Shown piece by piece: positions 1 through 64,000 of a DNA stretch of 64,000 nucleotides; positions within the stretch are counted from its first letter, which is position 1; the number at the start of each line of letters is the position of its first letter. Source of the stretch: a virus; the IMG/VR virus record IMGVR_UViG_3300031578_000010, positions 5,428 through 69,427 of that record; one strand, written 5' to 3'. The notes under the pieces are model-generated. The model was not told the DNA's origin. It worked only from the letters and a program-made list of their open reading frames with translations, and did not search any database. The translations under genes were made by a program, and so were the position numbers.

Positions 1-636
1 ATCATATGCCAACGAATCAGAAGTAGAAGGCCCCGCTCCGCTTGCCAATGGCGTTGCAGCCACAGCAGAAACTAAGGCTGTTCCATCGGAGCCAACGCCC
101 AAACCTGCAACAACTATTTTATAGGCATCGAGCGCAGCATTCACGGCGGCAATTACATCGTTCGCCGTGGAAATGATAGCCGGAACCGCACTTGTGGCAA
201 GGCGGACATCAACGTCGTAGCCCGTCGCCGTTTTCGTTACTGTAACGAGGATTGAAAGCGGCCCGGAGCCTGGATCTGTCAGAGAAATCCGAATATTATT
301 GCTATCCGCTCCTGGATGCTTTGCCGTCCAGAGAATAGCAAAATTCCCTGTTCCTGTAGCAAGGCTTGCAAGGACCTCCGGTTTTAAGACTCTGGAAATC
401 CACAGAGCCCTTCCCTCGTTCACGAAAAAGCCCCGAACATGTTTTGGGCCAACGAAGCCCCCGTAATATCCGCCACATTTCCTTTCGAATTCCTCCCACG
501 AGGTAACGTAGAGAGCCTTGGCGTCGCCTTTCTTTGTCCGGACGATCATTCCGCCCACGGATACAGGCACTCCCTCGATTGTCGGAGGATTCTGAAACTG
601 TTCTTCAAGATTCAGACCGACATGATACTCGGGCAT
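1..636 (-). CDS. Tail sheath protein, 5' part (runs off left edge; absent from ORF track)
   Basis: Manual translation from ATG at 636 (SD-like AAAGGGA) is open to position 1: MPEYHVGLNLEEQFQNPPTIEGVPVSVGGMIVRTKKGDAKALYVTSWEEFERKCGG..., the typical contractile sheath N-terminus; lies downstream of neck genes. Confidence 0.88.
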   Translation of the reverse strand, partial: MPEYHVGLNLEEQFQNPPTIEGVPVSVGGMIVRTKKGDAKALYVTSWEEFERKCGGYYGGFVGPKHVRGFFVNEGRALWISRVLKPEVLASLATGTGNFAILWTAKHPGADSNNIRISLTDPGSGPLSILVTVTKTATGYDVDVRLATSAVPAIISTANDVIAAVNAALDAYKIVVAGLGVGSDGTALVSAVAATPLASGAGPSTSDSLAYD

Positions 637-670
637 TTTATTCCCTTTCAGCTACTTCCTTTAATTCAAG

Positions 671-697
671 AAAAAAGGGCAAGCGTCTTTCGAGCCC
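671..697 (-). terminator. Possible intrinsic terminator/attenuator upstream of sheath gene
   Basis: Minus strand GGGC-TCGAAAGACGCTT-GCCC followed by T6; short stem. Confidence 0.35.
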
Positions 698-728
698 AAC
701 AGAAATAATAAACCTGCTGGCTTTATCG

Positions 729-1007
729 TTAGTCCGACAGGTTTTTCTTTTTCTTTGTTGTTTTTGTTCTTGTTATTTCCAGAGGCACATCTTCGGAGTG
801 CGTCCAGGTTTGCTTTATTTCAAGAACAACCTTTGGCGCATCCCGGAACGGCACAAGCCTTCTTTTCTTCAATGCCTTGGCGAAATGAGCATCGGAAACT
901 TCTCCTTCAGTCAGTTCTCTTGAAATTTCGCCAGAACTGAAATGAAGCGTATGGCCATCCAAAAAGGCCAGTGTTAAATCCCCCGGCGTGTTATTCCGGA
1001 CTTTCAT
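729..1007 (-). CDS. Small virion-module hypothetical protein
   Basis: 92-aa ORF with SD, between putative tail terminator and sheath. Confidence 0.7.
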   Translation of the reverse strand: MKVRNNTPGDLTLAFLDGHTLHFSSGEISRELTEGEVSDAHFAKALKKRRLVPFRDAPKVVLEIKQTWTHSEDVPLEITRTKTTKKKKNLSD

Positions 1008-2278
1008 CTTCTTCCTCCTCTATCTGTTTCAAATTGGATTGTTTCTGCAAGAGGGACCTCCTCATAATTAGGATCGAAATCCCGATAAATGAGTTCAAAC
1101 ACAAACTGTTTAACAGATAGCCCCTCCCTTGATATATTTTTATTCGCAAAATCAATAGTATTAACTATTTTCAGATATTCAGAAGTTGCAAGAGAAAGAA
1201 TTCTATTATTTTTTAATAACCTAATAGCCGCCCTGTTCATCTGCTCGGACAACCTTTCATCCGATGAATAAGATATTATAGTTATAGGCAGCCTATACGT
1301 AGAGGGAAAATTCCTAACTCGTGCTAAAAGTTTCGCTTTATTCTTTTCTATCTTTCTATCATCATTTTTAAAATTACTATCCTCGTTATGATCTCCAAGT
1401 TCAAGAACGAATTGAGGCAAACTTGCTAAGACATAATCAGCTTTTGCCGGCGCGATACGAATATTTATTTTAACTCTTAATCTGGCTATTATTTCACTAT
1501 TAGCCGCTTGAGGGGTGAAATTAATTATTTGAGAATAAACCTCTTCTCCCGTTTCTTTAGTTTCGACCAATGTTTTAACTAATGATAAATATATATTATT
1601 TAAATGGCCAGGATCATCTGTCTCGCTCCAAACTCCTATAACTTCTAATATTTCGGCATCCATATTAGCTATTATACTTCCTGTTATAGAGGCCAAAACC
1701 GCACCTATATCCGTTATAACCTTTAAATTTCCATCAAGATAAGTATAAACAGATCTAACAACATCTTCTTCAGGAATAAAATCAATTTCATAATGAATAG
1801 CGACTCCCCATAGACAAGGAGATGATAACCCATCTATATCAGGAGAAAGCAACGCCTTTATTTTAATCTGTTTATAGCCTCCTGCAATAAATGATAAAGT
1901 CGATATATTATTCTGAATTTCTTCTTCTGTATTCCAATCGTTAACTCCCGCAACTGACCAGGCGGCGCCATTCCAATATAAGAAAGTTGTCCCATTATTA
2001 TTAGATACTTGATATTTTATAGTTCCCAAATTTGCATCATCTTCATCCAAATTATAAAAAGAATGCTCCTCAAAACTCCACAATTCGGTCAAAGAATTAA
2101 TTATTAAATTAGGAAATTCAATAGTAGCCTCAACCTGATATTTCCCTTCTTTACCAAAAGATATTTCATCATTGCCATCTGTAGGAAATAATGACGCAAA
2201 TTTAGAAACGGCTATCTTTACCTCGTCATAAACAAGGGATTCTTTCTCTTCATCGATCATTAAATAACGAGTTGCCAT
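1004..2278 (-). CDS. Putative tail terminator/tail-completion protein with N-terminal beta-rich extension
   Basis: 424 aa; position directly before sheath; C-terminal half has alternating beta/helix pattern like tail terminators; function inferred from synteny. Confidence 0.5.
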   Translation of the reverse strand: MATRYLMIDEEKESLVYDEVKIAVSKFASLFPTDGNDEISFGKEGKYQVEATIEFPNLIINSLTELWSFEEHSFYNLDEDDANLGTIKYQVSNNNGTTFLYWNGAAWSVAGVNDWNTEEEIQNNISTLSFIAGGYKQIKIKALLSPDIDGLSSPCLWGVAIHYEIDFIPEEDVVRSVYTYLDGNLKVITDIGAVLASITGSIIANMDAEILEVIGVWSETDDPGHLNNIYLSLVKTLVETKETGEEVYSQIINFTPQAANSEIIARLRVKINIRIAPAKADYVLASLPQFVLELGDHNEDSNFKNDDRKIEKNKAKLLARVRNFPSTYRLPITIISYSSDERLSEQMNRAAIRLLKNNRILSLATSEYLKIVNTIDFANKNISREGLSVKQFVFELIYRDFDPNYEEVPLAETIQFETDRGGRR

Positions 2279-2880
2279 TAAATTCCCTTTGTCAAAGAAA
2301 GAATCGCCGCCCTAAATCCTGCCTCATAGATAGCAAAAATTACTGCTTCACTCTCTTTTAAAGCCGGACCAATAAAAGGCCGCGGCTGAATTCTGACAAC
2401 CTTGAAAAGTACAAAATCCTCTCCCCTTATCAAGCCCGGATCTTTAGGGCGCACTCCCTTTTTTAATGGAACAAATAATGACTTGGCATTTTTAGGGAGA
2501 ATAATAGTTTCATGTGGTTTGCCTATTTCTCCCCCTTCTAACACTCTGGCAATTAGTGCTAAAGAAGTCCCTGTTTCACTATCCGTCAAACCATTAGGGA
2601 CCCCAACAAAAACATCCAGAGGTGATAGCTGTATTTTAGTAATGGAATTAAAAAGATCCCCATTGTCTATCAAAGGGCTTGAACTCCCTTTTCTCGCAAT
2701 AGTAATAGGATGATTAGGAGGACTACTTATAGATCTTATTTTCTTTTTTATAGCCCTTACAAGTGTTAAACCCGCTCTATTTATAGCAACAGACATATAT
2801 TTATTTGTAGCATTTACAAGTTTAGGAACGCTTAGGGTTCTCTCAAGCTTCTTCCAATCTCCAATTCTAACAAGCATCAA
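2278..2880 (-). CDS. Neck/tail-completion protein (HK97 gp10-like virion morphogenesis family)
   Basis: Motif PPNHPITIARKGSSSPLIDNGDLFNSI is characteristic of this family; position in neck block. Confidence 0.75.
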   Translation of the reverse strand: MMLVRIGDWKKLERTLSVPKLVNATNKYMSVAINRAGLTLVRAIKKKIRSISSPPNHPITIARKGSSSPLIDNGDLFNSITKIQLSPLDVFVGVPNGLTDSETGTSLALIARVLEGGEIGKPHETIILPKNAKSLFVPLKKGVRPKDPGLIRGEDFVLFKVVRIQPRPFIGPALKESEAVIFAIYEAGFRAAILSLTKGI

Positions 2881-3311
2881 GGCATTCCTAACAATTCCTT
2901 TGGCCTATCAAAGAAAATCATTACTAACCTTGCTTTATTTTTAAGAAAACCTGCGTTTCTAACCTCCGTTATGGCATAATTATTAACTACATCTCCCGCT
3001 ATCTTTGTAATTAAATCTCCCTTTTGAGGCTTTATTGACAGATCATCGAAATCACTTCTTCGCATAGTTAAATGGGCAGCGGTTTGAGGAGAATCTCCGA
3101 TATTAGTTTCAACCTCATCTTCCTGCCTTTCAAAATATACTTGTGCCCTTAAATTTAAAATATTCCCAGTGTCAGGACCGTCCCAATTTTCCCGCCCTTT
3201 TGGCCTTTTATATACAGGATCCATTGCCGGCCTATTGCGACCAGTTACACGATCCTTTCTAAGAAGGAGTTTTATTTCAACATCGACTAAATTTAATCTT
3301 TGAGGAATCAT
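2877..3311 (-). CDS. Putative head-closure (stopper) protein
   Basis: 144 aa, beta-rich (PQKGDLITKIAG...YAITEVR); synteny adaptor-closure-neck. Confidence 0.6.
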   Translation of the reverse strand: MIPQRLNLVDVEIKLLLRKDRVTGRNRPAMDPVYKRPKGRENWDGPDTGNILNLRAQVYFERQEDEVETNIGDSPQTAAHLTMRRSDFDDLSIKPQKGDLITKIAGDVVNNYAITEVRNAGFLKNKARLVMIFFDRPKELLGMP

Positions 3312-3313
3312 AA

Positions 3314-4255
3314 TCAGACTAAATCAACATGATGAGGTTCTGCAAATTTAGATAACTGACTATCAACCATAGGATCGCCAGTAATGCCCACGCCCCCACC
3401 ATCTTTATCCCCGAACAAGGTATAAGAATATCTATCCGTTTTCTCGCTTTTCAATTTAGTTGCCCCGACTGCCTCATCATAATCATCAGAATATATTTCT
3501 GGCATTAATTTCTTTACTAATAATATAGTTGCCCTTTCTATTAATCTTGGAACTGCACCAAAAGAAAGGACTCGACTTGCCACAGGAACGTCTGCCCCAT
3601 TAATAGTCTCAATAGCATCAAATTCAACAGTTTTTGTCGCCCTATCAATAGTGTGTATTATAGCCGTTCCTAAGACCTCGCGAGTGCTATCAGCCTTTTC
3701 AAATATAATAACATCCCGCACTTTTAAACCATCAGTTGATACAAGAACAACCTCCTCGTCCGTATCCTCTATTAAAGTTCCTGTTGTGGTAAGAACAGAA
3801 GGAACCGCATAATTTCGAGATGATTTTCCAAACCAATCCATATAACCAGTATAGCAATCAACAACAACATTACCTCTTCCAGCAAATAAATTACTAAATA
3901 ATAATTCAATATACCTCCCTCTGATAACGAATTCGTCCGGATTATATACTGTCCTATCAGCATTTCCTAATAATATATCTATTCGGGAGGGGAGTTCCTC
4001 TCCCGAAACAGAAGCTGTAAATTCCAGCCCGAATTCCAAAACTTCAAGGAACGGAATCCTATTAGAAAAATAGATGATAGAAGAGCCGCCCCCGTCGAGC
4101 CTTTTTTTATCTCGCACAGGGACAAACCATTGACCAAGCAGGTCAGAAAGATATTCCGAAGCCTCTTGAATTTTTAACTTGGCATCCGCATTAGACAAAG
4201 AGGCTATGGGAAACCCTTCCTGCCTTAGCCGATAAATGGTGGTGTATTCTAACAT
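3314..4255 (-). CDS. Putative head-tail adaptor with internal beta-rich insertion
   Basis: Helical N-terminus (IQEASEYLSDLLGQWF), late VPRLIERATILL and KSEKTDRYSYT motifs typical of adaptors; synteny. Confidence 0.65.
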   Translation of the reverse strand: MLEYTTIYRLRQEGFPIASLSNADAKLKIQEASEYLSDLLGQWFVPVRDKKRLDGGGSSIIYFSNRIPFLEVLEFGLEFTASVSGEELPSRIDILLGNADRTVYNPDEFVIRGRYIELLFSNLFAGRGNVVVDCYTGYMDWFGKSSRNYAVPSVLTTTGTLIEDTDEEVVLVSTDGLKVRDVIIFEKADSTREVLGTAIIHTIDRATKTVEFDAIETINGADVPVASRVLSFGAVPRLIERATILLVKKLMPEIYSDDYDEAVGATKLKSEKTDRYSYTLFGDKDGGGVGITGDPMVDSQLSKFAEPHHVDLV

Positions 4256-4267
4256 CTGTTTTCACCT

Positions 4268-4693
4268 TTACAGATCTTCGTCGTTCCAGGCATCTTCCTC
4301 GGGCTCTGATTCCCTTTTCTTCTTTTTCTTTCCCTTTTTCTTTGGTTTATCCGAAGTCATAACCTCGGATTTTTCTCCAACCTCGTTAACCGTTTCTGAG
4401 GCAGGAGGCATCCCACGAAGGTCTGGCGGTTCGGTTTTGGAGTAACTAAGCGGCTTTGCTATTCCACTTCCGGAACTCTTCAGGGCGGTTCCGCCCGCGC
4501 TGCACTCGATTAAATCGGTCTTTGACCGAAATAATTCTAAGTCGCACGGCAACGTAACTTTTGCCGGCACTTTCTTCGAGAAAGCATACCGATGGCCAAG
4601 AGTTCCCAAAAAGGCATAGCTTTCCGCAAATCGCGGAACGAAATAAGCCGCCTCTTCCTCCTTCCCCCTCTGTCCGAGATCCTTGTCCGCCAT
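4268..4693 (-). CDS. Hypothetical virion-module protein with charged C-terminal tail
   Basis: 141 aa, SD AGGAG, same GC-rich codon style as capsid genes. Confidence 0.7.
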   Translation of the reverse strand: MADKDLGQRGKEEEAAYFVPRFAESYAFLGTLGHRYAFSKKVPAKVTLPCDLELFRSKTDLIECSAGGTALKSSGSGIAKPLSYSKTEPPDLRGMPPASETVNEVGEKSEVMTSDKPKKKGKKKKKRESEPEEDAWNDEDL

Positions 4694-4723
4694 TTGAATT
4701 CTCCTTTAAAAGTTGAAAGCGGG

Positions 4724-5785
4724 TTAGACGCCAATTCCCAGGCGCTTGTCCAGGCCGTCAGCAGCCGTTGTTCCGATTGTCACGGCGCCACCTGTTCCAA
4801 GGGCGGTGCCTGCGTGAGCAGAATCCGCCTTTGAATGTACGGAGGAGATTATTCGGTGCGCCTCGTATTGCGCCCGAATATCGACGACCAGAGGAACGAC
4901 ATCCTCATAGCCCGTCGCACCTGCCACAGTAACGCTAGAAACCGAATCGGCATCGAGGTGCGCGCCAGCGTTAGCGAAATGAATGTTCAGCGTTGCCTTG
5001 AGGGCATTGGCGAGCGCAAAGCATGTGGCCTCATCCGACATGTTGGCCGTTCCTTCTGCGGCGCCAGGATTAGGATGTACGCCCAAGTCGGCCGTGTGCA
5101 GGTTATAGAGCGTTTTGATTCCGTTCAGTTCGGTCGTCAGGATCGCGAGTTCCGTTCCTGCATCTGCCGCAGTTACAGTATTCGGATCCCCGGCGCCGGC
5201 ATGGCAGGAACCAACGACGTAGACGTGGTGGAGATTGTATTCCGCCTTGATGTCGTTGGCGAGCGTAATCACGCTGTCCCAATCGGTCGAAGGCGGAGCC
5301 GAAAGGGCGTTCGCCGCATCAGCGCCACCGTGTACGGCGGGCGCACCAGATACGTCGACGCGATGCGCCTCGTACTGGATAGCCAAATCGTTCACCAGAG
5401 CGACCGCTTCGGCTTCATCCGTTGCGGGATACGTTGCTGTCACGGCATTGGTATCCACGGAACCATGGCAGGTGGTGACGTTGAGCCTGTGCGCAAGGTA
5501 TTGAACGTGCAAGTCGTTCACCAGCGCCAGGATATCCACCGTCGGATCGGTTGCGGCAGGGGCAGTGATCGGGTTTGCAGAATCTGCCTCAACGTGAACT
5601 CCCGATGCCGCCCGATGCAGATTGTATTGTGCTATGAACGCATCGAGCGCAGTCTGCACCGCCGCAACCCGAGTATTCAGCGCGCCCAAATCTCCCACGA
5701 TGGACCGCAAGGCTCGCGCCACGCCTGCGTCCAGGTAACTCCCTCCATCGCCAAGATTCTGAGGGATCTCGAATTCAGCGGTCAT
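4724..5785 (-). CDS. Putative capsid decoration/head fibre protein with about 7 His-containing internal repeats
   Basis: Directly after MCP; repeats of L-x-N-x-[LI]-x-x-x-Y-x-x-H...H-x-x-x-D; SD GGAGG. Confidence 0.6.
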   Translation of the reverse strand: MTAEFEIPQNLGDGGSYLDAGVARALRSIVGDLGALNTRVAAVQTALDAFIAQYNLHRAASGVHVEADSANPITAPAATDPTVDILALVNDLHVQYLAHRLNVTTCHGSVDTNAVTATYPATDEAEAVALVNDLAIQYEAHRVDVSGAPAVHGGADAANALSAPPSTDWDSVITLANDIKAEYNLHHVYVVGSCHAGAGDPNTVTAADAGTELAILTTELNGIKTLYNLHTADLGVHPNPGAAEGTANMSDEATCFALANALKATLNIHFANAGAHLDADSVSSVTVAGATGYEDVVPLVVDIRAQYEAHRIISSVHSKADSAHAGTALGTGGAVTIGTTAADGLDKRLGIGV

Positions 5786-5820
5786 CTTATTTCCTCCAGT
5801 TCAAATCGGTTTAACGAAAT

Positions 5821-5847
5821 GGCCTACTAATTACTATTAGTAGGGCC
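5821..5847 (-). terminator. Hairpin overlapping MCP stop codons (possible attenuator)
   Basis: GGCCTACTAA / TTAGTAGGGCC inverted repeat containing TAA TAG TAA stops; weak U tail. Confidence 0.35.
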
Positions 5848-7123
5848 GGCGACGGATATTGATCGCCTTCACGACCTTATCCAGGCTTTCGACCTGGCTA
5901 TCCGTCTCGTTGATTACGACCGTCTCCCAACGGGCATAATCCTTATTCCATTCCGTGTAAACCTCTGTTTTGTCCAGGTTGCCCCAAATGAAATTGAGCG
6001 GATTTGCAAGCCACGCGATGCAGCCGTCGTTCAGCGTTCCTGCGCCTCCCGCGTCGGTCCCGACATAGGCGGCGACTGCAACTCCCAGCGTTGCCCACCC
6101 GTTTCCTGCGCCGATAGTCAGCGTTGCGCCCGAACCCGACGTCGGGTGCTGGAGATAGAGATGGCCGAAACCGTCATCCTGTGCGATGAGAGTTTCGAGT
6201 CCGGTTGCTGCCTTCAGGAGCGCGGCGACCTCATGGGCAGAGAAAACGCCCTGCGGCAGCGTGCAAGTTACGGCGCCTGCTCCGAGGTTAACGACGAGCG
6301 TGTCGTTCGTTCCTGTCACGACGTTCCACGGCCCCTGCGTCGTTCCGAGAATATGCCCTGCCGTCGCCACCGTGACATTGATGGACTTGCGTGAAGGCAT
6401 GAGAGGAATCGAAATGATCGGAACACCGAAAGGCGCCTCGACGTTCCCCTTGTACGCCCTCTCACCGATCGCGTCGATTCTTTCCGAGTTGATTTCGACC
6501 CAATCGATCTGAAGAGACCGCGGCACGAAGAACCGAAGACCCGTATCGTCCTGATACGAATCCGGGAGCCTCCTGATCATGTTCGCGAAGAGAGTTTTTG
6601 AAATGAACTGGGCGACATGGTCGAGGATATGGGCGCCGTCCGTGATCTTGTCCAACCCGTCGTTGATCAGGAGCAGGTTAGCGATTGGCGTACCTGCGCT
6701 GATGGTATCGTCGCCGTTGATGTGCAGGTTTTCCATATCGGTCGCGATCTGAGCCATCATCGCTTCCGAAACCTGCTGCACAAGGCGCTCGCGGGAAACG
6801 TTCCGGCGAATTGCGCGGCGGGTGATGTGGTAACTGGAAACCATTTCCGCCGTTTCGAGGGAAACGTTGTTGATCAGCGGCGTCCCGGTTTCCGAAATGA
6901 GAGAGTTGTCCGTCAGCCCGACGGTGATCGGCTCACCCACGTGGAGCTTCGGAATTTCAACGCGAGGGTTATCCATGATTTCCGTCCGGCAGAGGGGGAT
7001 AAGCTTCGTGAAACGCCGAACGTAACTCAGGAAAACATCGCGCTGCTTCGCGTTCAGGAGCCCGCCGTTCAGGAAGGAACTTCCTGTAACAGCTTTGTGG
7101 ATCATCTGGTCGTTTCCGTCCAT
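5837..7123 (-). CDS. Major capsid protein (HK97 fold) with about 115-aa insertion domain
   Basis: GGLLNAKQRDVFL...RVEIPKL, QIATDMENLHINGD, PFGVPIISIPLMP, WLANPLNFIWG; start moved to ATG 7123 with SD GAAGGAG; follows scaffold. Confidence 0.9.
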   Translation of the reverse strand: MDGNDQMIHKAVTGSSFLNGGLLNAKQRDVFLSYVRRFTKLIPLCRTEIMDNPRVEIPKLHVGEPITVGLTDNSLISETGTPLINNVSLETAEMVSSYHITRRAIRRNVSRERLVQQVSEAMMAQIATDMENLHINGDDTISAGTPIANLLLINDGLDKITDGAHILDHVAQFISKTLFANMIRRLPDSYQDDTGLRFFVPRSLQIDWVEINSERIDAIGERAYKGNVEAPFGVPIISIPLMPSRKSINVTVATAGHILGTTQGPWNVVTGTNDTLVVNLGAGAVTCTLPQGVFSAHEVAALLKAATGLETLIAQDDGFGHLYLQHPTSGSGATLTIGAGNGWATLGVAVAAYVGTDAGGAGTLNDGCIAWLANPLNFIWGNLDKTEVYTEWNKDYARWETVVINETDSQVESLDKVVKAINIRRRPY

Positions 7124-7189
7124 TTTTAATCTCCTTCTATTTGGAAACACTTTTTTTACAGATAAAGAGGTTCCGCTTTTCTTTGCGGA

Positions 7190-8092
7190 TTAGAAATCCT
7201 TGACAGTGTTGAAGATCGAGAAGAAGGGATTCTCCTCGTTCGTCACATCGGCATCCACCTCTTCGTGCCCGTAATTCCTCTCATACGGCTTCTCATCGCC
7301 GCCCTTCTTTTCCTTGTTGCCCGTTTCGGCTCCGCCCAGAGCCTTTTCGATGGTCTCGACCCGCTTGAAAACGCCACCGAACTCCTCTTTGGCTGCTTCC
7401 TGGAAGAGTTTCACGAGCTCCTTGGCCCGATCGTCCAGCGCCTTCGTCAGCTCCTCCTTGATCTCCTTTGCGATCTCCTCCTTTGCGACGTCCAACGTCT
7501 TTTTCAGTTCTTCTTTCTCCACGGCACCTTCCTCCTTTTTTTCCTCCGCGCCGCCTTTGGGCTCGTCTTTCTTCCGCATCTCGGCTACGGCTGCGGAAAT
7601 ATCCTTCAATTCCTTGGCCATTTCCTCGAATTTTTTCATGACTTTTTCCTCGTCCTTCGCCAGCTTATCGTCGCCGGCAGTCGCTTCGCCCTTTTGGGCT
7701 GCGGAAGGATAACTGGAGAGGATGCCTTCGAGGATTTGAATGATCGCCCGATACTCTCCGGCGACCGCTTTCGGGAGGGGCGCCTTGTCCGCCTTTTCGA
7801 CGCCCTCTTCTCCTGCCTGCTCGCCCTTCTTCTGCATTCCTTCCAGGTTAGAAGCGAGGGAAATCAGGCGTTCAATTGCCGACTGCGTCTTCTTCAACAC
7901 AGCCGCAAGAACCGGAGCGGGAATATCCTGTTTTTCGATTCCCGTTCCTTCCTCGTTTGTACCACCCATGGCTTTTCCTCCATCGCGTTTCACGATAGCG
8001 AACCGTTTTTTGTTCGCGGGAATATCCACCAAGGATACCTCGCGAGGATCTATGTCCTTTAGATCCCACTTATATCCCTCGTCCGTCGCCAT
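7190..8092 (-). CDS. Scaffolding protein with N-terminal prohead-protease fragment (EVSLVDIPAN)
   Basis: E/K/A-rich coiled-coil body; N-terminal LKDIDPREVSLVDIPANKKRF matches the HK97-type protease EVSLVxxPAN motif; SD AGGAGG. Confidence 0.8.
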   Translation of the reverse strand: MATDEGYKWDLKDIDPREVSLVDIPANKKRFAIVKRDGGKAMGGTNEEGTGIEKQDIPAPVLAAVLKKTQSAIERLISLASNLEGMQKKGEQAGEEGVEKADKAPLPKAVAGEYRAIIQILEGILSSYPSAAQKGEATAGDDKLAKDEEKVMKKFEEMAKELKDISAAVAEMRKKDEPKGGAEEKKEEGAVEKEELKKTLDVAKEEIAKEIKEELTKALDDRAKELVKLFQEAAKEEFGGVFKRVETIEKALGGAETGNKEKKGGDEKPYERNYGHEEVDADVTNEENPFFSIFNTVKDF

Positions 8093-8106
8093 TTCTTGCC
8101 TCCTTT

Positions 8107-11100
8107 CTAAGTTTTGCGCCGGACTCGCGTTCCAAAACCTCCAATTGAATAGCCCGTTACTTTCCCATCCTTTATTTCTTTCCAGACATCATCCGAAATA
8201 ACACGAGTTCCAAGTATCCAACTTCCTTTTTTAACCGTTTGAGTCCCTAATAAAAACTCTGTCGGTGCAATATAGCATTCCATTATTCTAAATTTCTTTT
8301 TAAAATCCTCATGTTGATATCCGATCTTCTGATGAAACTCCATAAAGCGATGGCAAGCCTTCGCTATTTCTTCTTCACTACAAACATCCCCTTGAGCATC
8401 AACAGTATTGGGTTCTAATACCACCCCATATACAGTTTTTTGGTCTTTATTAACCTTGAATATAGGCGAAAATATTTCAAACTTTTCCAACTCCTTTGTA
8501 ACAACAGGCTCGCCATAAGATGTGCGCTCAACATGATCAACAGTATCAGGTTTATTCACCTTATTTAATGCCGTGATAATAGGAATAAACCAAGCAACAT
8601 GTGTCTTGCCATCCTTATCATCAACAAATATTTCCGAAGCTGTTATAGTAACTATATCCCCTAACTTGCCTTGAAAATTAGTATTGAATGTCTGACCTAT
8701 TACTACATATAATTTTCCACCAAACTCCTTAACTTCAGTATATTTATCCTTATCGGCCATAGGAATAGGACCGATTCCACCTGTAAAATTCCAAGTTTTA
8801 TCGCTTCCTGCAACTTTGTGTTTATCAAGAATAATAGCGTTGATAATTCGTGGTATTTTATATTTTGCCCAAGATGATGTTCTGCCTCCTAAAGTATAAG
8901 TTGAATTCCAGAGTTTAAGAACCGCCCCTTCAGATCCCGGAAGTAACTTTGCCTTTTCTATCGCATCCCGCAACTCTTTTTCATTATTCGTTGTCCAATA
9001 CTGAGTCGGCTCGAGATGCTTGAATCCCTTTATTTCTTTTTCGACTTCCTGTGCAACTTCATAATATGGTTTCCTTAGCCAATCCTCATTATCCCAATAT
9101 AATATCCCAAAAACCCGACAAACTAAATTTGAATCATCCAAAGGTTTATCAGTCGCTGCCCATCTAACGAGCATTTTCCTATTAACGATATCATTCCTCT
9201 TATCATTTGTGTATTCTATTAATTCTGAATCAAGTATAAAATCTCCTTTTATTCCTTTTACTTCTTCTGAAATAGCCGGCATAGCAAAAGCCCTATCTTC
9301 CTGCTTATCTTCAAAGAATATTATTAACTTTGCATCCTTGCCATCCCCTTTCTTTTCAATTATGGTTCTATATCCATTCCATTTAGGATTGACTATAACC
9401 TTCCCTTTGCCATTAAATATGGTTTTTGCCCATTTTTCAACTAACACATCAACATCAAAAAACTCTCCAATATTAAATCCCCCTTTAGGCTTCAAAGGAA
9501 TAAATTTAACAAAGGGCGCAAACTTGGCCTTCATAGAAGGGAATATTTCTTCTTCGCTGACTGCCTTAGCCTGCGGAGATTTTTCCTTTTGATATTTTAA
9601 TTTCCAGAATTTAGAACCAGTCTCCTCCTGCTCCATTGTCCACAAACCTTTTATATGCTTTAAATCAACCTGAAATTTAATGAACCCCTCAGAATCCTCA
9701 AATATTGTCGCTTTGCCTTCATCGATCGTTTTTATCCACGAATACGTATTTTTTGTGCTATTTCCTAAAGTTCCAGGTTTAACTTCTCCATCAAGACCCA
9801 AGTATTTTTTATCCCTTATCTCCCTTACAGCAATTGATTCTATATTCTTTGTTGGGTCCTCCTCCATAACAAAAGAATCAAGTCCGCCTTTATCTTTAAG
9901 TTTAAAATAAAACGTCCACTCTTCCCTTGATGGCCCCACTCGAACAGTTGTTTGTCCCTTCCACATCTGATATTGAAAACTAAAATCCACCTCCTTTTTC
10001 CTAATATCTCTAACAGATAACATTATCTTTTTCTTCTCGACTCTCTTATATTCATTATTTATTATCTCTATGTTCTCTTCAGTAAAATATTTCTCAGAAA
10101 CTAAGGCATCTCGGATTTCCATTGCCTTAGCCCCCTTGCTTTCCCAAAAACGAAACTCCTTTGGCGTTTGTTGCATTAAAGACAATGGCATAGCAGAAAC
10201 GCCATTTGGAGGCATACTTTTAGTTTTAACTGATCTTTTATTAATGACGGATGGCAAAAAAGTCTTAGAAATAAACCCACGCCAAAACGTAGGGTTCTTT
10301 CCTGCTCTTTCATATCCTTCAGTTGATAATAACCTTAAATGTAGAGAACCGTTAAAATATTTCCCATTCGTAAGAAAATATTCATGATAATACGGCTTCT
10401 GAATTCCCCACTCTACACAATATTTTTTAGGATCCTCAATTATAACGAATATTCCAGGCTCATTAGCCGTCGCCCCAACTTCTCCGGGTTTCACAACTCC
10501 CTCGACGGCAATCCAATCAATAGGCTCCGGTTTCTTTGGCGTACACTGTAAACCTTTAGGAGCAAGAATAGGTTTTAAAAATTCGTTTCCGTTTCCCATA
10601 TCATAATTAGCAATTATCTTTCTGCCATCTGCAACAGTATTAATATCTTTAATCTTGCCGGGATATTGAAAGAATAAGGTCCAACCTATTAATTCCTTTG
10701 TGCCAATATCCATCCTTAAATCAGCATGAACAGTATCGCCTCGAAAATGTAGCTGGACTACTGCGCGTCTTTTTCCTGTTTCTTTAGGATAAAACATTAA
10801 TTCCGATTGCTTAATTATTCGATCATATATTTCAATATATAGAGGGTCTTCCTGTAACCCCTCTTCTGTTTCAATATAATCATTATCGTTAAATGATTCT
10901 CCCATTTTCACAACAGATAAATCATTATTAACCTGGAATAATAAATCACCCAAAGGTATATTATTAGTAAAGGGACCGTCGAAATCGTCAGACATTACGC
11001 TAATTCTTTTGCTTAATTCCTTCGGCAGCATCCTTCCAAGTCTAAACTCTACAACTTTCAACATCCCTGCTGGAATATCCCCTTTAACTAAAAAATCAAT

Positions 11101-11532
11101 ATCTCCTTCGGTTTCGCCATTATTAACCAACCCTCCCGTTAAATAAACAAAAGGCTGCCTTATCTTAAAAGATTTCAAGAGGGGCAGGACTTCGGATAGT
11201 TGTATTTTAGCCCCTATTTTATTTCCAGAAGAACTGATAGGCGCTAACTCTATAACCTCCTTTTTTATTTCCTCTTCCTCTGCCTTCTTCTGCGGTAATT
11301 TTCCAGGAAGAGAAGAGGCGTGTTTAAATCCTCGCGCTTTCATTTCGGCAACAACTAATTCATGGGCATTCCAGATATCCTCCAAGGAATAGACTAAATC
11401 CTTAGGCGACTTCCTTTTTAATGTCCAAAGGCTATGAAGGTGGCGATGTAGGTTGAGCAGAGCAGAGTCCTTTTCTTCCTTCAAGGACTTCACATTTATT
11501 TCAGCTATACTAAGTTTAATTAATGGTTCCAT
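8107..11532 (-). CDS. Multidomain polyprotein: nucleotidyltransferase-like + 2x LigD-type 3'-phosphoesterase + ATP-dependent ligase/OB + XkdF-like prohead protease
   Basis: GGLVNNGETEGDID (aa133-146); VVQLHFRGDTVHADLR (aa258-273); KWNGYR, ILDSE, EGAVLK, GRTSSWAKYK (aa717-892); VYGVVLEPNTVDAQGD...QHE...WKEIKDGKVTGYSIGG (aa1034-1132); located between MuF and scaffold. Confidence 0.85.
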   Translation of the reverse strand: MEPLIKLSIAEINVKSLKEEKDSALLNLHRHLHSLWTLKRKSPKDLVYSLEDIWNAHELVVAEMKARGFKHASSLPGKLPQKKAEEEEIKKEVIELAPISSSGNKIGAKIQLSEVLPLLKSFKIRQPFVYLTGGLVNNGETEGDIDFLVKGDIPAGMLKVVEFRLGRMLPKELSKRISVMSDDFDGPFTNNIPLGDLLFQVNNDLSVVKMGESFNDNDYIETEEGLQEDPLYIEIYDRIIKQSELMFYPKETGKRRAVVQLHFRGDTVHADLRMDIGTKELIGWTLFFQYPGKIKDINTVADGRKIIANYDMGNGNEFLKPILAPKGLQCTPKKPEPIDWIAVEGVVKPGEVGATANEPGIFVIIEDPKKYCVEWGIQKPYYHEYFLTNGKYFNGSLHLRLLSTEGYERAGKNPTFWRGFISKTFLPSVINKRSVKTKSMPPNGVSAMPLSLMQQTPKEFRFWESKGAKAMEIRDALVSEKYFTEENIEIINNEYKRVEKKKIMLSVRDIRKKEVDFSFQYQMWKGQTTVRVGPSREEWTFYFKLKDKGGLDSFVMEEDPTKNIESIAVREIRDKKYLGLDGEVKPGTLGNSTKNTYSWIKTIDEGKATIFEDSEGFIKFQVDLKHIKGLWTMEQEETGSKFWKLKYQKEKSPQAKAVSEEEIFPSMKAKFAPFVKFIPLKPKGGFNIGEFFDVDVLVEKWAKTIFNGKGKVIVNPKWNGYRTIIEKKGDGKDAKLIIFFEDKQEDRAFAMPAISEEVKGIKGDFILDSELIEYTNDKRNDIVNRKMLVRWAATDKPLDDSNLVCRVFGILYWDNEDWLRKPYYEVAQEVEKEIKGFKHLEPTQYWTTNNEKELRDAIEKAKLLPGSEGAVLKLWNSTYTLGGRTSSWAKYKIPRIINAIILDKHKVAGSDKTWNFTGGIGPIPMADKDKYTEVKEFGGKLYVVIGQTFNTNFQGKLGDIVTITASEIFVDDKDGKTHVAWFIPIITALNKVNKPDTVDHVERTSYGEPVVTKELEKFEIFSPIFKVNKDQKTVYGVVLEPNTVDAQGDVCSEEEIAKACHRFMEFHQKIGYQHEDFKKKFRIMECYIAPTEFLLGTQTVKKGSWILGTRVISDDVWKEIKDGKVTGYSIGGFGTRVRRKT

Positions 11533-11538
11533 TTTTAA

Positions 11539-11853
11539 TTATTCCTTCGGAGCGGCCTTCTTCGGAACGAGATCCTTGACCCTAAAATTAATTCGATGCT
11601 TATGGCTTTCATCCGAAGAAGTGAAGCCCAAGATATCCCCGCCCACGACAGGAAGATCGACTTTGTGAACATGCCCGTTAACCCGCTCCGTTCTTCCTGT
11701 TATTTTCTCCTTGGAAATGATGAGAGAAATCCTGTGCTGATGGCCAGCCATGATATTGGAAAAGAACTCCGCTCGCGGCGCCTTTTTCTCGATGCCGCAG
11801 AAATCGTCCATTTCCTCTCTTGAAGCGTTCAACCTTTTCGCGATGGGTTCCAT
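11539..11853 (-). CDS. Small HxH-repeat (YmaF-like) head-module protein
   Basis: GHQHRI, GHVHKV, SHKHRI repeats in 104 aa. Confidence 0.7.
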   Translation of the reverse strand: MEPIAKRLNASREEMDDFCGIEKKAPRAEFFSNIMAGHQHRISLIISKEKITGRTERVNGHVHKVDLPVVGGDILGFTSSDESHKHRINFRVKDLVPKKAAPKE

Positions 11854-11896
11854 TTCTTCCTCCTCGGTTTACAGTCCTGCAAACTAATTTTAATAT

Positions 11897-13093
11897 TTAA
11901 ACCCCTTGGGCCTCTTCCCAATCTTGTATTTTGACATCTTCTTCTGAAATAACGACTGAAGACCTGCAATGCGCGTGAAAAGGAGGCAGCGCCGGAGGAT
12001 TTCCTCCTCGCGGGGCCGTCTCAACCACTTCCTGAGATGTTATTTTCTTTGCAGGTTTAAACCCCTTATCCGTTGCCTTAAATGTTGAATTAGGAAGATA
12101 TATTTTTTCGCCTTTAGGCCCTCCATAGAACAAGGCGGGTTTCCCTTGCTCGGCTCTTACAGAATCAAAATTTAACCAAGGACGCAAAGCCTTAAAGGCA
12201 TTTATATCACTATCAGATCTTGAATCCGGAATGCCATTTTCTTGGATATCTTTGACTATTTTCCTAGCCAATTCAACTTCAAAAACCATCCCATCCATTG
12301 CTTCGCATATCTCACTCGTTCTTTCGTCCATCACTGCTATAATTTCATATTTTCTAATTCTTGCCTCTTCAAATGCTGTAACCTGAGCAAAATTTCTTGC
12401 TCTATTGATAACATCGCTTGCTAATATGCTTAAATAAGTATTTCCTCTCTGTGCAAGAACAGAAGGAAGTTCTTCTCGCATCAAAGAAGCTAAAGCGCTT
12501 TTTGGCAAATTCTCTTGAACTATCCGAGACGCCAAAGTATTAACAGAGCCTATTAAAGTTTTATCGTATATTCCACTTATAAAAAAGTTATTATTATTGT
12601 TTAAAATGTTTATTACGGCCTTATCTTGTTGAGTCAATCCCGCCTTTATAGATCGTTTTAATTTCTTAGCAGCAAGGGCTACAACCTTTTTGGTTGCCAC
12701 TATCTGGTTTTTTAAAGCCTGTTTAATAGACTTTGTTGCCTGCAAAGCAACAGATGGGCCAAGTTCCTTTTTCAATGTATTATGTAATTTGTTGAGGGCT
12801 TTCTCATTTATCCTATAATTTCCAGGTTTGCCAGATATTCCATTCTTAATAAAGGAAGCAATAGCCGATCCACTTTTGACTTTAGTTTTTATTTTAAAAG
12901 CAAAAGCGCTTCGCATAGCCTTAAATGCTTTTAATTCATTTACACCCGGATGATCCGGGCCGGTGCCTATTGTTATCCCGAATCCTTGTTTCCTTACTCC
13001 GCCCAGCCTGATAATTATTTCCTGAACTATCTTCTGACTTCTTATCAGGTTTTCAAGCGAAGTATTCTTAAATATTTTATATTTCAAGGTCAT
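11897..13093 (-). CDS. MuF / SPP1 gp7-like minor head (head morphogenesis) protein
   Basis: YEIIAVMDERTSEICEAMDG and PPALPPFHAHCRS motifs; follows portal; start moved to ATG 13093 (SD GGGGAG). Confidence 0.9.
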   Translation of the reverse strand: MTLKYKIFKNTSLENLIRSQKIVQEIIIRLGGVRKQGFGITIGTGPDHPGVNELKAFKAMRSAFAFKIKTKVKSGSAIASFIKNGISGKPGNYRINEKALNKLHNTLKKELGPSVALQATKSIKQALKNQIVATKKVVALAAKKLKRSIKAGLTQQDKAVINILNNNNNFFISGIYDKTLIGSVNTLASRIVQENLPKSALASLMREELPSVLAQRGNTYLSILASDVINRARNFAQVTAFEEARIRKYEIIAVMDERTSEICEAMDGMVFEVELARKIVKDIQENGIPDSRSDSDINAFKALRPWLNFDSVRAEQGKPALFYGGPKGEKIYLPNSTFKATDKGFKPAKKITSQEVVETAPRGGNPPALPPFHAHCRSSVVISEEDVKIQDWEEAQGV

Positions 13094-14633
13094 AGAGACT
13101 CTCCCCAATATCCTGCCTTTCGCCGATAGCCTTTTCAAGAGTATTGTTTAAACTCATGAGGGAATCTATTATAGAAGAATCCTTTGCTCTATCCGCAGGA
13201 ACTTTCATTCCTTGCATAACCAGAGGCAACGGCATATCCGCCCAATTTTCTGTAAATCTTGGCTTGCCTAAATAATCTCGGATATCGTTAGGAGTTATCC
13301 CTCCTGTCCTTTCCATTTTCTTATATATCGTAGCCAATCCTTCGAAGTCTGTTTTCTTCGGTCGAACCAATTTAAGCCATAATATTTTAATTCCCATAGC
13401 CCTCATCAGTGTTTTATTTAATATAAATTCTATTTCAGCAATATCCGGTTCAAAAGTCTGGTCATTCGTTATTGATCTTCCTACGCTTCCTCCTGCCCGC
13501 GTGATATCAGAAGCAAAGAAAACAGGATGTAACCCGAATACCTCCGATATTTCCCCATCATTTCTATCCTGATACTTTAAATAACCTGCATCCTCAGCAA
13601 TGCCAACAGTAAGTTTATGGAACTCTATTTTGACATCTTCTTTTTCTGTCATTGACCCTTCGCGGGTTCCCGCCTGAATAATCATTATTCTGCCGGTATT
13701 TTTTGTTCCCTTTCCTTTTCGTTCCAGGAATTCTTTTATATCTTCTCGGCTTTCCTTCGATAGCCTATATGGACCGCTCACCACTATTGCAATTCTTGGA
13801 GTTGCATCATTCTCAAAGAATGTAGAATTTCTTTCTCCCGCAAATCTGCTGCCCGCAATAGCTGGCGCAGTTGATAGATGTCTCGGAATTCCATAAGATG
13901 ATTCCCTATATCCTGCAACTTTAAAATGTATTAATTCCCGGGCTATTAGTTCTGGCTTAGTTAATCCCGAGGTTTTAATTCCTGTATTTTTATCTACAAC
14001 ATCTTTATCGCCCCAATCCTTAAAATGAGTTACCTTCCTATTTTTATCTATTGCAACAAACCCGCCTTTCTTCTTTATCCTGACCGTTTGTCCGACAATT
14101 CGTTCAAGACCAATAGGAAGATAGTCGCCATCCTTTGTTGTTTTAGTTAAAGACCTATGAACAGCGAGATAGCCATTTCCTATAACTTCTCGATCGCCGA
14201 TTACTTCTTTAAGAATAACTGAAAAAGGCATAGTAGGATGAGGATCATCAAGGAAATCTTCTATTAACTGTGACTCATCCTCGATATTCCGTTTAAGTTC
14301 TTCCAGTTGTTTCTTTTCATCCTCCGTCATTTCTTTTCTTGAACGTTCTATAATCCTTTTATATCTCTTTTTTGGTTCTAATTCATAACCAAGGCCAGCA
14401 GCATTAGTTGCACGTATTTGAACACAAGCAGCCAACCTTGTGGATATTTCAGGAGCAATAGCCCAATCATCTATTGAGAAGGGCGGTTTCTCTAATTCCA
14501 TTCCGCCCAACGAATAGAAGGTAACTGAAACAGAATTCCCGCCATCAAGGCGCTTTCCAAGCGGCGCGCCTTTCTGCAAAGGCTCGTCAATAAAAACATC
14601 CACTTCGATAGGGCTTTGTTTTTTCTTTACCAT
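13077..14633 (-). CDS. Portal protein (PBSX/HK97-type)
   Basis: 518 aa; RELIHFK...YGIPRHL, NSTFFENDATP, ISEVFGLHPVF, ITPNDIRDYLG. Confidence 0.92.
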   Translation of the reverse strand: MVKKKQSPIEVDVFIDEPLQKGAPLGKRLDGGNSVSVTFYSLGGMELEKPPFSIDDWAIAPEISTRLAACVQIRATNAAGLGYELEPKKRYKRIIERSRKEMTEDEKKQLEELKRNIEDESQLIEDFLDDPHPTMPFSVILKEVIGDREVIGNGYLAVHRSLTKTTKDGDYLPIGLERIVGQTVRIKKKGGFVAIDKNRKVTHFKDWGDKDVVDKNTGIKTSGLTKPELIARELIHFKVAGYRESSYGIPRHLSTAPAIAGSRFAGERNSTFFENDATPRIAIVVSGPYRLSKESREDIKEFLERKGKGTKNTGRIMIIQAGTREGSMTEKEDVKIEFHKLTVGIAEDAGYLKYQDRNDGEISEVFGLHPVFFASDITRAGGSVGRSITNDQTFEPDIAEIEFILNKTLMRAMGIKILWLKLVRPKKTDFEGLATIYKKMERTGGITPNDIRDYLGKPRFTENWADMPLPLVMQGMKVPADRAKDSSIIDSLMSLNNTLEKAIGERQDIGESLYDLEI

Positions 14634-14634
14634 G

Positions 14635-15081
14635 TTATCCGCCAGAAAGCTTTTTAGAAAATCGTTCTAACAGATCAGAAGGTTTATTATCCTGTTTTAT
14701 TTTCTTAACAAAAGAAGGTTCCTGAGCAACCTCTTTATCGGCCTTGCCAAGCCTTTCACGATATTTCTGTATTTTATTCTTAAATGTTGGATTAGGCGGG
14801 GCAGGAAGGAATATTTCTTCTCTGGCTTCCTCCTGTTCCTTCTTCATAGGTTTTTCATTCCCCACTTCTTCTATTAGTGCCTCTTTTATATCGTCTTCAG
14901 ATAAATCAGGAATCCAATCATCAAGCCGTCTCACCATTGGATTCTGAACTTCATTTGTTCCAGAACCTGCCCGTCTTTGCATAAAAGCAAGTTCAAAAGG
15001 ATCTGCTTCACTAACAGGTTTATCCACCTGTTTTTCTTGATCCTTTTTAATATTCTTTCCTTTATTCCTTTTCTTTCCCAT
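14635..15081 (-). CDS. Hypothetical charged protein
   Basis: 148 aa ORF abutting portal start. Confidence 0.65.
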   Translation of the reverse strand: MGKKRNKGKNIKKDQEKQVDKPVSEADPFELAFMQRRAGSGTNEVQNPMVRRLDDWIPDLSEDDIKEALIEEVGNEKPMKKEQEEAREEIFLPAPPNPTFKNKIQKYRERLGKADKEVAQEPSFVKKIKQDNKPSDLLERFSKKLSGG

Positions 15082-15082
15082 T

Positions 15083-15316
15083 TCATCCTCCGAATTGTTC
15101 TTTGATTGAAACGGTCGCCGCTTTATGGGGTTTTCCCGTTAATACTTCATAGAAATCCGCAAGCGATATATTATCCGGCACCTCCTCGCACTTCATAACC
15201 ACAGCTATCCAAAATGCAAGGGAGCCATAGGAGATCTCGAAGTTGCCCGATTCTTCTAACTTATCGAGAACTTCCTTGGCATTATTTAAATTATACTCGA
15301 AATTAGGATTATCCAC
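15083..15316 (-). CDS. Hypothetical protein
   Basis: 77 aa, tight operon packing. Confidence 0.6.
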   Translation of the reverse strand: MDNPNFEYNLNNAKEVLDKLEESGNFEISYGSLAFWIAVVMKCEEVPDNISLADFYEVLTGKPHKAATVSIKEQFGG

Positions 15317-15435
15317 TATTTTATCCTCAGCTTTTCTTTACAACTTGGACATTCAATCCATTTTGCCTTATCGGGAATAAAGCCATGAAACTCCGTCCCG
15401 CATTTCTTACATAGAAATTTCTCGACATGTGCCAT
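15316..15435 (-). CDS. Small zinc-ribbon protein
   Basis: 39 aa from ATG 15435 (SD AAAGGA); CKKC...CPSC. Confidence 0.55.
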   Translation of the reverse strand: MAHVEKFLCKKCGTEFHGFIPDKAKWIECPSCKEKLRIK

Positions 15436-15527
15436 AATACAATCCTTTCCAAACATCAAAATAAAGCAACTTAGAAATTCACCAAAGGAATAGCCAGACA
15501 ATGATAGCGCCGGGTTCGTGCCGATAT

Positions 15528-16595
15528 TTAAGCCAACTTCATAATATGAACCCTTGTACTTTCCAAACCAGTGTTTATTGCTTTTGCCCCGCCTGTATTT
15601 TGGTAGCCGTAAATATAAACCACTTCATCTACTGGTAAATAAAGTATTGCAGTGACCATCGGATTAATTATTTCCTGATTAGTCCCAATATCTGCCGCGT
15701 ACCCAATTCCCTGCCCGACATTATATCCATCGACATTAATTGCGATACTATAAAGAACGTCGGGCGCAACATCGCTTATTCTAAAAGCAGCGCTCACCAA
15801 ATAATAACCCGCCTTTGTTACGGTGAAACCGCTGGTGCCTGTATCAAATTCTCCTTGAATATCAAATACTTCCGTATCAAAAGGAATTTTAGTCCAGCTG
15901 GCGTTAGGCATATCCCATGCTGCGTTCCTGTAGGCAGAACACCCGCTTTGCTTCGGGAAATCTACAATTCCCCCATCATATATTTTCATTACCTGAGTTC
16001 CGCCGTCTTGGACATCCACGCTATCAGCGGCGGCAGTTTGATTTACTGTGAGCTTCTTAAAAGCAGGTGAATCCGTCCCGACTAATCCCGTCCCGCTTCG
16101 CTTCAGGATATCGCCGTCCGCGACTGCCCCGACCAGTAGGTCGGTGGGACCCGTAGTCGTCCTCAGTCTTTTTGCAACCGCTTCCAAGAGATCAGTCGAA
16201 GCAAAGGGGTCGGTTCCTCCGCTCTTGTGCGAATCCTTATGCGCCAATGGGGTTCTCGACGATCCTTGATCGTCAAGCGTTGCGTTGGAAACTAAAGCAT
16301 TTAATTCAGCCAGTGTCGCCGACGAATGGTCAGACCCACCAAGAGCATGGGGGGAGAGAGAAAATCCACCGAGCGCTGAATCTATTCCGCCAAGGTGGTC
16401 ATCGACAATCTGATTCCCGCCCCCGCCAAGTATATAATTGATGGGCGAGTGTGTCGTGCGCCCGTACTGCCCCACGTTGAGCCTCGAACCGCCAGTCAAC
16501 GCTTCAATCAGGGTGGCGAGAAGGCTCCCGTCCGCGTCTGCGGCATTACAGTTCATTAGGGAGCCGTCTTTAATTTTGACAAGAGCCTCAGCCAT
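15528..16595 (-). CDS. Virion fibre protein with C-terminal C1q/TNF-like beta-sandwich
   Basis: C-terminal WTKIPFDTEVFDIQGEFDTGTSGFTVTKAGYYLVSA; His-rich fibre motifs; start moved to ATG 16595 (SD AGAGG). Confidence 0.7.
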   Translation of the reverse strand: MAEALVKIKDGSLMNCNAADADGSLLATLIEALTGGSRLNVGQYGRTTHSPINYILGGGGNQIVDDHLGGIDSALGGFSLSPHALGGSDHSSATLAELNALVSNATLDDQGSSRTPLAHKDSHKSGGTDPFASTDLLEAVAKRLRTTTGPTDLLVGAVADGDILKRSGTGLVGTDSPAFKKLTVNQTAAADSVDVQDGGTQVMKIYDGGIVDFPKQSGCSAYRNAAWDMPNASWTKIPFDTEVFDIQGEFDTGTSGFTVTKAGYYLVSAAFRISDVAPDVLYSIAINVDGYNVGQGIGYAADIGTNQEIINPMVTAILYLPVDEVVYIYGYQNTGGAKAINTGLESTRVHIMKLA

Positions 16596-17037
16596 TCTTA
16601 TTCCTCTTTCTGGCTGTGCCCTTTGGTGCCACGAACATGCGCCCACCTTCGATCAGAACTTCCTCGTCCTCGCCAACGCCCAACCGCTGAAGAAGAATCC
16701 TATTCTCGCGGAACAAATCCTGCTCCTCGCGAGTCACCACGATCTCCTTCAAGTCGGCGGTCTCGCGTCTTAGCACGAGGATTTCCTCGTCCTTGCGGGC
16801 TACTACTCGCTTGAGCATGACGATATTTTTCTTTTCGCCGATCAGTTCCTCTTGCAGCAGCGCAAACTTATACTGGAGGGCCTGTATTGAATCCAGAGGC
16901 CGCACCGTCGGCGACGGCTCCCGTTTAGGGACGTTGGCCTCCTCCTTCACGATTGTTGGAGGATAAGAAAGAGAAGCATCAGATAATACCTTTTCCGCTG
17001 GCTTCTTCTCGCCTCTACGTGTTCTCTTTGTTCCCAT
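16588..17037 (-). CDS. Coiled-coil protein (possible fibre chaperone)
   Basis: 149 aa with heptad-rich centre, between two fibre genes. Confidence 0.6.
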   Translation of the reverse strand: MGTKRTRRGEKKPAEKVLSDASLSYPPTIVKEEANVPKREPSPTVRPLDSIQALQYKFALLQEELIGEKKNIVMLKRVVARKDEEILVLRRETADLKEIVVTREEQDLFRENRILLQRLGVGEDEEVLIEGGRMFVAPKGTARKRNKNG

Positions 17038-17066
17038 GGAAAACTCCTTACCAAGGTCAAGTCCCC

Positions 17067-19421
17067 TTACGCTTCGAAAGCGTACTCCTTGTTCGCGAAT
17101 AGAATAACCTTCGCGTTGACCCCGATCCCGTCCGCTGTCCCCTTAAACACCTTCCCGGTAGTAGGGACCGCGGTAGTCCACTTATGCTCATTGGGATCGG
17201 CGTTGCAAAGGAAAACCTCCTCTCCGTAGACGGTAGGTTCCTCGGCGGCAACCCACACAACAGATAGAATTCCCATCGGGGAGAAGTACCCGGTTGCAGT
17301 CGCGGCTCCGGTAGTAGTCGCGATCCCCGCGAACCCATCGCTCGCCGCTGCGCGTCGAACCAGTTGGCCAGACCCGTCAAACTTCACGGCATCCTTAGCG
17401 GTTATCCCTCCTGTGCCGATAGTCTTCGCGAATTGCGGGCCACCGTAGAGACCGTCCATTATGAACACGTCAGCGATCAGCTCGCCGTTGATATGCTGAT
17501 CCCCACTGAAGATGTTGTCTGCGGCCCTGAAACTACTATGGTCGTCAGAGTCGTGCCGGGTTTCGTTGAGGTACTGAGTGTGATCGTCATCGGCGAGGCC
17601 GTTCAGGGCGAGGCCGTGGTCTATCTTCCCACCGACCCCACTGCCGGCCGACTGGTGAGTGTGGTCCTTTACCTTCTGGAGGTCAGCCAGCTCGCCGCTC
17701 AAACTGGCAACACTGATCTCGTCGGCTCCACTATTCTCGTGACGGCCCGAGTGATCGGCATAGGGATCGTCTGTGAGATCAGCGAAAGCAAGAACCTCCT
17801 GAATCCAGCCGGCGGCGAGTTTCCCTGCCCCGTCTGCGATGGGGATCTTGCTCGCAGTGGGCGTGGCCGTGGCGTTCGCGGGGTCCTTAATCACCTTCAA
17901 ACTTGCATTTAATCCAGCATACCCACTGGCCGCCTCGCGTTCGGACTCCTTCTGGTAAACCGTGTGCGGATCGGCTGCCCCAACGTGATCGAAAGCCCAA
18001 TCTGAAGTCGGAGCCTTCGTTGTTTCACCGTCGGTGGGAGTTCCAGTCAGGTGGTCGGTGATTGAAGCGGGTTGCTGCACGACCTTGGAGCTGGCATCAA
18101 GGGATGCGTATCCGCTCGCAGCCGCTTTGTTTCCGGTGTGTTCTATGGTGTTAGCCCCGGCACCATGGACGCCAGTCGTAAGACCTTTATGGGTCGCAAG
18201 CGTAGATGGCTCCCCATCCAGGCCAGCAAGACTCATCTCATCCCCGCCAGCGTTTTCATGCGTAGCTTTATGGAGTTTGGGATCTTGAGACCCGCGGCTC
18301 GAAGCGTCCAGACCCATGTAGCCACTCGCAGAACCCTTCTCAGATTCCTTCTGATACTCGGGATGCTGATCTGCATCATTCTCGTGGTCGTATGCCCAGT
18401 TGGAACTAATCGGCGCAGTCGTCGCAGCATTCACCGGCGTATCGTCAACATCAAGCTGGCCGAGAAGAGTATCATCGGAAATCTTGGCGCTGAATTCCGC
18501 TTTCGTACAAATGCCGTGGACAGACGCATCAAGGTCATGGTCGCGGGCATGGTGATCATCGATGGATATATCATTCAAATCATCGTGGCTCATAGTTCCT
18601 GGACCGAATTTCACAAAGGTCTGTGAATCAGTCCCGATAGTATCCACCTCAGCGGTTAGTACCCACTGCTCGTCCCCGTTGAGCGTCCCCTCATCAATGA
18701 AAAGCATCATTCCAGCGTTCACCTCGGCGGCCTCGTCGGAATCAATCACGCGAGTGAACACGAAAGGATTTCCGACGTCCCCAAGGGCCGTTACCTTGTA
18801 AATTCCGTTCTGAAGCGCAGCAGCTTGGTTCTTCACAAGAATGCGATCATCGACGGCCATGCTGACGCCATCCTGCGCCGGGAGCGCGCCGTTGGCATTG
18901 GCGGTGAGAGTAGCTCCCACTCCGAGCGTACCATTGTCATAGGTGCAAGCTGGGAGGGCAGCAGTAGTCGATACCCGAGCGGACGGCTTGGACTGTAGCC
19001 CAGTTCCGACGCTATCTACATATGCTTTAGTCGCAAGATGAGTTCCTTCCGTCGGAGCTATACCGGCGACCACGCCTGAAAACGCCCGTGTACCATCGGC
19101 CTTGGTGTAAAGGGGATGGTCGTCATCGCCCCTTCCGGTCAACGCTCCGTGGTCGACCGTTCCAGCTTCAGCGCCGGCAGATGCGTGGGTGTGATCGCCG
19201 ATTGCCGAATGCTGCGCCCTGGCCGTCCCTTCATCGTGGGTGTCATAGTCAGTCTTCAACTGCGCCACGTCCACGCTATCCACGGTGCCGGTTACTGAGA
19301 TGTTGCCGGTCACCTCTAAGCCGTTGGAAACCTTCAACTTTGGAATAGTCCCGTAATTAGCCGTGTTCGGAACCCCAAGGTTGCCAGTGGCAAGCACGAC
19401 CGCTAATTTGTAGTCCGCCAT
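17067..19421 (-). CDS. Long virion fibre protein
   Basis: 784 aa; DRILVKNQAAALQNGIY domain, repeated KGxASGYxxLDAS and DDDHxxY motifs typical of phage fibres. Confidence 0.8.
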   Translation of the reverse strand: MADYKLAVVLATGNLGVPNTANYGTIPKLKVSNGLEVTGNISVTGTVDSVDVAQLKTDYDTHDEGTARAQHSAIGDHTHASAGAEAGTVDHGALTGRGDDDHPLYTKADGTRAFSGVVAGIAPTEGTHLATKAYVDSVGTGLQSKPSARVSTTAALPACTYDNGTLGVGATLTANANGALPAQDGVSMAVDDRILVKNQAAALQNGIYKVTALGDVGNPFVFTRVIDSDEAAEVNAGMMLFIDEGTLNGDEQWVLTAEVDTIGTDSQTFVKFGPGTMSHDDLNDISIDDHHARDHDLDASVHGICTKAEFSAKISDDTLLGQLDVDDTPVNAATTAPISSNWAYDHENDADQHPEYQKESEKGSASGYMGLDASSRGSQDPKLHKATHENAGGDEMSLAGLDGEPSTLATHKGLTTGVHGAGANTIEHTGNKAAASGYASLDASSKVVQQPASITDHLTGTPTDGETTKAPTSDWAFDHVGAADPHTVYQKESEREAASGYAGLNASLKVIKDPANATATPTASKIPIADGAGKLAAGWIQEVLAFADLTDDPYADHSGRHENSGADEISVASLSGELADLQKVKDHTHQSAGSGVGGKIDHGLALNGLADDDHTQYLNETRHDSDDHSSFRAADNIFSGDQHINGELIADVFIMDGLYGGPQFAKTIGTGGITAKDAVKFDGSGQLVRRAAASDGFAGIATTTGAATATGYFSPMGILSVVWVAAEEPTVYGEEVFLCNADPNEHKWTTAVPTTGKVFKGTADGIGVNAKVILFANKEYAFEA

Positions 19422-19460
19422 CTCACATTCCTCCGCAATTGTAGAATTGACTCGGTTGTC

Positions 19461-20084
19461 TTATTCTATTTCAACCACGCAGTTGGGTGCAACGATCACC
19501 TCAGTGGTATTTTTCGCTATTCCCAATCTTTGGATAATTTTATATAATGGTGGCATAGGATCAAAAATCGGGTTAACTATATGTTCCCCAGCTATTGTAC
19601 TTAAGAAAAGGCGATCTTGTGCTGCGAGGCCACTAAAACCATCCACCCTTCCAAGCAACCTAACCTTAGCAATCGTAGAAATCGGCTTTACCACAACAAT
19701 TCCAATAGCCTCCAGGACTTTATCTGTCGCAGATGCAAGAATTACAGTATCATTCTCGCCCTGAGCAACCCAATTATTAACGCTAACTTCAGCGGCACAG
19801 TTATACAATACGTCAACCGACGACCCTCCGCCTCCGCCGCTCCCCCCGTAAAACTGGGTCCACTCAAAGCCATCCCAATATTCATAACATTCTTCGTCCG
19901 TGTTCCAACCAACAGGATGAGGTACTCCGACGCTTGGGGTCGGACGAGTCGCATCATCCCATGTTCCGCCAATTCGTTCTGTTAACCCTTCTATTTGATC
20001 GTCAGGATTATTGAACAAATCTTCATGAAGTGGGGTCGTCGAAACAACCTTTAACTTCGGATAAGGATATTTAATCTCACCCAT
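19461..20084 (-). CDS. Virion structural protein, C-terminal capsid-cement-like beta domain
   Basis: 207 aa; AIGIVV...KVRLLGRVDGFSGLAAQDRLFLSTIAG. Confidence 0.6.
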   Translation of the reverse strand: MGEIKYPYPKLKVVSTTPLHEDLFNNPDDQIEGLTERIGGTWDDATRPTPSVGVPHPVGWNTDEECYEYWDGFEWTQFYGGSGGGGGSSVDVLYNCAAEVSVNNWVAQGENDTVILASATDKVLEAIGIVVVKPISTIAKVRLLGRVDGFSGLAAQDRLFLSTIAGEHIVNPIFDPMPPLYKIIQRLGIAKNTTEVIVAPNCVVEIE

Positions 20085-20117
20085 TGCATATCACGTCCTA
20101 CTTCCGCAATCGAACTA

Positions 20118-20525
20118 CTATGACGTAATTTCACTGAGCGTCGTAAATCCTTTCTTTATTCCGATCATTATACAAAGAAACATTTCACCTCCGGTCCCCT
20201 TTGCGAATGCCCAATCCCCATCCTCTGACAAACTGGACAAGTCGGATAATATAGGAGTAGTTCCGGCGAGTAAAATTTGAGCCTTTCCGGTAGAATGGGG
20301 AACGGGCTCTCCGAGATGGGCCCCAACAAGGCCATTTAATGTAGTTTCATCCGGAGCAGATAAGACTCCAGAAAATACAACCTTACAGTCCCCGTTTATC
20401 TCGTCTATTCTTTCAAGCGTGGCGGATGAGATTGAACTCTGATTTATCTCGACGGTAAAAACCGAGGTATCCACCTTATGGTTGGGAAAGTTGTCGTTGA
20501 TTGAATACGTATAAGTTTCGGACAT
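20118..20525 (-). CDS. Virion structural protein
   Basis: 135 aa from ATG 20525 (SD GGAGG; TAATG overlap with upstream stop). Confidence 0.6.
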   Translation of the reverse strand: MSETYTYSINDNFPNHKVDTSVFTVEINQSSISSATLERIDEINGDCKVVFSGVLSAPDETTLNGLVGAHLGEPVPHSTGKAQILLAGTTPILSDLSSLSEDGDWAFAKGTGGEMFLCIMIGIKKGFTTLSEITS

Positions 20526-20986
20526 TATGCCACCCTCCAAATTTCAATTCTTGCATCTGCGATTCCCTGAGCAGTTCCGCCTATGAAATCAGCGAATTGG
20601 ATTTTTAATGTTTTGGCAGCCCCTGTGAAAATTATCTCTGCAAATCCGCCTATACTGGTTCTATCATTGTCCGTTTTGATTTTTCGTATCTCTTCCTGAA
20701 TTACGACAGCGTTGGTGGAATTATAAAGCCTAAATTTTCCTTGATCGTCGGTGTTATCTACAGTTGCCATCCAGCCAACTCGATAAGTTCCAGTTAGTGC
20801 CGGAGTGGTAAGAGTTACCTTATCCTGATAAACGGCCGACGTTGTCGTTTGTCGTGCAAGGGAGACGGCTGTCTGATAATTCTTGCCGAAAACCGCAGCG
20901 GTTGCAGAGCCCAAGCAGCTGCACATCTGAGTACAGCTAACCTTATCGACTTGCATGACCCCATCGATCAAACCTTCTTTTGCCAT
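20525..20986 (-). CDS. Virion structural protein (beta-sandwich C-terminus)
   Basis: 153 aa in fibre block. Confidence 0.6.
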   Translation of the reverse strand: MAKEGLIDGVMQVDKVSCTQMCSCLGSATAAVFGKNYQTAVSLARQTTTSAVYQDKVTLTTPALTGTYRVGWMATVDNTDDQGKFRLYNSTNAVVIQEEIRKIKTDNDRTSIGGFAEIIFTGAAKTLKIQFADFIGGTAQGIADARIEIWRVA

Positions 20987-20996
20987 CTATCTATCC

Positions 20997-21572
20997 TCAA
21001 GCCTGTAGACGAGTAACGGCAATACGAGCTTCCCATTTAATTGTCGTAGCTGCAACGCCAGTAACCCGAACGTCCACCGTCTGGTTTGTGGTATCGGCTT
21101 CCAAATTTACATCATATGCCGAGGTCGATCTACGTATAAATAAAGAAGCAGTATTGCCCTGTTGTGTGACATTCCCCGCTGTATTGCGATAAAATACTCC
21201 CTCCAGATGATAGATAGCACGTTGGGTGCCATCCGACTTCCTGGCTACAACAATAACCTCGGCATCAACCACTTCTTCCTCAGCAACAGTAATAGCTTCC
21301 AAATCAACCGGAGTTGCGTCCAAGGTCGTAATGGTCTTTGTGTATCGTTCCGTCGTCAAACCAGTTTTCAACTTTCCCACGTTGATATCGTCTAAATTGG
21401 AAAAGGCATCATCGCCCCCTATAATATGGGCGCTATGATGTAACTTCGGAGATTGAACCACACGTATCAAGGCATCAAGACCAGGGTAACCATTCGCGAT
21501 GCCTTTCTCAGCCTGGTCCTGGATTACATTGTCGGCAATTTCTTGTTCGACAAGATTTTTCTCGTTTGCCAT
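20997..21572 (-). CDS. Virion fibre-related protein
   Basis: EKGIANGYPGLDA motif shared with the 17067-19421 fibre; beta-rich C-terminus. Confidence 0.65.
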   Translation of the reverse strand: MANEKNLVEQEIADNVIQDQAEKGIANGYPGLDALIRVVQSPKLHHSAHIIGGDDAFSNLDDINVGKLKTGLTTERYTKTITTLDATPVDLEAITVAEEEVVDAEVIVVARKSDGTQRAIYHLEGVFYRNTAGNVTQQGNTASLFIRRSTSAYDVNLEADTTNQTVDVRVTGVAATTIKWEARIAVTRLQA

Positions 21573-21579
21573 CTCTCTA

Positions 21580-22524
21580 TCATCCCCTCTGTCTAACTAG
21601 CTGAAGATACGTCCATGTCGCACCGGCGATGATATTCAGCACCCCTCCGGAGGTCTGATAGCCATGCATCTCGACGTAATCGCCCGCAACAAGATTTAAG
21701 ACCTTTACATCAAGTACGATCGTCGTGAAAATTCCCACCGGATTTACATAACCGGCAGAGATCAATGCCCCGTTAACATGTATTGTCGTGGAGCGAACAC
21801 CATTTGCGTTTCCCGTCCACGTAATTTTCGCGATCGCAAGGTATTTTCCGGCCTCTCCCGCTGGTACTGTAATCCTCGAAGGATTCACGCCGGGATCGTG
21901 CATGACGTCGGTGTCCCACGTCTCCGCGTCGAACGCGATTGGAGTCAACGTAGAGTCGTTAATGGCTTGGCCCGTTGACCGATAAACTGAACATGAAACA
22001 TCGGCGCAAATTCCGCCAAGCGTATCGAGAGCGTCCTTGACCGTGACCCCAGCAACGCCGGAATCATTATCAACCTGAGAAGCGTCATAATCACTGGCCG
22101 CTGCTGCTACCGCTCCTGTTCTACCGAATACCGAAATAACAAAATCCGTATGATCTGCCTTTTCCCAAATGGTCCCATTATGAACAACCCAATCGCTTGG
22201 CGAAAAGGCTATCGGGCCTGAACCAAGATCCTGAGTCCCAGCAATTGAAACCACATAATAATGTCCCTTGATTCCAGTCGCGTCCGATAAAGTAGGACTA
22301 TTTGTACTTGCATTCCACGTTCCTTGATAGTTGATTGCTCCAACAACCCCGGTAAAATCCTGCCATGAAGATCCGTTCCAAATATAGGCCTTCTTCGTAT
22401 CAGAAACCGCACGAACGTCATCTACGGTATTTCCAGCAGATGGAAGCGCCGTTATAGTAGCAACTGGATCTTTCCATCTTGGCGAACCAAATGGAGATTC
22501 AGGGCGTGTCACATTGCCTGACAT
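21580..22524 (-). CDS. Virion fibre protein with C-terminal C1q/TNF-like domain
   Basis: YQGTWNASTNSPTL...GHYYVVS, VISVFGRTGAV, IAFDAETWDTDVMHD...AGKYLAIA. Confidence 0.75.
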   Translation of the reverse strand: MSGNVTRPESPFGSPRWKDPVATITALPSAGNTVDDVRAVSDTKKAYIWNGSSWQDFTGVVGAINYQGTWNASTNSPTLSDATGIKGHYYVVSIAGTQDLGSGPIAFSPSDWVVHNGTIWEKADHTDFVISVFGRTGAVAAAASDYDASQVDNDSGVAGVTVKDALDTLGGICADVSCSVYRSTGQAINDSTLTPIAFDAETWDTDVMHDPGVNPSRITVPAGEAGKYLAIAKITWTGNANGVRSTTIHVNGALISAGYVNPVGIFTTIVLDVKVLNLVAGDYVEMHGYQTSGGVLNIIAGATWTYLQLVRQRG

Positions 22525-22526
22525 TA

Positions 22527-22973
22527 TTACCTCCTGGCACTGGCGACGAGCATTGCAATGAAAGTTCCTAACGCTCCCCCTATCGGTTTAATAGCAAGCC
22601 AGATAAATCCCCGTTTATCGCCGGTTTCCTGCGTCACAAACGGAATAGGAATAAGCGATTTATCATGCGGAGTAATAGCGCCGAGCGCTTCGTACACAAT
22701 ATGTAAAAGAGTTCCAGCCTCTTTATCTCGAACCTCGACATCGAACGATGTAGAATCCCCTCCGATTTGTAGAACAACAACCCGTTCAAGAGTCGCAGCC
22801 TCAAGTCGTCCTTCATTTCCTCTGTCCCATGTGAGCATTTTTTCTGTCCAGGCGCCAGTAGCGATCCCTGAGAATTCTGTGCCTTCCGCCCGGGCAACTA
22901 CGATCCTGCCTTTATTTGCAAGACCATCATATTCAAGATCCTGCAAAGGTTTGTGATAATCGTTAAGATCCAT
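22527..22973 (-). CDS. Hypothetical virion protein
   Basis: 148 aa in structural block. Confidence 0.6.
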   Translation of the reverse strand: MDLNDYHKPLQDLEYDGLANKGRIVVARAEGTEFSGIATGAWTEKMLTWDRGNEGRLEAATLERVVVLQIGGDSTSFDVEVRDKEAGTLLHIVYEALGAITPHDKSLIPIPFVTQETGDKRGFIWLAIKPIGGALGTFIAMLVASARR

Positions 22974-23388
22974 CTTTTACTTCCTCCTCTGCCTTTTCCT
23001 TTTCGGCCAAAGCGGTTTTAATTTTCTCCGCGAACCGAGTAGCAAGCCTAATTAAATTAAATCCTCGCAAAGGATCGTCCTTATACTTATCGACTATCCT
23101 AAGAATTTCATTATAAAATTCTTCGATGTCGTCTGGGACAGGAGTAATAGAAACGGTATCTGTTCCCGGCTCACTTGCAAATCGTAATATCTTATTCATA
23201 GTAGATAATTTAAAAAATGTAATAATAGTGTCGAGAGACAACCTCCTATCATTAAAATAAAAACTCCTTGTTCCAGGAGCCCACCGAATCGAAACCTCTT
23301 CCCCTTTTGAATCCTTAGCAAACCTCGCAGGAAGAATTAGCGCACTCTTTTTACTTTTCCTTTTCCCTACCATTTTAATACCCACCAA
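22963..23388 (-). CDS. Hypothetical protein
   Basis: 141 aa ORF overlapping next gene. Confidence 0.55.
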   Translation of the reverse strand: MVGIKMVGKRKSKKSALILPARFAKDSKGEEVSIRWAPGTRSFYFNDRRLSLDTIITFFKLSTMNKILRFASEPGTDTVSITPVPDDIEEFYNEILRIVDKYKDDPLRGFNLIRLATRFAEKIKTALAEKEKAEEEVKDGS

Positions 23389-23418
23389 AATGGCTTACTA
23401 TTTAGGCTTTTATTCCTG

Positions 23419-24099
23419 TTACTTGTCAGGCGTGTTAGAAAAAGAAGACGACCGCAGGTTTAATATATCGATCGGGTGAGAATGCTCGCCGAACAGATCA
23501 GTCGAACCATAGACCTTGTCGTCCATCATGTTCGATAACTTGACAGCGAATTTGTGCGAATGTGCTCCTAATGTTGCATCGACCGCCCTTGTAAAATCGC
23601 TGGAAACCTTTTTATCCTGCGTCAGTTTCCAGAATGTGGCATTATCCTCTGTCTGACCCTCGAAGTATTTTACGAACTTATCTCCTTCCTTTTTGGAGAT
23701 AATATTGCCGACGGCCTGATGAATGTGGCCCGCGCCATCCCCGACGACGAAACGGATCTGTTTTTTATTGACATGAACCTTTGCCTTTTTCTGATTAAGG
23801 TTGTCTAAAGTTATTTCATCCCCTATCTTGAAATCCATTTCTTTTTGCAGTTGTGCCATGGCGTCTTTGACATCCGTATATATGAACCGTTTGGTCATAT
23901 ACCTGAAGTTTTTCTTGTCACCTTCTCCGAATTCAACATCCAAGTTGACGGAAACGACAAAACCATTTTCAGCGCCTTCAAGATAGATTGTTTTAGACAT
24001 TAGGCGGCCTTTGCCGCCCAGTTTGAATATCTCGATGGCTTCCTGATCCAATTGCGCATCTCCTGCCAGTCGTCCTTCAAACTTTTTCAGGATCTCCAT
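23419..24099 (-). CDS. HxH-repeat (YmaF-like) protein, first gene of structural block
   Basis: GHIHQA, AHSHKF, EHSHPI repeats; SD GAGGAG. Confidence 0.65.
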   Translation of the reverse strand: MEILKKFEGRLAGDAQLDQEAIEIFKLGGKGRLMSKTIYLEGAENGFVVSVNLDVEFGEGDKKNFRYMTKRFIYTDVKDAMAQLQKEMDFKIGDEITLDNLNQKKAKVHVNKKQIRFVVGDGAGHIHQAVGNIISKKEGDKFVKYFEGQTEDNATFWKLTQDKKVSSDFTRAVDATLGAHSHKFAVKLSNMMDDKVYGSTDLFGEHSHPIDILNLRSSSFSNTPDK

Positions 24100-24111
24100 T
24101 TTGCGCTCCTC

Positions 24112-24135
24112 AAAAAAAGGCCAGCGAGGCCGGCC
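24112..24135 (-). terminator. Intrinsic terminator after groES
   Basis: Minus strand GGCCGGC-CTC-GCTGGCC then T7. Confidence 0.65.
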
Positions 24136-24154
24136 AAGGTTATCAATTTCTAAG

Positions 24155-24460
24155 CTACCGAACGATGAAGAAAATATCGCTTAAAGAAATTACGGTATAT
24201 GCGTCGTTCCCTATTTTTACCTCCACGCCTCCGCCAGGAAAGAAGAAAATGTGTTCATTTACTTTAAGAGCCATATCGGGCTCTTTTTCTTTAGGAATCG
24301 ACCCCATCGCCATTATAGTTCCTTCAGATAATCTTTTCTTTGAAGCATCGGGAAGAAATATTCCTCCAGGAGTTTTCTCTTCCGTCTTTAATTTTATGAG
24401 AACCCGTTCCGGCATCATAGTTACGTTCAGTTTTTCCTCACCGAAAGATGTAGTTTCCAT
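24155..24460 (-). CDS. groES: Co-chaperonin GroES (Cpn10)
   Basis: PERVLIK...EEKTPGGIFLPD...SEGTIMAMG...GGVEVKIGNDAYTVISLSDI. Confidence 0.92.
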   Translation of the reverse strand: METTSFGEEKLNVTMMPERVLIKLKTEEKTPGGIFLPDASKKRLSEGTIMAMGSIPKEKEPDMALKVNEHIFFFPGGGVEVKIGNDAYTVISLSDIFFIVR

Positions 24461-24491
24461 CTGCTACCTCCTTCTGCAAACTTGCGGAGAA

Positions 24492-24701
24492 TTACTGAAT
24501 AAAATCCTCAGACCTCTTTAGGCCCTCTATTTCTTTTCCAATTTCGATAGGAATAAGCCCTTCCCGTATTCTCTGATTTATCCAGGATAACCCAAACGAC
24601 AAAACAATAGTTTCACCATCTTCTGTCTGGGCGCCAATAGCTACAGCGTCTTCTCCATATTGAATATCAATTTGAATATCAATAATTCTAACTAATTCCA
24701 T
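24492..24701 (-). CDS. Hypothetical protein
   Basis: 69 aa, operon packing. Confidence 0.55.
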   Translation of the reverse strand: MELVRIIDIQIDIQYGEDAVAIGAQTEDGETIVLSFGLSWINQRIREGLIPIEIGKEIEGLKRSEDFIQ

Positions 24702-24957
24702 CTTTATCTTCCCGATAAGCCAAAGCTATTAAATCCCATCCCATCAATTTAATAAAATCCTTAAACTCGCAATCAGGATGACCACAAATAAAAAGAACCT
24801 TAGTTCTGCCATCATCCCTTAATTCCAAAGAACAGACAGAAGATAACCTTCCACAACCTGGACAAGTAACTAAAGCCCTTGGCGTTCCATCCAGATTTAT
24901 CCCTGCCTCCCAAGAAGGAAAATCATAATCCGTATTGCCTTTGTTAATATTTCTCAT
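24688..24957 (-). CDS. Zinc-finger hypothetical protein
   Basis: CPGC...CGHPDC. Confidence 0.6.
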   Translation of the reverse strand: MRNINKGNTDYDFPSWEAGINLDGTPRALVTCPGCGRLSSVCSLELRDDGRTKVLFICGHPDCEFKDFIKLMGWDLIALAYREDKDGIS

Positions 24958-25184
24958 ATAAAGTCATCCTCTTGCGGCTCCTCGTTCTCTCCATAGTTAT
25001 TATCTTCAAGATATCGCACTATTTTATCATATAGGTCCTTAAATTTGTCCTTGTATAATTTTGCCGTCTCAAGCCAACCGATCAAAGAATCGAGGTGGTC
25101 CAGAGATACCTCGCTGAACTTCTTTCCCTTTAAGGATCCAATGGATATAACGGTTTGGCCTAAATCTGATTCGTTGGCTTCCAT
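24954..25184 (-). CDS. Small hypothetical protein
   Basis: 76 aa; IGSLKGKKFSEVSLDHL resembles GKYKG-type small helical domains. Confidence 0.55.
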   Translation of the reverse strand: MEANESDLGQTVISIGSLKGKKFSEVSLDHLDSLIGWLETAKLYKDKFKDLYDKIVRYLEDNNYGENEEPQEDDFI

Positions 25185-25218
25185 TTTTTTGTTCTCCTAA
25201 TAATTATCTTATTAGATA

Positions 25219-25509
25219 CTAATATACAGAACCACAATTGGGGCAAACAGCAGAAACTTTGTCAACTTTTTCTCCCCTTAGTTTCCTCTCCGCCCTATCA
25301 AAAGTATCTATTATCTTTTCAAAGATTTCTCCCGCTATCTTCTCCGCCTCACCAAAAGTTATCTGTTCTGGTAGATTAACCCAAAGAAAGGCATTTATTT
25401 TTTCCTTTAATTCGTCGACTTGTGTATCTCTAAATTTCTCGAAGTCCTCTATTATTGTAGCATAGCTTTTAATATGAGAACCGCCCGATATTTCTTCTTC
25501 ACAGTACAT
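25219..25509 (-). CDS. Hypothetical protein
   Basis: 96 aa, SD AGGAGG, terminal CPNCG. Confidence 0.6.
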   Translation of the reverse strand: MYCEEEISGGSHIKSYATIIEDFEKFRDTQVDELKEKINAFLWVNLPEQITFGEAEKIAGEIFEKIIDTFDRAERKLRGEKVDKVSAVCPNCGSVY

Positions 25510-25537
25510 TTCTTCCTCCTTCTGGCCTCTGCCGGAG

Positions 25538-26026
25538 TTAACGCCATCCCTTGATATAATCCTTATCTTTTAATTTCCCAACGATCGCCACCTGCCTTGC
25601 CAATATATTAACCGGCCACTCTAATTTAATTCCCGCCTGCTTTAAAGTAGCCGTGACATCTATTCCCATAGCCTCGGGGCAAAAAGAAGCAGCATAATCT
25701 TTCCCCATTTTTAATAATAATCTATTGACCTTTTCCTGAAGTTTCTTTCTCGCCCCGTTCTGCCAATATAGACAACAATTCAACTGTCTCAAAGTCCAAA
25801 GAGGATGTTTTGCTTTTAACTTATTCCTATGCCTTTCTAAATTAAACTCATTTATAGCCGCAAAGAAAGGCTTCCTCATTAAAAATATATCTTCAAAGAA
25901 TGGGGCAGAAGGCGGACAACCCTCTTTAATATTATAATTCGGACACCCATCAGGATGTCCCGGATACGCCCTTTTGCAGAGCCTTCTAACTTTATGTCTA
26001 ATAACAGGATTTATTCTAATTATCAT
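25538..26026 (-). CDS. DUF2284-like predicted metal-binding protein
   Basis: GCPNYNIKEGCPP and CPEAMGIDVTATL motifs. Confidence 0.65.
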   Translation of the reverse strand: MIIRINPVIRHKVRRLCKRAYPGHPDGCPNYNIKEGCPPSAPFFEDIFLMRKPFFAAINEFNLERHRNKLKAKHPLWTLRQLNCCLYWQNGARKKLQEKVNRLLLKMGKDYAASFCPEAMGIDVTATLKQAGIKLEWPVNILARQVAIVGKLKDKDYIKGWR

Positions 26027-26380
26027 TTTTACCTTACCTTTCTAATATCTCTTTATCTCCTTCCTGATATTCCAAAAGGGCACAGAAAGGAGATATCTTT
26101 ATTTGCCCTATTAAAAGGGCTCTGAGGGAGTTCATCCCCGCATAATATAACGGCGACTTCACGCCATGCCTCGCATCGAGGCCCTAACAGTTAAAGAAAC
26201 CCCGATGTATAGAATGGTAAAGGCCAAACATGCCATCCCGCCCTGGCACAAAAGACTCGCCAGAACGGTCCAACATAGAAGACCTCCTGGACCGCCGTTA
26301 ACGTCCAGAAGATCCCCAAAACCATTGGCACAGAAAATAATATTAATAAAATCATTAGTATCCATCCCTTTTACCAAATA

Positions 26381-26866
26381 TCACAAAACCCCTACAGTTG
26401 CCTTGACTTTCCCCGAATGAGCAAACACCCTAACAAATATCCCTACTTCCTTATCCACGGGCAACCTTCTCATAGCAGAAACTAACAACCCTATTTCCCG
26501 CCTTTGTGAAAGATCCGTCATCTCTTGAAAATCAGCCTGCCTAATCTCTTCAATCCTCCCTTTCTTATTTATATATAAAAGCCCCCATTTATCCGGCAAT
26601 TCCTTTTCTTTAATAAGTCCAACAGGGCACAAATAATAACGATATCTCCCCAACCCATTTATCTGATATCTTCTAAAATGCTTCTTATTATCTGCAAGGA
26701 AATCTCCCCTTGAAACCTTACACTCAATTAAATAAGATATACCAGAAGACCTAAAACCCACAGCATCCGGTATTTCTCCTGGCGCTATTATTCCTGTAAG
26801 GACAACCGGGCACCCACTTCTATGAAGCCACTTAGACGCAGATCTAATTAATTTCCTATGTATCAT
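26381..26866 (-). CDS. PD-(D/E)xK nuclease, MmcB-like
   Basis: EIPDAVGF...LIECKVSRGDFLAD...GLGRYRYYLCP...LPDKWGLL. Confidence 0.75.
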   Translation of the reverse strand: MIHRKLIRSASKWLHRSGCPVVLTGIIAPGEIPDAVGFRSSGISYLIECKVSRGDFLADNKKHFRRYQINGLGRYRYYLCPVGLIKEKELPDKWGLLYINKKGRIEEIRQADFQEMTDLSQRREIGLLVSAMRRLPVDKEVGIFVRVFAHSGKVKATVGVL

Positions 26867-26887
26867 CTAATTAATTTCCTATGTATC
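26842..26887. repeat. Perfect 23-bp tandem duplication over the start of the MmcB-like gene
   Basis: ATCTAATTAATTTCCTATGTATC at 26842-26864 and 26865-26887. Confidence 0.9.
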
Positions 26888-27172
26888 ATTAAATCTCTTT
26901 CCCCACAACCCCTTTTCTATGGCCCCCACAACCTCACGATATCCCCCATGCCACGCCCTCGTAGACCCCTTGCCATGAAACTTGCATGAACAAGGGAGTT
27001 ACCTCCTTTTTAGGTAAGCCCCTTTGGAATATTCAGAGGAAGTATATAAAAAACGTATATAATCCGTTAATAAACTCCCTGTATTTCATATATTCCAGAA
27101 GGTTTTAAGTATATCTAATTAATTACCTCTTCTGATCCAAGGGGATTTCCAAGGAGATATTTATCTTAGTTT

Positions 27173-27220
27173 CTTTAATTCTTTAATTCTTTAATTCCTT
27201 AATTCTTTAATTCTCTAATT
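27173..27220. repeat. Six tandem 8-mers (CTTTAATT consensus)
   Basis: ctttaatt x3, ccttaatt, ctttaatt, ctctaatt. Confidence 0.85.
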
Positions 27221-27910
27221 ATCCATGGCCAAGGACTTCACAGGAAGATAATATCTTTTAATTTCTTGGACTTCATAGTGGACCTCACAGTATTTCCTAT
27301 ATCTGTGCAGAATATTAATATTTCTCTGATATATCTTATATATCTTATATCTCTTAATCTCCCTGTTTTCCTGTATATCTCTTAATATCCATTATTAATT
27401 ATTCTATCACGCCATGCTCTAAAAATGGGTTATATATTCGTAAAATCTGTGGCTATTTGTGATTACCTAAATAAGAGATATGTAAAAATATATAACCTTT
27501 TTCCTTAAACTTAATTTTTTTATTCTCCCCCCCCTATTCCTTATATATATACTTTATTTGGGTTGTCTGGCCAGAGGTTTTATATCTCTTTGTTTATCTA
27601 TATATAGGCTCCTGCCTTTAATTATTTATTCTTATATATATGGCCAAGGATATATAGGCCTTCTTTATATAGGCTGTCCAATTCATAAGCCTTGTATATA
27701 TGGCCAAGATTATAAAAGGCTTTGCTTATTTAATATATTATATTCTCCATATATATAGACTGCCCAGAGAGAATGTTGTCTCAATTTAATTATATTCATA
27801 TACACGTCCTATATATAGGCCTTCTTTATATATACAATTATTTGTCGCCAGTGTTACGTCTGTGCAAGTTATATATATAGGTTGAAAGAATAGATAAAAC
27901 ATAACAGTTT

Positions 27911-28624
27911 TATACGTCTTTTATGTATATTAAACCAGTATGTAGCAATCGTTATTTGAATAGGGGAAAGGGAGAGTTAGGTATATCAATGTCAATGGAA
28001 ACTCCAACGCCATAGAATGCAAGTTTAACTTTATTAGGTATATCAAAGGATCCTGCTTATGTATTTACAGGGTTGTCCATTATATATCACAGGGTTGTTC
28101 ATTATTATATATCAAAGGATAACTATAGTATCTATATAATCTACACACTACTATGTAAGCGAATACTATCCTATATATATGTCTAATCTTTAATACTCTA
28201 TATAGCTTTGATTCAACTTTATTCCTTCTTGAATTGTCCCTATATATATTAACTCTATTAGAGGAGAGTTAGGTATATCAAAGGATAATAGATATATAGG
28301 ATAACACCTCCTATTATATACAAGAAGATACAGACATACACGTTCCTTCCCTACATATAACATATATAACTTTTACTTAAAATAAGTTCGGCTCTTTTCT
28401 TTTATCAAGCTTGAGTATATTAAGGGAAAGAGAACTAAGTATATATAAGAAGATAGTTAAGTATAATAAGGGGATAATTTAATAATTTAATAGGATAACG
28501 CCCTTAGGTATTTAATAGATATATATAAGAGGATATATATATACCATATAGTTATGTTGTATATAGTCTTTAGTTATATATCTATTCTTTCTTTCTTATC
28601 TTCTCTTTAAGTATATCAAAGGAT
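27911..28624. repeat. Dispersed iteron-like repeats TATATCAAAGGAT
   Basis: Copies at 28039, 28108, 28274, 28612 plus partial at 27922; 19-mer GGAGAGTTAGGTATATCAA at 27911 and 28263. Confidence 0.8.
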
Positions 28625-28726
28625 GATCCGGTCCGCATATATGAGAAGATCATCCAGTCTTCCTTGCTGCTCAATCGTCATCTGTACTTTCCTCCTCTTT
28701 TGGTAGCAGATTAGATATATATGAGG

Positions 28727-28948
28727 TTAAACTACCTTATGTTCGAGCAAAACATCCAATACATTTTTCCGTCCGCAGAAGAACGAGAACCCTTCCGGCC
28801 AACGACTGAGACAGCAAAGCCCACCCCTTTGCTCAAAAGTGCTCATGATTTCTTCGGCTTTTTCTTTACTGTAACCCAGACACATGATATCGTCAATTAT
28901 ACTCGCCTTGCTCATGGCTGCCCGTCCACCTTCTAACTGTATCATCAT
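28727..28948 (-). CDS. Small hypothetical protein
   Basis: 73 aa, SD GGAGG. Confidence 0.55.
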   Translation of the reverse strand: MMIQLEGGRAAMSKASIIDDIMCLGYSKEKAEEIMSTFEQRGGLCCLSRWPEGFSFFCGRKNVLDVLLEHKVV

Positions 28949-28986
28949 TTTATTTCCTCCTTATTCTTGCCGTATTTCAAAGGCAT

Positions 28987-29298
28987 CTAGATCAATGGTT
29001 CGTTATTCAGAAGACCTTTCGGTTCGGTGTCGTTCCTATGTTCTGTTGGGTCAACGATCTCTTCCGCAAACCTTAATAAAAAGGATCTTGCAGCTGATAT
29101 CATCGCCCTTGCCTGAATCTGAGTTTCAAACGGCAATATATCCAGCTTCCCTTTGTCATTGTATTCGCAGATCTTAAGTATTGTCAGGGGCTTCTTGAAT
29201 AGGTCAGGCGATAGGTCAGCCATGAATATATCCCATTCCTCTTCATCCCATTCGTTCCATCGTTTGCCGAACCTGGATTCCCCTTCCTGGAATGTCAT
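28987..29298 (-). CDS. Hypothetical protein
   Basis: 103 aa, SD AGGAG. Confidence 0.6.
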   Translation of the reverse strand: MTFQEGESRFGKRWNEWDEEEWDIFMADLSPDLFKKPLTILKICEYNDKGKLDILPFETQIQARAMISAARSFLLRFAEEIVDPTEHRNDTEPKGLLNNEPLI

Positions 29299-29310
29299 AA
29301 TATTCTCCTT

Positions 29311-29580
29311 CTATATCCCTTGTTTACCACGATAGTTATTCCATTGCTCTACCGCTAATTTTTTGGAGATTGTATGGGTCGATCCTGCCCCACAAGTAGA
29401 GCAGGATATAATATGATACCCTTTCAGGAATTTATATTCTGGAATCTTATTACATCTGCGACAATATAGTATCACTATTGGATCGTCTGGTATTCCGCAT
29501 ATTCTATCCATCTTTGCCTTCTGCTCTAAAGCATCAAGGGCAAGAAAGAAAAAGTCCTTTTCTTTACCGAAGCGACTCAT
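29311..29580 (-). CDS. Lar-like (restriction alleviation family) zinc-finger protein
   Basis: CRRC...CSTCG...AVEQWNNYR matches Lar-type CxxC...CxxCG...AxxxWN pattern. Confidence 0.55.
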   Translation of the reverse strand: MSRFGKEKDFFFLALDALEQKAKMDRICGIPDDPIVILYCRRCNKIPEYKFLKGYHIISCSTCGAGSTHTISKKLAVEQWNNYRGKQGI

Positions 29581-29645
29581 ATATTCTCCTTATGTTCTGG
29601 CCTCGGTCAACGAGGCAGCCCCATTTCGGTCAAACAGCGGCATGT

Positions 29646-29915
29646 TCAATCCTTTCCTTGCGTTTCCAACTTATAACTGTCTATCATGGACGCGCATTCG
29701 TCAGCTACGTCGCGGAGCCAATTCACGTTTTCGTCCCAGAGGCGAATAAACCCCTCTCGATCTTTGGATCTCACGCGATCTATTCCCATAAACTCGAATC
29801 CCGTGTGGCCATACCACTTGCTCATCAGGTCTTTCTGGGCCCGGCTACACATGTCGGCTCCGATACATTCGCATAGAAGGCATTGGCGGCGAATAACATT
29901 GAATACTCGCCCCAT
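29646..29915 (-). CDS. Hypothetical protein (start uncertain)
   Basis: 89 aa; strongest SD lies upstream at an out-of-frame ATG (29956). Confidence 0.55.
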   Translation of the reverse strand: MGRVFNVIRRQCLLCECIGADMCSRAQKDLMSKWYGHTGFEFMGIDRVRSKDREGFIRLWDENVNWLRDVADECASMIDSYKLETQGKD

Positions 29916-29965
29916 CCCAACCTTGGTATCTCTGCCCCTAAATGATTAACTGGCATATATCCTCC

Positions 29966-30061
29966 TTATTTTCTTCGCTTAAGCCATAGCGATATTAATA
30001 TACATATCACTATGACTATCGCTGATATAACGATCTCGAACGGAGTTCTACTCGAGAACAT
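29966..30061 (-). CDS. 31-aa single-pass membrane peptide (absent from ORF track)
   Basis: SD AGGAGG; MFSSRTPFEIVISAIVIVICILISLWLKRRK. Confidence 0.55.
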   Translation of the reverse strand: MFSSRTPFEIVISAIVIVICILISLWLKRRK

Positions 30062-30071
30062 ATATCCTCCT

Positions 30072-30308
30072 TTATTTAATGGCCCGATCTTTTAGATATC
30101 TCGAATAGATACCCAACAAAATAAAGCCCAGTCTTGCAGTTATTTTAATATCGCCAGAATCGCCGTTCATGGTTCTTAAAGCAATGTCTATTTCATTATC
30201 CATTTTTTCTATATCGATTAGATCTAATGAAGCCCCCATTTTTTCATAATAAACTAACATCCTCTCCGCTTCTTTTAATATATTCTCCTTATTCATCTTC
30301 TTAGGCAT
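30072..30308 (-). CDS. Hypothetical protein
   Basis: 78 aa, SD AGGAG. Confidence 0.6.
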   Translation of the reverse strand: MPKKMNKENILKEAERMLVYYEKMGASLDLIDIEKMDNEIDIALRTMNGDSGDIKITARLGFILLGIYSRYLKDRAIK

Positions 30309-30328
30309 ATTTCTCTCCTTTATTTAAT

Positions 30329-30508
30329 TTAAAAATCAAGTATCCGGCCATTATATGTTATTGCATATCCCGTCTCGCCCTTGACTATATGTTTATATTT
30401 CTTAGCATGTTCGTAAGCTTCTTTTTGTGCAGTAAGATAATTCTCCCATTTCCTATCACAATTTGTGCAATGAAATATCGCGTGAACTATTCCTTTAGTT
30501 GTCTTCAT
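30329..30508 (-). CDS. 59-aa C2H2-like zinc-finger protein (absent from ORF track)
   Basis: SD AAAGGAG; MKTTKGIVHAIFHCTNCDRKWENYLTAQKEAYEHAKKYKHIVKG... Confidence 0.6.
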   Translation of the reverse strand: MKTTKGIVHAIFHCTNCDRKWENYLTAQKEAYEHAKKYKHIVKGETGYAITYNGRILDF

Positions 30509-30517
30509 ATTTCTCCT

Positions 30518-30769
30518 TTATTTATCCGCCAGACAATCGCCGTCAGTATTATATTCGTCAAAAGCAAATCGGCATATATGTTTATCTTTACAATTATTAC
30601 AGGTATAAAAAGCATCCACTCTATTCCATTTTCCTTGTCTTTCCAATTGTTTGAACTGAATATAAAAACCAAAACAAGGAACAGGGAATATATAAAGCCT
30701 ACGTCTTCCTCTGTTCCAATAAGCTCCAATCCAGAGATCAAACCAGGCGAATATCGGCCTTATTCGCAT
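30518..30769 (-). CDS. Hypothetical protein
   Basis: 83 aa; FAWFDLWIGAYW...LYIFPVPCFG; Cys-rich C-terminus. Confidence 0.6.
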   Translation of the reverse strand: MRIRPIFAWFDLWIGAYWNRGRRRLYIFPVPCFGFYIQFKQLERQGKWNRVDAFYTCNNCKDKHICRFAFDEYNTDGDCLADK

Positions 30770-30770
30770 T

Positions 30771-31100
30771 TTATCTCTCCTTTATAGGCCTCAATCCGAT
30801 TATCTTTGTACCATCAGGCAATGTTTCTTTCTTAACTATTTCAAAATAATATATCTCTTTTCCTAAAATATCCATAGCCTCTTTAACTATTGTTATTTCT
30901 CTTCTGTTCTTTTTTTTAATTTCAGGCATATACTCTCCAGGATGATTCTCCCACCACTTCTTATTATCCTGCCTCGCCGGCCATGGACAGTTCTGTTGAT
31001 TGCAGGGCATATTAAACGGGATCTCTTTGGTTTTCTTATGCCTACATATTCTTTCCTTTTCTCCCTCTATATCCACAGCATATTTACAAATTCTTGGCAT
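30771..31100 (-). CDS. Hypothetical protein
   Basis: 109 aa, SD GGAGG, Cys-rich N-terminus. Confidence 0.6.
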   Translation of the reverse strand: MPRICKYAVDIEGEKERICRHKKTKEIPFNMPCNQQNCPWPARQDNKKWWENHPGEYMPEIKKKNRREITIVKEAMDILGKEIYYFEIVKKETLPDGTKIIGLRPIKER

Positions 31101-31329
31101 GTTTCCTCCTATATACTTCTTCTCGGACTTTCTCCTCGTATGCGCGAATTTTTAATATTTCATCAAACTTCCTACTTAATTCTGCTATAATATCTCCCAA
31201 ATCTGTCTGCTCCGTAACATCCATTAAATCTATTAATAATTGTCTAATTTCAGCAGTTTGGTCCGTTTCGTTTAATGGCATTATTCCATCACAAAATATT
31301 CGTCTTCCTGCATCCGATTTCGTTTCCAT
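31084..31329 (-). CDS. Hypothetical protein
   Basis: 81 aa, operon packing. Confidence 0.5.
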   Translation of the reverse strand: METKSDAGRRIFCDGIMPLNETDQTAEIRQLLIDLMDVTEQTDLGDIIAELSRKFDEILKIRAYEEKVREEVYRRKHAKNL

Positions 31330-31544
31330 TATTCATCCATTCCAAATTGAGCAATAAAATTTCTATATTGACCTTTAGAATCAAGATACCACCAATGTAA
31401 AAAATATGTATTTTCCTTTGTTTTAAATACCTCTATTGCGGGCATTCCCTTTATTTGAAAGCCAAAGTTAAAAAATAATTTGGCCTGATGCTGTTCAATA
31501 TAGGCAGTAAGTTCTTTAGGTGTTAGGATTAATATTCCCTTCAT
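31329..31544 (-). CDS. Small protein, paralogue of 31822-32031
   Basis: IEVFKTKENTYFLHW vs IEVYKTQDGKYFLHW; start moved to ATG 31544. Confidence 0.6.
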   Translation of the reverse strand: MKGILILTPKELTAYIEQHQAKLFFNFGFQIKGMPAIEVFKTKENTYFLHWWYLDSKGQYRNFIAQFGMDE

Positions 31545-31555
31545 CTTATTTCTCC

Positions 31556-31798
31556 TTATATCTGTTCCGGCATAGGCTCTCCAGTTCTTAAACACATCCC
31601 TTCATCGTTGCATATTTTATTATCAAAAGAACAAATGCCACAATATATCGGAATTTCCTTTTCTTCCATAACAGTATCTATATGTCTTGAACAAATCCCC
31701 GGTGAGTCAGCAAATCCTTGGCGCCCTTTGTTGCAGCAGGTTAGGCCCAACTCCGAGCATTTGGGACAAATGTAGGTTTTTATCGTCGTTTTAAACAT
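31556..31798 (-). CDS. Cys-rich hypothetical protein
   Basis: 80 aa, SD AGGAGG, multiple CxxC. Confidence 0.55.
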   Translation of the reverse strand: MFKTTIKTYICPKCSELGLTCCNKGRQGFADSPGICSRHIDTVMEEKEIPIYCGICSFDNKICNDEGMCLRTGEPMPEQI

Positions 31799-31821
31799 GG
31801 CTTCCTCCTTATATCTGCCGT

Positions 31822-32031
31822 TTATTCCAACGTAAGAACCATATAAGAAAAGGAACCGTCCTGATCTTTTCTAATCCAATGCAAAAAATACTTCCCATCT
31901 TGGGTTTTATATACTTCTATGACAGGGCAGAGTGATGGGGCCGAAACTGTGAAACCGCTTATAATCCGGGCGCCTTTTTCTTTAATAAAGCTTAAAAACT
32001 GGTCATAGGGATAGAACAATATCTCAGGCAT
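31822..32031 (-). CDS. Small protein, paralogue of 31329-31544
   Basis: Shared IEVxKT...YFLHW motif. Confidence 0.6.
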   Translation of the reverse strand: MPEILFYPYDQFLSFIKEKGARIISGFTVSAPSLCPVIEVYKTQDGKYFLHWIRKDQDGSFSYMVLTLE

Positions 32032-32224
32032 ATTTTCCTCTCCTTATCCTTTTAATAACTCCGCCTTTTCTATGCACCCACTGCCTAAATTCCGATATCT
32101 CTACTCTCTTATTCTCCGCCCATTTCGCTATTGGCGGCGCAACAACTATCTTCTTATTTTTAGTAATTATTCCAAAACAAGCGTATTTTAAATCAATATA
32201 ATAAAGCGCCATTAATCCATCCAC
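32024..32224 (-). CDS. Small hypothetical protein
   Basis: 66 aa; YACFGII...VVAPPIAKW. Confidence 0.55.
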   Translation of the reverse strand: MDGLMALYYIDLKYACFGIITKNKKIVVAPPIAKWAENKRVEISEFRQWVHRKGGVIKRIRRGKYA

Positions 32225-32451
32225 CCTAACAACCTGTTGTATTCCTTTATTATATCTGAAATATCCACAGAACTGAATTCTCCCATTCCTATATCATCCA
32301 TCGCCTGCCACAATATATCTCTAATAGGCCTCATTACATCAAATAGCATTTGTCGCATTCTATTATCATCTTTGTCCAGGTTAATAATATAAGGTTTCAA
32401 AGAGGTAACGGTTTTCTCTATCAAATTTAATAATTCAATATTATTCTTCAT
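32212..32451 (-). CDS. Hypothetical protein
   Basis: 79 aa, overlapping operon packing. Confidence 0.55.
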   Translation of the reverse strand: MKNNIELLNLIEKTVTSLKPYIINLDKDDNRMRQMLFDVMRPIRDILWQAMDDIGMGEFSSVDISDIIKEYNRLLGWMD

Positions 32452-32725
32452 GTCTTTCTCTAAATCTTATTTCGCCTGTTCTATTTAAGCGCCCAATTTC
32501 AACCCCAAATTGAACCAATAATAATCTTATATTAGTAACAAGGCCTAAAAAATCGGAAGCAATATTATTATGATATAGTGTTCTTTCCCTGTTATTTTCA
32601 AGAAGAGGGTTTTGGGAATAAATACCTTTTCGTATTTCTTGAATTTTCTTTAGAGACTCCGCCAAGAAAATAGCGAACCTTTCCCGCAAAAGAGCATCTT
32701 CCTCCCATCTCTCATTTACAGACAT
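32441..32725 (-). CDS. Hypothetical protein
   Basis: 94 aa. Confidence 0.55.
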   Translation of the reverse strand: MSVNERWEEDALLRERFAIFLAESLKKIQEIRKGIYSQNPLLENNRERTLYHNNIASDFLGLVTNIRLLLVQFGVEIGRLNRTGEIRFRERHEE

Positions 32726-32937
32726 GGCGGTCTCCTATATACAATTTTTCCACGGCGGTCTCTTATTTCTACAATTTCGCCATTAAATATCCGCATTATA
32801 TCCTCGGCAAAGGTATTCCTAAAATCCAAATTAGGGCTAAGAAAAGCCCTATCATTAGGCCCATCTTTCACGATCACAGAAAAATCTTTATAATGAACAT
32901 TACCATTGGAATCAATGTATTCCAATTCTTGTGGCAT
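32716..32937 (-). CDS. Hypothetical protein
   Basis: 73 aa, SD GGAG. Confidence 0.55.
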   Translation of the reverse strand: MPQELEYIDSNGNVHYKDFSVIVKDGPNDRAFLSPNLDFRNTFAEDIMRIFNGEIVEIRDRRGKIVYRRPPCL

Positions 32938-33172
32938 CCTGTGCTCCCTTCAATATTTCGTTCGAAATATCTATCTCAACCTTCACAAGAAGATTGAGAA
33001 GGCCATCTATCTCTTTTAATTTACATTTTTTAATATCACCGGCCTTTCTCTCTATTCGTTTCCCTATAGCAGAATGTAGATCAATTATTGCATCTTTAGA
33101 CCATATATCAAAATCTCCCTTAAATACCTTGCTCCCCTCTTGCGCTAGAAGAACCGTTACTGACCTTTTCAT
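32912..33172 (-). CDS. Hypothetical protein
   Basis: 86 aa, SD AGGAG. Confidence 0.55.
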   Translation of the reverse strand: MKRSVTVLLAQEGSKVFKGDFDIWSKDAIIDLHSAIGKRIERKAGDIKKCKLKEIDGLLNLLVKVEIDISNEILKGAQDATRIGIH

Positions 33173-33368
33173 TCGCTTTCTCCTTTGCTACGTATTTCGG
33201 CCTTCCTTTCTCGTCTTTAGTTAATTTCCAACCTAATGCTTCCATTCTTTTATTATATTTATCTATTGCAAAATCCATACAAGTATCACAAAAAGTAGAT
33301 AGCATTTTTTGCCGTTGGTGACCACATATAGAGCAAATGGGCGCACCATTTTTAGACCGAGGTTCCAT
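33120..33368 (-). CDS. Zinc-finger hypothetical protein
   Basis: CSIC...CDTC; start moved to ATG 33368 (SD AAGGAG). Confidence 0.55.
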   Translation of the reverse strand: MEPRSKNGAPICSICGHQRQKMLSTFCDTCMDFAIDKYNKRMEALGWKLTKDEKGRPKYVAKEKANEKVSNGSSSARGEQGI

Positions 33369-33660
33369 CAGGATCTCCTTTAATATTTTATCGGGCGGGG
33401 CGCCTCCGGGCAGCAAACCCCACCCATGGTCTGAATAGAGCGCAAATATTCACGTTTTAACTTGATTTACACGCCTTCCTCCGCCCAAGTATCGGAGTCT
33501 AACGGCGCATATTCCACCTCCTTTTCTTTCCATTTCAAAGGCCAAAAGAAGTGTGTTAAAGGCAGGTTGTTGCTTGGATCCTTTAAAGCAATCTCTCGCG
33601 GTCCAGGCAACGAATGAAACCTGCCTTACACCTAAATGTTATAGTATTCGATAAATTATA

Positions 33661-33969
33661 TTAAATCCAAGGATTGCTACTACCTTCAACTTTCCAAGGA
33701 TATCTGGAGAATTCTGTTTTCGGCCGTGCATTTAGATCATATATCTTTATTTCTATAGCGTCAGGATATGTGTTCATTATATCTTCCATGGCATCCTGGG
33801 CAGTAAATGTATCTCCAAAGAAATTATAAACATCTGTAACGAGATATCCCCAATTAAAAACAACAGTTGCCCGAAGTCGGGCAAAACTCCTATCGTCCAT
33901 TTTAATAACATCTTCGAATTCGAATTTGATCCCGTGATCGTTACAGTACTCCTTTTGAACGGAGCCCAT
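33661..33969 (-). CDS. Hypothetical protein
   Basis: 102 aa, SD AGGAGG. Confidence 0.6.
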   Translation of the reverse strand: MGSVQKEYCNDHGIKFEFEDVIKMDDRSFARLRATVVFNWGYLVTDVYNFFGDTFTAQDAMEDIMNTYPDAIEIKIYDLNARPKTEFSRYPWKVEGSSNPWI

Positions 33970-33978
33970 TTTAACCTC

Positions 33979-34395
33979 CTATAATATTTTACCAACTTGC
34001 GGCCTTTTCTTTTCTCTTTTCAATGGTTCAATTATTGTTCGCCCATCCGCAAGCAAATCAAAAGGGGAAATATAATAATAACCTAATTTATAATCAGCAT
34101 ATCTTACCTTTCTTTTCTGCCAATAAACCTTAACTCCCGCTTCACAAATAGTTCTAAATTCAATATAATAAGCTTTATATGATTCTTTTCTCCATTCGCA
34201 AGTTACAGGCAATCTTAAATGATCTTTTCTAATATTGGTATCTTTAAATTCTATATAAGGACCGCGCTCGCCAACAACAATTCTTGTATATCCTGCGGCA
34301 ACTAATAACCCGTCCCTTGTTCTAAATTCGATATTATGCCAAGTATCATTAGGCACAATAGGAATTTTAAGCCGCTTTTCATAATTCGTTGCCAT
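33979..34395 (-). CDS. Hypothetical protein (aromatic-rich)
   Basis: 138 aa; GYTRIVVGERGPYIEF...ADYKLGYYYISP. Confidence 0.65.
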   Translation of the reverse strand: MATNYEKRLKIPIVPNDTWHNIEFRTRDGLLVAAGYTRIVVGERGPYIEFKDTNIRKDHLRLPVTCEWRKESYKAYYIEFRTICEAGVKVYWQKRKVRYADYKLGYYYISPFDLLADGRTIIEPLKREKKRPQVGKIL

Positions 34396-34479
34396 ATCTT
34401 TTCTCCATTATTTCAACGGGTTTCCAGACCTATTATCCAGAAACCCATTGTTCCAACACGCACGATATCTTATAAATAA

Positions 34480-34745
34480 GCGAGTTTCCGAGGCCCGCGA
34501 GACAGTTCATCGTACATTGATAGCGCCTGCCCCGCTTTCCTAAGGCAGTAGGCGAACGATTTGTAGGCGACCTTCTGCCCTGTCGCCTTTTGTCGTCCCT
34601 CAACAAAACCTCGGCTTCGCATTTCCAATTTTTTTTACATAGGCGGTCACGAGTTTACGGCTTCCGCTATCGCCGCCAAGTTATCTCTTGGTCAGATTTA
34701 GGGCCAGGCCCGAGGGTTACTCGATTTTATTTCCACAGGCGCAGC
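34480..34745 (-). ncRNA. Candidate structured non-coding RNA(s) immediately downstream of tmRNA
   Basis: GC-rich non-coding island with nested stems CCGAGG/CCTCGG, AGGCGAC/GTCGCCT, CTGCC/GGCAG, GGCGG/CCGCC, CCAAG/CTTGG. Confidence 0.45.
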
Positions 34746-34752
34746 AATTTAG

Positions 34753-35136
34753 TGGAGGCGGCGGGAATCGAACCCGCGTCCCGTCCGAGCATTCCCGCTC
34801 CGTCTACAATCATGTTCCTTTGTTCTGTATTCGGCACAAAGGAAAAGGCCTCTCCGGAACTTTCTCCGGATAAGTCAGCACCTATTTCTCGCATAATATC
34901 CGGCGCGAATACTATGCCAGTCTGAATCGCGGCGTTACTTCACAGAACTCAGACAATTCCATGAGCAACGGAATGATCGTCAAGCAACCATTCTGGCGGC
35001 CATCTCGCTCCTGAAATTCAGCGGCGAGGCGACCTTCTTATTCTTGTTGGCACTTAGTTTTTTTGTGCTCCGTATCGTGGTAGCATACGGATTGCAGGAA
35101 ACGCTTCAACCCGCCGGTCGAGCCCTTTACGCCCCC
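34753..35136 (-). ncRNA. ssrA: tmRNA; tag ORF 35051-34980 encodes ANKNKKVASPLNFRSEMAARMVA*
   Basis: 5' GGGGGCG...GGGCTCGAC; 3' GCGGGTTCGATTCCCGCCGCCTCCA; acceptor stem with G3-U70 and A discriminator; pk1 (CCGTAT/ATACGG, TGCT/AGCA); TAAGT-GCC-AAC resume context; CCA not fully encoded. Confidence 0.95.
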
Positions 35137-35146
35137 AAATTATCAA

Positions 35147-35440
35147 CTACCAAATATCAGCATCTTTATGAACTATTCTTGACCCCTTCTTGTTAAATAT
35201 TTCACTTTGTTTTATTTCAAAAGTATCAGAATGTATAACCCCATCATCCAGCAAATAATCCAGGAAAAGTAATTCTACAATCTGTTCTCTTTCCTGTATT
35301 GCCCTTAAATATCTTTCTTCTAAATGATTTCCCGCCGGATCCTTCCTAATCTCTTCTTCTAACTGGTATACCTCCGCAGTTAATTGCCTTACTCTTTTTG
35401 TTCGCCTTTTAATAATTGCTTCTGCTATTTCGTTCTTCAT
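35147..35440 (-). CDS. Hypothetical coiled-coil protein
   Basis: 97 aa from ATG 35440 (SD AGGAGG). Confidence 0.6.
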   Translation of the reverse strand: MKNEIAEAIIKRRTKRVRQLTAEVYQLEEEIRKDPAGNHLEERYLRAIQEREQIVELLFLDYLLDDGVIHSDTFEIKQSEIFNKKGSRIVHKDADIW

Positions 35441-35819
35441 CTTTCCTCCTTTTATACTTCTTGACCCGTATTTTATCCATTTCCTTATATATTCTGCCTT
35501 CATATTCCTTTAACGATTCTCCCTTAAACAATGCCTCTCGTCTATCAGGCGATAACTCCCAAAATCTTTTAGAAGTAATAAAACCTTTATTATTTATTTC
35601 CTGTTTGGGTATATCTTTTATATTCTCCGCTAACTTGCCTCCCGCCTTCTTAAATATCAAAAACCTGCAACGATTACAAGCCCGCCAATGAAAATGTATT
35701 CTATCTCCCACTAACTCCATATACCACACAATATCGTTCTTTTTGCCGTGCCCGCACAAGGAACAGCCCGATTCATTTTTTCCAAGGCGATATTTAATAA
35801 ACCTTACTTTTGGTTTCAT
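35409..35819 (-). CDS. Zinc-finger hypothetical protein
   Basis: CSLC...CNRC. Confidence 0.6.
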   Translation of the reverse strand: MKPKVRFIKYRLGKNESGCSLCGHGKKNDIVWYMELVGDRIHFHWRACNRCRFLIFKKAGGKLAENIKDIPKQEINNKGFITSKRFWELSPDRREALFKGESLKEYEGRIYKEMDKIRVKKYKRRKDEERNSRSNY

Positions 35820-35887
35820 ATCTTTTCCTTTATTTTATTGGCGGGCGCCCCGCCCGCCGTATGAAGAGGAGCAACACCATGTCTCAG

Positions 35888-36115
35888 TTAGGCTTGACGA
35901 CCTTTCCATATATCTTCTACCGATCTCCCTTTATGTTTTTCCACTATTTCTTCAATTTCTTTTATTTCTATTCCATAACAAGTAATAACAACCTTTATAT
36001 CGTGCCAGGCATAAAGGATTTTTAACCCTAAAGCATTTATAAAATCCGCCGCATCCAGTACAGAAGAAAAAATAAAGGCCCTGGAATATTCTCGAAAAGG
36101 CGTATACTTTGTCAT
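35888..36115 (-). CDS. Hypothetical protein
   Basis: 75 aa, SD GGAGG. Confidence 0.55.
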   Translation of the reverse strand: MTKYTPFREYSRAFIFSSVLDAADFINALGLKILYAWHDIKVVITCYGIEIKEIEEIVEKHKGRSVEDIWKGRQA

Positions 36116-36223
36116 TCCTGTCCTCCTCCGATATTTCTTACCATGGGGTTATTTCTTGTGTACCTTTTACCGTAGGTCAAAATTTCGATTTCAAATATAA
36201 ACTGTTAATCAAAGATTCTTGCC

Positions 36224-37108
36224 CTAACCCGGCGCAATAAATACAAGAGCATATTCATGTGTCCTGATAAGATATCTATTGCCTTTTCTCGCTGTACTAA
36301 AGCGAACCGAAACTCCGTTCATTTTTTTAGATAAAACAATTTCCTCTTTTAATTTAAATCCGATCTTTTTATGAAGCCGAGTTATATCGTGATTTAAACA
36401 AATAAGATCATTATCTTCTCTTAGCATTCCCACAACCCAGCACGAAACGGCGCCTGGCTTTAATATCCTGAGGCTTTCTTTTATAACTTTAAATATTCCT
36501 TTTAAAAATTCTTTATATGAAGTTGCCATAGATAAATCTTTTTCCCCTCCGCAATATTTCTCAAGGCCCCAATATGGCGGACAGGTAATAAGAAAATCCG
36601 CCGAATTAGTTTTAATATTCTTACAAATTGTAGCGTCTTGACATAAAATAGAAACTCTATCTTCTACTTCGCTCTTTATGGCCAATTTCCTTATCGCTTT
36701 ACATTCTATTTCTCTTAATTCCAGGCCAACATATTTTAATCCATGTTTTGCGGCCATTATCGCCCGAGTTCCTCCTCCGGCGAAAGGATCGATACAGATA
36801 CCTTTTTTCGGAGCATATATATTAAGTAGCCAATAAGCCACCGCAGGATTAAAAATACTTGGAACTATTCTCCGCGTCTTATCGCCAGTCTTTTCCTTCA
36901 TCCAAGCTGATTTTCCGCCATGTTTTCTTTCATGAGGAAAGGCTGAATGACCGCCAATACGAGCAAAACCTATATCTCCAATTTCTTTTTTTAATTTCAT
37001 TACAAAAGGATCGTTATAATTACAATCCCAAACAGATATAGGCCAAATCGGATACCAAAATTGTCCTGTTTTAAATTTGCCAACTTGTTTACCAAATAAG
37101 TCCTTCAT
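36224..37108 (-). CDS. Amino-(N6A/N4C)-type DNA methyltransferase, paralogue 1
   Basis: DPFAGGGT (motif I) followed by ITCPPYW (motif IV); N-terminal MKDLFG. Confidence 0.85.
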   Translation of the reverse strand: MKDLFGKQVGKFKTGQFWYPIWPISVWDCNYNDPFVMKLKKEIGDIGFARIGGHSAFPHERKHGGKSAWMKEKTGDKTRRIVPSIFNPAVAYWLLNIYAPKKGICIDPFAGGGTRAIMAAKHGLKYVGLELREIECKAIRKLAIKSEVEDRVSILCQDATICKNIKTNSADFLITCPPYWGLEKYCGGEKDLSMATSYKEFLKGIFKVIKESLRILKPGAVSCWVVGMLREDNDLICLNHDITRLHKKIGFKLKEEIVLSKKMNGVSVRFSTARKGNRYLIRTHEYALVFIAPG

Positions 37109-37143
37109 ATTTCTTCCTTTATTATCTTATATCATTAATGAGC

Positions 37144-37641
37144 CTATTTAAAAGCAGAAACGAGGTCGCCATATATTTCCTTTTTAATTCTGGCTATTTC
37201 AACTAATGTTTCTTCTCGTTTTTTAGCAGCAGCCTTTATCTTATCTTCCGTTTTAAATACCTTTTTAGATTCGTCCGTTTTCTTTATTTGTTCCTGCAAT
37301 TTTTTTAGATATCTCTTTAGTCTTGTGAATTCAGAGTTTCTCTTTATTTCGTTTCGGGGTTGTTCTTTTTCTTTCCGTATATTTTCAGCAATTCTTAATA
37401 AATTCTTTTCTATTTCCTTTTTTATTTCTTGAAAATCTTGCTCTATTTCTGCCGCGCACTTATTATTCAAATGTTTCTCACAATAGAAAGTTCCGGCCAA
37501 TGCACGGCAACTACAACTGGGCTTGATACAGTAACGAGAAGAATGCTTTGAGAATGTCTTCCAGAATTCCTTTAAAGTACAAGTAGCAAAAAACGCTCTT
37601 ATTCTTGCTGGCCGCCATGAAGCCTTCGGTATCTCTGACAT
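37144..37641 (-). CDS. Hypothetical protein with Cys/His motif and coiled coil
   Basis: CIKPSC...YCEKH; 165 aa. Confidence 0.6.
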   Translation of the reverse strand: MSEIPKASWRPARIRAFFATCTLKEFWKTFSKHSSRYCIKPSCSCRALAGTFYCEKHLNNKCAAEIEQDFQEIKKEIEKNLLRIAENIRKEKEQPRNEIKRNSEFTRLKRYLKKLQEQIKKTDESKKVFKTEDKIKAAAKKREETLVEIARIKKEIYGDLVSAFK

Positions 37642-37652
37642 TTTATCCTCCT

Positions 37653-37907
37653 TTATGTATTTTCGGGAAATGTGACTCTTACGTTCATTATATTAAGAAA
37701 AGAAACTTCCTGTAAATTAACAACAGAAAACTCTCTATCGATATATTTCTGCATCATTTCAGGATCATCTAATAAACGAATAAGGGCTTTATTGTCAGAA
37801 CAAAGAATAAACTCCTCTAACTTTCCCTGCAATGTCGCGCCTGTTCGAAAATGAATAGTAACACTCGCCCCAATATGATATTCTTTATTTCTCATTTGAT
37901 CACACAA
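37653..37907 (-). CDS. Small Sm-like beta protein (tentative)
   Basis: VTIHFRTGATLQGKL...SVVNLQEVSFL. Confidence 0.5.
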   Translation of the reverse strand: MCDQMRNKEYHIGASVTIHFRTGATLQGKLEEFILCSDNKALIRLLDDPEMMQKYIDREFSVVNLQEVSFLNIMNVRVTFPENT

Positions 37908-38817
37908 GAGTTTTCTTAACTAATAAACCCCTTTGTAATCTTGAACCAAATTTATCTAAGTATTCTTCGAAAGTAATGCTATTTCTAAAAACAGACCCGG
38001 TTGCAGAATAAAACCTAACCAAAGGCGTTATTACACGTCTATCCCAGCCTTTCGGAATATATTCTCCTAACTTCTCAATATTCAAAGGGCGATATCTCAT
38101 AGGAAATGGCAATACGCCAAATTTCCTCAATAATTCAAGTCTATACAAAGTTTCTTCTAATGTATCTTTATAACCAAATAAAACATATACTCGAATATCT
38201 CGTGCCTTCCATCCCGCTCTTATAGCTATTTTTATTGCATTTATTACCTGGTCTTCCTCTTTAATAGAATCAAAAGCGAACCTCAATATACATTTAATTT
38301 CTGCAAATTTGCTGGCTATTGTTTTCGTAAACCTACAGGCATCTAAGCCTTGATTAAAATCAACTAAATTAAATCTCTTGCACGAATCTATAACTTTCCA
38401 AATATGCTTTTTAGATGCTGCAAGTAAATTATTATCACAAATTATTGGCGCGGGCTTAAATTTTATGATTTCTTTTATGTCTCCTTCCAATCTTGGGACC
38501 GCACAAAATCCACAGCTATTCGGGCAACCCCTTGTTGTAAATGTTGCATTTGGATTATATAAATTTAAAGGTGAAACACCCCTTGGCGCATCCTCTTCTA
38601 CATTTGCAAGGCCTTCGAACTTCTGTCGAGCCAAAACAGCTCCAGGACCGCCAACAATTATTTTTTTAGGAGGAAAAAAAGACCCCAACGAAGCTTTTAT
38701 TTTTCTTATCGTCTTTTTTACAAGCCAAGTAAAAGGAACAGAAATATATAAAGAATCTTTTTGCTCCCAACTTATCGGCCCAAGCTTCCATTTATTTTCG
38801 CGTTTTAGATTATTCAT
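37900..38817 (-). CDS. Radical SAM protein
   Basis: TTRGCPNSCGFCAVP (CxxxCxxC), CDNNLLA, DFNQGLD. Confidence 0.9.
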   Translation of the reverse strand: MNNLKRENKWKLGPISWEQKDSLYISVPFTWLVKKTIRKIKASLGSFFPPKKIIVGGPGAVLARQKFEGLANVEEDAPRGVSPLNLYNPNATFTTRGCPNSCGFCAVPRLEGDIKEIIKFKPAPIICDNNLLAASKKHIWKVIDSCKRFNLVDFNQGLDACRFTKTIASKFAEIKCILRFAFDSIKEEDQVINAIKIAIRAGWKARDIRVYVLFGYKDTLEETLYRLELLRKFGVLPFPMRYRPLNIEKLGEYIPKGWDRRVITPLVRFYSATGSVFRNSITFEEYLDKFGSRLQRGLLVKKTLV

Positions 38818-40511
38818 TAAAATACCATTACTTCGGCGTCGTTATCTTCCGCCTGTTGTTTTAATTGAGCATCTGCGGCGGCCCTTGCAATTTCTCTTCC
38901 AAAATGAATAAAGAAATCAAATCGCAATGCCGCGAGCATTAAGGAATCTGGTCCGTGATCTTCTGCCTTAATTGGTTTGCCAAATTCGTCTTTCTTATAA
39001 TTAACTAATTGCCGATATAATATTCTATTAGACCGCACATTTAAAATCCTTAATCTACTCGAATTAATATATCTTTCCAGGTTTTGAATTCCTGTTTCTT
39101 TATATTTATTAAATGCAACGCTTTCGACAGTAAATCCAGACTTTCTTAAATACATTATCCCATAACTTTGTTCACTATCCCCGTATACAAGAAAATCGCC
39201 AAAACGAATTCTTATTGCCTTTAATGTACTAACAATATAATCTAAATCCCTTCCGACTGAAAAATCAGAAAAAGGAACTATTAAAGCGTTGCTCCCTTTT
39301 ATTGCCAAAGTAATAGCGCACTGTTTTGATGTTCCAAAATCAATCCCAACCGATCTTTTCGTATCCTGCAAGTTAGGAATTATAACTCTATCAACTAAAC
39401 TTCTTCTTAATTTCTTTGTATTATAAACTTTTGATTGTGTTTCAGGGCGACAACATTCAAATTCAACCTTCCAGTTTTGCCCTTTTATTTCCGCCTTTTT
39501 CTTTATCTTCAAAGCCTGTTCGAAACTAAGCCAGCCATCGGTTTTTCTGGCTATTCCATCGCATCCAAAATATCTTACTTTAATTATGTTCCCTTCCGAA
39601 TCTTTTTTAATTTTCTTACGAGTGAAAACACATTTCTTACAATCAATATCCCTTTCACATTTGGCGAAACAGGAAAAAATATTCCATTTAACTCGAACAA
39701 AATCTAACGCCTCTGCTTGATCCCACGTATCCGCAAAATGCCCAACCGGCAAATGAAATGTCGACAAATATAGAATAACGAAATCTTCTTGTGTTATTAC
39801 TGAATTTGTCGCCTGCAAAATATTATCATCTTTATATCTTTCTTTCTGGCAAACCTCATCGGCAACGAATCCTTCCGGATGTTTCCCTCTCGTTGCATTT
39901 TGTGAATTAGGAATAACTTTTAAATTTACACCATTTTTTAAATTAGTCCTGTGCATTAAAGGTTCGCCATCAAGCAGCCTTTCTTTTAATGATGGCAAAC
40001 ATTCCCAAAATGCTGTAATATAACTATAAATTTCTAATGCTTGTTCTTGCGATCCTGCAAGGTCTGAAAAAGAAAGTTTTCTCCAAACCATACAAATGAA
40101 AATAAGAACGGCGGCTATAAGCGATTTCCCTCCGCCTCTATTTGCCCAAACAATTATCGCCTGAACAGTATTTCCCTTCTTATCTTTTCTTGCAAAAAAT
40201 AAATCCGCCAAAACCTTTAAATGTTTCTTAATAAGTTTAATTGTTTGTTTCTCACCTCGTTTTATAAACCACAAATTATTTTCAACAAAATCCTTTATCG
40301 CGTTTTCTTGCCTTCTATAAAAAACCTTTCTTGTTTCTTCCGGATTCCTTTTTAAATTAAAATCATAAAATTCAATATTAGGGTCTAAGTTCCGATTCTG
40401 CTTGAGCTGTTCCCACTGTTCCACTATTTGGCCCAAGACCGTATTCGGCGAGTTTTCTGAAAATTCGTTCCTTAATTTTTTCATTATTAATCTCTTGATC
40501 CAAAACCCCAA
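38817..40511 (-). CDS. terL: Terminase large subunit
   Basis: Walker A ANRGGGKS, Walker B FVADE, nuclease VGIDFG and EDHGPDSL; exact start uncertain (40511 or 40484). Confidence 0.9.
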   Translation of the reverse strand: MGFWIKRLIMKKLRNEFSENSPNTVLGQIVEQWEQLKQNRNLDPNIEFYDFNLKRNPEETRKVFYRRQENAIKDFVENNLWFIKRGEKQTIKLIKKHLKVLADLFFARKDKKGNTVQAIIVWANRGGGKSLIAAVLIFICMVWRKLSFSDLAGSQEQALEIYSYITAFWECLPSLKERLLDGEPLMHRTNLKNGVNLKVIPNSQNATRGKHPEGFVADEVCQKERYKDDNILQATNSVITQEDFVILYLSTFHLPVGHFADTWDQAEALDFVRVKWNIFSCFAKCERDIDCKKCVFTRKKIKKDSEGNIIKVRYFGCDGIARKTDGWLSFEQALKIKKKAEIKGQNWKVEFECCRPETQSKVYNTKKLRRSLVDRVIIPNLQDTKRSVGIDFGTSKQCAITLAIKGSNALIVPFSDFSVGRDLDYIVSTLKAIRIRFGDFLVYGDSEQSYGIMYLRKSGFTVESVAFNKYKETGIQNLERYINSSRLRILNVRSNRILYRQLVNYKKDEFGKPIKAEDHGPDSLMLAALRFDFFIHFGREIARAAADAQLKQQAEDNDAEVMVF

Positions 40512-40932
40512 TAATTACAGAAACAGTTTGTTGAAGAACATGAATAGAAATAGTATGTTTAACGCCATGCTCTAATTTATCCAGCCTTTCGATATCCTGC
40601 GAAATAGAATTTAATAATTGGGAAGCATTATTTATTGTTGCAATATTTAATCGTTTTTTCTCTGCCGATCGCCTTGCAAATAACTCATCCAGCAATGCCC
40701 GTTTTAATGCAATATTCACGCGCAAATTGCAAAGGTTTTCATTACCTAAATATTTCGCAACTCTTTTAGCGAGTTTTTTGCGCAAAACCTTAGAATGTAG
40801 CCCCGTTTTTATAGGGCGCCCACCAGGATGTTTTTTGGAGCCGGCGCCATGGACTTGGCAAACGGAGAAACCTTCAACGGCGCGACGTCTGCATTGTTGG
40901 CCTGTCGCCTTACATTTTGCGTGGCATTGCAT
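40378..40932 (-). CDS. terS: Terminase small subunit (Zn-finger HG-x-S type)
   Basis: CHAKCKATGQQC...CQVHGAGS...GRPIKTGLHS, helical C-terminus; directly upstream of terL. Confidence 0.75.
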   Translation of the reverse strand: MQCHAKCKATGQQCRRRAVEGFSVCQVHGAGSKKHPGGRPIKTGLHSKVLRKKLAKRVAKYLGNENLCNLRVNIALKRALLDELFARRSAEKKRLNIATINNASQLLNSISQDIERLDKLEHGVKHTISIHVLQQTVSVIIGVLDQEINNEKIKERIFRKLAEYGLGPNSGTVGTAQAESELRP

Positions 40933-41107
40933 ATCGTTCGCTCCCTTATAGCGCCCTTCCCTACCTCTATATACTATCTTTAAGACTTTAATACTTTAAA
41001 TAACTTATGCCTCCGCAAACATTATAATTATATTTTAACCTAACTCATTAAAGCGTAAGGGGTTATGGAAAGACTGAATATCCCCCCTACATTTTTCGCT
41101 TTGTAAA

Positions 41108-41500
41108 CTAATCTCCATCCGCCATCGCAGTCGCCCTTACTATTAATGATTCCATACGAAAACCGTAATAAAATGAATCCATCCCTTGTTCAATTTTAGC
41201 ATGAAAAATAATACTATCTAAAATATTTCCTTCTGTATCTAATCTGCGAATTTCTGCTATTTTTTCATTTTTAAAATTGTGCAATATTTTATTGATATTT
41301 TGCGGTTTAAACGCTGCCGCCTTCGGACCGAATCCTCGAAAAACCCGAACGGCATTTGCCCCATAAGAACGGATAATGGATACCGGAACGTCCTTCCCTC
41401 CTAAAATTAATTGAAAAATAGAATATTCTGGTCTTCCTGCAAAAGAAGAAAAGAAGATCATTCCCTGTTCAAATCTTTGTCTTATCGTTTTATCTTCCAT
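41108..41500 (-). CDS. Hypothetical protein
   Basis: 130 aa. Confidence 0.55.
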   Translation of the reverse strand: MEDKTIRQRFEQGMIFFSSFAGRPEYSIFQLILGGKDVPVSIIRSYGANAVRVFRGFGPKAAAFKPQNINKILHNFKNEKIAEIRRLDTEGNILDSIIFHAKIEQGMDSFYYGFRMESLIVRATAMADGD

Positions 41501-41503
41501 TTT

Positions 41504-42418
41504 CTAATCCGCCAATATTATAGACAAAACTTTAGCCAAGCCCTGAAAATTCCTGTGCTTCATTTCAAACTTTCTAACCTGTTTCATCATAGCTTCTATA
41601 TCACAGAACCGAACCCCTTTTAATCTTTTATATATTTTCGAGAATTCCTGTTCATATTCTATTCCGAGTTCCCGACCATAGCGGCAAATCTTGACAAGTT
41701 TATAAGCAAGATTCACAACAGGCAAATTATCTTGAACCTTTTTTATAAATGGTTTCGGATCATTATCCTTTTGTAGATCCTTTAAAGTAGGATATTTTTT
41801 AACAATTTCTAAAGCCCGTTTTTCCCCAATCCCCATAACTCCAGGAACGTTATCGCCAGTATCCCCCATCAAAGATTTGACCTTGATAAAGTCTTTTGGC
41901 ATTATTCCATATTGTTTTTTGAATTCTTTAAGATCTATCATTTCCTTTTGCGTTGGTCTAAAAACGCTTATTTTTTCATCTATTAATTGAAGGAGATCTT
42001 TATCGGCACTCGCAATAATTACATTAAGACCGTCTCCAGCATATAAACGAGACATAATGCCCATGATATCATCGCCTTCTACTCCTCGAATTGAAACCTG
42101 CCTAACATTTAAAACCTTAAAGAACTTCTTTGCCATTTTGATCTGTTTAAACAAAGGTTCTAATTTCTCGCGAGATTCTTTTCTATTCGCTTTATATTCT
42201 GGAAAAATTCCCTGCCTTAAAGCCGATCCGCCTTTCCCATCCCAGCAAATAATTAAACGATCATAGCTTAGGTCGGCATACATTTTCTTTAACATTTGAA
42301 GAATGCCAGAAATAACAGATGTAGGAACTCCTTTAGAAGTTTCTAAATTTCTGGTCATGTAGGCCCGGAAAGCGAATAAATTGCCATCAAGTATTAGAAT
42401 CTTCTTATTATTCTTCAT
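41504..42418 (-). CDS. 5'-3' exonuclease / flap endonuclease (PolA N-terminal/T5-like)
   Basis: LILDGN, CWDGKGGSALR...YKANR, EGDDIMG, SADKDLLQL, LMGDTGDNVPGVMGIGEKRA; start moved to ATG 42418. Confidence 0.92.
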   Translation of the reverse strand: MKNNKKILILDGNLFAFRAYMTRNLETSKGVPTSVISGILQMLKKMYADLSYDRLIICWDGKGGSALRQGIFPEYKANRKESREKLEPLFKQIKMAKKFFKVLNVRQVSIRGVEGDDIMGIMSRLYAGDGLNVIIASADKDLLQLIDEKISVFRPTQKEMIDLKEFKKQYGIMPKDFIKVKSLMGDTGDNVPGVMGIGEKRALEIVKKYPTLKDLQKDNDPKPFIKKVQDNLPVVNLAYKLVKICRYGRELGIEYEQEFSKIYKRLKGVRFCDIEAMMKQVRKFEMKHRNFQGLAKVLSIILAD

Positions 42419-43004
42419 CGCCTTCTTCATCCTCTTCATCTTCATCTTCTTCTTCCTTTTTCTTAGATGGGGGCTCTTCCTTCCGAATATAAGCCGGCAT
42501 AACCCGCTCAATTAATTTCCTTATTTCAGCAAGATCGATAAATTTATCAACAGAATTCACCAAATCGATAGCAGCAGATTCGAACTTGGAAGAAACCGCT
42601 ATTATTCTTTTCCCGTGCAACCTCAGATATTCTATTACAGGAACGAAATCTCCATCCCCAGTGACTAACACCGCTATATCGAAATTTCTTTTGGTCAACA
42701 TCATATCCATGGCCATTATAATATCTGTGTCTCCCTTTACTGCAACCTCTCGCCCTGATTTCTGAATTCTTTGCTGCTCCCTCCTTCTTACAGTAAACCC
42801 ATTGTTCAGTAAAAAGATGGCGAAGTTTCTCTTTTTCGTATCTTCCTCCCATGAAGTATAATAAAAGCAATTATATATGGCGCAATCTGCCGCTAACAAT
42901 TCCCTCAATTTTGTGAAATCAACCTGCCATCCAAGATAACTGAGGGTTCCGTAGAGATTGTCGCCATCGATGAACAAAGCAATTCTTTCCTTAGAATTTA
43001 ACAT
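42408..43004 (-). CDS. NYN domain (LabA/DUF88) nuclease
   Basis: LFIDGDNL, KGDTDIIMAMD, LVTGDGDFVPVI...GKRI. Confidence 0.88.
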   Translation of the reverse strand: MLNSKERIALFIDGDNLYGTLSYLGWQVDFTKLRELLAADCAIYNCFYYTSWEEDTKKRNFAIFLLNNGFTVRRREQQRIQKSGREVAVKGDTDIIMAMDMMLTKRNFDIAVLVTGDGDFVPVIEYLRLHGKRIIAVSSKFESAAIDLVNSVDKFIDLAEIRKLIERVMPAYIRKEEPPSKKKEEEDEDEEDEEGDEE

Positions 43005-43498
43005 ATCTCCTCCTCAATTCGTCTTCTATTCCTTCTTCCATATTCTGCCAGGCAGAAAGCATCGACTACATTGTCGCGAACTGCTAATGGCACGCCAGGG
43101 AAAGAGCAACCCGATATCTTTTTTGCGGCAGTAAACATCATCCCCTTCGATGCATGGCCATATCCTGCTATCTGTTTCTTTAAAGTAGTCGGATTAACTA
43201 TTTTGATTTTAATATTTCTTATAAATAATCCTCTGCGAATACACCACCCTAACTCCCCAATATTAAAAACCATTCCGCCCCCTCTGCTTTTCTGATAGGC
43301 GTATCCTTCAACAATTCCCAAAGAAGGCTTGAATTTCTTTAAGATCTCTTTTATTTCTTTCTCTATAAAATAAAGACGTGGATCTCCTCTTAACTTTCCG
43401 GGGCGAATAACGCCATACTCTTTTATTTCGCCCTTCTCTAAAAATGCCCAACCTGTCGCAACATGACTGGGATCAATTCCTAATATTCTTTTATACAT
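42998..43498 (-). CDS. ruvC: RuvC-like Holliday junction resolvase
   Basis: ILGIDPS...TGWA, IVEGY, GHASK, DNVVDAFCLA. Confidence 0.88.
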   Translation of the reverse strand: MYKRILGIDPSHVATGWAFLEKGEIKEYGVIRPGKLRGDPRLYFIEKEIKEILKKFKPSLGIVEGYAYQKSRGGGMVFNIGELGWCIRRGLFIRNIKIKIVNPTTLKKQIAGYGHASKGMMFTAAKKISGCSFPGVPLAVRDNVVDAFCLAEYGRRNRRRIEEEIC

Positions 43499-45524
43499 TT
43501 TGTTTTATTACACTCCTTCTTTCGATTCTTTTAACCACTGCAACATCCGGCAGCTGGCTTCTTAATTCCTTCAAATGGGATATTACAATAACAGAACTAA
43601 AATTATTCCTCAAAGAATATAATAGATTAACCAACCGCTTCCTTGCCTTATCATCTAAGGAAGAGAAAACCTCATCTAAAAATAATAAATCACAATTCAT
43701 ACTCGAACTCTTGGCGGCTAATTCTGATAACCCTAAACCGATAGCAAGAATTATAGACTGTTTCTCGCCTCCAGAATACGATTCGAAATCGGCTATGCCT
43801 TCAGGAGATATTATGAATATATCCAATTTCTCTTTATAATTCCCCGATTTAGTTTTTGCGCCTGTTGTGAATTCTGCACTTATTCCCTCATCAGAGAGTA
43901 TATCAAGATATTTATTTACTTTCTCATTTAAGACAGGCAGCACATTTTCTATTATTATTTGTCTTACACCTCCTGTTTTAGAAAACATTTCTACTACAAA
44001 TTCTTGATTTCTTGTTTTCTTAACTAATTCCTCCCGTTCTTTATCTAATACGTTCGCGGCCTTTATCTCCGCCTGCATTCGTTCTATTTCACGATTAGCT
44101 CCTGCAAGTTTAGTCTGATGCTCTGCAACCGTACCTTTTGTTTTAAGAAGCCCTTTCCTTAATCTCTCTAACCTGTCAGCAGAATAATCCTCCGCTTTTA
44201 TATCTTCTAAAATAATTGTAGCCCTATTCCTTGCCGCTTCTTTTCGTTTGGTTTCGACTTCTATTTCTTCAATTTCGCTATCAACCTTCAGGAGCTTTTG
44301 TGTTTCACGAATCCTGTCCTGTAAATCTTCAGCAGTTGGCAAAGAAATAATCTTCTCTCTTTTCCTTTCCAAAGTATCGAGCCTTTTAGTAATTTCTCCT
44401 ATCTGTTTCTTTAACGCCTGGTATTTATTCCCTGCTATCGTTAAAACTTCCTTTTCATGATCCATTAATTTAGTTTTTACTTCTTCCGTATATTCGCGCT
44501 GGCACTCCGAACATATTTTCTTTTTCTGAATATAATTAATCTTATCCTTTGCATTCTTTGCTTGCAACTTGGAAGAGATTTTTCCTTCCGTCTTTTCTTT
44601 TAATATAGTATTTCTTTCTGCAATTTCTGCCTCTATCTCTTTTAATCCTCCTCTTACAATTTGAACATTATCTAATTGAAGTTCAAGATCTTTTATTTTT
44701 TCAGCGCTATCGCCTGATATCTCTTTCAGTTGGTCTTTTCTTCGATTCAAAGAATTTAATTCTTTGGCAGTATTTTTTAAAGTATTCCTTGCAGAAGTAT
44801 CAGCGGCCTCAAGGCGCTGTAATTTCTTCACTAACTCGTTTAAATTACTATATTTCTCTTCTGCTTCCTGTAAAGTCTCTTTATAGACCTGGACCACTTC
44901 TTGTAAACTTTTTAATTCCTTTTTTAATCTGACCCTATTTCGCAATTCAAGTTCAGTATCAATCATTTTTATCCTATCTTTTGAAATAAATAGTTTCGCC
45001 CGGGATATGTCCGAACATTTATTTAATATTAAAAGGCCAAGAAAATTTGTTAAAAGTTCGTATCTCTCAGATGATCTCAGAGAAACAATCTTTGCAAGAT
45101 CTCCTTGTCCAAATAAAACAGAATTTCTAAATGCTTCAAAATCAAATCCAATTAAATTTACAATTTCCTTATCAGTATCCTTCAGCCCCTTCCCGAACAC
45201 CTCCCCCGTAGTCAAACAAGTAAAGCGAACTGCCCCATGATTGCCAGGATCTCGGCTTCTAATTACTTCATAATTATTTCCATTATGTTCAAATTCAAAT
45301 GCCGCAGAACCAGAATTGGCCCCACGTCTTAATATCTGGGCCTTTGTAACGCCCCATCTTGTTGTCTGCCCGAATAAAGCGAAAGTAATAGCCTCGAAAA
45401 TTGAAGACTTCCCTGCGCCGTTCGGGCCTACTATTAAAGAGAGCTGCTCAGAATAAAAATTGAATATATTAGTTTTCGTTCCATATTTAAACAAATTATT
45501 TATTTCGATTTTTATCGGCTTCAT
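43491..45524 (-). CDS. sbcC: Rad50/SbcC-like (T4 gp46-like) ATPase
   Basis: GPNGAGKSS, zinc hook CSEC, signature YSGGE, Walker B LFLDE, ISH. Confidence 0.92.
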   Translation of the reverse strand: MKPIKIEINNLFKYGTKTNIFNFYSEQLSLIVGPNGAGKSSIFEAITFALFGQTTRWGVTKAQILRRGANSGSAAFEFEHNGNNYEVIRSRDPGNHGAVRFTCLTTGEVFGKGLKDTDKEIVNLIGFDFEAFRNSVLFGQGDLAKIVSLRSSERYELLTNFLGLLILNKCSDISRAKLFISKDRIKMIDTELELRNRVRLKKELKSLQEVVQVYKETLQEAEEKYSNLNELVKKLQRLEAADTSARNTLKNTAKELNSLNRRKDQLKEISGDSAEKIKDLELQLDNVQIVRGGLKEIEAEIAERNTILKEKTEGKISSKLQAKNAKDKINYIQKKKICSECQREYTEEVKTKLMDHEKEVLTIAGNKYQALKKQIGEITKRLDTLERKREKIISLPTAEDLQDRIRETQKLLKVDSEIEEIEVETKRKEAARNRATIILEDIKAEDYSADRLERLRKGLLKTKGTVAEHQTKLAGANREIERMQAEIKAANVLDKEREELVKKTRNQEFVVEMFSKTGGVRQIIIENVLPVLNEKVNKYLDILSDEGISAEFTTGAKTKSGNYKEKLDIFIISPEGIADFESYSGGEKQSIILAIGLGLSELAAKSSSMNCDLLFLDEVFSSLDDKARKRLVNLLYSLRNNFSSVIVISHLKELRSQLPDVAVVKRIERRSVIKQNV

Positions 45525-46530
45525 AAAGGATCTCCTTAGTTATATCCGTGATTTCCTGCCTATTCTTTTCCTTTGCAAACCTGTTAATATATCTCTTCAG
45601 ATTCCCTTTCAATGACCCGTTGTTATTTATAGTTTCATCTTGACGCCGGCCTTTCGATTTAATTTTCCAGGTAACTTTATTCACAACAGATCCTTTCTTC
45701 TTTATTTTTTCTATAACTTCTTTTATAGGGATGTCCTTTATATCTTTCTTCCTACAATTAACCACAATTTTATAAATTGCATTAGGTATCAAATGCCCTT
45801 TTACTCCTTCCTTATTCACAATTATCTGAACTAAAGATTTATTTTCAATGGGAATGCTATGTAATTTCCCATTATTATAATATAAAAATCTTTTCTCATC
45901 TTCCCGCTCCCCGAAATCCAAATAATCGGGGCTGCCACAATAATAGAAATTATCCAAATTTTGTGGTTTATGTAAATGGCCAAGGATAAAATATTTGGCC
46001 TCAAAGTATTTATTAAACCCTTCTCTATTTATTCCACTTAATAACGCAAAGTTAGAAGCGCCAACGGTTGCCCCATTAATTAATAAATGGGCAAAGACAC
46101 ACTCATAACTCCCTTGGAATTCTTTACAGATTTGTTTTATATATTTATTATCCTGTTCCATTTGAAGTTTGAAAGGCAATATAAGGAATCTTTTCCCATC
46201 CCTTGTAAACCTGGACGGTTCCATTACAACCCGCAACCTCTTGTCCCGGAAAGGGACAAGAGGCGCGAGCGTCGTTGTTCTGACCCCTACATCATGATTG
46301 CCGGGAAACAGCACTACTTCGAAATAATTTGTGTATTCCTTTATTAATTGATTAAATTTTGCCCTCAGACTATTGGATATCATCAGATGCTCATATATGT
46401 CTCCAGCGACTATTAAGAATTGGGCTTCTTTCCTTTTCGCATAGTTAAAGATCTGATGTAGAATTTTAAACCGATCCAGCCCGGGAATTTCCTCGCCAAT
46501 ATGTAAGTCGGCCGTGCAAACAAACCGCAT
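45496..46530 (-). CDS. sbcD: Mre11/SbcD-like (T4 gp47-like) nuclease
   Basis: TADLHIG, AGDIYE, PGNHD, GHLH, YCGSP. Confidence 0.92.
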   Translation of the reverse strand: MRFVCTADLHIGEEIPGLDRFKILHQIFNYAKRKEAQFLIVAGDIYEHLMISNSLRAKFNQLIKEYTNYFEVVLFPGNHDVGVRTTTLAPLVPFRDKRLRVVMEPSRFTRDGKRFLILPFKLQMEQDNKYIKQICKEFQGSYECVFAHLLINGATVGASNFALLSGINREGFNKYFEAKYFILGHLHKPQNLDNFYYCGSPDYLDFGEREDEKRFLYYNNGKLHSIPIENKSLVQIIVNKEGVKGHLIPNAIYKIVVNCRKKDIKDIPIKEVIEKIKKKGSVVNKVTWKIKSKGRRQDETINNNGSLKGNLKRYINRFAKEKNRQEITDITKEILYEADKNRNK

Positions 46531-46569
46531 AATTTCATCCTTTCATTATCGACTTCCTTCTTTGTTTGG

Positions 46570-47619
46570 TTATGCGGTTTCTAAAAGCAGGCCGGCAAGG
46601 CTTTCCATTTCAGTCCTTTTTATATTATCCGTTATTTTTCCTGCAACAAATGCAAAGGCGAAAGCAGCGCCGAGAAGCGTCGGCTCCTCGTTCTTATACC
46701 TTTCAAGAACTCCTTCCTCGAATTTCTTCGAGAACTTATATTTTATCCGAATCTTCTCTAACCAAGCCGGGAATTTATCCACAGGAAGTGCTCTCTTTCT
46801 GGCCTTTTCTGCCATGGTTGATACTCCGCCCATTGCGCCCTCCAATTTAACGCAAAGCGCGTCTTCCATTTCAATTTGTAGCCTGGACGCGGGCGCCTCG
46901 TCCTTCCCCAATTTATCAAAGCGCGCCCTAAAATAGCGCTTTAATGAATTTCCCAACATAATCCGCGGCAGAATATAAGATGAAGGACTCTCGCGATATA
47001 TCGCCAAGTCAAGTTTCGGCGAATGAAGGGCAAATTCAGAATTAGAGGCGATTATTCCTGCAAAATTCCCTCCCAAATTTTCGAACCCCTTCGTGAAAAC
47101 TCGATTTGGCAGGATAACCCGGATGATCATTTCGTTATCCTGGAAAGCGGAAGATTCGATAATGATCTCTTCTTTCAAGACTGTTATGAAAACGCCAAGA
47201 AATAACTCGTGTGTGAAACGGATATCCTTGCCGAAAATAAATCCCCGAACGAATTTGCCCAGCATGTCTATTCCCCACTTCTCTTCCTTCGGCAAGGAAG
47301 CGAGGAACCAATTAAAGATATCCGCTCGGATATCAGGCGACAATGCCTTATAGAAATCCTCCGGAATTTTGAATCTTTTAATCAACTGGCTGAAGGCCAG
47401 AGGAGATATCTTACATATCTCGGGGCTCTTTTTCCCAATGATGAAATCAGGATAAACTAAATTATTGGACGGAGATACACGGAGGTTAGAGGCTTTCCCG
47501 CTTACCTCCTTAATTCCTTTGTGCGCAGCCTGAAGAAGATTTCTTATTTCCGCGAACTCTTTCTTGTTGTCCACCTTCTTTGCTTCCTGCTCCTTTGTTA
47601 CCGTTGTTTCTTCCGACAT
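46570..47619 (-). CDS. DUF932-like protein
   Basis: FSQLIKRFKIPEDFY...VRGF...GIIASNSE; start moved to ATG 47619 (SD AGGAG). Confidence 0.5.
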   Translation of the reverse strand: MSEETTVTKEQEAKKVDNKKEFAEIRNLLQAAHKGIKEVSGKASNLRVSPSNNLVYPDFIIGKKSPEICKISPLAFSQLIKRFKIPEDFYKALSPDIRADIFNWFLASLPKEEKWGIDMLGKFVRGFIFGKDIRFTHELFLGVFITVLKEEIIIESSAFQDNEMIIRVILPNRVFTKGFENLGGNFAGIIASNSEFALHSPKLDLAIYRESPSSYILPRIMLGNSLKRYFRARFDKLGKDEAPASRLQIEMEDALCVKLEGAMGGVSTMAEKARKRALPVDKFPAWLEKIRIKYKFSKKFEEGVLERYKNEEPTLLGAAFAFAFVAGKITDNIKRTEMESLAGLLLETA

Positions 47620-47632
47620 GGTGTGCTCCTTC

Positions 47633-48625
47633 CTAAAAGCGTGACTGAATATAGTCACTCGTTATTTTTAAAAACCTTTTTCTTGTATTCTTTTTAGAAA
47701 GCAAAACTTCCAGAAACTTCTTCTGGCTTCTTTCAGTAATATCCTCGAATACAAACTTGCCCTTTTTCTTCCTTAGAATTTTTCCTTCCCTGGCCCAAAG
47801 AAATAATTCCTTCGCTTTATCTATTCCTTTATCAAAAGTAATGTAGAAACGTCCTACTCTAAAAGGCGGACAAATCTTAGATTTAACAACCTTAGCAAAA
47901 ACAAAGTTTGAAGTTTCCTTTTGCCCTTCCTTTTCCGTTTTTACTCGTCTAATTTCAATCCGAACAGAAGCCCAAAACTTTAGCGCCCTTCCTCCCGGCG
48001 TCGTCTTCCCGCCACGAGAAAAGCCCCAGCCTATTTTATCCCTTTCTTGATTTAAGAATATAACGAGAACCTTTTTAATATCTGCCAATGCTGCTATTTT
48101 TCGAAGCGCCTTCCCCATCATTCTTGCCTGAAGCGCTACCGTTTCGTCATCCATTTCCCCTTCGAGTTCTTTCTTTGGAACTAAAGCGGCAACGCTATCA
48201 ATAACAATCGTTTTTAGTTTGCCACCTTTTATTAATTCTCGAACAATTCCAAGAGCTTGTTCCCCGTAACTGGGCTGACTTAAATATAAATCCTCTATAT
48301 TTACTCCTATTTTTTTGGCATAGGCAGGATCTAAAGCGTGCTCGGCATCTACTATTCCAGCAGGACCAAAAGTCTTTTGAGTATTGGCCAAAATTTTAAG
48401 AGCAAGAGAAGTCTTGCCGGCCGACTCCGGTCCATATAATTCTATTATTCTGCCAAAAGGAAGCCCTTTCCCGCCTAATGCCTTGTCAAGAGAAACCGAT
48501 CCAGTTGATACACAAATGCCAGGATCAAGAGGTTTATCTCCAAGGCGCATGATCGAACCTTTTCCATATTTCTTCTCGATCAGCGCCATAGTTTTAACTA
48601 TGGTATTCTTTTTCTTCTTTTTCAT
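47633..48625 (-). CDS. recA: RecA recombinase
   Basis: IEKKYGKGSIMRLG, GPESAGKTS, VDAEHALDP, IDSVAALVPK, LQARMM, GGRALKF; start moved to ATG 48625. Confidence 0.95.
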   Translation of the reverse strand: MKKKKKNTIVKTMALIEKKYGKGSIMRLGDKPLDPGICVSTGSVSLDKALGGKGLPFGRIIELYGPESAGKTSLALKILANTQKTFGPAGIVDAEHALDPAYAKKIGVNIEDLYLSQPSYGEQALGIVRELIKGGKLKTIVIDSVAALVPKKELEGEMDDETVALQARMMGKALRKIAALADIKKVLVIFLNQERDKIGWGFSRGGKTTPGGRALKFWASVRIEIRRVKTEKEGQKETSNFVFAKVVKSKICPPFRVGRFYITFDKGIDKAKELFLWAREGKILRKKKGKFVFEDITERSQKKFLEVLLSKKNTRKRFLKITSDYIQSRF

Positions 48626-48630
48626 GTTAT

Positions 48631-49308
48631 CTACCAATTAAGCTCGTCCTCGTCGTCGTCGTCATCGTCTTCACTTTTCTTGCCCTTTTTCTTTTTTCCG
48701 CCTTTCTTCCCTTTTTTGTTTTTCTTGCTCTTTTTCTTGTTTCTTTTCTTGGATTTCTTTTCCTCCTCCTCTTCCTCGTCGTCTTCATCCTCGTCGTCGT
48801 CGTCATCGTCGTCCTCTTCCTCGTCGTCGTCATCGTCGTCGTCTTCATCTTCTTCTTCCTCGTCGTCATCCCCATCTTCGTCATCGTCGTCATCGTCAGT
48901 TTCTTCCGGCTCCTCGCGATCCTTCTTTCCCTTTTTCAAAGAAAAGACCTCGTCGACTTTACACTTCGGTGTGCCATCGTCGTTCACGCTATCCGTATGA
49001 ACGATTGAAATTCGGACCTTTTTCCCTTGCAGAATAGAAATGTCGAACTTCCCTGTTTTGAATTTCATCCCGCCAAGAAGCCGTTTGAGCCACCTGCCCG
49101 TTTTATTTTTTGGGCGGGCATCGAAAGGAGACCATGCTCGCATTTCTACTCCCTTGTGTTTCCCTTTCAGTATTTTAAAAGACCATTTTAATTGAATACC
49201 GTACTTTCCATCCTCCTTTTCTATCTTGGTTATTTGGGCAAGATAGATATCCTCCGGAATTGAAAACCCGGCGCTTTTCGGTGACATAGGAATTCTGAGG
49301 CGCTTCAT
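48631..49308 (-). CDS. DUF669-like single-stranded DNA-binding protein with long acidic and basic tail
   Basis: IPEDIYLAQITKIE...LKWSFKIL OB-like core; D/E tract then K tract, ending DDDDDEDELNW; adjacent to recA. Confidence 0.65.
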   Translation of the reverse strand: MKRLRIPMSPKSAGFSIPEDIYLAQITKIEKEDGKYGIQLKWSFKILKGKHKGVEMRAWSPFDARPKNKTGRWLKRLLGGMKFKTGKFDISILQGKKVRISIVHTDSVNDDGTPKCKVDEVFSLKKGKKDREEPEETDDDDDDEDGDDDEEEEDEDDDDDDDEEEDDDDDDDEDEDDEEEEEEKKSKKRNKKKSKKNKKGKKGGKKKKGKKSEDDDDDDEDELNW

Positions 49309-49589
49309 TTCTTGCTCCTTTTCTTCTCTTTCCTTGCCTTGATTTCCTTTATATAGTCAGCAATGTCCTCCTGGACTTGCTTCCGACATTCTGCTATTAA
49401 TCTCTTCGATACAAGTCTTATTTTCTTTTTATTCTTTAACTTATCATTCGTCAAAACAATAGTTTGTTCATAGAAAGCATAAAAACGTGTCGTATGAAAA
49501 CCGCTAATAAGCAAATTCTCTTCGAAAGCCCTCCTAACAACAAATATTTTTTTAGTTAATCTTTCTAAAGAATTTAATATATTTGGCAT
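49305..49589 (-). CDS. Hypothetical protein
   Basis: 94 aa. Confidence 0.55.
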   Translation of the reverse strand: MPNILNSLERLTKKIFVVRRAFEENLLISGFHTTRFYAFYEQTIVLTNDKLKNKKKIRLVSKRLIAECRKQVQEDIADYIKEIKARKEKKRSKK

Positions 49590-50449
49590 TACTTCCTCCT
49601 CTGATTTTTCTTTATCTTTATAAATGCAGAAATTAATTGCAACGATTTGACACAGCCCAGTCGCATCCTCATATCACATTCAGCAAGATTTAAAACGGCA
49701 ACCATATTTCTATTTTCTATCGCTTCATCTGTCATTACTTTAAAAAGATATTCGGGCTCCATCTTATAAGCGTAATTTGCAAACTCACCTATATTTAAAG
49801 AGAAAACATCCTCGATTATTTCATCATTTAAATCGGCGCCATTTTTCTTTGCTTCTAATAAATGCAATAAACGTCGGGCATCTCCATTAGATTCCATAAT
49901 TATCAATTTAAATTGGTTTTTCTTTATCTTAATATTCTCCACTTGAATAACTCGTTTTGCTAAGACCTCCATATCCTTTTTATCAATCTTTTTAAAATGA
50001 CAAATAGAGCAACGGGAAATGATCGGCTCTATAACCTTGTTTATATAATTACAAGATAAAATAAAACGGCAATTATCGGAATATATCTCCATCATCCTTC
50101 TAAGAGCATGTTGGGCATCCTTTGTTATTTCGCTGGCTTCATCCAAAAATACTATTTTATATTTTCCAAAACCTTTAGTCCTGGCAAATTCCTTTACCTT
50201 CCCTCTAATAACATCAATTCCGCGTTCTGAACTCGCGTTTAATTCCAGAAGAGAATTCTTCCAATCTGCTCCGAATATTTCTCTTGCAATTATTATCGCC
50301 ACAGATGTTTTGCCCGTTCCAGCATCTCCTGAGAATAAAAGGTTGGGGATAATATGTTCTTTTTCAATAAACTTTTTTATTACTTTTATAATAGAGTCCT
50401 GGCCTATAACTTCATCAAATTTATTTGGTCTATATTTCTCTATAAACAT
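49589..50449 (-). CDS. rfcS: Clamp loader AAA+ subunit (RFC small / T4 gp44-like)
   Basis: [54 protein letters not shown]. Confidence 0.92.
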
Positions 50450-50460
50450 CTCAACCTCGT

Positions 50461-50919
50461 TTAAATTAAGGAACGATCAGGTTTTTTTATCAGTATAACT
50501 CCTTTAGTTTTCTTCCCCCATACAACCTTTTGCCCAGTTAAATTAAAGCCGAATTTCTCAAAAAACCTAATCGATCTTTTGTTCTTTGCCATGGCCTCCG
50601 TCCATATTACTTTATCTCGATAAATAATAAGGAACTTTTTTAAAACCCTCCCAGCGTTTCCATCCCCCGGCATCTTAGTAACAATTTCAGATATATGGCA
50701 ATCCCCACAATGACGCTTAACACCATGAAACCTTGTATTTACTTTATATATTCGATAAATTATTACAACATTATCTTGAAAAATTACTTGATTCCTTTTT
50801 ATCGGATCCTCTAATTTTGCAGCATAATATCTCTTTATATACGGAAATATATTATCATATTTCAGAAATATTTTCTTTATCTTATCTAAATCATTAATAG
50901 TTGCGAATTTCATCGTCAA
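50461..50919 (-). CDS. GNAT-family acetyltransferase
   Basis: [18 protein letters not shown] (motif A), [13 protein letters not shown] (motif B). Confidence 0.8.
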
Positions 50920-51809
50920 CCCCTAATGATATTGGCGTTGCCAACTACCCAAAAACAAACCTTGTCCTTCTTCTTGTCAATCAATTTCTCTCTAATCATA
51001 AAATCATAGGCCTTAGATTCATATATATTATCCAATTCAAATCCAACATTTATATGTAAAGCCTTAGAATAGGAATATTTTCCACTATAATATTTAAACT
51101 TATAACAAAATCTTGGCAAACCAATTCCAGAATATATAACAGGCCTTCTATCATGACCGAAAGGTTGAATGGCTATTATCTTCTTTAATTTAAGCTTATA
51201 TCTTAGAACACCCGACATAATTCCTGAAAATGTTAATCCGCTCCCTACAATAACAACCATCGTATCTATAAACTCAGGGATATTTTTAACTTGGTGCGCT
51301 GTTACATCGATTATTGACTTCCGATCCGAAGATACGTTCATCCCAAAAGCAACCAAAAACATAGGGCGCTCTTTAGCAAGAGTTTTTAACCTGCTATATA
51401 GAACATTATTAAACCCATAATGTTCAGATACAACCTTTATCTCAGAGCCCAACTTCTTAGCAATACGAATAGTCCGATAATTCGATAAAGCCTTTTCAAC
51501 CGTTGTCCCTCCAATTCCAATAATAGACTTAAAACCTAACTCCTTCGCAACCCTCGAAACTATTGTTCCTTGTGGCGAAGATACCGAAGTTGCTGTTGCT
51601 ACCGTTCTATTAAAAGAAGAAATTATCTGTTTCCTATTAGATAGTAGCAAGGTGAGACACTGGCGAACTTTCCCGCCGTTTATTTGGTTATATAATTTGT
51701 GACAAGATCTAAATCGCCCAAACGGCTTAAATAGATCATCTCGCTTAAAATAAATTCCATCATATTCCTCAACAGGAGTTAAATCATATATTCCGTATTT
51801 ATTTTTCAT
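50916..51809 (-). CDS. PLP-dependent fold-type II enzyme (ACC deaminase/D-cysteine desulfhydrase-like)
   Basis: LTPVEEYDGIYFKRDDL, GGKVRQ (Schiff-base Lys), VGSGLTFSGI, LDNIYESKA. Confidence 0.8.
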   Translation of the reverse strand: MKNKYGIYDLTPVEEYDGIYFKRDDLFKPFGRFRSCHKLYNQINGGKVRQCLTLLLSNRKQIISSFNRTVATATSVSSPQGTIVSRVAKELGFKSIIGIGGTTVEKALSNYRTIRIAKKLGSEIKVVSEHYGFNNVLYSRLKTLAKERPMFLVAFGMNVSSDRKSIIDVTAHQVKNIPEFIDTMVVIVGSGLTFSGIMSGVLRYKLKLKKIIAIQPFGHDRRPVIYSGIGLPRFCYKFKYYSGKYSYSKALHINVGFELDNIYESKAYDFMIREKLIDKKKDKVCFWVVGNANIIRG

Positions 51810-52356
51810 TTTGACCCCTTGTAGGAAAACTATAATAAAACCTCATAAAGGGGCTATATTTCGGATTAAAACAAGACAATAAAAAATGTACTATCCTTCT
51901 TTCAGTATAATATAATAACTGATCTATTCTATTTATTAAATTAATATTCTCTAAATCGTTTTCATCCAGGTTACTTATAATCCACTTCAATAAAACCTCC
52001 AACGGAGGTTTCTCTCTTTCTAAGGAATTAAAAACCTGTTTTCTATTCTTATTTGAAAAGATCAAAGAGAGTGTATGGAAAATATTGCTTCCTTCTGTCT
52101 TTCCATAATAAAGAACTTTATTAACCAAATGTTTGACTTTTTGGATTCTATCTTCTTTCGCTGTTCTTAGATCAATATCACAGGAACTTCTTTTTATTAT
52201 AGAATTTAATTTCCTTATATCTAATCTCCCAGCATCCAAATCTATTATTATCTTAGATTTAATTAACTGTTTTGCCAACATCTTATTTAGAGTAATTTTG
52301 TCTAAAGATATTGCATCTTTAAAGATCTCTTTATCGCAAACAAGCAACCTAATCAT
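51799..52356 (-). CDS. Putative second clamp-loader subunit (RFC large C-terminal-like / gp62 analogue)
   Basis: SNIFHTLSLIFSNK...PPLEVLLKWIISNL resembles RFC-L collar region; no ATPase domain. Confidence 0.5.
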   Translation of the reverse strand: MIRLLVCDKEIFKDAISLDKITLNKMLAKQLIKSKIIIDLDAGRLDIRKLNSIIKRSSCDIDLRTAKEDRIQKVKHLVNKVLYYGKTEGSNIFHTLSLIFSNKNRKQVFNSLEREKPPLEVLLKWIISNLDENDLENINLINRIDQLLYYTERRIVHFLLSCFNPKYSPFMRFYYSFPTRGQNEK

Positions 52357-53219
52357 TATATTCTCTGAAATATTTGAGCATATTCGTGGACTCGAACTAA
52401 ATTATGATTTCCTTTTGTGAACATCCCGATTCGCTGTATAGCCGGCGTTCCCCTAAAAATAATAGGAATCTCTTCCAACATTTTAAAACCTGTTCGGTGC
52501 ATTCTTGCAGTGTCATGATTCATTCCCTGTAAATATCCATCCAAATCTCTAACCAAACCAATAACCCAAACTGAAATAGCCCCTTTCTTTAATATTCTAT
52601 AACTCTCGTTTATTGATTTCTGAATTCCTTTATTAAACTCATCGTATGTTCCTAACATTGATAAATCTTTCTTTCCTCCTCGATAGTGTTCCACATTCCA
52701 ATAAGGCGGGCAAGTAATAAGAAAGTCTGCAATTTCATCCTCAACCATTGGAACAGATCTTGAATCGCCACATATTATCTTAACTTTTTTAGATACCTTA
52801 TTTCTTTTCGCCCTCCGCAAAATTGCCTCACATTCGTTCTTTCTAATTTCAATTCCAATATAATCCATTCCATGGCGGGCCGCCATAATTGCCCTTGTCC
52901 CTCCCCCAGCGAAAGGATCGTAACATATCCCCTTCTTGGGAGCGTATCTATTAAAAATCCAATACGCTGTCGCTGGATTAAAAACACTTTGAGAATTCCT
53001 ATAACAAGATTTCTTAGATTGATTTTCTGGCTGAAGGCAAGCCGCTCTTTCGGATCCAAAATAGGCGGAATCCCCAATATGCCTTTTCTGCCTTCTAACC
53101 TCTGGATCAGATAAATATGACTCCCAAACTGTAAATGGCGGAGCCGGCAATCTGCCCACAGATGTTTTAAAATCGCCAACTATCTGGCCAAATAGGTCTT
53201 TAACTTGTTTTCTTGACAT
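52356..53219 (-). CDS. Amino-type DNA methyltransferase, paralogue 2
   Basis: DPFAGGGT, ITCPPYW; N-terminal QVKDLFG. Confidence 0.85.
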   Translation of the reverse strand: MSRKQVKDLFGQIVGDFKTSVGRLPAPPFTVWESYLSDPEVRRQKRHIGDSAYFGSERAACLQPENQSKKSCYRNSQSVFNPATAYWIFNRYAPKKGICYDPFAGGGTRAIMAARHGMDYIGIEIRKNECEAILRRAKRNKVSKKVKIICGDSRSVPMVEDEIADFLITCPPYWNVEHYRGGKKDLSMLGTYDEFNKGIQKSINESYRILKKGAISVWVIGLVRDLDGYLQGMNHDTARMHRTGFKMLEEIPIIFRGTPAIQRIGMFTKGNHNLVRVHEYAQIFQRI

Positions 53220-54133
53220 TATTTCTTCTCCGGTTTTTTAAATATAAGAACATATTCATGAGAACGAATAAGAAACTTCCTGCCTTTATCAAAATTCCCC
53301 ACTCGCCTTAAAGATCCGGTGTTCTTAATATGTAGAATAATTTCTTCTTTAATTAAAAATCCAGCTTTCCGATGCATTGATGTCACATCATGGTTCAAAC
53401 AAATAAGACTTCCATTTTTATGTCTATGTAATCCTACAACCCAGCAAGATATTGATCCAGGTTTCAAAATTCTAAAAGTTTCGCGAACAACTTTAAATAA
53501 ATCTCCTTTGAATTCACTATATGATTCTTTCATAGATAAATCAGTAACTCCGCCCTCATATTTTTCAAGGTTCCAATAAGGAGGGCAAGTTATAAGAAAA
53601 TCTGCTTTAGAATTTGTGACCTTCCGAGGATATCTTGCATCGCCATGAATTATTTTAACCCGATCAGAAAAACCCGCATTATCCACTCTTTTTTCGACCG
53701 CTATACATTCTTCTTTTCTTATTTCATATCCTATATATTTTAATCCATGCCGAGCCGCCATTATAGCCCTTGTACCTCCGCCAGCGAAGGGGTCAAAACA
53801 TATCCCCTTTTTAGGAGCATATAAATTTAATAACCAATAAGCAATTGCTGGATTAAATACACTCGCGCCATATTGATAACCAAATGTTCCATCAACCGTT
53901 TCATGCCGGGCTCGTTTCTCTGCCTCTTTAAAACTAAATTTATATCTACTGGTATTCGTGCCCTGCGATCTCGACTTAGCATCTTTAACTGCCCCGATAT
54001 CCCCCACCATCTTTTTAAATTTGCGGACCTGAGGATCACTCATATCGCAATCCCAAACGGTGATAGGCCAGATACCATATCTCTGGCGCATCGTTTTAAA
54101 TTCGCCAACGGCTTCACCAAATAAATCTTTCAC
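53219..54133 (-). CDS. Amino-type DNA methyltransferase, paralogue 3
   Basis: DPFAGGGT, ITCPPYW; N-terminal MKDLFG. Confidence 0.85.
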   Translation of the reverse strand: MKDLFGEAVGEFKTMRQRYGIWPITVWDCDMSDPQVRKFKKMVGDIGAVKDAKSRSQGTNTSRYKFSFKEAEKRARHETVDGTFGYQYGASVFNPAIAYWLLNLYAPKKGICFDPFAGGGTRAIMAARHGLKYIGYEIRKEECIAVEKRVDNAGFSDRVKIIHGDARYPRKVTNSKADFLITCPPYWNLEKYEGGVTDLSMKESYSEFKGDLFKVVRETFRILKPGSISCWVVGLHRHKNGSLICLNHDVTSMHRKAGFLIKEEIILHIKNTGSLRRVGNFDKGRKFLIRSHEYVLIFKKPEKK

Positions 54134-54876
54134 TTTCCCTCCTCCTCTTTCGTCATGAGCAAATAAAGAGAAGAATATTTATCGCCAAACCTAATCAACA
54201 TAGGAGGGTCTTTCTCCAAGAATATTTTAACCTTTCCTTCCAAGGATTTAAAGATCTCTTTTATACCATGCCCAAAACAAACTGACATCTCTTTCTTTAA
54301 TACAGGTTTTTTTATTTGAAGGTTTGTCGTTATTGAATTTTTTCCTCTTTTTACTTTTGCTTTTACTCCCGCCTTATCAATTAAGATATAATATGTATGC
54401 TCATCGAGAATATCAGCATCCCCTACTAATTCTTTTAATTGTTCCGCCCTCACAATAAAATTATTTGTTTTATATACGACCTTTAAGGCAGGAGTTTTAA
54501 TGGAGTTCTTCTCGAATTTGATGGCATCCACGTTAGCAAAACTCTCTATATTTTTCAAGGGAGTCACTTCGAAACGACCTATTTTCCTCTTCTGTTTTAT
54601 AATCAGCTGCTTTTCATCGGCAGAAATGGAAACAGTATCAGAAAAGCGAGTCAATATTTTCATGAACTGAGCAATATCCCCAATAGTAAATATTCCATGT
54701 TTCTGAATTTGGGCTTCTGTGCTTACTCGAAAGAAAATTGCCCTCGATGTATCCGTTCCTTTCGTTGTTAACTGCCCATTCTTAGCGGATATAACGCAAT
54801 CCAGCACCAACCCATCAAGATGAGCTTGTGAAAGGAAACTGATAAAGCTGCCATTATCTATTTCGAAAAGCGCCAT
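54130..54876 (-). CDS. Sliding clamp, PCNA/gp45-like (two-domain subunit)
   Basis: 248 aa; KGTDTSRAIFFRV, IGDIAQFMKIL, VKIFLEKDPPMLIRF...YLLM follow PCNA pattern; in operon with clamp loader and polymerase. Confidence 0.75.
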   Translation of the reverse strand: MALFEIDNGSFISFLSQAHLDGLVLDCVISAKNGQLTTKGTDTSRAIFFRVSTEAQIQKHGIFTIGDIAQFMKILTRFSDTVSISADEKQLIIKQKRKIGRFEVTPLKNIESFANVDAIKFEKNSIKTPALKVVYKTNNFIVRAEQLKELVGDADILDEHTYYILIDKAGVKAKVKRGKNSITTNLQIKKPVLKKEMSVCFGHGIKEIFKSLEGKVKIFLEKDPPMLIRFGDKYSSLYLLMTKEEEGK

Positions 54877-55367
54877 TACTTTGTCCTCCTATATTCGCTA
54901 TCCAAACTCCGGATAGCGTTCTCCAAAGCGTCCAAAAGCTTGTTCGTCCGGTGCATTACGTTAGTGTAAATTGAAACTTTTTCAATTCCTTTTGCTTCCT
55001 CTGCCCTAAGTTTCTTACTTCGTCTTTCTGCTTCATTAGTACATATACTATCAGTTACCTTATCGACCCCATCAACGCCTTCTGTTTTCGCGTTCATGAA
55101 AAAGGCTGCTGATTTTGTTTTTCTAATTCCGTATATTTTATTTTGCTCCCCCTCTGCCTTCCCAGCATATACCGCAAGAAAAACGTTGAGGGCGGATAGG
55201 TTTATTTGATCTCGTATCAGCTTATCTTTTTTATATCTTGAAACCATTTCCGCGATGCCTATTCCAGCATATTTATCGACTATTTTGAGTATCTTCCTTA
55301 AGAACTCATACTCCTGTGGGTCATTCTGAAAGGTCGAAAAATCTATAATAACATTCCGCTCTTGCAT
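54876..55367 (-). CDS. Helical hypothetical protein (possible UvsY-like recombination mediator)
   Basis: 163 aa; C-terminal amphipathic helices; location in replication/recombination operon. Function is a guess. Confidence 0.45.
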   Translation of the reverse strand: MQERNVIIDFSTFQNDPQEYEFLRKILKIVDKYAGIGIAEMVSRYKKDKLIRDQINLSALNVFLAVYAGKAEGEQNKIYGIRKTKSAAFFMNAKTEGVDGVDKVTDSICTNEAERRSKKLRAEEAKGIEKVSIYTNVMHRTNKLLDALENAIRSLDSEYRRTK

Positions 55368-58300
55368 TCCTCTATCTCCAAAAAGGATTGAATTTTCTCT
55401 GTTATATTAAAGACCTTATCCTTATCCCCATAGCAAAGAACCCTATTCCCGCCCATGAGCCGCCCATCTACAAAAACGATATTAAAAGGTTTCAATACAG
55501 ATTTAAAATGTTGCATCCCTGCTTTATCTAAATATATATAAATATCCCCCCTATGATCTTCCATTTTAACTACAGCGGCAGATTTCCCCGTCATCTTTTC
55601 CTGAATTTCTAAAATAATACCACAAACCCTAACCCTCTCCCACCTATTATATTGACTTAGTTGCAGAGACGAAGAACAATATCTTTTTAATAAGAAATCT
55701 TTAACAGGTTCAAAAAAGAAAGGATGCAATAAAATAAATCCAAAGGCATCCACAGAATCTTCAAGGAACGTTTTATTAGTATCTAATACCTTTTCCTTCC
55801 GGATTGAATTAAAACGGCCTTTAACGGCCTGTCTTTCCATTAAAGAATCAAAACATCCTGCCTGTATTAATTTAATTATCTTTCCTTTGTGGACCTTTCC
55901 ACTTATTTTTTCAATAAAATCATCGAAGGATTTAAATGGCCTCTTTTCTATAATCTCTTCCGCAGATGTTTTAATTTCCTTTATTTTAGATAATCCAAAT
56001 CTTATCCCATCCTTTTCTATCGTAAACCCCATCCCCGATTTATTAATATCCGGGCCGTATACATTAATATTAAATCGCCTTGCTTCATTTATATATTTAT
56101 ATAGTTTGTTTTTCTCCGAACCTTTTTTTCTATCCTTTGTTATTCCTACGTCAGTATTGCTAAGCAAACTGGCAAAGAATTGACGAGGATAATAATTCTT
56201 TAAATACAGCACCTGAAAAAATAAATAAGTGTATGAGATTGCATGGGACGCGTTGAAAGAATAACTTGTAAATTCCTTTATTACATTCCAAAGTTTTATC
56301 GCGTCGTTGTTCCCAATAGTCTTCCTACAATGTTCAAAGAATTCCTTTTTAAATTTCTTTATCTCCTTTGTATTAAATTCTTTCTTCGCAGCCAATTTCC
56401 GAATATTATTTGCTTCTGCTAAAGAAAATCCTGCCACCCTATGTAATAGCTGCATAACCTGTTCTTGATATACTAAAACACCTCGTGTTCCTTTCAATGT
56501 TTTTTTAACCTCTTTATTATCAATTCCTATCCCTTCATAATTAATAAACCTTTCTATTGCCCCGCTCGCTAAAGGTCCGGGCCTATTTATAGCATTTAAA
56601 GCGGCAATCTCGCCAAAGTTTTTAGGTTTAACATCCATCAATAAGCGCGTTGCTGATTCGGTTTCAAATTGGAACGCCCCTATCGTATTCCCTTTATTCG
56701 CTTCTTCGATTAACTTTTTATCTTTAATATCTAATTTCCAAATACTATCACTTAGATCCTTTTTCTCAGTTTCCTTTACCAAATCTATCGCGTCAGAAAT
56801 AATAGAACAAGTATTTAACCCTAATATATCAAATTTAATTAATCCCACGGCAGATAAATCCCTCCCTCGGTTTCCTTCAGAATATGCAGAAACCAATTCC
56901 CCTTTTATTTTTTGCAATGGGCAATATTTATAGACAGGATTTGGAGCAATAACAACCCCGCAAGGATGAACTCCTGAATTCCTAATTAAACTTGACGCCC
57001 TTTTGGCAAGGTTAAAGGCAACTTTATTTTCTTTTACAAAATCTTTCAATATTCCAGACAAATTATTAAATGCTTTCTTTATATTCCCTGCCCTATATAT
57101 TTCTCCCGTTATTTCATTTATTGACCGAATAGGGAGTTTAAATATTCTGCCTACATCCCGTAATGCTCCGACTTCCCCGAAGGTATTAAATGTTATAATT
57201 CTTGCTACTTTATTTTGGCCATGCCTATCGTTCAAATAAGAAAAAACCAAATCCCTTTTATTAGCCTGAAAATCGAGGTCGATATCCGGCGCGTCAGACC
57301 GAGACTTATCAAGAAAGCGTTCAAATAATAAACCGTATTTAAGCGGATCTATCTTCGTGATATTCAGAATAAACGCAACTAAAGATCCTGCAACAGAACC
57401 TCTTGCCGGTCCCACAAATATCCTGTTTTCTCGGCACCAATTAGTTAAATCCCGAACGATCAAAAAATAGTCCTGAAATTTCAATTTTTGAATTACATCC
57501 AATTCCCTCTTCATTCTTTTCTTATATTTTTCTTTATCTTTAAAATCAAATCGCCTGAATTCCCGCATAGTCATTTTTCTAAATTCGGAAACATCCATCC
57601 CCATATCTGGAATATGTATTTTCCCCATCGGGATCTTTATATCGCAGCCCGACGCCAAATCTGCCGTGCAGTCAGTATATCTTTTAAATTCTTTCTTTGT
57701 TATATTATGGCCAAATTTCCTGGCCATAGAAAAGAGTTCTTTCCCATCAACCAAATGCAAAGAACGAGCATTATAAACAACCTTTTTTCTATCGTCTATC
57801 GTTTTATGTTCTCTGACCATCAATACAAAATCTTGTAATTCAACATCCCTTTTCTCTGCATAATGAGAATCAAGAGCGACTATCAAAGGAATATGTAATC
57901 TGTTGGCAATTTTCTTCAATCTTTCATTTGTATATTTTTGTGTTACAACTTCATTTAATTGTAGTTCTATAACGAAATTATCCCCAAATGCATCCCTCCA
58001 CCTTAAAGCCTCCTGTAAAGCCATTTTATCATTTGGCAATTTCGCCAATATCCCGCCCATGCAAGCAGTTGACGCTATAATATCTTTATTATGATTAAAT
58101 ATAATTTCAGATGTCGTTCTTGGTCTATAATAATATCCATTAATATTTGCCTCAGAAACTATATATAAAAGATTCAAATAACCTACATAACTTTTCGCCA
58201 ATAAAATAACGTGCCTATACTCCCCTTTTCTCCCTGGCGAATCATCAACGTACATCTCAACGCCAATTATCGGATTAATTCCAGCCTTTCTACATTCTAA

Positions 58301-58459
58301 ATAAAATTCCAAGCCTCCCGCCATTGTTCCGTGGTCGGTTATTGCAAGAGAAGGCATATTTAAATCGGCAGCCTTTTTCACCAAAGAAGTAATTGTAGCA
58401 ACGCCATCCAAGATGGAAAAATGGCTGTGAGAATGAAGATTTATTAAATTAAACTTCAT
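55343..58459 (-). CDS. dnaE: DNA polymerase III alpha subunit (family C)
   Basis: PHP LHSHSHFSILDG, AITDHG; GPARGSVAGS, PDIDLDF, GVHPCG, KFDILGL, GAFQFE, YSFNASHA; no intein visible. Confidence 0.96.
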   Translation of the reverse strand: MKFNLINLHSHSHFSILDGVATITSLVKKAADLNMPSLAITDHGTMAGGLEFYLECRKAGINPIIGVEMYVDDSPGRKGEYRHVILLAKSYVGYLNLLYIVSEANINGYYYRPRTTSEIIFNHNKDIIASTACMGGILAKLPNDKMALQEALRWRDAFGDNFVIELQLNEVVTQKYTNERLKKIANRLHIPLIVALDSHYAEKRDVELQDFVLMVREHKTIDDRKKVVYNARSLHLVDGKELFSMARKFGHNITKKEFKRYTDCTADLASGCDIKIPMGKIHIPDMGMDVSEFRKMTMREFRRFDFKDKEKYKKRMKRELDVIQKLKFQDYFLIVRDLTNWCRENRIFVGPARGSVAGSLVAFILNITKIDPLKYGLLFERFLDKSRSDAPDIDLDFQANKRDLVFSYLNDRHGQNKVARIITFNTFGEVGALRDVGRIFKLPIRSINEITGEIYRAGNIKKAFNNLSGILKDFVKENKVAFNLAKRASSLIRNSGVHPCGVVIAPNPVYKYCPLQKIKGELVSAYSEGNRGRDLSAVGLIKFDILGLNTCSIISDAIDLVKETEKKDLSDSIWKLDIKDKKLIEEANKGNTIGAFQFETESATRLLMDVKPKNFGEIAALNAINRPGPLASGAIERFINYEGIGIDNKEVKKTLKGTRGVLVYQEQVMQLLHRVAGFSLAEANNIRKLAAKKEFNTKEIKKFKKEFFEHCRKTIGNNDAIKLWNVIKEFTSYSFNASHAISYTYLFFQVLYLKNYYPRQFFASLLSNTDVGITKDRKKGSEKNKLYKYINEARRFNINVYGPDINKSGMGFTIEKDGIRFGLSKIKEIKTSAEEIIEKRPFKSFDDFIEKISGKVHKGKIIKLIQAGCFDSLMERQAVKGRFNSIRKEKVLDTNKTFLEDSVDAFGFILLHPFFFEPVKDFLLKRYCSSSLQLSQYNRWERVRVCGIILEIQEKMTGKSAAVVKMEDHRGDIYIYLDKAGMQHFKSVLKPFNIVFVDGRLMGGNRVLCYGDKDKVFNITEKIQSFLEIEECKSGMLL

Positions 58460-58463
58460 ATTA

Positions 58464-58661
58464 TTAACCTTTAATCTTTTCCAGATTAGAACAAAGAGAA
58501 GAGAAGTCCTTCCAATATTCTTTTCTTAAAATTGCAATGTAGCAATATTCGGAAGAAGAATAATGAGAAATTATATAAACAAAATTATTAAACCTGGATA
58601 TTAGTCTATTAAAAATTTCAGGTGTTATAGTTGTTATTATAAAATTATCAAGATTGGGCAT
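58464..58661 (-). CDS. Small hypothetical protein
   Basis: 65 aa, SD GAGGAG. Confidence 0.5.
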   Translation of the reverse strand: MPNLDNFIITTITPEIFNRLISRFNNFVYIISHYSSSEYCYIAILRKEYWKDFSSLCSNLEKIKG

Positions 58662-58840
58662 GAATATATCTCCTCATGATCTTGGAGGAATTAAAATGCC
58701 GCTGCTTTCCGAAGACCTACGTTCTCCATTCTTAATCGTTCTACTAATAGCTGCCATACCATTATTGATATTCTTATTGCCTTTTATATTGGTAATAACC
58801 CTCTTCTGTTCGGTGCCTTCGGATAGTAAAGGGGAATCCC

Positions 58841-59050
58841 TCATTCCTTCCTGTGTATCTTGCTTGCTATTAATGAAATTGCGTCCTCTTCAGAAGAGGT
58901 TTTTATCTTTTCTTTTATTTCCGGCAGGTCTTCTAAATAAATAAAAAGAGAATGTTTCGGCTCTTCCCCCCTCGCAATAATGTCAATTTCATCCAGAGTA
59001 ACCCGTTTGAAAAGCATACTAAACTGGGCAATTAAATCACGCTTATTCAT
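58841..59050 (-). CDS. Small hypothetical protein
   Basis: 69 aa. Confidence 0.5.
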   Translation of the reverse strand: MNKRDLIAQFSMLFKRVTLDEIDIIARGEEPKHSLFIYLEDLPEIKEKIKTSSEEDAISLIASKIHRKE

Positions 59051-59675
59051 TTTCGCCCTCTTTCTCTATAAGCATTTTTAAAAACGTATAAATTGATTTG
59101 CACCTCCGATACAAGCCCATCATGGAAATATTCATATCTTTTGCCATTCTTTTGAAATTAAAATTGCGATCTCTATATAAACGAATATAAATTGCCCAAG
59201 AATCCTTAGTTAATCTCTCCTTAAATAGCCGCAAAAAATCATCTATTAATATGTCATCTAACATTTCCTTTCCATCTGCTATTTTTAATAATTGGCCTTC
59301 ATTATTTAATTCGAATTCTGTAAATGTAATAATAGGCAAATTATCAGGATATTTCTCCTTATTTAATATTTGCCGAAGCATAGTTCTAAATTTATTGGTT
59401 ACAGAGATTTTAACCAGTGTTCTAAAACCTGCAAGATCGGGGTTATAAGCCGGGATAACCTTTGTCTGAATATGTAAATATGCCTCCTGCATCAAATCAT
59501 TTACATCGTTGCCGGGAAAAGAGCGAACAAATTGATTTGCTACATTCCTAATCACAGGTTGAATTGCCTGGAAAATTCTATTATATGATGTTTTCCTACC
59601 TTCTCGATACTTTATAACTGCCCTATCAAGCGCGGTTGTTTTTCTTCTTTTCTTTTTTGTTTTATCGCCTTCCAT
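59043..59675 (-). CDS. RNA polymerase sigma-70-family-like factor
   Basis: Region 2-like DVNDLMQEAY...FRTLVKISVTNKFRTML; region 4-like HTH FKRMAKDMNISMMGLYRR. Confidence 0.8.
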   Translation of the reverse strand: MEGDKTKKKRRKTTALDRAVIKYREGRKTSYNRIFQAIQPVIRNVANQFVRSFPGNDVNDLMQEAYLHIQTKVIPAYNPDLAGFRTLVKISVTNKFRTMLRQILNKEKYPDNLPIITFTEFELNNEGQLLKIADGKEMLDDILIDDFLRLFKERLTKDSWAIYIRLYRDRNFNFKRMAKDMNISMMGLYRRCKSIYTFLKMLIEKEGENE

Positions 59676-59680
59676 ATACT

Positions 59681-60304
59681 TTAATCCTCCCAGCCGAATA
59701 TATAACTATCCTGATATTTCAAGCCAAAATAGGCATAAAGTTTCGCCAATTTCTTTTTGAACCTTGTTTGATATTTGCGATAATGTCTTCTCATTTTAAC
59801 CTGTTTCCCTTTATTACTGATATCCTTCTCAGAAATTCGAGCACATACTTTGCAATTATTAATATGTTTACCGTAATTATCTGATTTAATTATTTTAAAC
59901 CTTCTCATCGTTTTAGAAGTAGATGCACTTTTAAGCCTTTCGGGATAAGCCAAAAGAATTTTATTTAACTGGAATATTTGACACGCAGGCCTATCAGCGA
60001 ATCTATTCACGCAGAGGTCATATTCTCCAAAATATAAACAGCCCCAGCAACGATAGGGCGTTTTATAATAATTCCTTTCATAAGCATCCCCAAACCTTCC
60101 AATTTGCTCCGGTTTAAGCCTGGCATCTCTAAGGGCAATGGATGAGATTATTCTTAAAGATTCCTGGCTCATTTCCTTTATTATTCTGTCCGCCTTTATT
60201 AGCGCGCCTATGCTCCTTTGTTCCGCCGTTATTCTCAATATATAAGCCAGCCCCCGAAGGCGGCGGCCTTTCTGGAGAATATTTCGATTCATATTCGGCC
60301 TCAA
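59681..60304 (-). CDS. Basic Cys-containing hypothetical protein
   Basis: CWGC...C...C and CKVC; 207 aa. Confidence 0.6.
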   Translation of the reverse strand: MRPNMNRNILQKGRRLRGLAYILRITAEQRSIGALIKADRIIKEMSQESLRIISSIALRDARLKPEQIGRFGDAYERNYYKTPYRCWGCLYFGEYDLCVNRFADRPACQIFQLNKILLAYPERLKSASTSKTMRRFKIIKSDNYGKHINNCKVCARISEKDISNKGKQVKMRRHYRKYQTRFKKKLAKLYAYFGLKYQDSYIFGWED

Positions 60305-60322
60305 ATGTTAGATTTATTTTCA

Positions 60323-60766
60323 TTACTCGAAGTTATCCACTCCATTAATTGAAAGGTGAGCATCGATACAGGCCACAACAAACCTTTGTATTTTCTTCCA
60401 CCGTTTCAATTTCTGTACTAAACAATCCCCATCATAATACACGTTTCCCTTCAAGCAACTTTCTTCATATTTTTTAACGTGGGCCGCCTTAGATGCTATT
60501 ACAATACGTTTATTGTAGACGGCAAAAGCCTGCCGAAAAGATTCGGCCTTTATTACCGCCGCCGTCGTTCCGCGCAGGGATTCGGCCAGGACGAAAAAAT
60601 TAAAGGTTTTAATATTTCCCTTTTTCCTTTTAGTTTTAGCTATAACTTTTGCCACCCGTTCCGCCTGCTTTTTCTTTTTCATTTCGCGCAAGACTTTTCT
60701 GATCGCTTTTGCGCTATCTCGTACATTTTCCCTTTTACGCGGCCTCCCCCGTTTCCTGCCCTTCAT
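60323..60766 (-). CDS. Basic hypothetical protein with AT-hook-like N-terminus
   Basis: MKGRKRGRPRKR; start moved to ATG 60766 (SD GGAGG). Confidence 0.6.
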   Translation of the reverse strand: MKGRKRGRPRKRENVRDSAKAIRKVLREMKKKKQAERVAKVIAKTKRKKGNIKTFNFFVLAESLRGTTAAVIKAESFRQAFAVYNKRIVIASKAAHVKKYEESCLKGNVYYDGDCLVQKLKRWKKIQRFVVACIDAHLSINGVDNFE

Positions 60767-60857
60767 AGTAACGACCTCCAATATGTTAAAAATATGGGTT
60801 AGAATGCCCTCCCGAGAAATGTATCCCGATATTAACCCCGACAAGGGGTTTGTCTTG

Positions 60858-61050
60858 CGCCAGGTCGCATTTCACGGCTAATCCTGTACTTTTACCCTTA
60901 TCTCCCCCTAAAAACGCGACCTGGCGCGACCTGGCGTACCTCTTCAAAGGGGTTAGCTTACGCCAGGTCGCATTTTGAGGGGGGAAACCTGCCCCTTTGC
61001 CCATCTCCTCCCCTAAAAACGCCGCCTGGCGCGACCTGGCGCGTTTGGCG
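60858..61050. repeat. GC-rich direct and inverted repeat array (GCGACCTGGCG)
   Basis: Direct copies at 60916, 60926, 61031 (variants 61021, 61041); inverted copies at 60858, 60961; forms two about 103-bp units. Confidence 0.85.
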
Positions 61051-61052
61051 CC

Positions 61053-61337
61053 CTAATCCCAGCCCCTACACCCACAATAGTATGTATTCGTATTCTTCTC
61101 ATAGAAAGGCGGATTCCCTCCCCCCTTTATTATTAAGAATTTCCGCTCGCAATAGCAGCATTTTGGTTGTGCCTTTATGGCATGTTTCTCGAATTCGTGC
61201 CCATCGCAAATAGGGCAAATCCGATTCCCCTTTTCATCCGTCGCAAGAATATCATGTCCGCAATTAGAGCATACTTCTACCACAATCAGGCAGGAGCGTT
61301 CAATATTCCCATTTTCTTCCTGCGGTATATTTGCCAT
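61053..61337 (-). CDS. Multi-zinc-ribbon protein
   Basis: CSNC, CPIC, CCYC, CGC; start moved to ATG 61337. Confidence 0.6.
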   Translation of the reverse strand: MANIPQEENGNIERSCLIVVEVCSNCGHDILATDEKGNRICPICDGHEFEKHAIKAQPKCCYCERKFLIIKGGGNPPFYEKNTNTYYCGCRGWD

Positions 61338-61367
61338 GGTTTCCCCTTTCAATGTTTTATTCCCATA

Positions 61368-61616
61368 TTACCGCCACAGATATTTGAAGATGCGCCGGAG
61401 AGTACCGCGCTTGTGAGGATCTTTTTCTTCGACTGCGACTTTCTTCGCAGATTCTTCCGCGATGATGAAACCTGGAAACGCCTCATACTTTTCTGTTTCC
61501 GCCCACAGAGGCTCCGCCAGAGGCCGACATTTCTTGCACAGATCTTTCCCCTTGTATTTCGCCCGGCCCAGTTCCTTGCGGCAACCCGCACAGGGAGTTC
61601 CGTAACTCAGGCCCAT
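61368..61616 (-). CDS. Zinc-finger hypothetical protein
   Basis: CAGC...CKKC; start moved to ATG 61616. Confidence 0.6.
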   Translation of the reverse strand: MGLSYGTPCAGCRKELGRAKYKGKDLCKKCRPLAEPLWAETEKYEAFPGFIIAEESAKKVAVEEKDPHKRGTLRRIFKYLWR

Positions 61617-61633
61617 TTTATTCCCTTTCAATA

Positions 61634-61774
61634 TTAAGACTGTTTCCGCAGTTTATCGACGTATTCCTTCGCTCGCTTTAATCCTGTTTTATATATATCA
61701 TTATATAATTTAGTTGCAGCAATCCAATGCCCGATATTTATTAACCGATGTATTTCATCCATTGGTGATTCCAT
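61634..61774 (-). CDS. 46-aa protein resembling ribosomal L7/L12 C-terminal domain motif (absent from ORF track)
   Basis: SD AAAGGAG; WIAATKLYNDIYKTGLKRAKEYVD vs L12 KIxxIKxxRxxTGLGLKEAKxxVE. Confidence 0.5.
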   Translation of the reverse strand: MESPMDEIHRLINIGHWIAATKLYNDIYKTGLKRAKEYVDKLRKQS

Positions 61775-61803
61775 TCTTTCTCCTTTCCTTTTAAAATATG
61801 CTA

Positions 61804-61866
61804 TCGCCCCGCCCTGAATTTCGCAACATTGAGAAAACCAAGGCGGGGCGACAGCAAGTCGCCCCG
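61804..61866 (-). terminator. Terminator-like hairpin with alternative pairing
   Basis: CGGGGCGAC-AGCAA-GTCGCCCCG (61844-61866); arm can instead pair with TCGCCCCGCC (61804-61813). Confidence 0.5.
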
Positions 61867-61888
61867 TTTGTAGTGGTGTCGACGGCGC

Positions 61889-62428
61889 TTAGAAATCGTC
61901 GTCTTCGTCGTCGTCCTCTTCTTCTTCCTCCTCGTCGTCGTCCTCGTATTCGTCCTCGTCATCCTCGTCGTCGTCGTCCTCGTCGACGTCCTCGTCCTCC
62001 TCTTCCTTTTTCGCCTTCTTTTCCTTCTTGCCCTTTTTCTTTTCCTTTTTCGCCTTCTTTTCCTTCTTGCCCTTTCCCTTGGGCTTTTCTTCTTCTTCCT
62101 CCTCTTCCTCCTCCTCGTCTTCTTCCTCTTCCTCCTCCGGCTCTTCCTTTTCCTTTTTCGGCCGGCCGCGCTTGCCATCGGACTTCTTCTTTTTCCTTTT
62201 CCCGCCGCCTTCCTCGCGCATTTCCTTGACCTTGGCGTCGATCAGTTTCTTGAGTTCCTGGAGTTCCTTTCTGAGCTCAACCAGATAGCTTTTCAGCGTC
62301 CGGCCGATCTTTGCCGAGCCCTCCAGGAAATACGGAATCTCCGAGTCGATGAAGGCAGTCGCAATCGCGACACGGTGCGCCATGGAAATGATCGGGCTTT
62401 TCTCTCGCTTTTCTTTCTTTTCCTTCAT
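61889..62428 (-). CDS. Polyampholyte protein (coiled coil + alternating E/D and K tracts)
   Basis: 179 aa; SD AAAGGAG; tracts are codon-varied (not homopolymer DNA). Confidence 0.75.
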   Translation of the reverse strand: MKEKKEKREKSPIISMAHRVAIATAFIDSEIPYFLEGSAKIGRTLKSYLVELRKELQELKKLIDAKVKEMREEGGGKRKKKKSDGKRGRPKKEKEEPEEEEEEDEEEEEEEEEEKPKGKGKKEKKAKKEKKKGKKEKKAKKEEEDEDVDEDDDDEDDEDEYEDDDEEEEEEDDDEDDDF

Positions 62429-62498
62429 GATCGCTCCTTTGTTGAAAGGGGTTACAGGTATTATACTTAGCCTGTAAAATAACAGGCCACTTCTTCAG

Positions 62499-62780
62499 TT
62501 ACTTCTTCAGCTTCTTCTTGCCCTGCTTTCCCTTTTTTTCGGGTTTCGCCTCCTTTCTCGGCGCCTCTTTCTTTCCCTTTCCTTTCAGGAGGATTTCCTC
62601 GATGGCGACGTAATCCTTCGCCGCCCGTTGCAGGCTGGTGAATTCCTTCTTAAACGGCCTCGCGAGGAATTCCCCCAGCGGCGCCAGTCCCTCCAACGCC
62701 GTATGGAGCCGCTTATTTGCGCGGACAACGCGCACCAGGATTTTCCTTTTCAGTTTCCCGCCCTTTTTGCGCTTCGCCAT
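62499..62780 (-). CDS. Small basic protein
   Basis: 93 aa, SD AGGAG, Lys-rich termini. Confidence 0.65.
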   Translation of the reverse strand: MAKRKKGGKLKRKILVRVVRANKRLHTALEGLAPLGEFLARPFKKEFTSLQRAAKDYVAIEEILLKGKGKKEAPRKEAKPEKKGKQGKKKLKK

Positions 62781-62810
62781 AATTACTCCTTTCGAAACGC
62801 GACCGCTTTG

Positions 62811-63335
62811 CTACTCTCCGCCCCGCTTTGCAAAAAACTCGTCGAACCAAGGCAGAACTTCTTTTCGGAATATTTTCGCAAGCCATTTTATTTCCTGTGC
62901 GTCCAGCCGGCCAAGGCGCATAAACGTCCATTCCTCGGTTTCTTCGTCCGATCGAATTTGCCGAGTGATTTGTATTTTCGGCTCCTTGCTGTTGTATGAA
63001 TGTGCCGTGACCTGCAACCGCGTCAATCCCCACGTTTTCCGCTTAAATGATTGCAGTTGCTTATCCCTGTCGCTCGAATAACCAGCCATGGCAGCCTCCT
63101 TATCGACTCTGAAGTATTTATTTAGTTCCGAAACTGGAACCATGATTTCTTCCCGCAGGATATTACTTAGGTATTCTGTTGCCAATTTTTCTTCGAAGCC
63201 GTTCCCTGTTAAATATGCTCGAGCCGATTCAACGCTCCTAAAATTTAAACCATCTATCCTTATCAATTCTTTCACAATAGATAGATATTCATTTATTATT
63301 AAAACGACCCCTTCGAATTCTTGCCAGTTTTCCAT
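62811..63335 (-). CDS. Protein with C-terminal PC4/YdbC-like ssDNA-binding domain; internal in-frame start at 63089
   Basis: RLQVTAHSYNSKEPKIQITRQ...WTFMRLGRL; AAGGAGG before ATG 63089. Confidence 0.55.
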   Translation of the reverse strand: MENWQEFEGVVLIINEYLSIVKELIRIDGLNFRSVESARAYLTGNGFEEKLATEYLSNILREEIMVPVSELNKYFRVDKEAAMAGYSSDRDKQLQSFKRKTWGLTRLQVTAHSYNSKEPKIQITRQIRSDEETEEWTFMRLGRLDAQEIKWLAKIFRKEVLPWFDEFFAKRGGE

Positions 63336-63337
63336 AA

Positions 63338-63532
63338 TTATCCCTTTATATACCTGAGATATTTATCTGTAAATTTTTTCCACGTAAACTTAACACAATC
63401 ACATTTCGTGCATGAGCCTTGCCCCGCGATTATTAAAGGTCCATCCAAAGGCATATGAGCGCTTTTTCTTCCATCTCCAGAGTGGCCGCACTTACATATA
63501 CTTTTCGGGCGTATGAATTCTTTCTTATTCAT
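63338..63532 (-). CDS. Small Cys/His-rich protein
   Basis: CKCGH...H...CTKCDC. Confidence 0.6.
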   Translation of the reverse strand: MNKKEFIRPKSICKCGHSGDGRKSAHMPLDGPLIIAGQGSCTKCDCVKFTWKKFTDKYLRYIKG

Positions 63533-63625
63533 TTATTTTCTCCCTCGTTATTCTTACCATTTATTTTCTCCAAATGCCGAGGAAAAAAGGAATTTCGGTT
63601 GGCGGATATAGGATATTAAATATGG

Positions 63626-63964
63626 TTATTCGTCTTCTTCTTTCTCGTCGAAGTCGATGGCGGGATCATGGTATCCGTCGGCGTTCTGAAGAAAAAAGAG
63701 AACGGCGATAAATTGCTCTGCCCGCTCCATTTCCTTCTTAAATTCCGACTTCTTTTCAGGCCGCCCTAACCTGTATTTCTTTTTGGCGGCCCACGCCTCG
63801 TGCATGAAAGCAGACTCGGCTTTTGCGAGGTCTTTCATACGACGCTCCAGGCCAAGGCGCAATTCCATCAGGCAGTCTGGCACTCGCGCCATGGAAATGG
63901 GTTCGATATCCTTTTTCAGAATCCTCCGTTTCTTGTTTCTTTGTTTTGCTCCTTTTTGCGCCAT
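63626..63964 (-). CDS. Hypothetical protein
   Basis: 112 aa from ATG 63964 (SD AAAGGAG). Confidence 0.65.
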   Translation of the reverse strand: MAQKGAKQRNKKRRILKKDIEPISMARVPDCLMELRLGLERRMKDLAKAESAFMHEAWAAKKKYRLGRPEKKSEFKKEMERAEQFIAVLFFLQNADGYHDPAIDFDEKEEDE

Positions 63965-64000
63965 GATATCTCCTTTCAATATCCCGACAATCCGCCGAAC

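Follow-up and report, generated by a model that had tools for sequence, protein, structure and literature searches.

Prohead proteases must get inside the procapsid but be held inactive while its shell is being built, and the known solutions are a covalent link between protease and scaffold (herpesvirus, lambda C/Nu3, XkdF) or a capsid-binding tail (HK97). In the herpesvirus UL26/UL26.5-type and lambda C/Nu3 systems the protease enters the procapsid physically joined to scaffold sequence, and in HK97 there is no separate scaffold protein, the capsid delta domain doing that job. In the DNA analysed here, a stretch of 64,000 nucleotides from an uncultivated phage (hereafter the window), the chain of a putative prohead protease ends shortly after its presumed catalytic Ser, and a strand motif found in related proteases opens the next gene, which encodes a scaffold-like protein. 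How would such a protease be completed, and how would it be brought into the head?

Anatomy of the split junction

The head module of the window has the gene order portal, Mu F-like protein, small ORF, polyprotein, scaffold-like gene and capsid-like gene (Table 1). The polyprotein, which reads ...GYSIGGFGTRVRRKT at its C-terminal end, holds 12 residues, one short strand, between the catalytic Ser and its end, and a gap of 14 nt (AAAGGAGGCAAGAA) separates its stop from the scaffold ATG at 8090-8092, where a protein beginning MATDEGYKWDLKDIDPREVSLVDIPANKKRF starts and the strand motif EVSLVDIPANKKRF opens the gene. The initial annotation had reported a strong Shine-Dalgarno sequence and a new ORF 14 nt after the polyprotein stop, which is confirmed from the sequence, and had placed the ExSxV..AN strand on another polypeptide than the protease domain, in agreement with the ORFs and with the motif HMM. 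Run on the 64-kb window translated in six frames, the 29-residue motif HMM gave the scaffold N-terminus as its sole significant match (E 1e-17) and nothing in the polyprotein; with a single significant match in the window, the split pattern is real and far above chance. The observation was thus correct, while the interpretation attached to it is supported only in part by what follows, the activation switch being among the unsupported parts.

Table 1. Features of the split protease locus and of the neighbouring head module (positions in the window).
Feature	Positions	Strand	Basis and remarks
Capsid-like structural protein, 3' of scaffold	5837-7150	minus	phrog_1623 'virion structural protein', E 1e-47
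Scaffold-like gene, 300 aa	7190-8092	minus	ORF; -1 frame relative to polyprotein; between protease and capsid-like gene
Scaffold strand motif, aa 9-37 (L.DI...EVSLVD..ANKK.F..VK)	7982-8068	minus	motif HMM; phrog_3017 positions 4-31; weak PF04586 119-155
Glu18 codon of scaffold, candidate third-triad equivalent	8039-8041	minus	inferred from fold-alignment end points
Shine-Dalgarno AAAGGAGG of scaffold gene	8099-8106	minus	sequence; consensus, 6 nt before ATG
Polyprotein stop TAG	8107-8109	minus	sequence
Polyprotein gene, 1141 aa	8107-11532	minus	ORF, translation, Pfam; N-terminal cargo region, ATP-dependent DNA ligase domain, C-terminal protease domain
XkdF-type (S78_2) protease domain, aa 1016-1139, extreme C-terminus	8116-8487	minus	PF14550 113.6 bits; phrog_3017 positions 34-157
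Ser1129 codon (GYSIGG), presumed catalytic	8146-8148	minus	invariant column in 132-sequence alignment A3; 12 residues before stop
His1074 codon, presumed catalytic	8311-8313	minus	invariant column in 132-sequence alignment A3
ATP-dependent DNA ligase adenylation domain, aa 703-892	8857-9426	minus	PF01068 (DNA_ligase_A_M), 62.3 bits, E 6.7e-17
Mu F-like minor head protein	11897-13138	minus	PF04233, phrog_115
Portal protein	13077-14633	minus	PF04860 87.8 bits; phrog_12

The protease domain matched Peptidase_S78_2 (XkdF, PF14550) in Pfam at aa 1024-1136, scoring 113.6 bits where the cut-off is 24, and it reached 118.3 bits in the genome search; no match to PF04586 (Peptidase_S78) was obtained for it at E <= 0.1. 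Of the PHROG 3017 profile ('head maturation protease'), positions 34-157 are taken up by the polyprotein C-terminus and positions 4-31 by the scaffold N-terminus; the one-chain layout of XkdF proper, with strand motif and scaffold tail joined to the protease, is absent from the polyprotein by the motif HMM.

Because the polyprotein alone covers the PF14550 profile nearly in full (positions 5-124 of 126), the strand may be dispensable for the stability and activity of the domain. The protease could then be complete on its own, with the scaffold N-terminus lying in the active-site cleft as a substrate-like or inhibitory peptide, that is, a cleavage site or a pro-peptide mimic. Scaffolds are the usual substrates of prohead proteases and are normally cleaved by them. 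The motif is N-terminal in permuted relatives. In pre-active T4 gp21 the catalytic centre is blocked by an N-terminal segment, and self-cleavage of that segment brings activation (PMC9958956). The fold comparison described below weighs on the other side.

On the scaffold side, the initial annotation had related the motif to that of the HK97-type S78 proteases. PF04586 is the sole Pfam family matched by the scaffold N-terminus, at profile positions 119-155 of 165 (E 0.007-0.07), but with 12.4-14.4 bits the score lies below the cut-off of 21 and only one of the 13 related scaffolds matches, and PF04586 was therefore rejected as a family assignment. Residues past about 60 of the scaffold-like protein are rich in E, K and A. 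Searches with the whole scaffold gave no tblastn match in the phage collection and none by pattern scan of IMG/VR, because the scaffold body diverges too fast; only six close homologues of the whole protein were found. The homologues P0196-P0200 all retain the N-terminal motif, and in L005, L018 and L021 the scaffold-like gene also sits between the protease and a capsid-like gene.

Conservation of the split among phages

The same split was identified in 13 independent loci, of which 10 are metagenomic (seven distinct IMG/VR loci, L005, L006, L007, L009, L012, L013 and L015, and three further contigs, L018, L020 and L021) and three belong to the cultured, separately sequenced phages PAK_P1, vB_PseuGesM_254 and Curvibacter P26059A. 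Throughout, the protease ORF stops 8-20 aa past the Ser motif and a later ORF begins with the strand motif, the stop being TAA, TAG or TGA and the second ORF lying in any of the three relative frames, with an extra gene between the two ORFs in three cases. Phages of the KPP10 type also have the split, alongside PAK_P1. Furthermore, the protease domain was matched by 6163 library representatives (E<=0.001), and in the best 150 of these it lies at the extreme C-terminus, preceded by 0-1300 aa of other sequence; 148 of the 150 end at the same point, with the strand motif missing in cis. A maximum-likelihood tree was made in a quick version only; it is unrooted and of modest support, most of its 'split' row labels are inferred from architecture, and we take it as a hint only.

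Judged from these sequence comparisons, the split of an assemblin-fold prohead protease at gene level is genuine and ancient. No published description of it was found in the literature on XkdF, PF14550, circular permutation, or split protease and scaffold. The initial annotation had named a sequencing error as one result that would overturn its reading. Natural single-chain forms exist (P0061 and P0159), and an error of sequencing or assembly, or a recent pseudogenising mutation, in such a protease-scaffold gene might look alike; yet the split recurs in 13 independent loci that differ in frame and stop, three of them in cultured phages, the library representatives share its end point, and the junction in the window carries a proper Shine-Dalgarno sequence and ATG. 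Sequencing error is refuted by this conservation, and the explanation in its broader form deserves practically no weight. Almost as improbable is a programmed -1 frameshift, or read-through, that would join the ORFs into a polyprotein-scaffold fusion: although the scaffold is read in the -1 frame with respect to the polyprotein, and this frame stays open over the 32 codons before its ATG (a 332-aa open frame), the final 45 codons of the polyprotein contain no X XXY YYZ heptamer, the scaffold start has a consensus Shine-Dalgarno sequence with its ATG, and the related loci vary in relative frame and stop and sometimes hold an intervening gene. This explanation is close to refuted.

Single-chain relatives and the predicted position of the strand

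Two layouts of a single chain were found among the relatives. In P0061 and P0159 the order is that of HK97, with the protease followed by a linker of about 30-34 aa, the motif and a scaffold tail, and the linker matches in length the protease tail plus scaffold N-terminus of the window (30 aa). In the Bacillus XkdF-like proteins (P0166 and the P0160-P0178 group) the motif comes first, followed by the protease and the scaffold tail; the circular permutation of XkdF with an N-terminal strand, which the initial annotation had mentioned, is thus seen in these proteins. The XkdF-like proteins as a whole (PBSX XkdF, PF14550, PHROG 3017; for example P0166 of the Bacillus cereus group and a protein of Lactococcus phage 50901) have the same protease core as the window (34-49% identity, invariant His and Ser) and the same 29-residue strand motif with a helical scaffold tail after it, but they join motif, protease and tail in one chain, whereas in the window the protease lies at the end of a multi-enzyme protein of 1141 aa, and a gene of its own encodes motif and tail. 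The HK97 gp4 family (MEROPS S78, PF04586, COG3740) shares with the window the order His, Ser, ExSxV..PA strand; there the strand is part of the protease chain, while here a stop, a Shine-Dalgarno sequence and an ATG come between the Ser motif and the strand.

As neither a sequence search of the PDB nor Foldseek against the PDB gave a match (for Foldseek, nothing at E <= 0.001 and a TM of about 0.45 for 5jbl), folds were compared with VIA-align. The AF2 models used for this were built from sequences of relatives, namely the natural, permuted P0166:1-175 and the L006 pair in HK97 order, the L006 domain being 53% identical to that of the window. In both models the strand is predicted to pack confidently against the protease core. 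The N-terminal strand of P0166 (residues 2-16) has a pLDDT of about 91 and 79 despite a disordered linker before the core. In the L006 model, an artificial chain read through two TGA codons, in which the short covalent linker favours a hairpin and whose alignment (A7) was built with trimmed scaffold fragments, the scaffold-derived strand (147-164) is hairpinned to the Ser strand with a pLDDT of 91-97.

Both models showed an assemblin or gp21-like fold. The permuted model aligned to gp21 (5jbl_A) with Z 10.8 and rmsd 3.2 over 119 residues (model 32-162, chain 2-153), to the VZV protease with Z 5.6 and rmsd 2.6 over 89, and to that of HCMV with Z 3.9 and rmsd 2.7 over 89. For the model in HK97 order the corresponding values were Z 10.9, rmsd 2.8 and 122 residues for gp21 (model 29-166, chain 25-172), Z 8.9, rmsd 3.1 and 114 residues for VZV, and Z 7.2, rmsd 3.3 and 117 residues for HCMV, and KSHV was aligned with Z 5.1 and rmsd 3.0 over 93 residues. 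With the strand in HK97 order the similarity to the herpesvirus assemblins therefore rises, and the gp21 match now reaches the part of the chain where the third catalytic residue of gp21 lies. In addition, BFVD models named HK97-family or COG3740 prohead protease aligned to 170-190 columns of the 193-residue L006 read-through model, a span exceeding its 142-residue protease part. By fold comparison the strand falls where, in T4 gp21 and the herpes assemblins, the Ser strand is followed by the strand with the third catalytic residue; on this point the interpretation in the initial annotation is supported. The gain in Z for VZV and HCMV, the longer sequential alignment to gp21 and to the HK97-family models and the confident packing in the natural permuted P0166 are those of an element of the fold, and they make it improbable that the scaffold N-terminus merely occupies the cleft of a protease complete without it.

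Among solved structures T4 gp21 (MEROPS S77, PDB 5JBL) is the best match to the relatives' models, with a His-to-Ser spacing of 55 residues as in the window at about 13% sequence identity; unlike the protease of the window, it consists of one chain that also holds the third triad residue. The fold of the relatives' model in HK97 order is also shared with herpesvirus assemblin (VZV, HCMV).

A candidate third catalytic residue on the scaffold

The catalytic residues of T4 gp21 include H85 and S140 (PMC12991175), and in the gp21-type triad His-Ser-Asp the Asp lies 25 residues past the Ser, as in gp245 with S153 and D178 (PMC5694885). In the window, Glu18 of the scaffold lies at a virtual spacing of 30 residues from Ser1129. 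From this spacing and from the end points of the alignments, Glu18 may be the third triad residue in the clade of the window.

The initial annotation had gone further and read the strand as the missing catalytic element and the split as an activation switch tied to assembly. In residues, the polyprotein would contribute His and Ser and the scaffold Glu18, and the protease would be inactive until the two proteins meet. In line with this, Glu is invariant at the position in the 13 scaffolds of the clade and His is found in other clades, either of which can be a third triad member; the 30-residue spacing is set against 25 in the gp21-type enzymes, and the gp21 alignment reaches chain residue 172 only with the scaffold strand. 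However, among 47 distinct motifs the position holds H in 16, E in 14, Y in 10, A in 2, R in 1 and a gap in 4. E or H thus occurs in only 30 of the 47 and is not conserved family-wide, and both natural fusions in HK97 order (P0061, P0159) are among the 17 with Y, A, R or a gap; the best-conserved motif positions are V+4, A+8, N+9, F+13 and S+2. A switch meets further objections. No such use of the split is open to relatives that have the strand in cis, and since they keep it there permanently, the split is not required for control in the XkdF-type family; moreover, the two genes lie side by side and are probably translated together, and their proteins could meet before assembly. Completion confined to the prohead, as the initial annotation had it, is likewise unsupported. 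We therefore regard the catalytic switch as unlikely. The same doubt attaches to a bolder version, a natural two-component protease throughout this large phage clade with His and Ser on the cargo protein and the third triad Glu (His in other clades) on the scaffold, in which activity, prohead targeting and the packaging of enzymes (DNA ligase, NUDIX, methyltransferases) would all depend on one strand-complementation contact.

Scaffold as a probable tether of the protease and its cargo

The recurrence of the split across phages suggests a role of the scaffold in completing or tethering the protease. In our preferred reading, which we consider probable, the protease is completed in trans by the N-terminus of the scaffold and is thereby tethered together with its ligase cargo. 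The first 35 or so residues of the scaffold would supply the next beta-strand of the protease fold by pairing in trans with the strand of the protease domain on which the Ser lies, and through this pairing the protease, with the cargo attached to it covalently (DNA ligase and other domains), would be held to the scaffold non-covalently. The analysis shows the split, its conservation, the cis forms of the strand in relatives and the place predicted for it in the fold; we infer the binding in trans, together with co-packaging, in which the scaffold would bring protease and cargo into the prohead, and any effect on activity. Once in the prohead, the scaffold would be digested by the protease, and the cargo would probably be freed.

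If this holds, a conserved gene boundary inside a protease fold would represent a third solution to the entry of the protease, a non-covalent joint by strand complementation. While in the herpesvirus UL26/UL26.5-type and lambda C/Nu3 systems the link is covalent and arises from in-frame nested genes, the joint in the window would span a gene boundary and be made by complementation of a strand. Such a joint would also account for the entry into phage heads of the diverse enzymes fused before the protease domain (DNA ligase, NUDIX, methyltransferases). The presence of the split in cultured phages (PAK_P1, KPP10-type) makes the proposal directly testable. Routine annotation of these genes is wrong, gene 3 of PAK_P1 being called 'DNA methyltransferase' and the scaffolds 'hypothetical' or 'decoration' proteins, and the XkdF-like gene of Lactococcus phage 50901 likewise carries the annotation 'DNA methyltransferase'.

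Division of the protease between two genes

The parent record of the window (IMG/VR, 90,431 bp) is complete by CheckV, and every gene in the head-module region of the window lies on the minus strand. The polyprotein ends 12 residues past the Ser of its GYSIGG motif, and its junction with the scaffold gene reads TAG, AAAGGAGGCAAGAA and ATG, with EVSLVDIPANKKRF within the opening segment of the scaffold protein. On re-reading the ORF ends, the TAG, the gap, the ATG and the scaffold opening, we found the split gene described in the initial annotation to be right in all details. The portal and Mu F-like ORFs, both taken from their first start codons, overlap by 62 nt (13077-13138, minus strand), and the Mu F-like gene may in fact start further downstream.

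Features of the window's head module and of related loci (L numbers)
Feature	Position	Strand	Annotation
Portal	13077-14633	-	PF04860
Mu F-like minor head protein	11897-13138	-	
104-aa ORF	between Mu F-like gene and polyprotein gene	-	
1141-aa polyprotein	8107-11532	-	
ATP-dependent DNA ligase domain	aa 703-892 of polyprotein		Pfam
Peptidase_S78_2/XkdF domain	aa 1024-1136, very end of polyprotein		113.6 bits
300-aa scaffold protein	7190-8092	-	
Capsid-like protein	5837-7150	-	phrog_1623, E 1e-47
GIY-YIG endonuclease, Curvibacter phage P26059A	L001 4431-5036		inserted between protease and scaffold
Methyltransferase	L020 3390-3989		inserted between protease and scaffold
275-aa ORF	L015 5403-6230		inserted between protease and scaffold
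Domain starting MPFPNEHAARL	L005 1179-2426		ahead of protease
Domain starting MPFPNEHAARL	L018 3001-3933		ahead of protease
PAK_P1 gene 3	L022 1016-1486		XkdF-type protease labelled 'DNA methyltransferase'
Lactococcus phage 50901 gene	L002 2878-3930		XkdF-type protease labelled 'DNA methyltransferase'

The two pieces correspond to one module in PHROG 3017 ('head maturation protease', 402 positions), of which positions 34-157 match the polyprotein C-terminus and positions 4-31 match scaffold residues 10-37. When the entire window was translated in six frames and scanned with an HMM of the 29-residue motif (EVSLV...AN), a single significant match appeared, at the scaffold N-terminus (E 1e-17), and none in the polyprotein. 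The only Pfam family touching the scaffold N-terminus was PF04586 (HK97-type S78; profile positions 119-155 of 165); the match reached 12-14 bits, under the cut-off of 21, and was present in 1 of 13 related scaffolds, so that membership was rejected and the match is kept as a lead only.

Distribution of the split

In all of the eleven related IMG/VR loci (seven of them distinct), a protease ORF of 229-1277 aa ends 8-20 residues past the Ser motif and an ORF further on, which has a start codon of its own, opens with L.D[IL]...E[VI]SLV..[AG]AN; the stop is TAA, TAG or TGA and the downstream ORF is in frame 0, +1 or +2. Library representatives led to the same split in three further contigs: L018, the closest relative; L020, where a stand-alone 128-aa protease is followed by a methyltransferase gene and then by the scaffold; and L021, where a 1425-aa protein with NUDIX, ligase and protease domains is separate from the scaffold. 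The split is also present in the cultured phages vB_PseuGesM_254, Curvibacter phage P26059A (where a GIY-YIG gene sits between the halves) and PAK_P1 (protease of 156 aa). Relatives of the PAK_P1-type scaffold N-terminal region occur in 457 phage records, the split being confirmed at the named loci only, and the one Vequintavirus examined has a similar gene pair with a degenerate motif that the HMM did not detect. An exhaustive library search matched the protease domain in 6163 representatives (E <= 0.001). Of the 150 best matches, 148 had no motif, and the N-terminal extension ranged from none to about 1300 residues; the tail past the Ser could be scored for 128 and measured 5-29 residues in 125 of them.

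The recurrence of the split in other loci with varied stops and frames, cultured phages included, rules out a sequencing error. Recoding was considered as well, the scaffold frame of the window being -1 relative to the polyprotein and open for 32 codons upstream of the ATG, but the last 45 codons of the window's polyprotein gene hold no slippery heptamer, and a conserved frameshift is excluded because the downstream frames vary in other loci. Since genes are interposed between the two halves in some relatives (see table), translational coupling of the halves is not needed.

Besides the split form of the window, two single-chain architectures were found; the split, its age and spread, and these equivalents in cis are established. 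The HK97 order is followed by P0061, which has Ser177 and the motif at 211, and by P0159, a 545-aa protein with the motif at 376. About 34 residues separate Ser and motif in these proteins; adding the two termini of the window together gives 30. In the permuted order, the motif (residues ~9-25) precedes the protease and a scaffold tail, as in Bacillus 'XkdF-like' proteins, a Lactococcus phage 50901 protein and P0160-P0178, which confirms the statement of the initial annotation that XkdF is permuted with the motif at its N-terminus. In a quick unrooted tree the permuted forms make up a single cluster (SH-aLRT 89) and each HK97-order fusion adjoins a different split-type protein; as a hint only, this suggests that the architecture changed several times. 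The library representative P0043 (592 aa) matches the protease domain twice, at about 130-293 and 453-576, and carries a segment resembling the motif in between (299-324); it may be a tandem in which a fused unit precedes a split-type unit.

Predicted position and role of the strand

The position of the strand in the fold was predicted with AF2 models of two relatives. In the natural permuted chain P0166:1-175 (mean pLDDT 80.9), the N-terminal strand (residues 2-16, pLDDT about 91 and 79) is joined by a disordered linker (residues 20-34) to a core with pLDDT > 90. In an artificial HK97-order chain, the split pair of L006 read through two in-frame TGA codons (mean pLDDT 86.4), the scaffold-derived strand 147-164 forms a hairpin with the Ser strand 130-144 (pLDDT 91-97). 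Both models were compared with 48,161 PDB chains using VIA-align. With the scaffold strand after the Ser strand in sequence, the gp21 match is ~19 residues longer and the similarity to assemblins is clearly higher. Alignments of the 193-residue L006 model with BFVD models that bear the name HK97-family or COG3740 prohead protease span 170-190 columns.

Structural matches of the two models (Z; rmsd; residues aligned)
PDB chain	P0166, permuted	L006, HK97 order
T4 gp21, 5jbl_A	10.8; 3.2; 119 (model 32-162, chain 2-153)	10.9; 2.8; 122 (model 29-166, chain 25-172)
VZV protease, 1vzv_A	5.6; 2.6; 89	8.9; 3.1; 114
HCMV protease, 8j3s_A	3.9; 2.7; 89	7.2; 3.3; 117
KSHV protease, 1fl1_A	absent among the matches listed	5.1; 3.0; 93

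The catalytic triad in enzymes of the gp21 type is His-Ser-Asp, and its Asp lies 25 residues past the Ser (gp245 S153/D178, PMC5694885); the catalytic residues of gp21 include H85/S140 (PMC12991175). Judging from spacing and alignment end points (model 166 vs gp21 172), the Glu of EVSLV would lie at or beside this Asp position. Among 47 distinct motifs the position is occupied by H (16), E (14), Y (10), A (2, both natural HK97-order fusions), R (1) or a gap (4), while conservation is highest at V+4 and A+8 (47/47), N+9 and F+13 (45/47) and S+2 (44/47). E or H could serve as third triad member and Y, A or R could not; the strand therefore appears to be primarily structural, and a catalytic role is not a family-wide feature. 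In the window's clade, where 13 scaffolds keep the Glu without exception, the strand may also contribute to catalysis.

We propose that the scaffold N-terminus fills out the protease-domain sheet in trans, which would tie the protease and anything fused ahead of it to the scaffold and let the scaffold carry protease and cargo into the prohead. There the protease would break down the scaffold, and release of the cargo may follow. In herpesvirus UL26/UL26.5, lambda C/Nu3 and XkdF the protease-scaffold link is covalent, whereas the link proposed for the window would do the same job non-covalently. The initial annotation had seen in completion in trans an assembly-gated activation switch; this overreaches the evidence, because the products of adjacent genes could pair once made and relatives with the strand in cis must have other control.

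Fused domains and annotation

The protease family itself is already known, and annotations of its genes, often incorrect, exist in many genomes; a literature search found no paper on the split or the strand. The domains ahead of the protease vary: DNA ligase in the window, methyltransferase in L012, NUDIX and methyltransferase in L013, methyltransferase and ligase in L015, and NUDIX and ligase in L021; other relatives are proteases of 128-150 aa with no fused region. These varied fusions look like a general route for loading enzymes into phage heads. Several relatives (L005, L018 and P0159) share a conserved N-terminal domain starting MPFPNEHAARL that has no match in Pfam. In several GenBank phage records, XkdF-type protease genes are labelled 'DNA methyltransferase', as is PHROG 1530 itself, and the label has probably spread from fusion proteins.

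Follow-up and report, generated by a model that had tools for sequence, protein, structure and literature searches.

Phage P1 DarB and T4 IPI* are loaded into the head at assembly, are ejected with the DNA and protect against host nucleases. They act by modification or inhibition and are targeted to the head by other Dar proteins or capsid-targeting sequences. The polyprotein analysed here, P0001, is proposed instead to act in repair and is fused to a prohead protease, while its relatives, like DarB, carry DNA methyltransferases.

The enzymatic part of P0001 is closest to bacterial LigD and to stand-alone archaeal phosphoesterase (PE) proteins (3n9b/3n9d, 3p43, 3p4h, 5dmp), with which it shares the PE fold (Z 12.8–16.3) and, in its first PE domain, the His-His-Asp-Arg site. 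As in LigD, a ligase and a nucleotide-adding domain occur in one polypeptide, in an order that is shuffled among relatives, and the triad of nucleotidyltransferase (NTase), PE and ligase parallels the POL-PE-LIG logic of LigD. Unlike LigD, P0001 has a probable minimal Pol-beta-fold NTase instead of the AEP polymerase, a duplicated PE with one copy apparently dead, replacements of His84 and Tyr88, a KxNG motif I and a fusion to a viral capsid protease. No AEP or primase-polymerase family was found in Pfam and NCBIfam scans of P0001, and Ku is absent from the phage genome; for these two reasons P0001 is not a LigD.

Polyvalent proteins, as surveyed in 2017 (Iyer, Burroughs, Anand, de Souza and Aravind; PMC5512222), carry zincin-type and other peptidases and MuF or portal anchors, and the 2H domains of that survey were never seen with ligases. 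P0001 fits this class in that it joins disparate, unrelated catalytic domains and a virion-associated domain in one long polypeptide encoded beside portal and MuF in the head module, with a processing peptidase, frequent DNA methylases and predicted delivery with the DNA. It differs in having the prohead protease itself as anchor and an end-repair set as cargo. A full-text search of the survey found no ATP-dependent DNA ligase, LigD PE or XkdF in its inventory. The PhiKMV DNA ligase gp17 was reported to reseal Cas12a and EcoRI cuts, so that the phage tolerates them (bioRxiv 10.64898/2026.09.21.753257); unlike P0001 it is a free expressed ligase with neither end-healing domains nor a capsid link.

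With respect to the protease, the nearest case is the cultured Lactococcus phage 28201, whose gp33, an XkdF protease-scaffold with roughly 44% domain identity, occupies the same slot between MuF and capsid gene; the gene order of the two phages matches. In proteases of the phrog_3017 type the scaffold follows in cis and the profile has the conserved strand (4–31) ahead of XkdF (34–157), whereas for P0001 the scaffold is a separate gene bearing the strand, and the protease comes after about 1000 aa of enzymes. Fusions of cargo to XkdF are already known from PHROGs, in families labelled DNA methyltransferase or RNA ligase, phrog_1530 being a methyltransferase-XkdF family. An earlier note on this DNA, made by reading the letters, had left it undecided whether the architecture was published. 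The concept of head-packaged multidomain counter-defence is established, and a literature search retrieved no paper describing the P0001 family; the general strategy is known, while the combination of end-repair cargo with a prohead-protease anchor appears undescribed.

Gene and domain organization of the polyprotein

P0001 was found in the window, the whole 64,000-nucleotide stretch of viral DNA that was analysed, which belongs to an uncultured phage with a genome of 90,431 bp (100% complete by CheckV). The head-module genes surrounding it are as follows.

13077..14633, minus strand: portal protein (phrog_12, E 4.6e-41)
11897..13138, minus strand: MuF-like minor head protein (phrog_115, phrog_2841, phrog_241)
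8107..11532, minus strand: P0001 polyprotein, one unbroken 1141-codon ORF with an RBS-like AAGGA 11 nt ahead of its ATG
7190..8092, minus strand: P0037, scaffold-like protein of 300 aa, rich in Glu, Lys and Ala, starting 14 nt past the P0001 stop
5837..7150, minus strand: capsid/virion structural protein (phrog_1623, E 1.2e-47)

The 1141-aa reading frame described in the earlier note was recovered at the same position, and is now placed on the minus strand, which had not been given. The order portal, MuF, P0001, scaffold and capsid was also recovered, except that an additional 104-aa ORF lies between MuF and P0001. In the complete genome the ATP-ligase domain of P0001 is the only copy and no NAD ligase was found. 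The lack of Ku, noted previously for the window, extends to the complete genome. The XkdF domain is likewise present once genome-wide and is the sole recognisable prohead protease, no S78 or ClpP protease being found in the complete genome. The phage has replisome genes of its own (DnaE, clamp, UvsX, SbcCD).

Within P0001 the domains follow in the order listed from the N-terminus.

11308..11532, minus strand (aa 1–75): A0, a conserved helical hairpin (pLDDT >90; helices 22–41 and 50–66)
10933..11199, minus strand (aa 112–200): Pol-beta-superfamily NTase-like minimal core (G133, D144, D146)
10258..10794, minus strand (aa 247–425): PE1, LigD-type 3'-phosphoesterase domain with a conserved His-His-Asp-Arg site
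10030..10257, minus strand (aa 426–501): conserved helical linker (MPPxGxSAxP and PKEFRYW motifs; model helices at pLDDT >95)
9571..10014, minus strand (aa 507–654): PE2, second domain of predicted LigD-PE fold, metal-binding triad absent
8857..9426, minus strand (aa 703–892): ATP-dependent DNA ligase adenylation domain (PF01068, E 6.7e-17; NCBIfam ligase models; 3gde)
8497..8856, minus strand (aa 893–1012): OB-like C-terminal ligase domain, putative, with a degenerate motif VI
8116..8487, minus strand (aa 1016–1139): XkdF-type (Peptidase_S78_2) prohead protease at the extreme C-terminus (PF14550, E 7.9e-33)

The motifs read in the earlier note all lie at the sites given there (GG..G...DID at aa 133–146, QxH......HxDxR at aa 260–273 and the ligase motifs), and its inventory of NTase, active-looking PE, degenerate PE, ligase and XkdF protease was essentially correct.

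Enzymatic domains and their relatives

The assignment of residues 703–892 to an ATP-dependent DNA ligase is firm at the level of sequence. PF01068 scored 62.3 bits on P0001 against a cut-off of 26.2, and the motifs were located at 717–722 (KWNGYR), 767–770 (LDSE), 867–873 (SEGAVLK) and 888–892 (WAKYK). The motif I lysine, K717, is conserved, and motifs III (LDSE), IIIa (VFGILYW), IV and V align with those of the family, motifs III and IIIa being substituted (S for G and G for D). The canonical motif I, KxDGxR, was not matched; Asn takes the place of Asp in 35 XkdF-fused ligases and one non-fused ligase, and Asp is kept in 19 fused and 46 non-fused ones. Motif VI also deviates: distant relatives are FPRVxxxRxDK-like and the clade of P0001 has WFxPxV, which in P0001 reads WFIPIITALNK, with no Arg, and the motif is without basic residues across the whole XkdF-fused clade. 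With both of these motifs variant, the ligase may have changed or lost its adenylylation or sealing activity. The OB-like region proposed in the earlier note had no Pfam match, and its assignment as a ligase OB domain is weak, ESM features giving a lead towards DNA_ligase_OB_2/DNA_ligase_A_C (0.88–0.89).

Of the two PE domains, PE2 can be assigned firmly to the LigD 3'-phosphoesterase fold from its structural model. Residues 514–651 gave Z scores by VIA of 16.3, 15.3, 14.0 and 12.8 to 3p43, 3p4h, 3n9d and 5dmp (rmsd 2.1–3.8), with 119 of 124 residues aligned on 3p43 at an rmsd of 2.3; Foldseek returned E 2.7e-6 at a probability of 1.00 and the profile match to 3p43 had E 2e-7. The alignment of PE2 contains neither the His/His/Asp metal ligands nor the Arg of the HHDR site; by LigD criteria, these losses make PE2 a catalytically dead copy.

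PE1 and PE2 were matched to each other by hhalign at 95% probability (E 3e-8). In PE1, H262, R264, G265, H269, D271 and R273 are invariant across 32 sequences, and H262, H269, D271 and R273 align with the H..H.D.R of 3p43 and 3p4h, corresponding to the metal-binding His-His-Asp and the Arg of Pseudomonas aeruginosa LigD (H42, H48, D50, R52). The best PDB profile matches of PE1 were PE proteins over the catalytic motif (E 0.03–0.07). LigD_N (PF13298) gave no Pfam match to P0001 or its segments; the PE1 segments of 13 of the 32 family members, each taken by itself, matched LigD_N below threshold (best E 1e-4), relatives scoring 18–27 bits at a cut-off of 31.1. LigD_N accounted for 78 of 100 ESM-atlas neighbours of PE1. 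The assignment of PE1 as a LigD-type PE that keeps its metal site is well supported. When aligned to 3p43 by HMMER, the family motif K-x-x-(E/Q)-P-x-x-W (K333, E336, P337, W340) lies opposite E-D-H-P-x-x-Y, so that PE1 has E/Q and W instead of equivalents of LigD His84 and Tyr88, which are phosphate contacts within the DHPxxY segment. An invariant H383-E-Y-F might compensate for this loss.

Residues 112–200 are a probable minimal Pol-beta-fold nucleotidyltransferase, with moderate support and a core at 123–198. The signature hG[GS]x9-13DhDh is present (G133-G134, ten residues, D144-I-D146-F), and the family alignment shows no variation at G133 and D144 and keeps D146 in at least 90%. D183/D184, candidates for the third catalytic carboxylate, follow a strand at 177–181 in a column that is acidic in most relatives, not all. 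By VIA, residues 124–198 gave Z 5.8 to MNT 8xeh_E and 5.6 to HI0073 1no5_B, the core being nearest in structure to MNT antitoxins of HEPN systems. The atlas shape search with residues 123–197 returned NTP_transf_2/Polbeta clusters (rmsd 3.0–3.4), nearly all named matches being NTase families over 72–77 residues (rmsd 3.0–4.0), and ESM features agreed. Pfam gave no NTase match for P0001, Foldseek against the PDB gave nothing below E 0.001 for the core, and the PDB profile search was topped weakly by ASFV Pol X (E 0.3). The A0 hairpin, found in 96 of 179 collected proteins, usually lies just N-terminal to the NTase domain and had generic helical hairpins as its only structural matches. For A0, a PDB profile search did not confirm the weak Pyr_excise matches given by 7 of 31 members. 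The linker at 426–501 was present in 172 collected proteins.

P0001 is part of a very large family that shares its modules, the tandem PE module being found in 1703 protein clusters. Among 174 proteins carrying it, 110 had both NTase and ligase and 58 had XkdF in addition, XkdF being C-terminal wherever present. Homologues in five independent contigs, XkdF-less variants included, all lie between portal/MuF and scaffold/protease/capsid, one of them directly upstream of a Peptidase_S78 gene. The additional cargo of relatives consists mostly of DNA methyltransferases (Dam-type and C5), and neighbouring genes include DNA-modification functions, either 7-deazaguanine synthesis or methyltransferases with Vsr. 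As the commonest extra cargo, the methyltransferases point to DNA and anti-restriction. Some relatives carry 2H (LigT), PNK 3'-phosphatase (PNK3P) or Tad3 domains.

The XkdF protease and the predicted docking of the scaffold on it

The C-terminal domain is firmly identified by profile as an XkdF prohead protease, situated in the protease slot of the head module. PF14550, a family itself annotated as putative, scored 113.6 bits (cut-off 24) over profile positions 5–124 of 126 and residues 1024–1136, and phrog_3017 (head maturation protease) matched with E 4.7e-41. The candidate docking element lies in the adjacent scaffold gene.

8021..8074, minus strand (P0037 aa 7–24): strand motif D-I-D-x-x-E-V-S-L-V-D-x-P-A-N, predicted to dock on XkdF

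L002, L005 and L006 keep this motif in their downstream genes; that of L003 lacks it. Complex prediction placed the N-terminal strand of P0037 against the XkdF domain with an ipSAE of 0.72 (best control 0.00); among solved complexes 51 of 78 attained this mark, and among mismatched pairs 2 of 108. The runs shared at least 66% of contacts; the partner had a pLDDT of 47–49, its modelled fold is uncertain, and the positive score could stem from cis-folded proteases that the predictor had learnt.

Proposed role of the capsid-linked cargo

We put at roughly 55% the probability that P0001 is a polyvalent protein, loaded into the capsid and serving to repair DNA ends, with its enzymes placed ahead of the only prohead protease of the phage. 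The XkdF domain would bind the N-terminal strand of the scaffold, and by this binding P0001 would co-assemble inside the prohead, carrying its cargo of about 1000 aa. The cargo domains would be freed by maturation cleavage and, being folded enzymes, would be retained in the head and exit with the DNA at infection. Inside the host cell, PE1 would clear the DNA ends of 3'-phosphates or 3'-ribonucleotides that block them, the NTase would add or adjust 3' nucleotides and the ligase would seal, so that the incoming genome would be mended where host nucleases had cut it, or its ends joined, before phage gene expression. Cargo built into the capsid and entering the host with the DNA, as the earlier note had proposed, is probable; we infer packaging from the sole XkdF domain in the protease slot, the conserved head-module position and the predicted scaffold docking, which support it indirectly. 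Against this reading, other phages, such as HK97 and T4, usually degrade their prohead proteases and do not keep them in the head, and restriction and Cas nucleases leave 3'-OH/5'-P ends at which a PE is unneeded. More tentatively, P0001 could be a capsid-borne, Ku-independent end-joining machine, analogous and not orthologous to LigD, that uses a Pol-beta-fold NTase for the AEP, is loaded by strand complementation in trans and reseals breaks made by defence nucleases before expression. If so, repair instead of evasion would be a widespread virion-borne counter-defence, with hundreds to thousands of phage lineages carrying it.

Because P0001 holds the sole ligase of a phage equipped with its own DnaE, clamp, UvsX and SbcCD, it could act in replication or packaging. 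In such a late role, which we regard as unlikely, nick sealing and end cleaning would act in the cytoplasm or at the packaging site on replicating or concatemeric phage DNA, before or during packaging, and the protease fusion would serve co-expression or prohead localisation, not delivery. Expression of P0001 with the late structural genes, the normal absence of prohead proteases from mature heads and the T4 ligase, which is required late, are in line with it. The fusion, however, puts the cargo inside the prohead shell and off cytoplasmic DNA, replication is served by host LigA in many phages, and the relatives add DNA methyltransferases and adjoin DNA-modification genes, as in known injected anti-restriction proteins.

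Less probable still is an RNA or signalling-nucleotide target, where tRNA or rRNA would be healed and sealed after cleavage by host anticodon nucleases or HEPN RNases, with the PE removing 2',3'-cyclic or 3'-phosphates, or the NTase would AMPylate a host toxin like MntA. PE, 2H and PNK 3'-phosphatase all act on 3'-phosphate-type ends typical of metal-independent RNases, a KxNG-type motif I may also occur in some RNA ligases, and the structural proximity of the NTase core to MNT antitoxins would suit such a target. The ligase, however, falls in the DNA-ligase family PF01068, has a putative OB-type C-domain and lies outside the Rnl families, LigD PE acts on DNA primer-templates, and DNA methyltransferases are the commonest co-fused domains. 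The 2H, PNK 3'-phosphatase and Tad3 domains of relatives fit RNA or signal-molecule targets.

That the cargo is mostly non-catalytic, consisting of degenerate internal head or DNA-binding 'core' proteins that, for example, organise or pilot genome ends, is very improbable, for although PE2 is without any metal ligand, PE1 lacks the His84/Tyr88 equivalents, motif VI is non-canonical in the XkdF-fused clade and motif I has Asn in 35 fused ligases, K717, the motif III, IV and V residues, the PE1 HHDR residues (H262, H269, D271, R273) and G133, D144 and D146 are invariant or near-invariant across relatives at 30–45% identity, which argues for selection on the active sites.

The polyprotein and its head-module setting

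The 1141-aa polyprotein P0001 is encoded on the minus strand (11532 to 8107) by a single open frame of 1141 codons; a plus-strand reading of 8107-11532 was ruled out since its translation is full of stops. A Shine-Dalgarno-like AAGGA lies ahead of the ATG, and G+C content is 37% in the ORF and 40.6% in the window. The IMG/VR virus record comprises 90,431 bp, with a CheckV completeness of 100%. The domain inventory, motifs and head-module position described in the earlier note were confirmed, every motif being recovered residue for residue. The proposed order of portal, MuF, polyprotein, scaffold and capsid also held, except that an extra ORF was located between MuF and P0001. The head module reads, in order:

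13077-14633, minus strand: portal, first in the module
11897-13138, minus strand: MuF-like protein
11539-11853, minus strand: 104-aa ORF without a PHROG match
8107-11532, minus strand: P0001 polyprotein
7190-8092, minus strand: P0037, a scaffold-like protein of 300 aa rich in Glu, Lys and Ala
5837-7150, minus strand: capsid/virion structural protein

In the related locus L004, the place equivalent to the 104-aa ORF holds small ORFs of 104-120 aa.

P0001 carries the sole ATP-ligase domain of the genome. Neither an NAD ligase nor a second ligase elsewhere was found in the 90,431 bp, and Ku, noted earlier as missing from the window, is absent from the whole genome as well. The XkdF (Peptidase_S78_2) domain of P0001 is likewise the only one encoded, and Peptidase_S78 and ClpP are absent from the 90,431-bp genome. 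In the cultured Lactococcus phage 28201 an XkdF protease-scaffold gene is located between the MuF and capsid genes, that is, in the slot held by P0001.

Elsewhere on the minus strand (37900-48637) a radical SAM gene adjoins the large terminase, accompanied by exonuclease, SbcC/SbcD-like and UvsX-like recombinase genes. The phage carries a recombination and repair set, without a free ligase.

Domains of the polyprotein

The ligase and the protease are both recognised from sequence alone, by Pfam matches to DNA_ligase_A_M (aa703-892, E 6.7e-17) and Peptidase_S78_2/XkdF (aa1024-1136, E 7.9e-33). The former is backed by NCBIfam ligase models and the A. fulgidus ligase 3gde, the latter by PHROG head-maturation-protease families. 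Ligase motif I of P0001 is KWNGYR. Within the collected family Asn in this motif was found in 35 XkdF-fused ligases vs 1 non-fused ligase, and Asp in 19 XkdF-fused vs 46 non-fused ligases. In the XkdF-fused clade motif VI has lost its basic residues, WFxPxV replacing FPRVxxxRxDK. The motif I lysine is retained, as are motifs III, IV and V; the ligase is thus under selection, yet its cofactor use or step chemistry may differ. An OB-like region is tentatively assigned from the family alignment and weak ESM leads.

No match to aa1-700, whether searched as a whole or in segments, was obtained in Pfam or NCBIfam. The same query returned 35 large relatives of 700-1984 aa that contain the same segments in shuffled order, and these supplied the alignments for two AlphaFold models, of aa1-240 (pLDDT 85.7) and aa240-665 (pLDDT 90.7). 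In the latter, the modelled second phosphoesterase domain (PE2, aa514-651) unambiguously has the LigD 3'-phosphoesterase fold. It was matched to 3p43 with a VIA Z of 16.3 (rmsd 2.3, 119 of 124 residues), to 3p4h with 15.3, to the P. aeruginosa LigD PE 3n9d with 14.0 and to 5dmp with 12.8, the best unrelated match after the PE structures scoring Z 4.6. Foldseek (E 2.7e-6, probability 1.00) and the PE2 family profile against 3p43 (E 2e-7) returned the same fold. PE2 is without the His/His/Asp metal ligands.

Five lines of evidence agree in identifying the first domain (PE1, aa247-425), which contains insertions, as a PE domain. H262, R264, G265, H269, D271 and R273 show no variation across 32 sequences. 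The top two PDB matches of its profile among 177,635 sequences are archaeal PE proteins (E 0.03 and 0.07), and the alignment falls on the Q-x-H...H-x-D-x-R motif. PE1 aligned to PE2 by hhalign with 95% probability (E 3e-8), 13 of the 32 PE1 segments individually matched Pfam LigD_N with no other family recurring, and 78 of 100 ESM-atlas neighbours were LigD_N clusters. The PE1 family has K-x-x-(E/Q)-P-x-x-W where LigD has E-D-H-P-x-x-Y. The earlier proposal of two PE domains, the second degenerate, is upheld.

Residues 123-198 probably adopt a nucleotidyltransferase (NTase) fold. The Pol-beta-superfamily signature consists of G133, D144 and D146, of which G133 and D144 are invariant, and the sole PDB structural matches of this core are minimal NTases (8xeh_E, VIA Z 5.8; 1no5_B, Z 5.6). 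A shape search of the ESM atlas returned almost only NTP_transf_2, Polbeta, NTP_transf_6 and HEPN-NTase clusters, aligned over 72-77 residues at rmsd 3.0-4.0, and ESM features were concordant. A profile search placed ASFV Pol X on top at a non-significant E of 0.3, Foldseek of the aa1-240 model against the PDB gave nothing below E 0.001, and no stand-alone relatives of the segment were found by word-index search. Ahead of this core, aa1-75 (11308-11532) form a conserved helical hairpin whose structural matches are generic hairpins with Z no higher than 7.7, e.g. ribosomal protein L29. Weak Pfam matches to Pyr_excise were observed in 7 of 31 family members (best E 4e-4); a relationship to T4 endonuclease V was not confirmed, as a 50-sequence profile recovered no pyrimidine-dimer glycosylase in the PDB.

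Predicted scaffold docking and the proposed fate of the cargo

The P0037 gene starts 14 nt past the P0001 stop, and its product opens with the strand motif D-I-D-x-x-E-V-S-L-V-D-x-P-A-N (8021-8074, within 7980-8110). The genes downstream of the polyprotein in three relatives with XkdF keep the motif; it is missing in one relative without XkdF. Complex prediction placed P0037 residues 7-24 against XkdF residues 1124-1139 and neighbouring parts with a score of 0.72, the best control reaching 0.00; this mark was attained in 51 of 78 solved complexes, as against 2 of 108 mismatched pairs. At least 66% of contacts were shared between runs. The partner had a pLDDT of 47-49, so the scaffold's own fold is uncertain in the model. 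The prediction lends support to the polyprotein docking onto the scaffold; the predicted contact could also complete the protease fold in trans. In phrog_3017 protease-scaffolds the strand lies at the N-terminus, ahead of XkdF (profile positions 4-31), unlike here, where it follows the XkdF domain on a separate scaffold gene. This placement suggests a split or permuted protease.

According to the earlier note the phage loads end-healing and end-sealing enzymes into the capsid and injects them. That interpretation is partly supported. The analysis established the domain set, the head-module slot, the uniqueness of protease and ligase in the genome, and how large the family is and how it is built. 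On the proposed reading, P0001 would be incorporated into proheads, its cargo released by cleavage, retained in the head and then ejected, and DNA ends would be repaired in the next host. One phage ligase alone has been reported to mitigate Cas12a and EcoRI cleavage (2026 preprint, 10.64898/2026.09.21.753257). Head-packaged polyvalent counter-defence proteins are an already published concept (PMC5512222), in the full text of which DNA ligase, LigD PE and XkdF were not found; no description of the P0001 architecture was found in the literature, coverage of which was incomplete.

Alternatively, the cargo may have a late cytoplasmic or packaging role, or be a largely non-catalytic internal protein. 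It may also target RNA or signal molecules; we favour DNA over RNA as the substrate because DNA methyltransferases are fused to relatives and the ligase belongs to the DNA-ligase family. The NTase-PE-ligase triad mirrors the POL-PE-LIG logic of LigD. A bona fide LigD/NHEJ system was rejected since both Ku and an AEP polymerase are absent.

If the cargo is indeed packaged and active, many phages would counter DNA-cutting defences by mending their incoming genome with pre-made enzymes. This would constitute a counter-defence class separate from DNA hiding, DNA modification and nuclease inhibition, relevant to host-range prediction and the choice of therapeutic phages. XkdF protease fusion plus scaffold docking would then be a simple enzyme-loading route that accepts arbitrary enzymes, and could serve engineered protein delivery by phages in laboratory strains.

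Family and gene neighbourhoods

A PE-linker-PE2 profile retrieved 1703 clusters at 50% identity (714 with E below 1e-30), with proteins of 411-2241 aa; the family is almost wholly unannotated. It would offer enzymology compact modules (ligase, 3'-end-healing and NTase) whose active sites show unusual variants. NTase and ligase are both present in 110 of 174 collected members, and XkdF as well in 58; XkdF is C-terminal in every collected member that bears it. In five relatives, each from an independent contig, the gene is flanked by portal/MuF on one side and scaffold/capsid on the other, and the L004 variant without XkdF is directly upstream of a Peptidase_S78 gene.

Regions of the relatives left unassigned proved to be mostly Dam-type and C5 DNA methyltransferases, plus inteins; other relatives add LigT/2H. 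LAGLIDADG homing endonuclease inteins interrupt the members P0056, P0090 and P0098. Individual relatives add Tad3 (a Thoeris inhibitor), a PNK-type 3'-phosphatase or a metallo-beta-lactamase fold (P0013:851-924, P0030:126-246, P0031:571-758).

The genes just upstream in relatives encode DNA methylases and Vsr, or 7-deazaguanine synthesis, and DNA-modification and anti-restriction genes appear to have a hot spot in the head module. The MuF-polyprotein intervals of three relatives (L005:3833-6055, L006:1033-2597, L002:3145-7995) carry DNA-modification genes, either PTPS, QueE-like radical SAM, GTP cyclohydrolase I and QueC (7-deazaguanine) or two C5 DNA methylases and Vsr.

Among GenBank phages the NTase-PE-ligase module was found only in the archaeal virus ANMV-1 (an ANME-1 virus, KP703175.1; L007:3200-5800). 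This homologue shares 30% identity over 75% of the query, covering the NTase-PE-ligase part. It is without XkdF, is annotated simply as an ATP-dependent DNA ligase and adjoins a MutT-like hydrolase gene.

Follow-up and report, generated by a model that had tools for sequence, protein, structure and literature searches.

Organization of the replication locus

The DNA comes from an uncultured phage with a complete genome of 90,431 bp (CheckV 100%), and the window analysed here, a stretch of 64,000 nt, represents most of it. The replisome genes named at first pass all lie on the minus strand, in one tightly packed gene string that comprises the following features, given from DnaE onward:

55343..58459, minus strand: DnaE, family C Pol III alpha homologue, 1038 aa (Pfam and PDB matches)
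54876..55367, minus strand: orf163, conserved helical protein between DnaE and clamp, translationally coupled
54130..54876, minus strand: two-domain PCNA-family clamp, 248 aa, pI 9.4 (predicted fold and family profile)
52356..54133, minus strand: two N6/N4-type DNA methyltransferase paralogues (Pfam N6_N4_Mtase, 5e-21 and 3e-14)
51799..52356, minus strand: orf185, 185 aa, no P-loop, candidate loader ‘A’ subunit (position and model)
50461..51809, minus strand: PLP-enzyme-like ORF (297 aa; PALP 1.3e-7, under the curated cut-off) and orf152
49589..50449, minus strand: RFC-small-type AAA+ clamp-loader ATPase, 286 aa (phrog_168, 1.6e-56)
49305..49589, minus strand: orf94, small basic protein, sharing one base with the RFC stop
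48631..49308, minus strand: orf225, candidate SSB, pI 4.7, kept in relatives
47633..48637, minus strand: RecA-type recombinase (Pfam RecA, 5e-97)

RecA opens a recombination block that continues through orf362, SbcD, SbcC, RuvC, NYN and FEN down to position 41504; SbcD, SbcC, RuvC and the 5′–3′ exonuclease have PHROG/Pfam matches, and the entire RecA-to-FEN block is syntenic in relatives. A DnaB helicase is encoded in another part of the genome and, along with DnaE, the bacterial-type RecA, a sigma-70-like factor and a tmRNA, belongs to the bacterial hallmarks of this phage.

From DnaE to RecA, adjacent genes overlap by 1–25 nt, with a single 11-nt gap, and a terminator scan found no strong terminator-like sites on the minus strand at these junctions. 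The first-pass annotation had described DnaE as co-operonic with a 248-aa two-domain clamp, and the presence, common strand and overlapping junctions of the genes bear this out. Seven distinct contigs, a second complete genome (G035) among them, have their genes arranged as DnaE, orf163, clamp, [cassette], orf185 and RFC, at clamp identities as low as 41%. Within this arrangement, DnaE, orf163 and clamp are strictly syntenic, their start and stop codons overlapping (translational coupling). The bracketed part varies: in L002 the methyltransferases are absent from this position, leaving clamp, orf185 and RFC adjacent, and both the PLP-enzyme-like ORF and orf152 are missing. The methyltransferase pair is an inserted modification cassette outside the replisome core, and the PLP-enzyme-like ORF together with orf152 is its second half. 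Such DNA-modification cassettes recur between clamp and loader genes.

orf163 shares 25 nt with the 3′ end of DnaE and 1 nt with the start of the clamp gene. It is found only in the DnaE-type-1 clade (45–58% identity); it has no sequence match in Pfam or PDB, and its Atlas model is a helical hairpin. A weak lead to UvsY comes from 11% of a neighbouring cluster. orf94 is likewise specific to the DnaE-type-1 clade, with homologues only in L002, L011 and L012. In orf225, an N-terminal part of ~125 aa precedes a long D/E-rich tail with DELNW at its end; judging from this architecture, the protein may be a single-stranded DNA-binding protein.

DnaE is the sole DNA polymerase

DnaE matches the Pfam families PHP (9e-42), DNA_pol3_alpha (2e-75), finger (2e-39) and HHH_6 (1e-19), with a weak OB match at residues 943–1002, and among PDB entries it matched Taq Pol III alpha best (E 3.6e-144). 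It shares the domain order of the bacterial Pol III core (PHP, palm, fingers, HhH, weak OB) and the same catalytic residues: the aspartates in PDIDLDF (D392, D394) and GLIKFDILGL align with Taq D463/D465/D618. The PHP domain keeps its ligand positions (HxH, D, H, E, H, C, DxH). It is intact and similar to that of the Taq and M. tuberculosis type, in which PHP can serve as proofreader. No PolB, PolA or RNase_T/epsilon was found in the full 90,431-bp genome, of which DnaE is thus the only DNA polymerase. The second complete genome, which also encodes DnaE, was searched for DnaN and PolB and yielded neither.

How might such a polymerase contact a clamp? The protein ends ~36 aa past the OB region and therefore has no tau-binding domain; the region in which E. 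coli alpha has its beta-binding motif is missing as well, and we found neither a canonical beta-binding motif nor a genuine PIP box anywhere in DnaE. The first-pass annotation had put forward the C-terminus as a candidate clamp contact. Within it, ‘IQSFLEI’ shows no conservation as a PIP box; of the tail, only the terminal L-[LIVA] is kept, and this would be the best candidate for a DnaE–clamp contact. DnaE may have adapted to a trimeric clamp via this C-terminus, as proposed at first pass.

A PCNA-type clamp and an RFC-type loader

The clamp has no Pfam match. Its AF2 model shows two domains (pLDDT 84, pTM 0.83) and, in VIA-align, superimposes best on PCNAs (overall Z 19–22), with A. fulgidus PCNA at Z 21.7 (rmsd 2.7, 226 aligned), as compared to T4 gp45 at Z 17.9, two of three beta-clamp domains at Z 15–18.5, UL44 at Z 14.6 and UL42 at Z 11. 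Full-length Foldseek matches were PCNAs (TM ~0.75) and not a non-clamp fold; a few beta clamps also ranked at the top, at TM ~0.4. A profile of the clamp family, which has 185 representatives in a library of 1.8 billion proteins, matched Thermococcales PCNA over the full length (5e-13), DnaN at 5.5e-4 and RB69 gp45 at 0.28. The predicted fold and the sequence profile both place the clamp in the PCNA family. The whole 90,431-bp genome contains zero PF02768 (DnaN) matches and no DnaX, the RFC-type gene being the only PF13177 match, which extends the earlier statement that DnaN- and DnaX-type genes are missing from the window to the complete genome.

The loader ATPase was correctly recognized at first pass as RFC-small-like. 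It carries Walker A (GDAGTGKT, residues 41–48), Walker B and SRC motifs (the last at 145–147) and is 51–59% identical within the clade. Its PDB matches are led by RFC-S of A. fulgidus (1e-64) and P. furiosus (1e-60) and by yeast/human RFC2-5 (1e-51 to 1e-43), with weaker matches to T4 gp44 (2.5e-18) and E. coli gamma/tau (~1e-14); judged by sequence, the ATPase is far nearer to archaeal/eukaryotic RFC than to either of these. The truncated RFC-large-like subunit also claimed for this locus is best matched by orf185, which in relatives, including the PolA type and the second DnaE type, always lies between clamp and RFC ATPase. Its AF2 model (pLDDT 81) combines an alpha/beta N-terminal domain with a helical C-terminal domain, and in VIA-wide it lies closest to Ctf18 (8zwo_A, Z 7.9) and T4 gp62 (3u5z_A, Z 7.7, rmsd 2.2, 75 aa), followed by Rad24-RFC and RFC1 (1sxj_A, 6vvo_A), with Z values of 7.7–7.9 at the border of noise. 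We consider orf185 a candidate non-ATPase ‘A’ subunit of the gp62 / RFC-large-like kind.

Comparison with known replication systems

The arrangement invites comparison with the T4 replicase, which consists of gp43 (PolB), the gp45 clamp and the gp44/gp62 loader. Common to both are a phage-encoded clamp that has two domains and belongs to the PCNA superfamily, a minimal loader of RFC-like type with one ATPase type and one small, here putative, non-ATPase subunit, and closely spaced clamp and loader genes adjoining recombination genes. In contrast to T4, the polymerase belongs to family C (DnaE with PHP) rather than family B, the clamp is much nearer to archaeal PCNA than to gp45 and the ATPase much nearer to archaeal RFC-S than to gp44, the genes are ordered clamp, A-subunit, ATPase instead of 45-44-62, and the clamp is basic. 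Unlike bacterial Pol III, on the other hand, the phage system has no DnaN, DnaX, delta/delta′ or epsilon, and its DnaE is devoid of a beta-binding motif and of the tau-binding C-terminal domain.

Partial parallels exist among jumbo phages. In group 2.2, loader and clamp are of the RFC/PCNA type and occur together with a homologue of Pol III alpha, a split minimal version alongside PolB; in subgroup 3.2, a PHP-containing Pol III alpha occurs and a clamp or loader is unreported, and some members of subgroup 3.1, in which a clamp was undetectable, have PolA and an RFC-like loader (Iyer et al. 2021, PMC7824862). In line with the group 2.2 type, 23 of 32 IMG/VR records have mini Pol III genes close to the RFC gene. 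The present phage differs from these groups in having a full-length DnaE as its only polymerase and both clamp and loader in a non-jumbo genome of 90 kb. Bacillus phage 0305phi8-36 pairs a C-family polymerase with a phage clamp homologue of elevated pI (Kazlauskas and Venclovas 2011, PMC3201878); that clamp is homologous to Pol III beta and comes without a loader, as opposed to the PCNA-type clamp and RFC-type loader found here. Among deposited sequences, the loader ATPase is most closely related (44–45% identity over 200 aa) to RFCs of haloarchaeal tailed viruses, of which HCTV-1, HVTV-1 and HCTV-5 have an RFC small subunit and a PCNA homologue, and weak clamp-family matches adjoin the RFC genes of such viruses. 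These are archaeal viruses with PolB in the records searched, whereas the present phage bears bacterial hallmarks.

The first reading did not extend to the relatives. In those with the same module of clamp, A-subunit, RFC and RecA/SbcCD, the polymerase is PolA, PolB or a DnaE that is very different; the RFCs of DnaE, PolA and PolB relatives fall into one clade (support 100/99), haloarchaeal-virus RFCs included. A second lineage, L016, likewise combines DnaE, clamp and RFC in another arrangement. In related viruses, the polymerase has been swapped around a conserved clamp/loader core.

A probable replicase of mixed ancestry

What does this module do? On the basis of its gene content, the folds and families of its parts, the intact catalytic and ATPase motifs and the conserved, coupled gene order, we think it likely that the phage replication module is a replicase of its own, assembled with components from both cellular lineages. 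The chimeric composition noticed at first pass was right and is stronger than it then appeared; the earlier interpretation as a whole is partly supported. In the proposed mechanism, DnaE, with its intact PHP domain and without epsilon or a tau-binding domain, would carry out self-proofreading DNA synthesis, tethered by the PCNA-family clamp, whose two domains per chain would call for a trimer closing a six-domain ring. A minimal RFC-type loader, possibly with the 286-aa ATPase in four copies and the P-loop-less orf185 in one by analogy to T4 gp44/gp62 and archaeal RFC-S/RFC-L, would load this clamp. The candidate SSB, the flap endonuclease and the RecA/SbcCD block lie around the module, the DnaB-type helicase apart from it. 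DnaE would be the main client of the clamp, and we infer a physical coupling of the two. Several observations speak against this reading: in place of a beta-binding motif or PIP box, DnaE offers a two-residue hydrophobic C-terminus as the sole conserved candidate; the clamp is basic, while basic clamp homologues have been tied to a function that needs neither loader nor ring (PMC3201878); the clamp model's four helices, which may line the central channel as in PCNA, have no net positive charge; the structural matches of orf185 border on noise; and the host beta clamp is a possible partner of DnaE.

Alternatively, though this seems unlikely to us, clamp and loader may serve clients other than DnaE, such as the flap endonuclease, ligase, DNA-modification enzymes, recombination proteins or, as T4 gp45 does, late transcription, with DnaE acting unaided or together with the beta clamp of the host. 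Because the same core occurs with PolA, PolB or another, unrelated DnaE in relatives, the clamp/loader module is not polymerase-specific and not tailored to DnaE, making other main clients possible. The repeated position of modification cassettes between clamp and loader genes and the lack of a recognizable clamp-binding motif in DnaE point the same way, as do the GenBank DnaE phages tested, which are mostly without any clamp (see also PMC3201878). Against this stand the coupling and strict synteny of DnaE, orf163 and clamp across seven contigs, and a DnaE that lacks both the region of the E. coli alpha beta-binding motif and the tau-binding domain. Moreover, among surveyed viruses a clamp loader never occurs without a clamp, and a processivity factor is accompanied by a polymerase gene in 85% of cases (PMC4889955).

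That the basic clamp is instead a non-ring, direct DNA-binding factor of the UL42/UL44 type, leaving the RFC-like ATPase another or a vestigial role, we judge highly unlikely. DnaE-associated clamps do have a pI of 9.1–9.7 as compared to a family median of 5.2, and high pI has been linked to loader-independent clamps (Kazlauskas and Venclovas, PMC3201878). However, the entire proteome of the phages with these clamps is basic (median pI 9.2–9.5; DnaE 9.4, RecA 10), these strongly basic clamps nevertheless come with a loader whose ATPase motifs are conserved, and the clamp model is far nearer to ring-forming PCNA than to UL44 or UL42. Less credible still is an auxiliary or repair role for DnaE, with the host Pol III holoenzyme replicating the phage genome: DnaE is indeed divergent (~30% identity to any deposited phage DnaE) and the mini-DnaE of T4-like jumbo phages is thought to be auxiliary (PMC7824862), but the enzyme here is a full-length sole polymerase with intact PHP and catalytic residues, the phage also encodes helicase, clamp, loader, FEN and a candidate SSB, and among surveyed dsDNA viruses a polymerase of their own is more frequent in genomes of 40–140 kb than in smaller genomes (PMC3201878).

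We thus favour a phage-encoded replicase of mixed bacterial and archaeal/eukaryotic-type parts. In evolutionary terms, the clamp/loader/recombination core of these viruses is a stable unit, and its polymerase slot is filled by family C, A or B.

Replication genes of the phage genome

Which polymerase replicates this phage genome, and which clamp and loader accompany it? The 90,431-bp IMG/VR virus record, from which the window takes bases 5428-69427, has a completeness rating of 100%, and the ~180 nt at its two ends overlap, in keeping with circular permutation or terminal redundancy. Nearly all genes of the window lie on the minus strand, among them a string that runs from DnaE to RecA.

Gene string from DnaE to RecA (window coordinates)
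58459-55343, minus strand, DnaE
55367-54876, minus strand, orf163
54876-54130, minus strand, clamp
54133-52356, minus strand, two DNA methyltransferases
52356-51799, minus strand, orf185
51809-50916, minus strand, PLP-enzyme-like ORF
50919-50461, minus strand, orf152
50449-49589, minus strand, RFC-type ATPase
49589-49305, minus strand, orf94
49308-48631, minus strand, orf225
48637-47633, minus strand, RecA

Past RecA follow, in order, orf362, SbcD, SbcC, RuvC, a NYN-domain protein and a 5'-3' flap exonuclease. Since all junctions between DnaE and RecA are overlaps of 1-25 nt, with the single exception of an 11-nt gap, these genes are packed in an operon-like manner. A consensus scan of the string found no strong minus-strand terminator-like site and no promoter-like sites above shuffled expectation, so that it is the gene spacing that argues for an operon. 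A bacterial host is indicated by DnaE, a RecA of bacterial type (Pfam 5e-97), a sigma-70-like factor, a helicase of DnaB type and a tmRNA gene.

Several further features of the genome are recorded here. The tmRNA gene, called by ARAGORN at window 34752-35136 (minus strand), encodes the tag peptide ANKNKKVASPLNFRSEMAARMVA. GC content reaches 0.53-0.56 at window positions 4001-8000 and 16001-20000, against 0.35-0.40 in most of the genome. Long D/E-rich tails with a terminal aromatic residue are found in two minus-strand products, those of 48631-49308 (orf225; ...DELNW) and 61889-62428 (...DDDF); they are similar to the partner-binding tails of E. coli SSB and T7 gp2.5, and orf225 is the likelier SSB of the two. 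Between orf362 and the gp32-like SSB of a PolA-type relative, no relationship was detectable.

A PCNA-family clamp

No Pfam family, PCNA included, recognises the single 248-aa clamp sequence. Its AF2 model, built with five homologues (pLDDT 84, pTM 0.83), consists of two repeats of the clamp domain, that is, two topologically identical beta-alpha-beta-beta-beta domains per chain. Full-length Foldseek matches to this model (TM ~0.75) were archaeal and eukaryotic PCNAs, and the few beta clamps within the top ranks had TM ~0.4. In an exhaustive structural comparison, A. fulgidus PCNA aligned over 226 of 244 residues (Z 21.7, rmsd 2.7 A); other PCNAs reached Z 19-21, T4 gp45 17.9, two of the three beta-clamp domains 15-18.5, and UL44 14.6. 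The sequence profile gave a similar ranking: a 49-member clamp profile matched Thermococcales PCNA over its full length (E 5e-13), DnaN in part (5.5e-4) and RB69 gp45 at 0.28. Together, predicted fold and family profile identify the clamp as a PCNA-family protein, as the first-pass annotation had proposed; its statement that DnaN is missing from the window extends to the whole genome (PF02768 search). Because each chain has two domains and a loader is encoded as well, we infer that the clamp would form a closed homotrimeric ring.

How widespread is this family? Neither a megablast search with window positions 49000-59000 nor a tblastn search with the clamp and two distant clamps (P0010 and P0013) found a match among 50,697 phage records, and a six-member clamp alignment retrieved only two IMG/VR loci. 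When 1.8 billion representative proteins were searched by profile, 185 family members emerged, mostly of 245-280 aa. Some members measure ~370-385 aa (P0015, encoded at L015 1714-2859; also P0060, P0088, P0090 and P0103). In these, the family match falls on the two C-terminal domains and is preceded by ~130 additional residues; such proteins could be three-domain clamps. Their genes adjoin an orf185-like gene and an RFC ATPase gene, and Pfam found no DnaN domains in the ~380-aa members.

An RFC-type loader

The 286-aa ATPase carries a Walker A motif (GDAGTGKT, residues 41-48), a Walker B motif (IVFLDEA) and an SRC arginine finger (145-147). Compared with solved structures, it matched archaeal RFC small subunits at 1e-64 (2chg) to 1e-60 (1iqp) and eukaryotic RFC2-5 at 1e-51 to 1e-43, far ahead of T4 gp44 (2.5e-18) and E. 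coli gamma/tau (~1e-14), which bears out its earlier description as RFC-small-like. These matches span residues 2-201 to 2-217 only; the part from ~202 to 286, where a pentamer-forming C-terminal collar domain would be expected, could not be aligned by sequence. The closest deposited viral relatives are RFC small subunits of haloarchaeal tailed viruses (44-45% identity). The genome has no DnaX-type loader, and the RFC-type gene is its only AAA+ loader gene.

The partner of this ATPase may be orf185, which has no P-loop, is matched by nothing in Pfam at the level of its family, and sits between the clamp and ATPase genes in all relatives, including those with PolA and with a second type of DnaE. 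Its model (pLDDT 81) places an alpha/beta domain before a helical one, and the top matches in the exhaustive structural comparison were Ctf18 (Z 7.9), T4 gp62 (Z 7.7; rmsd 2.2 over 75 residues), Rad24, and yeast and human RFC1. As Z values of 7.7-7.9 lie at the border of noise (Foldseek E 0.04 at best), it is the enrichment of A subunits among the matches, together with the conserved gene position, that makes orf185 a candidate clamp-loader A subunit. The truncated RFC-large-like subunit named in the first-pass annotation most likely corresponds to this protein. An assignment of orf185 as an AraC-type HTH protein (Atlas feature, 0.85) fell below the reliability line and was rejected.

Two small genes, orf163 and orf94, are restricted to the clade that shares the gene order of the window (DnaE-type-1), orf163 being coupled to DnaE and the clamp and orf94 to RFC; both may encode adaptors. 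For orf163, neither Pfam nor PDB sequence searches returned a match, and an Atlas lead to UvsY (11% of one cluster, score 0.89) was set aside as too weak.

DnaE is the sole polymerase

Searches of the whole genome for PolB (PF00136) and PolA were empty, leaving DnaE as the only polymerase. Over its 1038 aa, Pfam places PHP, Pol III alpha, finger and HhH domains in this order, plus a weak OB hit at 943-1002. Among solved structures, it is closest to the Pol III alpha subunits of Taq (E 3.6e-144) and M. tuberculosis (5e-126). All three catalytic aspartates are present, D392, D394 and the Asp of GLIKFDILGL aligning with Taq D463/D465/D618, and the PHP metal-ligand positions agree with Taq at 9 of 9. 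In Taq and M. tuberculosis DnaE1, the PHP domain can act as proofreader. Since the genome encodes no epsilon-type exonuclease, proofreading by DnaE's own PHP domain is likely here as well.

In some relatives, an HNH endonuclease insert of ~1.3 kb splits DnaE near residue 736 (L003 7301-8597; contigs of P0005), giving gene calls of 832 aa, 308 aa (HNH) and 344 aa. DnaE is likewise split around an HNH gene in the GenBank Bacillus jumbo phage KLEB27-3 (L099).

Where might DnaE touch the clamp? The protein stops at residue 1038, ~36 aa beyond the OB region, and thus lacks a tau-binding domain. The region that bears the beta-binding motif in E. coli alpha is shortened in the phage DnaE, where only ~28 aa separate the HhH domain from the conserved GF.L.HPF motif, and an internal beta-clamp-binding motif of the QADMF type is absent (no Q..[LMIV]F, no QLxLxL). 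Matches to a PIP-box regular expression at residues 415 and 665 were rejected as clamp motifs, lying inside conserved catalytic and finger segments. The C-terminal stretch IQSFLEI, initially put forward as a candidate clamp contact, is not conserved as a PIP box: among six orthologues, only the final L-[LIVA] of the C-terminal end is invariant or conservatively replaced. No C-terminal motif is common to DnaE and other phage proteins, nor to the DnaE, PolA and PolB of relatives. A contact between DnaE and the clamp is something we infer rather than observe.

One core, several polymerases

The order DnaE, orf163, clamp, variable cassette, orf185, RFC, orf94, orf225, RecA, orf362, SbcD, SbcC is conserved in seven distinct contigs, across which clamp identity ranges from 58% to 41%. 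One of the seven, G035, is a complete 88-kb genome with direct terminal repeats; it encodes DnaE and has neither DnaN (PF02768) nor PolB (PF00136). Its clamp, orf185 and RFC genes are adjacent, which marks the methyltransferases, the PLP-enzyme-like ORF and orf152 of the window as an insertion.

Other relatives have 7-deazaguanine synthesis genes at the same gap between clamp and loader, raising the possibility of a clamp-coupled post-replicative DNA modification. The gap is a hot spot for DNA-modification cassettes (window 50461-54133; L011 10744-14614; L012 9713-13220; L014 6578-9296). The 7-deazaguanine genes within it are QueD/PTPS, QueE, FolE and QueC; in L002 the gap is empty, and in the PolA-type L004 (2974-8702) such genes lie upstream of the clamp gene, outside the gap. 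Hits to Intein_splicing and LAGLIDADG mark intein-like insertions in two genes of relatives, a 687-aa ORF next to QueC (L012 13220-15283) and a cytosine methyltransferase (L016 13526-15838).

Beyond the DnaE-type-1 clade, the clamp and loader genes are found with other polymerases. In two PolA lineages, the genes run clamp, orf185 homologue, RFC and, immediately behind it, a UDG-exonuclease-PolA fusion (L004 12487-14988; L005 12294-14810); a gp32-like SSB, RecA and SbcCD come next. The N-termini of these PolA proteins read KSLF or QDLF in two independent sequences, a resemblance to clamp-binding motifs that we regard as a lead. In one further lineage, A subunit and RFC are followed by PolB. 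Another, represented by a 106-kb GenBank MAG contig (L016), has clamp, A subunit, RFC, two intervening genes and a DnaE that is 29% identical to that of the window.

In the RFC tree, the DnaE-, PolA- and PolB-type lineages and the haloarchaeal-virus RFCs form one clade (100/99), apart from the T4-like jumbo-phage loaders, and the DnaE-type-1 group is monophyletic (100/99). The tree gives no resolved branching order among the DnaE, PolA and PolB lineages, so we do not state the number and direction of polymerase swaps. Judged by gene order and phylogeny, the clamp/loader/recombination core is a conserved unit around which at least one exchange of polymerase has taken place.

An unusually basic clamp

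The clamp has a pI of 9.41, whereas a PCNA-family clamp would be expected to be acidic and to have positively charged inner helices. The eight DnaE-type-1 clamps lie at pI 9.1-9.7, against a family median of 5.2 and 5.1 for the PolA-type clamps. According to a published rule, clamps with loaders are acidic (PMC3201878), a rule that the DnaE-type-1 clamps break. In the clamp model, the four helices carry a net charge of -2 and the remainder of the protein +12, placing the extra positive charge off the helices. The whole proteome of the DnaE-type phages (window, L002, L011 and L012) is basic, with a median pI of 9.2-9.5 (RecA 10.0, DnaE 9.4), against 6.3-7.5 in the PolA-type relatives; the shift in clamp pI may therefore be lineage-wide rather than clamp-specific.

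Comparison with known systems

Of the 808 dsDNA virus genomes that Kazlauskas and Venclovas surveyed, 28 had C-family polymerases; among these, a clamp was present in Bacillus phage 0305phi8-36 alone, where it is homologous to Pol III beta and has no clamp loader beside it (PMC3201878). PCNA and RFC, at the family level, were assigned to archaeal and eukaryotic viruses by Kazlauskas et al. in 2016, T4-like clamps being PCNA-like only structurally (PMC4889955). Iyer et al. (2021) describe T4-like jumbo phages in which PolB and a split, minimal Pol III alpha occur beside a loader and clamp of RFC/PCNA type; in their subgroup 3.2 the Pol III alpha contains PHP, and part of subgroup 3.1 pairs PolA with an RFC-like loader, no clamp being detectable (PMC7824862). 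We find mini Pol III genes in 23 of 32 IMG/VR records with T4-like loaders. The five phage records in GenBank whose DnaE is most similar to the present one have neither loader nor DnaN.

The present phages differ from both classical arrangements. PolB (gp43) is the client of the clamp in the T4-type replicase, whereas both complete genomes lack PF00136; the bacterial Pol III holoenzyme has DnaN and a DnaX-type loader beside DnaE, whereas DnaN is absent from both genomes and the loader of the window's phage is RFC-type. Among the papers searched, none describes a phage whose only polymerase is a full-length DnaE and whose clamp and loader are of PCNA/RFC type. Phage replisomes are known to be mosaic, whereas this combination and the polymerase-swapping relatives appear undescribed.

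Implications for polymerase displacement

What would these genes assemble into? We see an even chance that they specify a natural family C-PCNA holoenzyme, in which a 4+1 RFC-type complex would load a trimeric PCNA-type ring of unusually basic charge, DnaE being tethered to this ring by its short C-terminal L-hydrophobic tail or by way of the clade-specific orf163 or orf94; in sister lineages, the same core would accept polymerases of family A, B or C. DnaE, clamp, ATPase and orf185 make a small protein set for probing how a family C polymerase uses a PCNA-type ring. The work also adds a clamp family not found by BLAST in deposited phage genomes and invisible to Pfam, which may be the 'missing' clamp of PolA phages, jumbo phages included, that have an RFC-like loader.

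To our knowledge, pairing in cells is strict: family C with beta clamp and DnaX loader, families B and D with PCNA and RFC. Across life, the clamps and loaders share homology and the replicative polymerases do not; the usual explanation is an ancient polymerase displacement, invoked to account for the unrelated replicases of bacteria on one side and archaea/eukaryotes on the other. A phage clade that keeps one PCNA/RFC/recombination core with DnaE, PolA or PolB would let such displacement be studied in a tractable natural system and, if the proposed holoenzyme is real, would be a living example of a replicative polymerase being displaced around a conserved clamp and loader.
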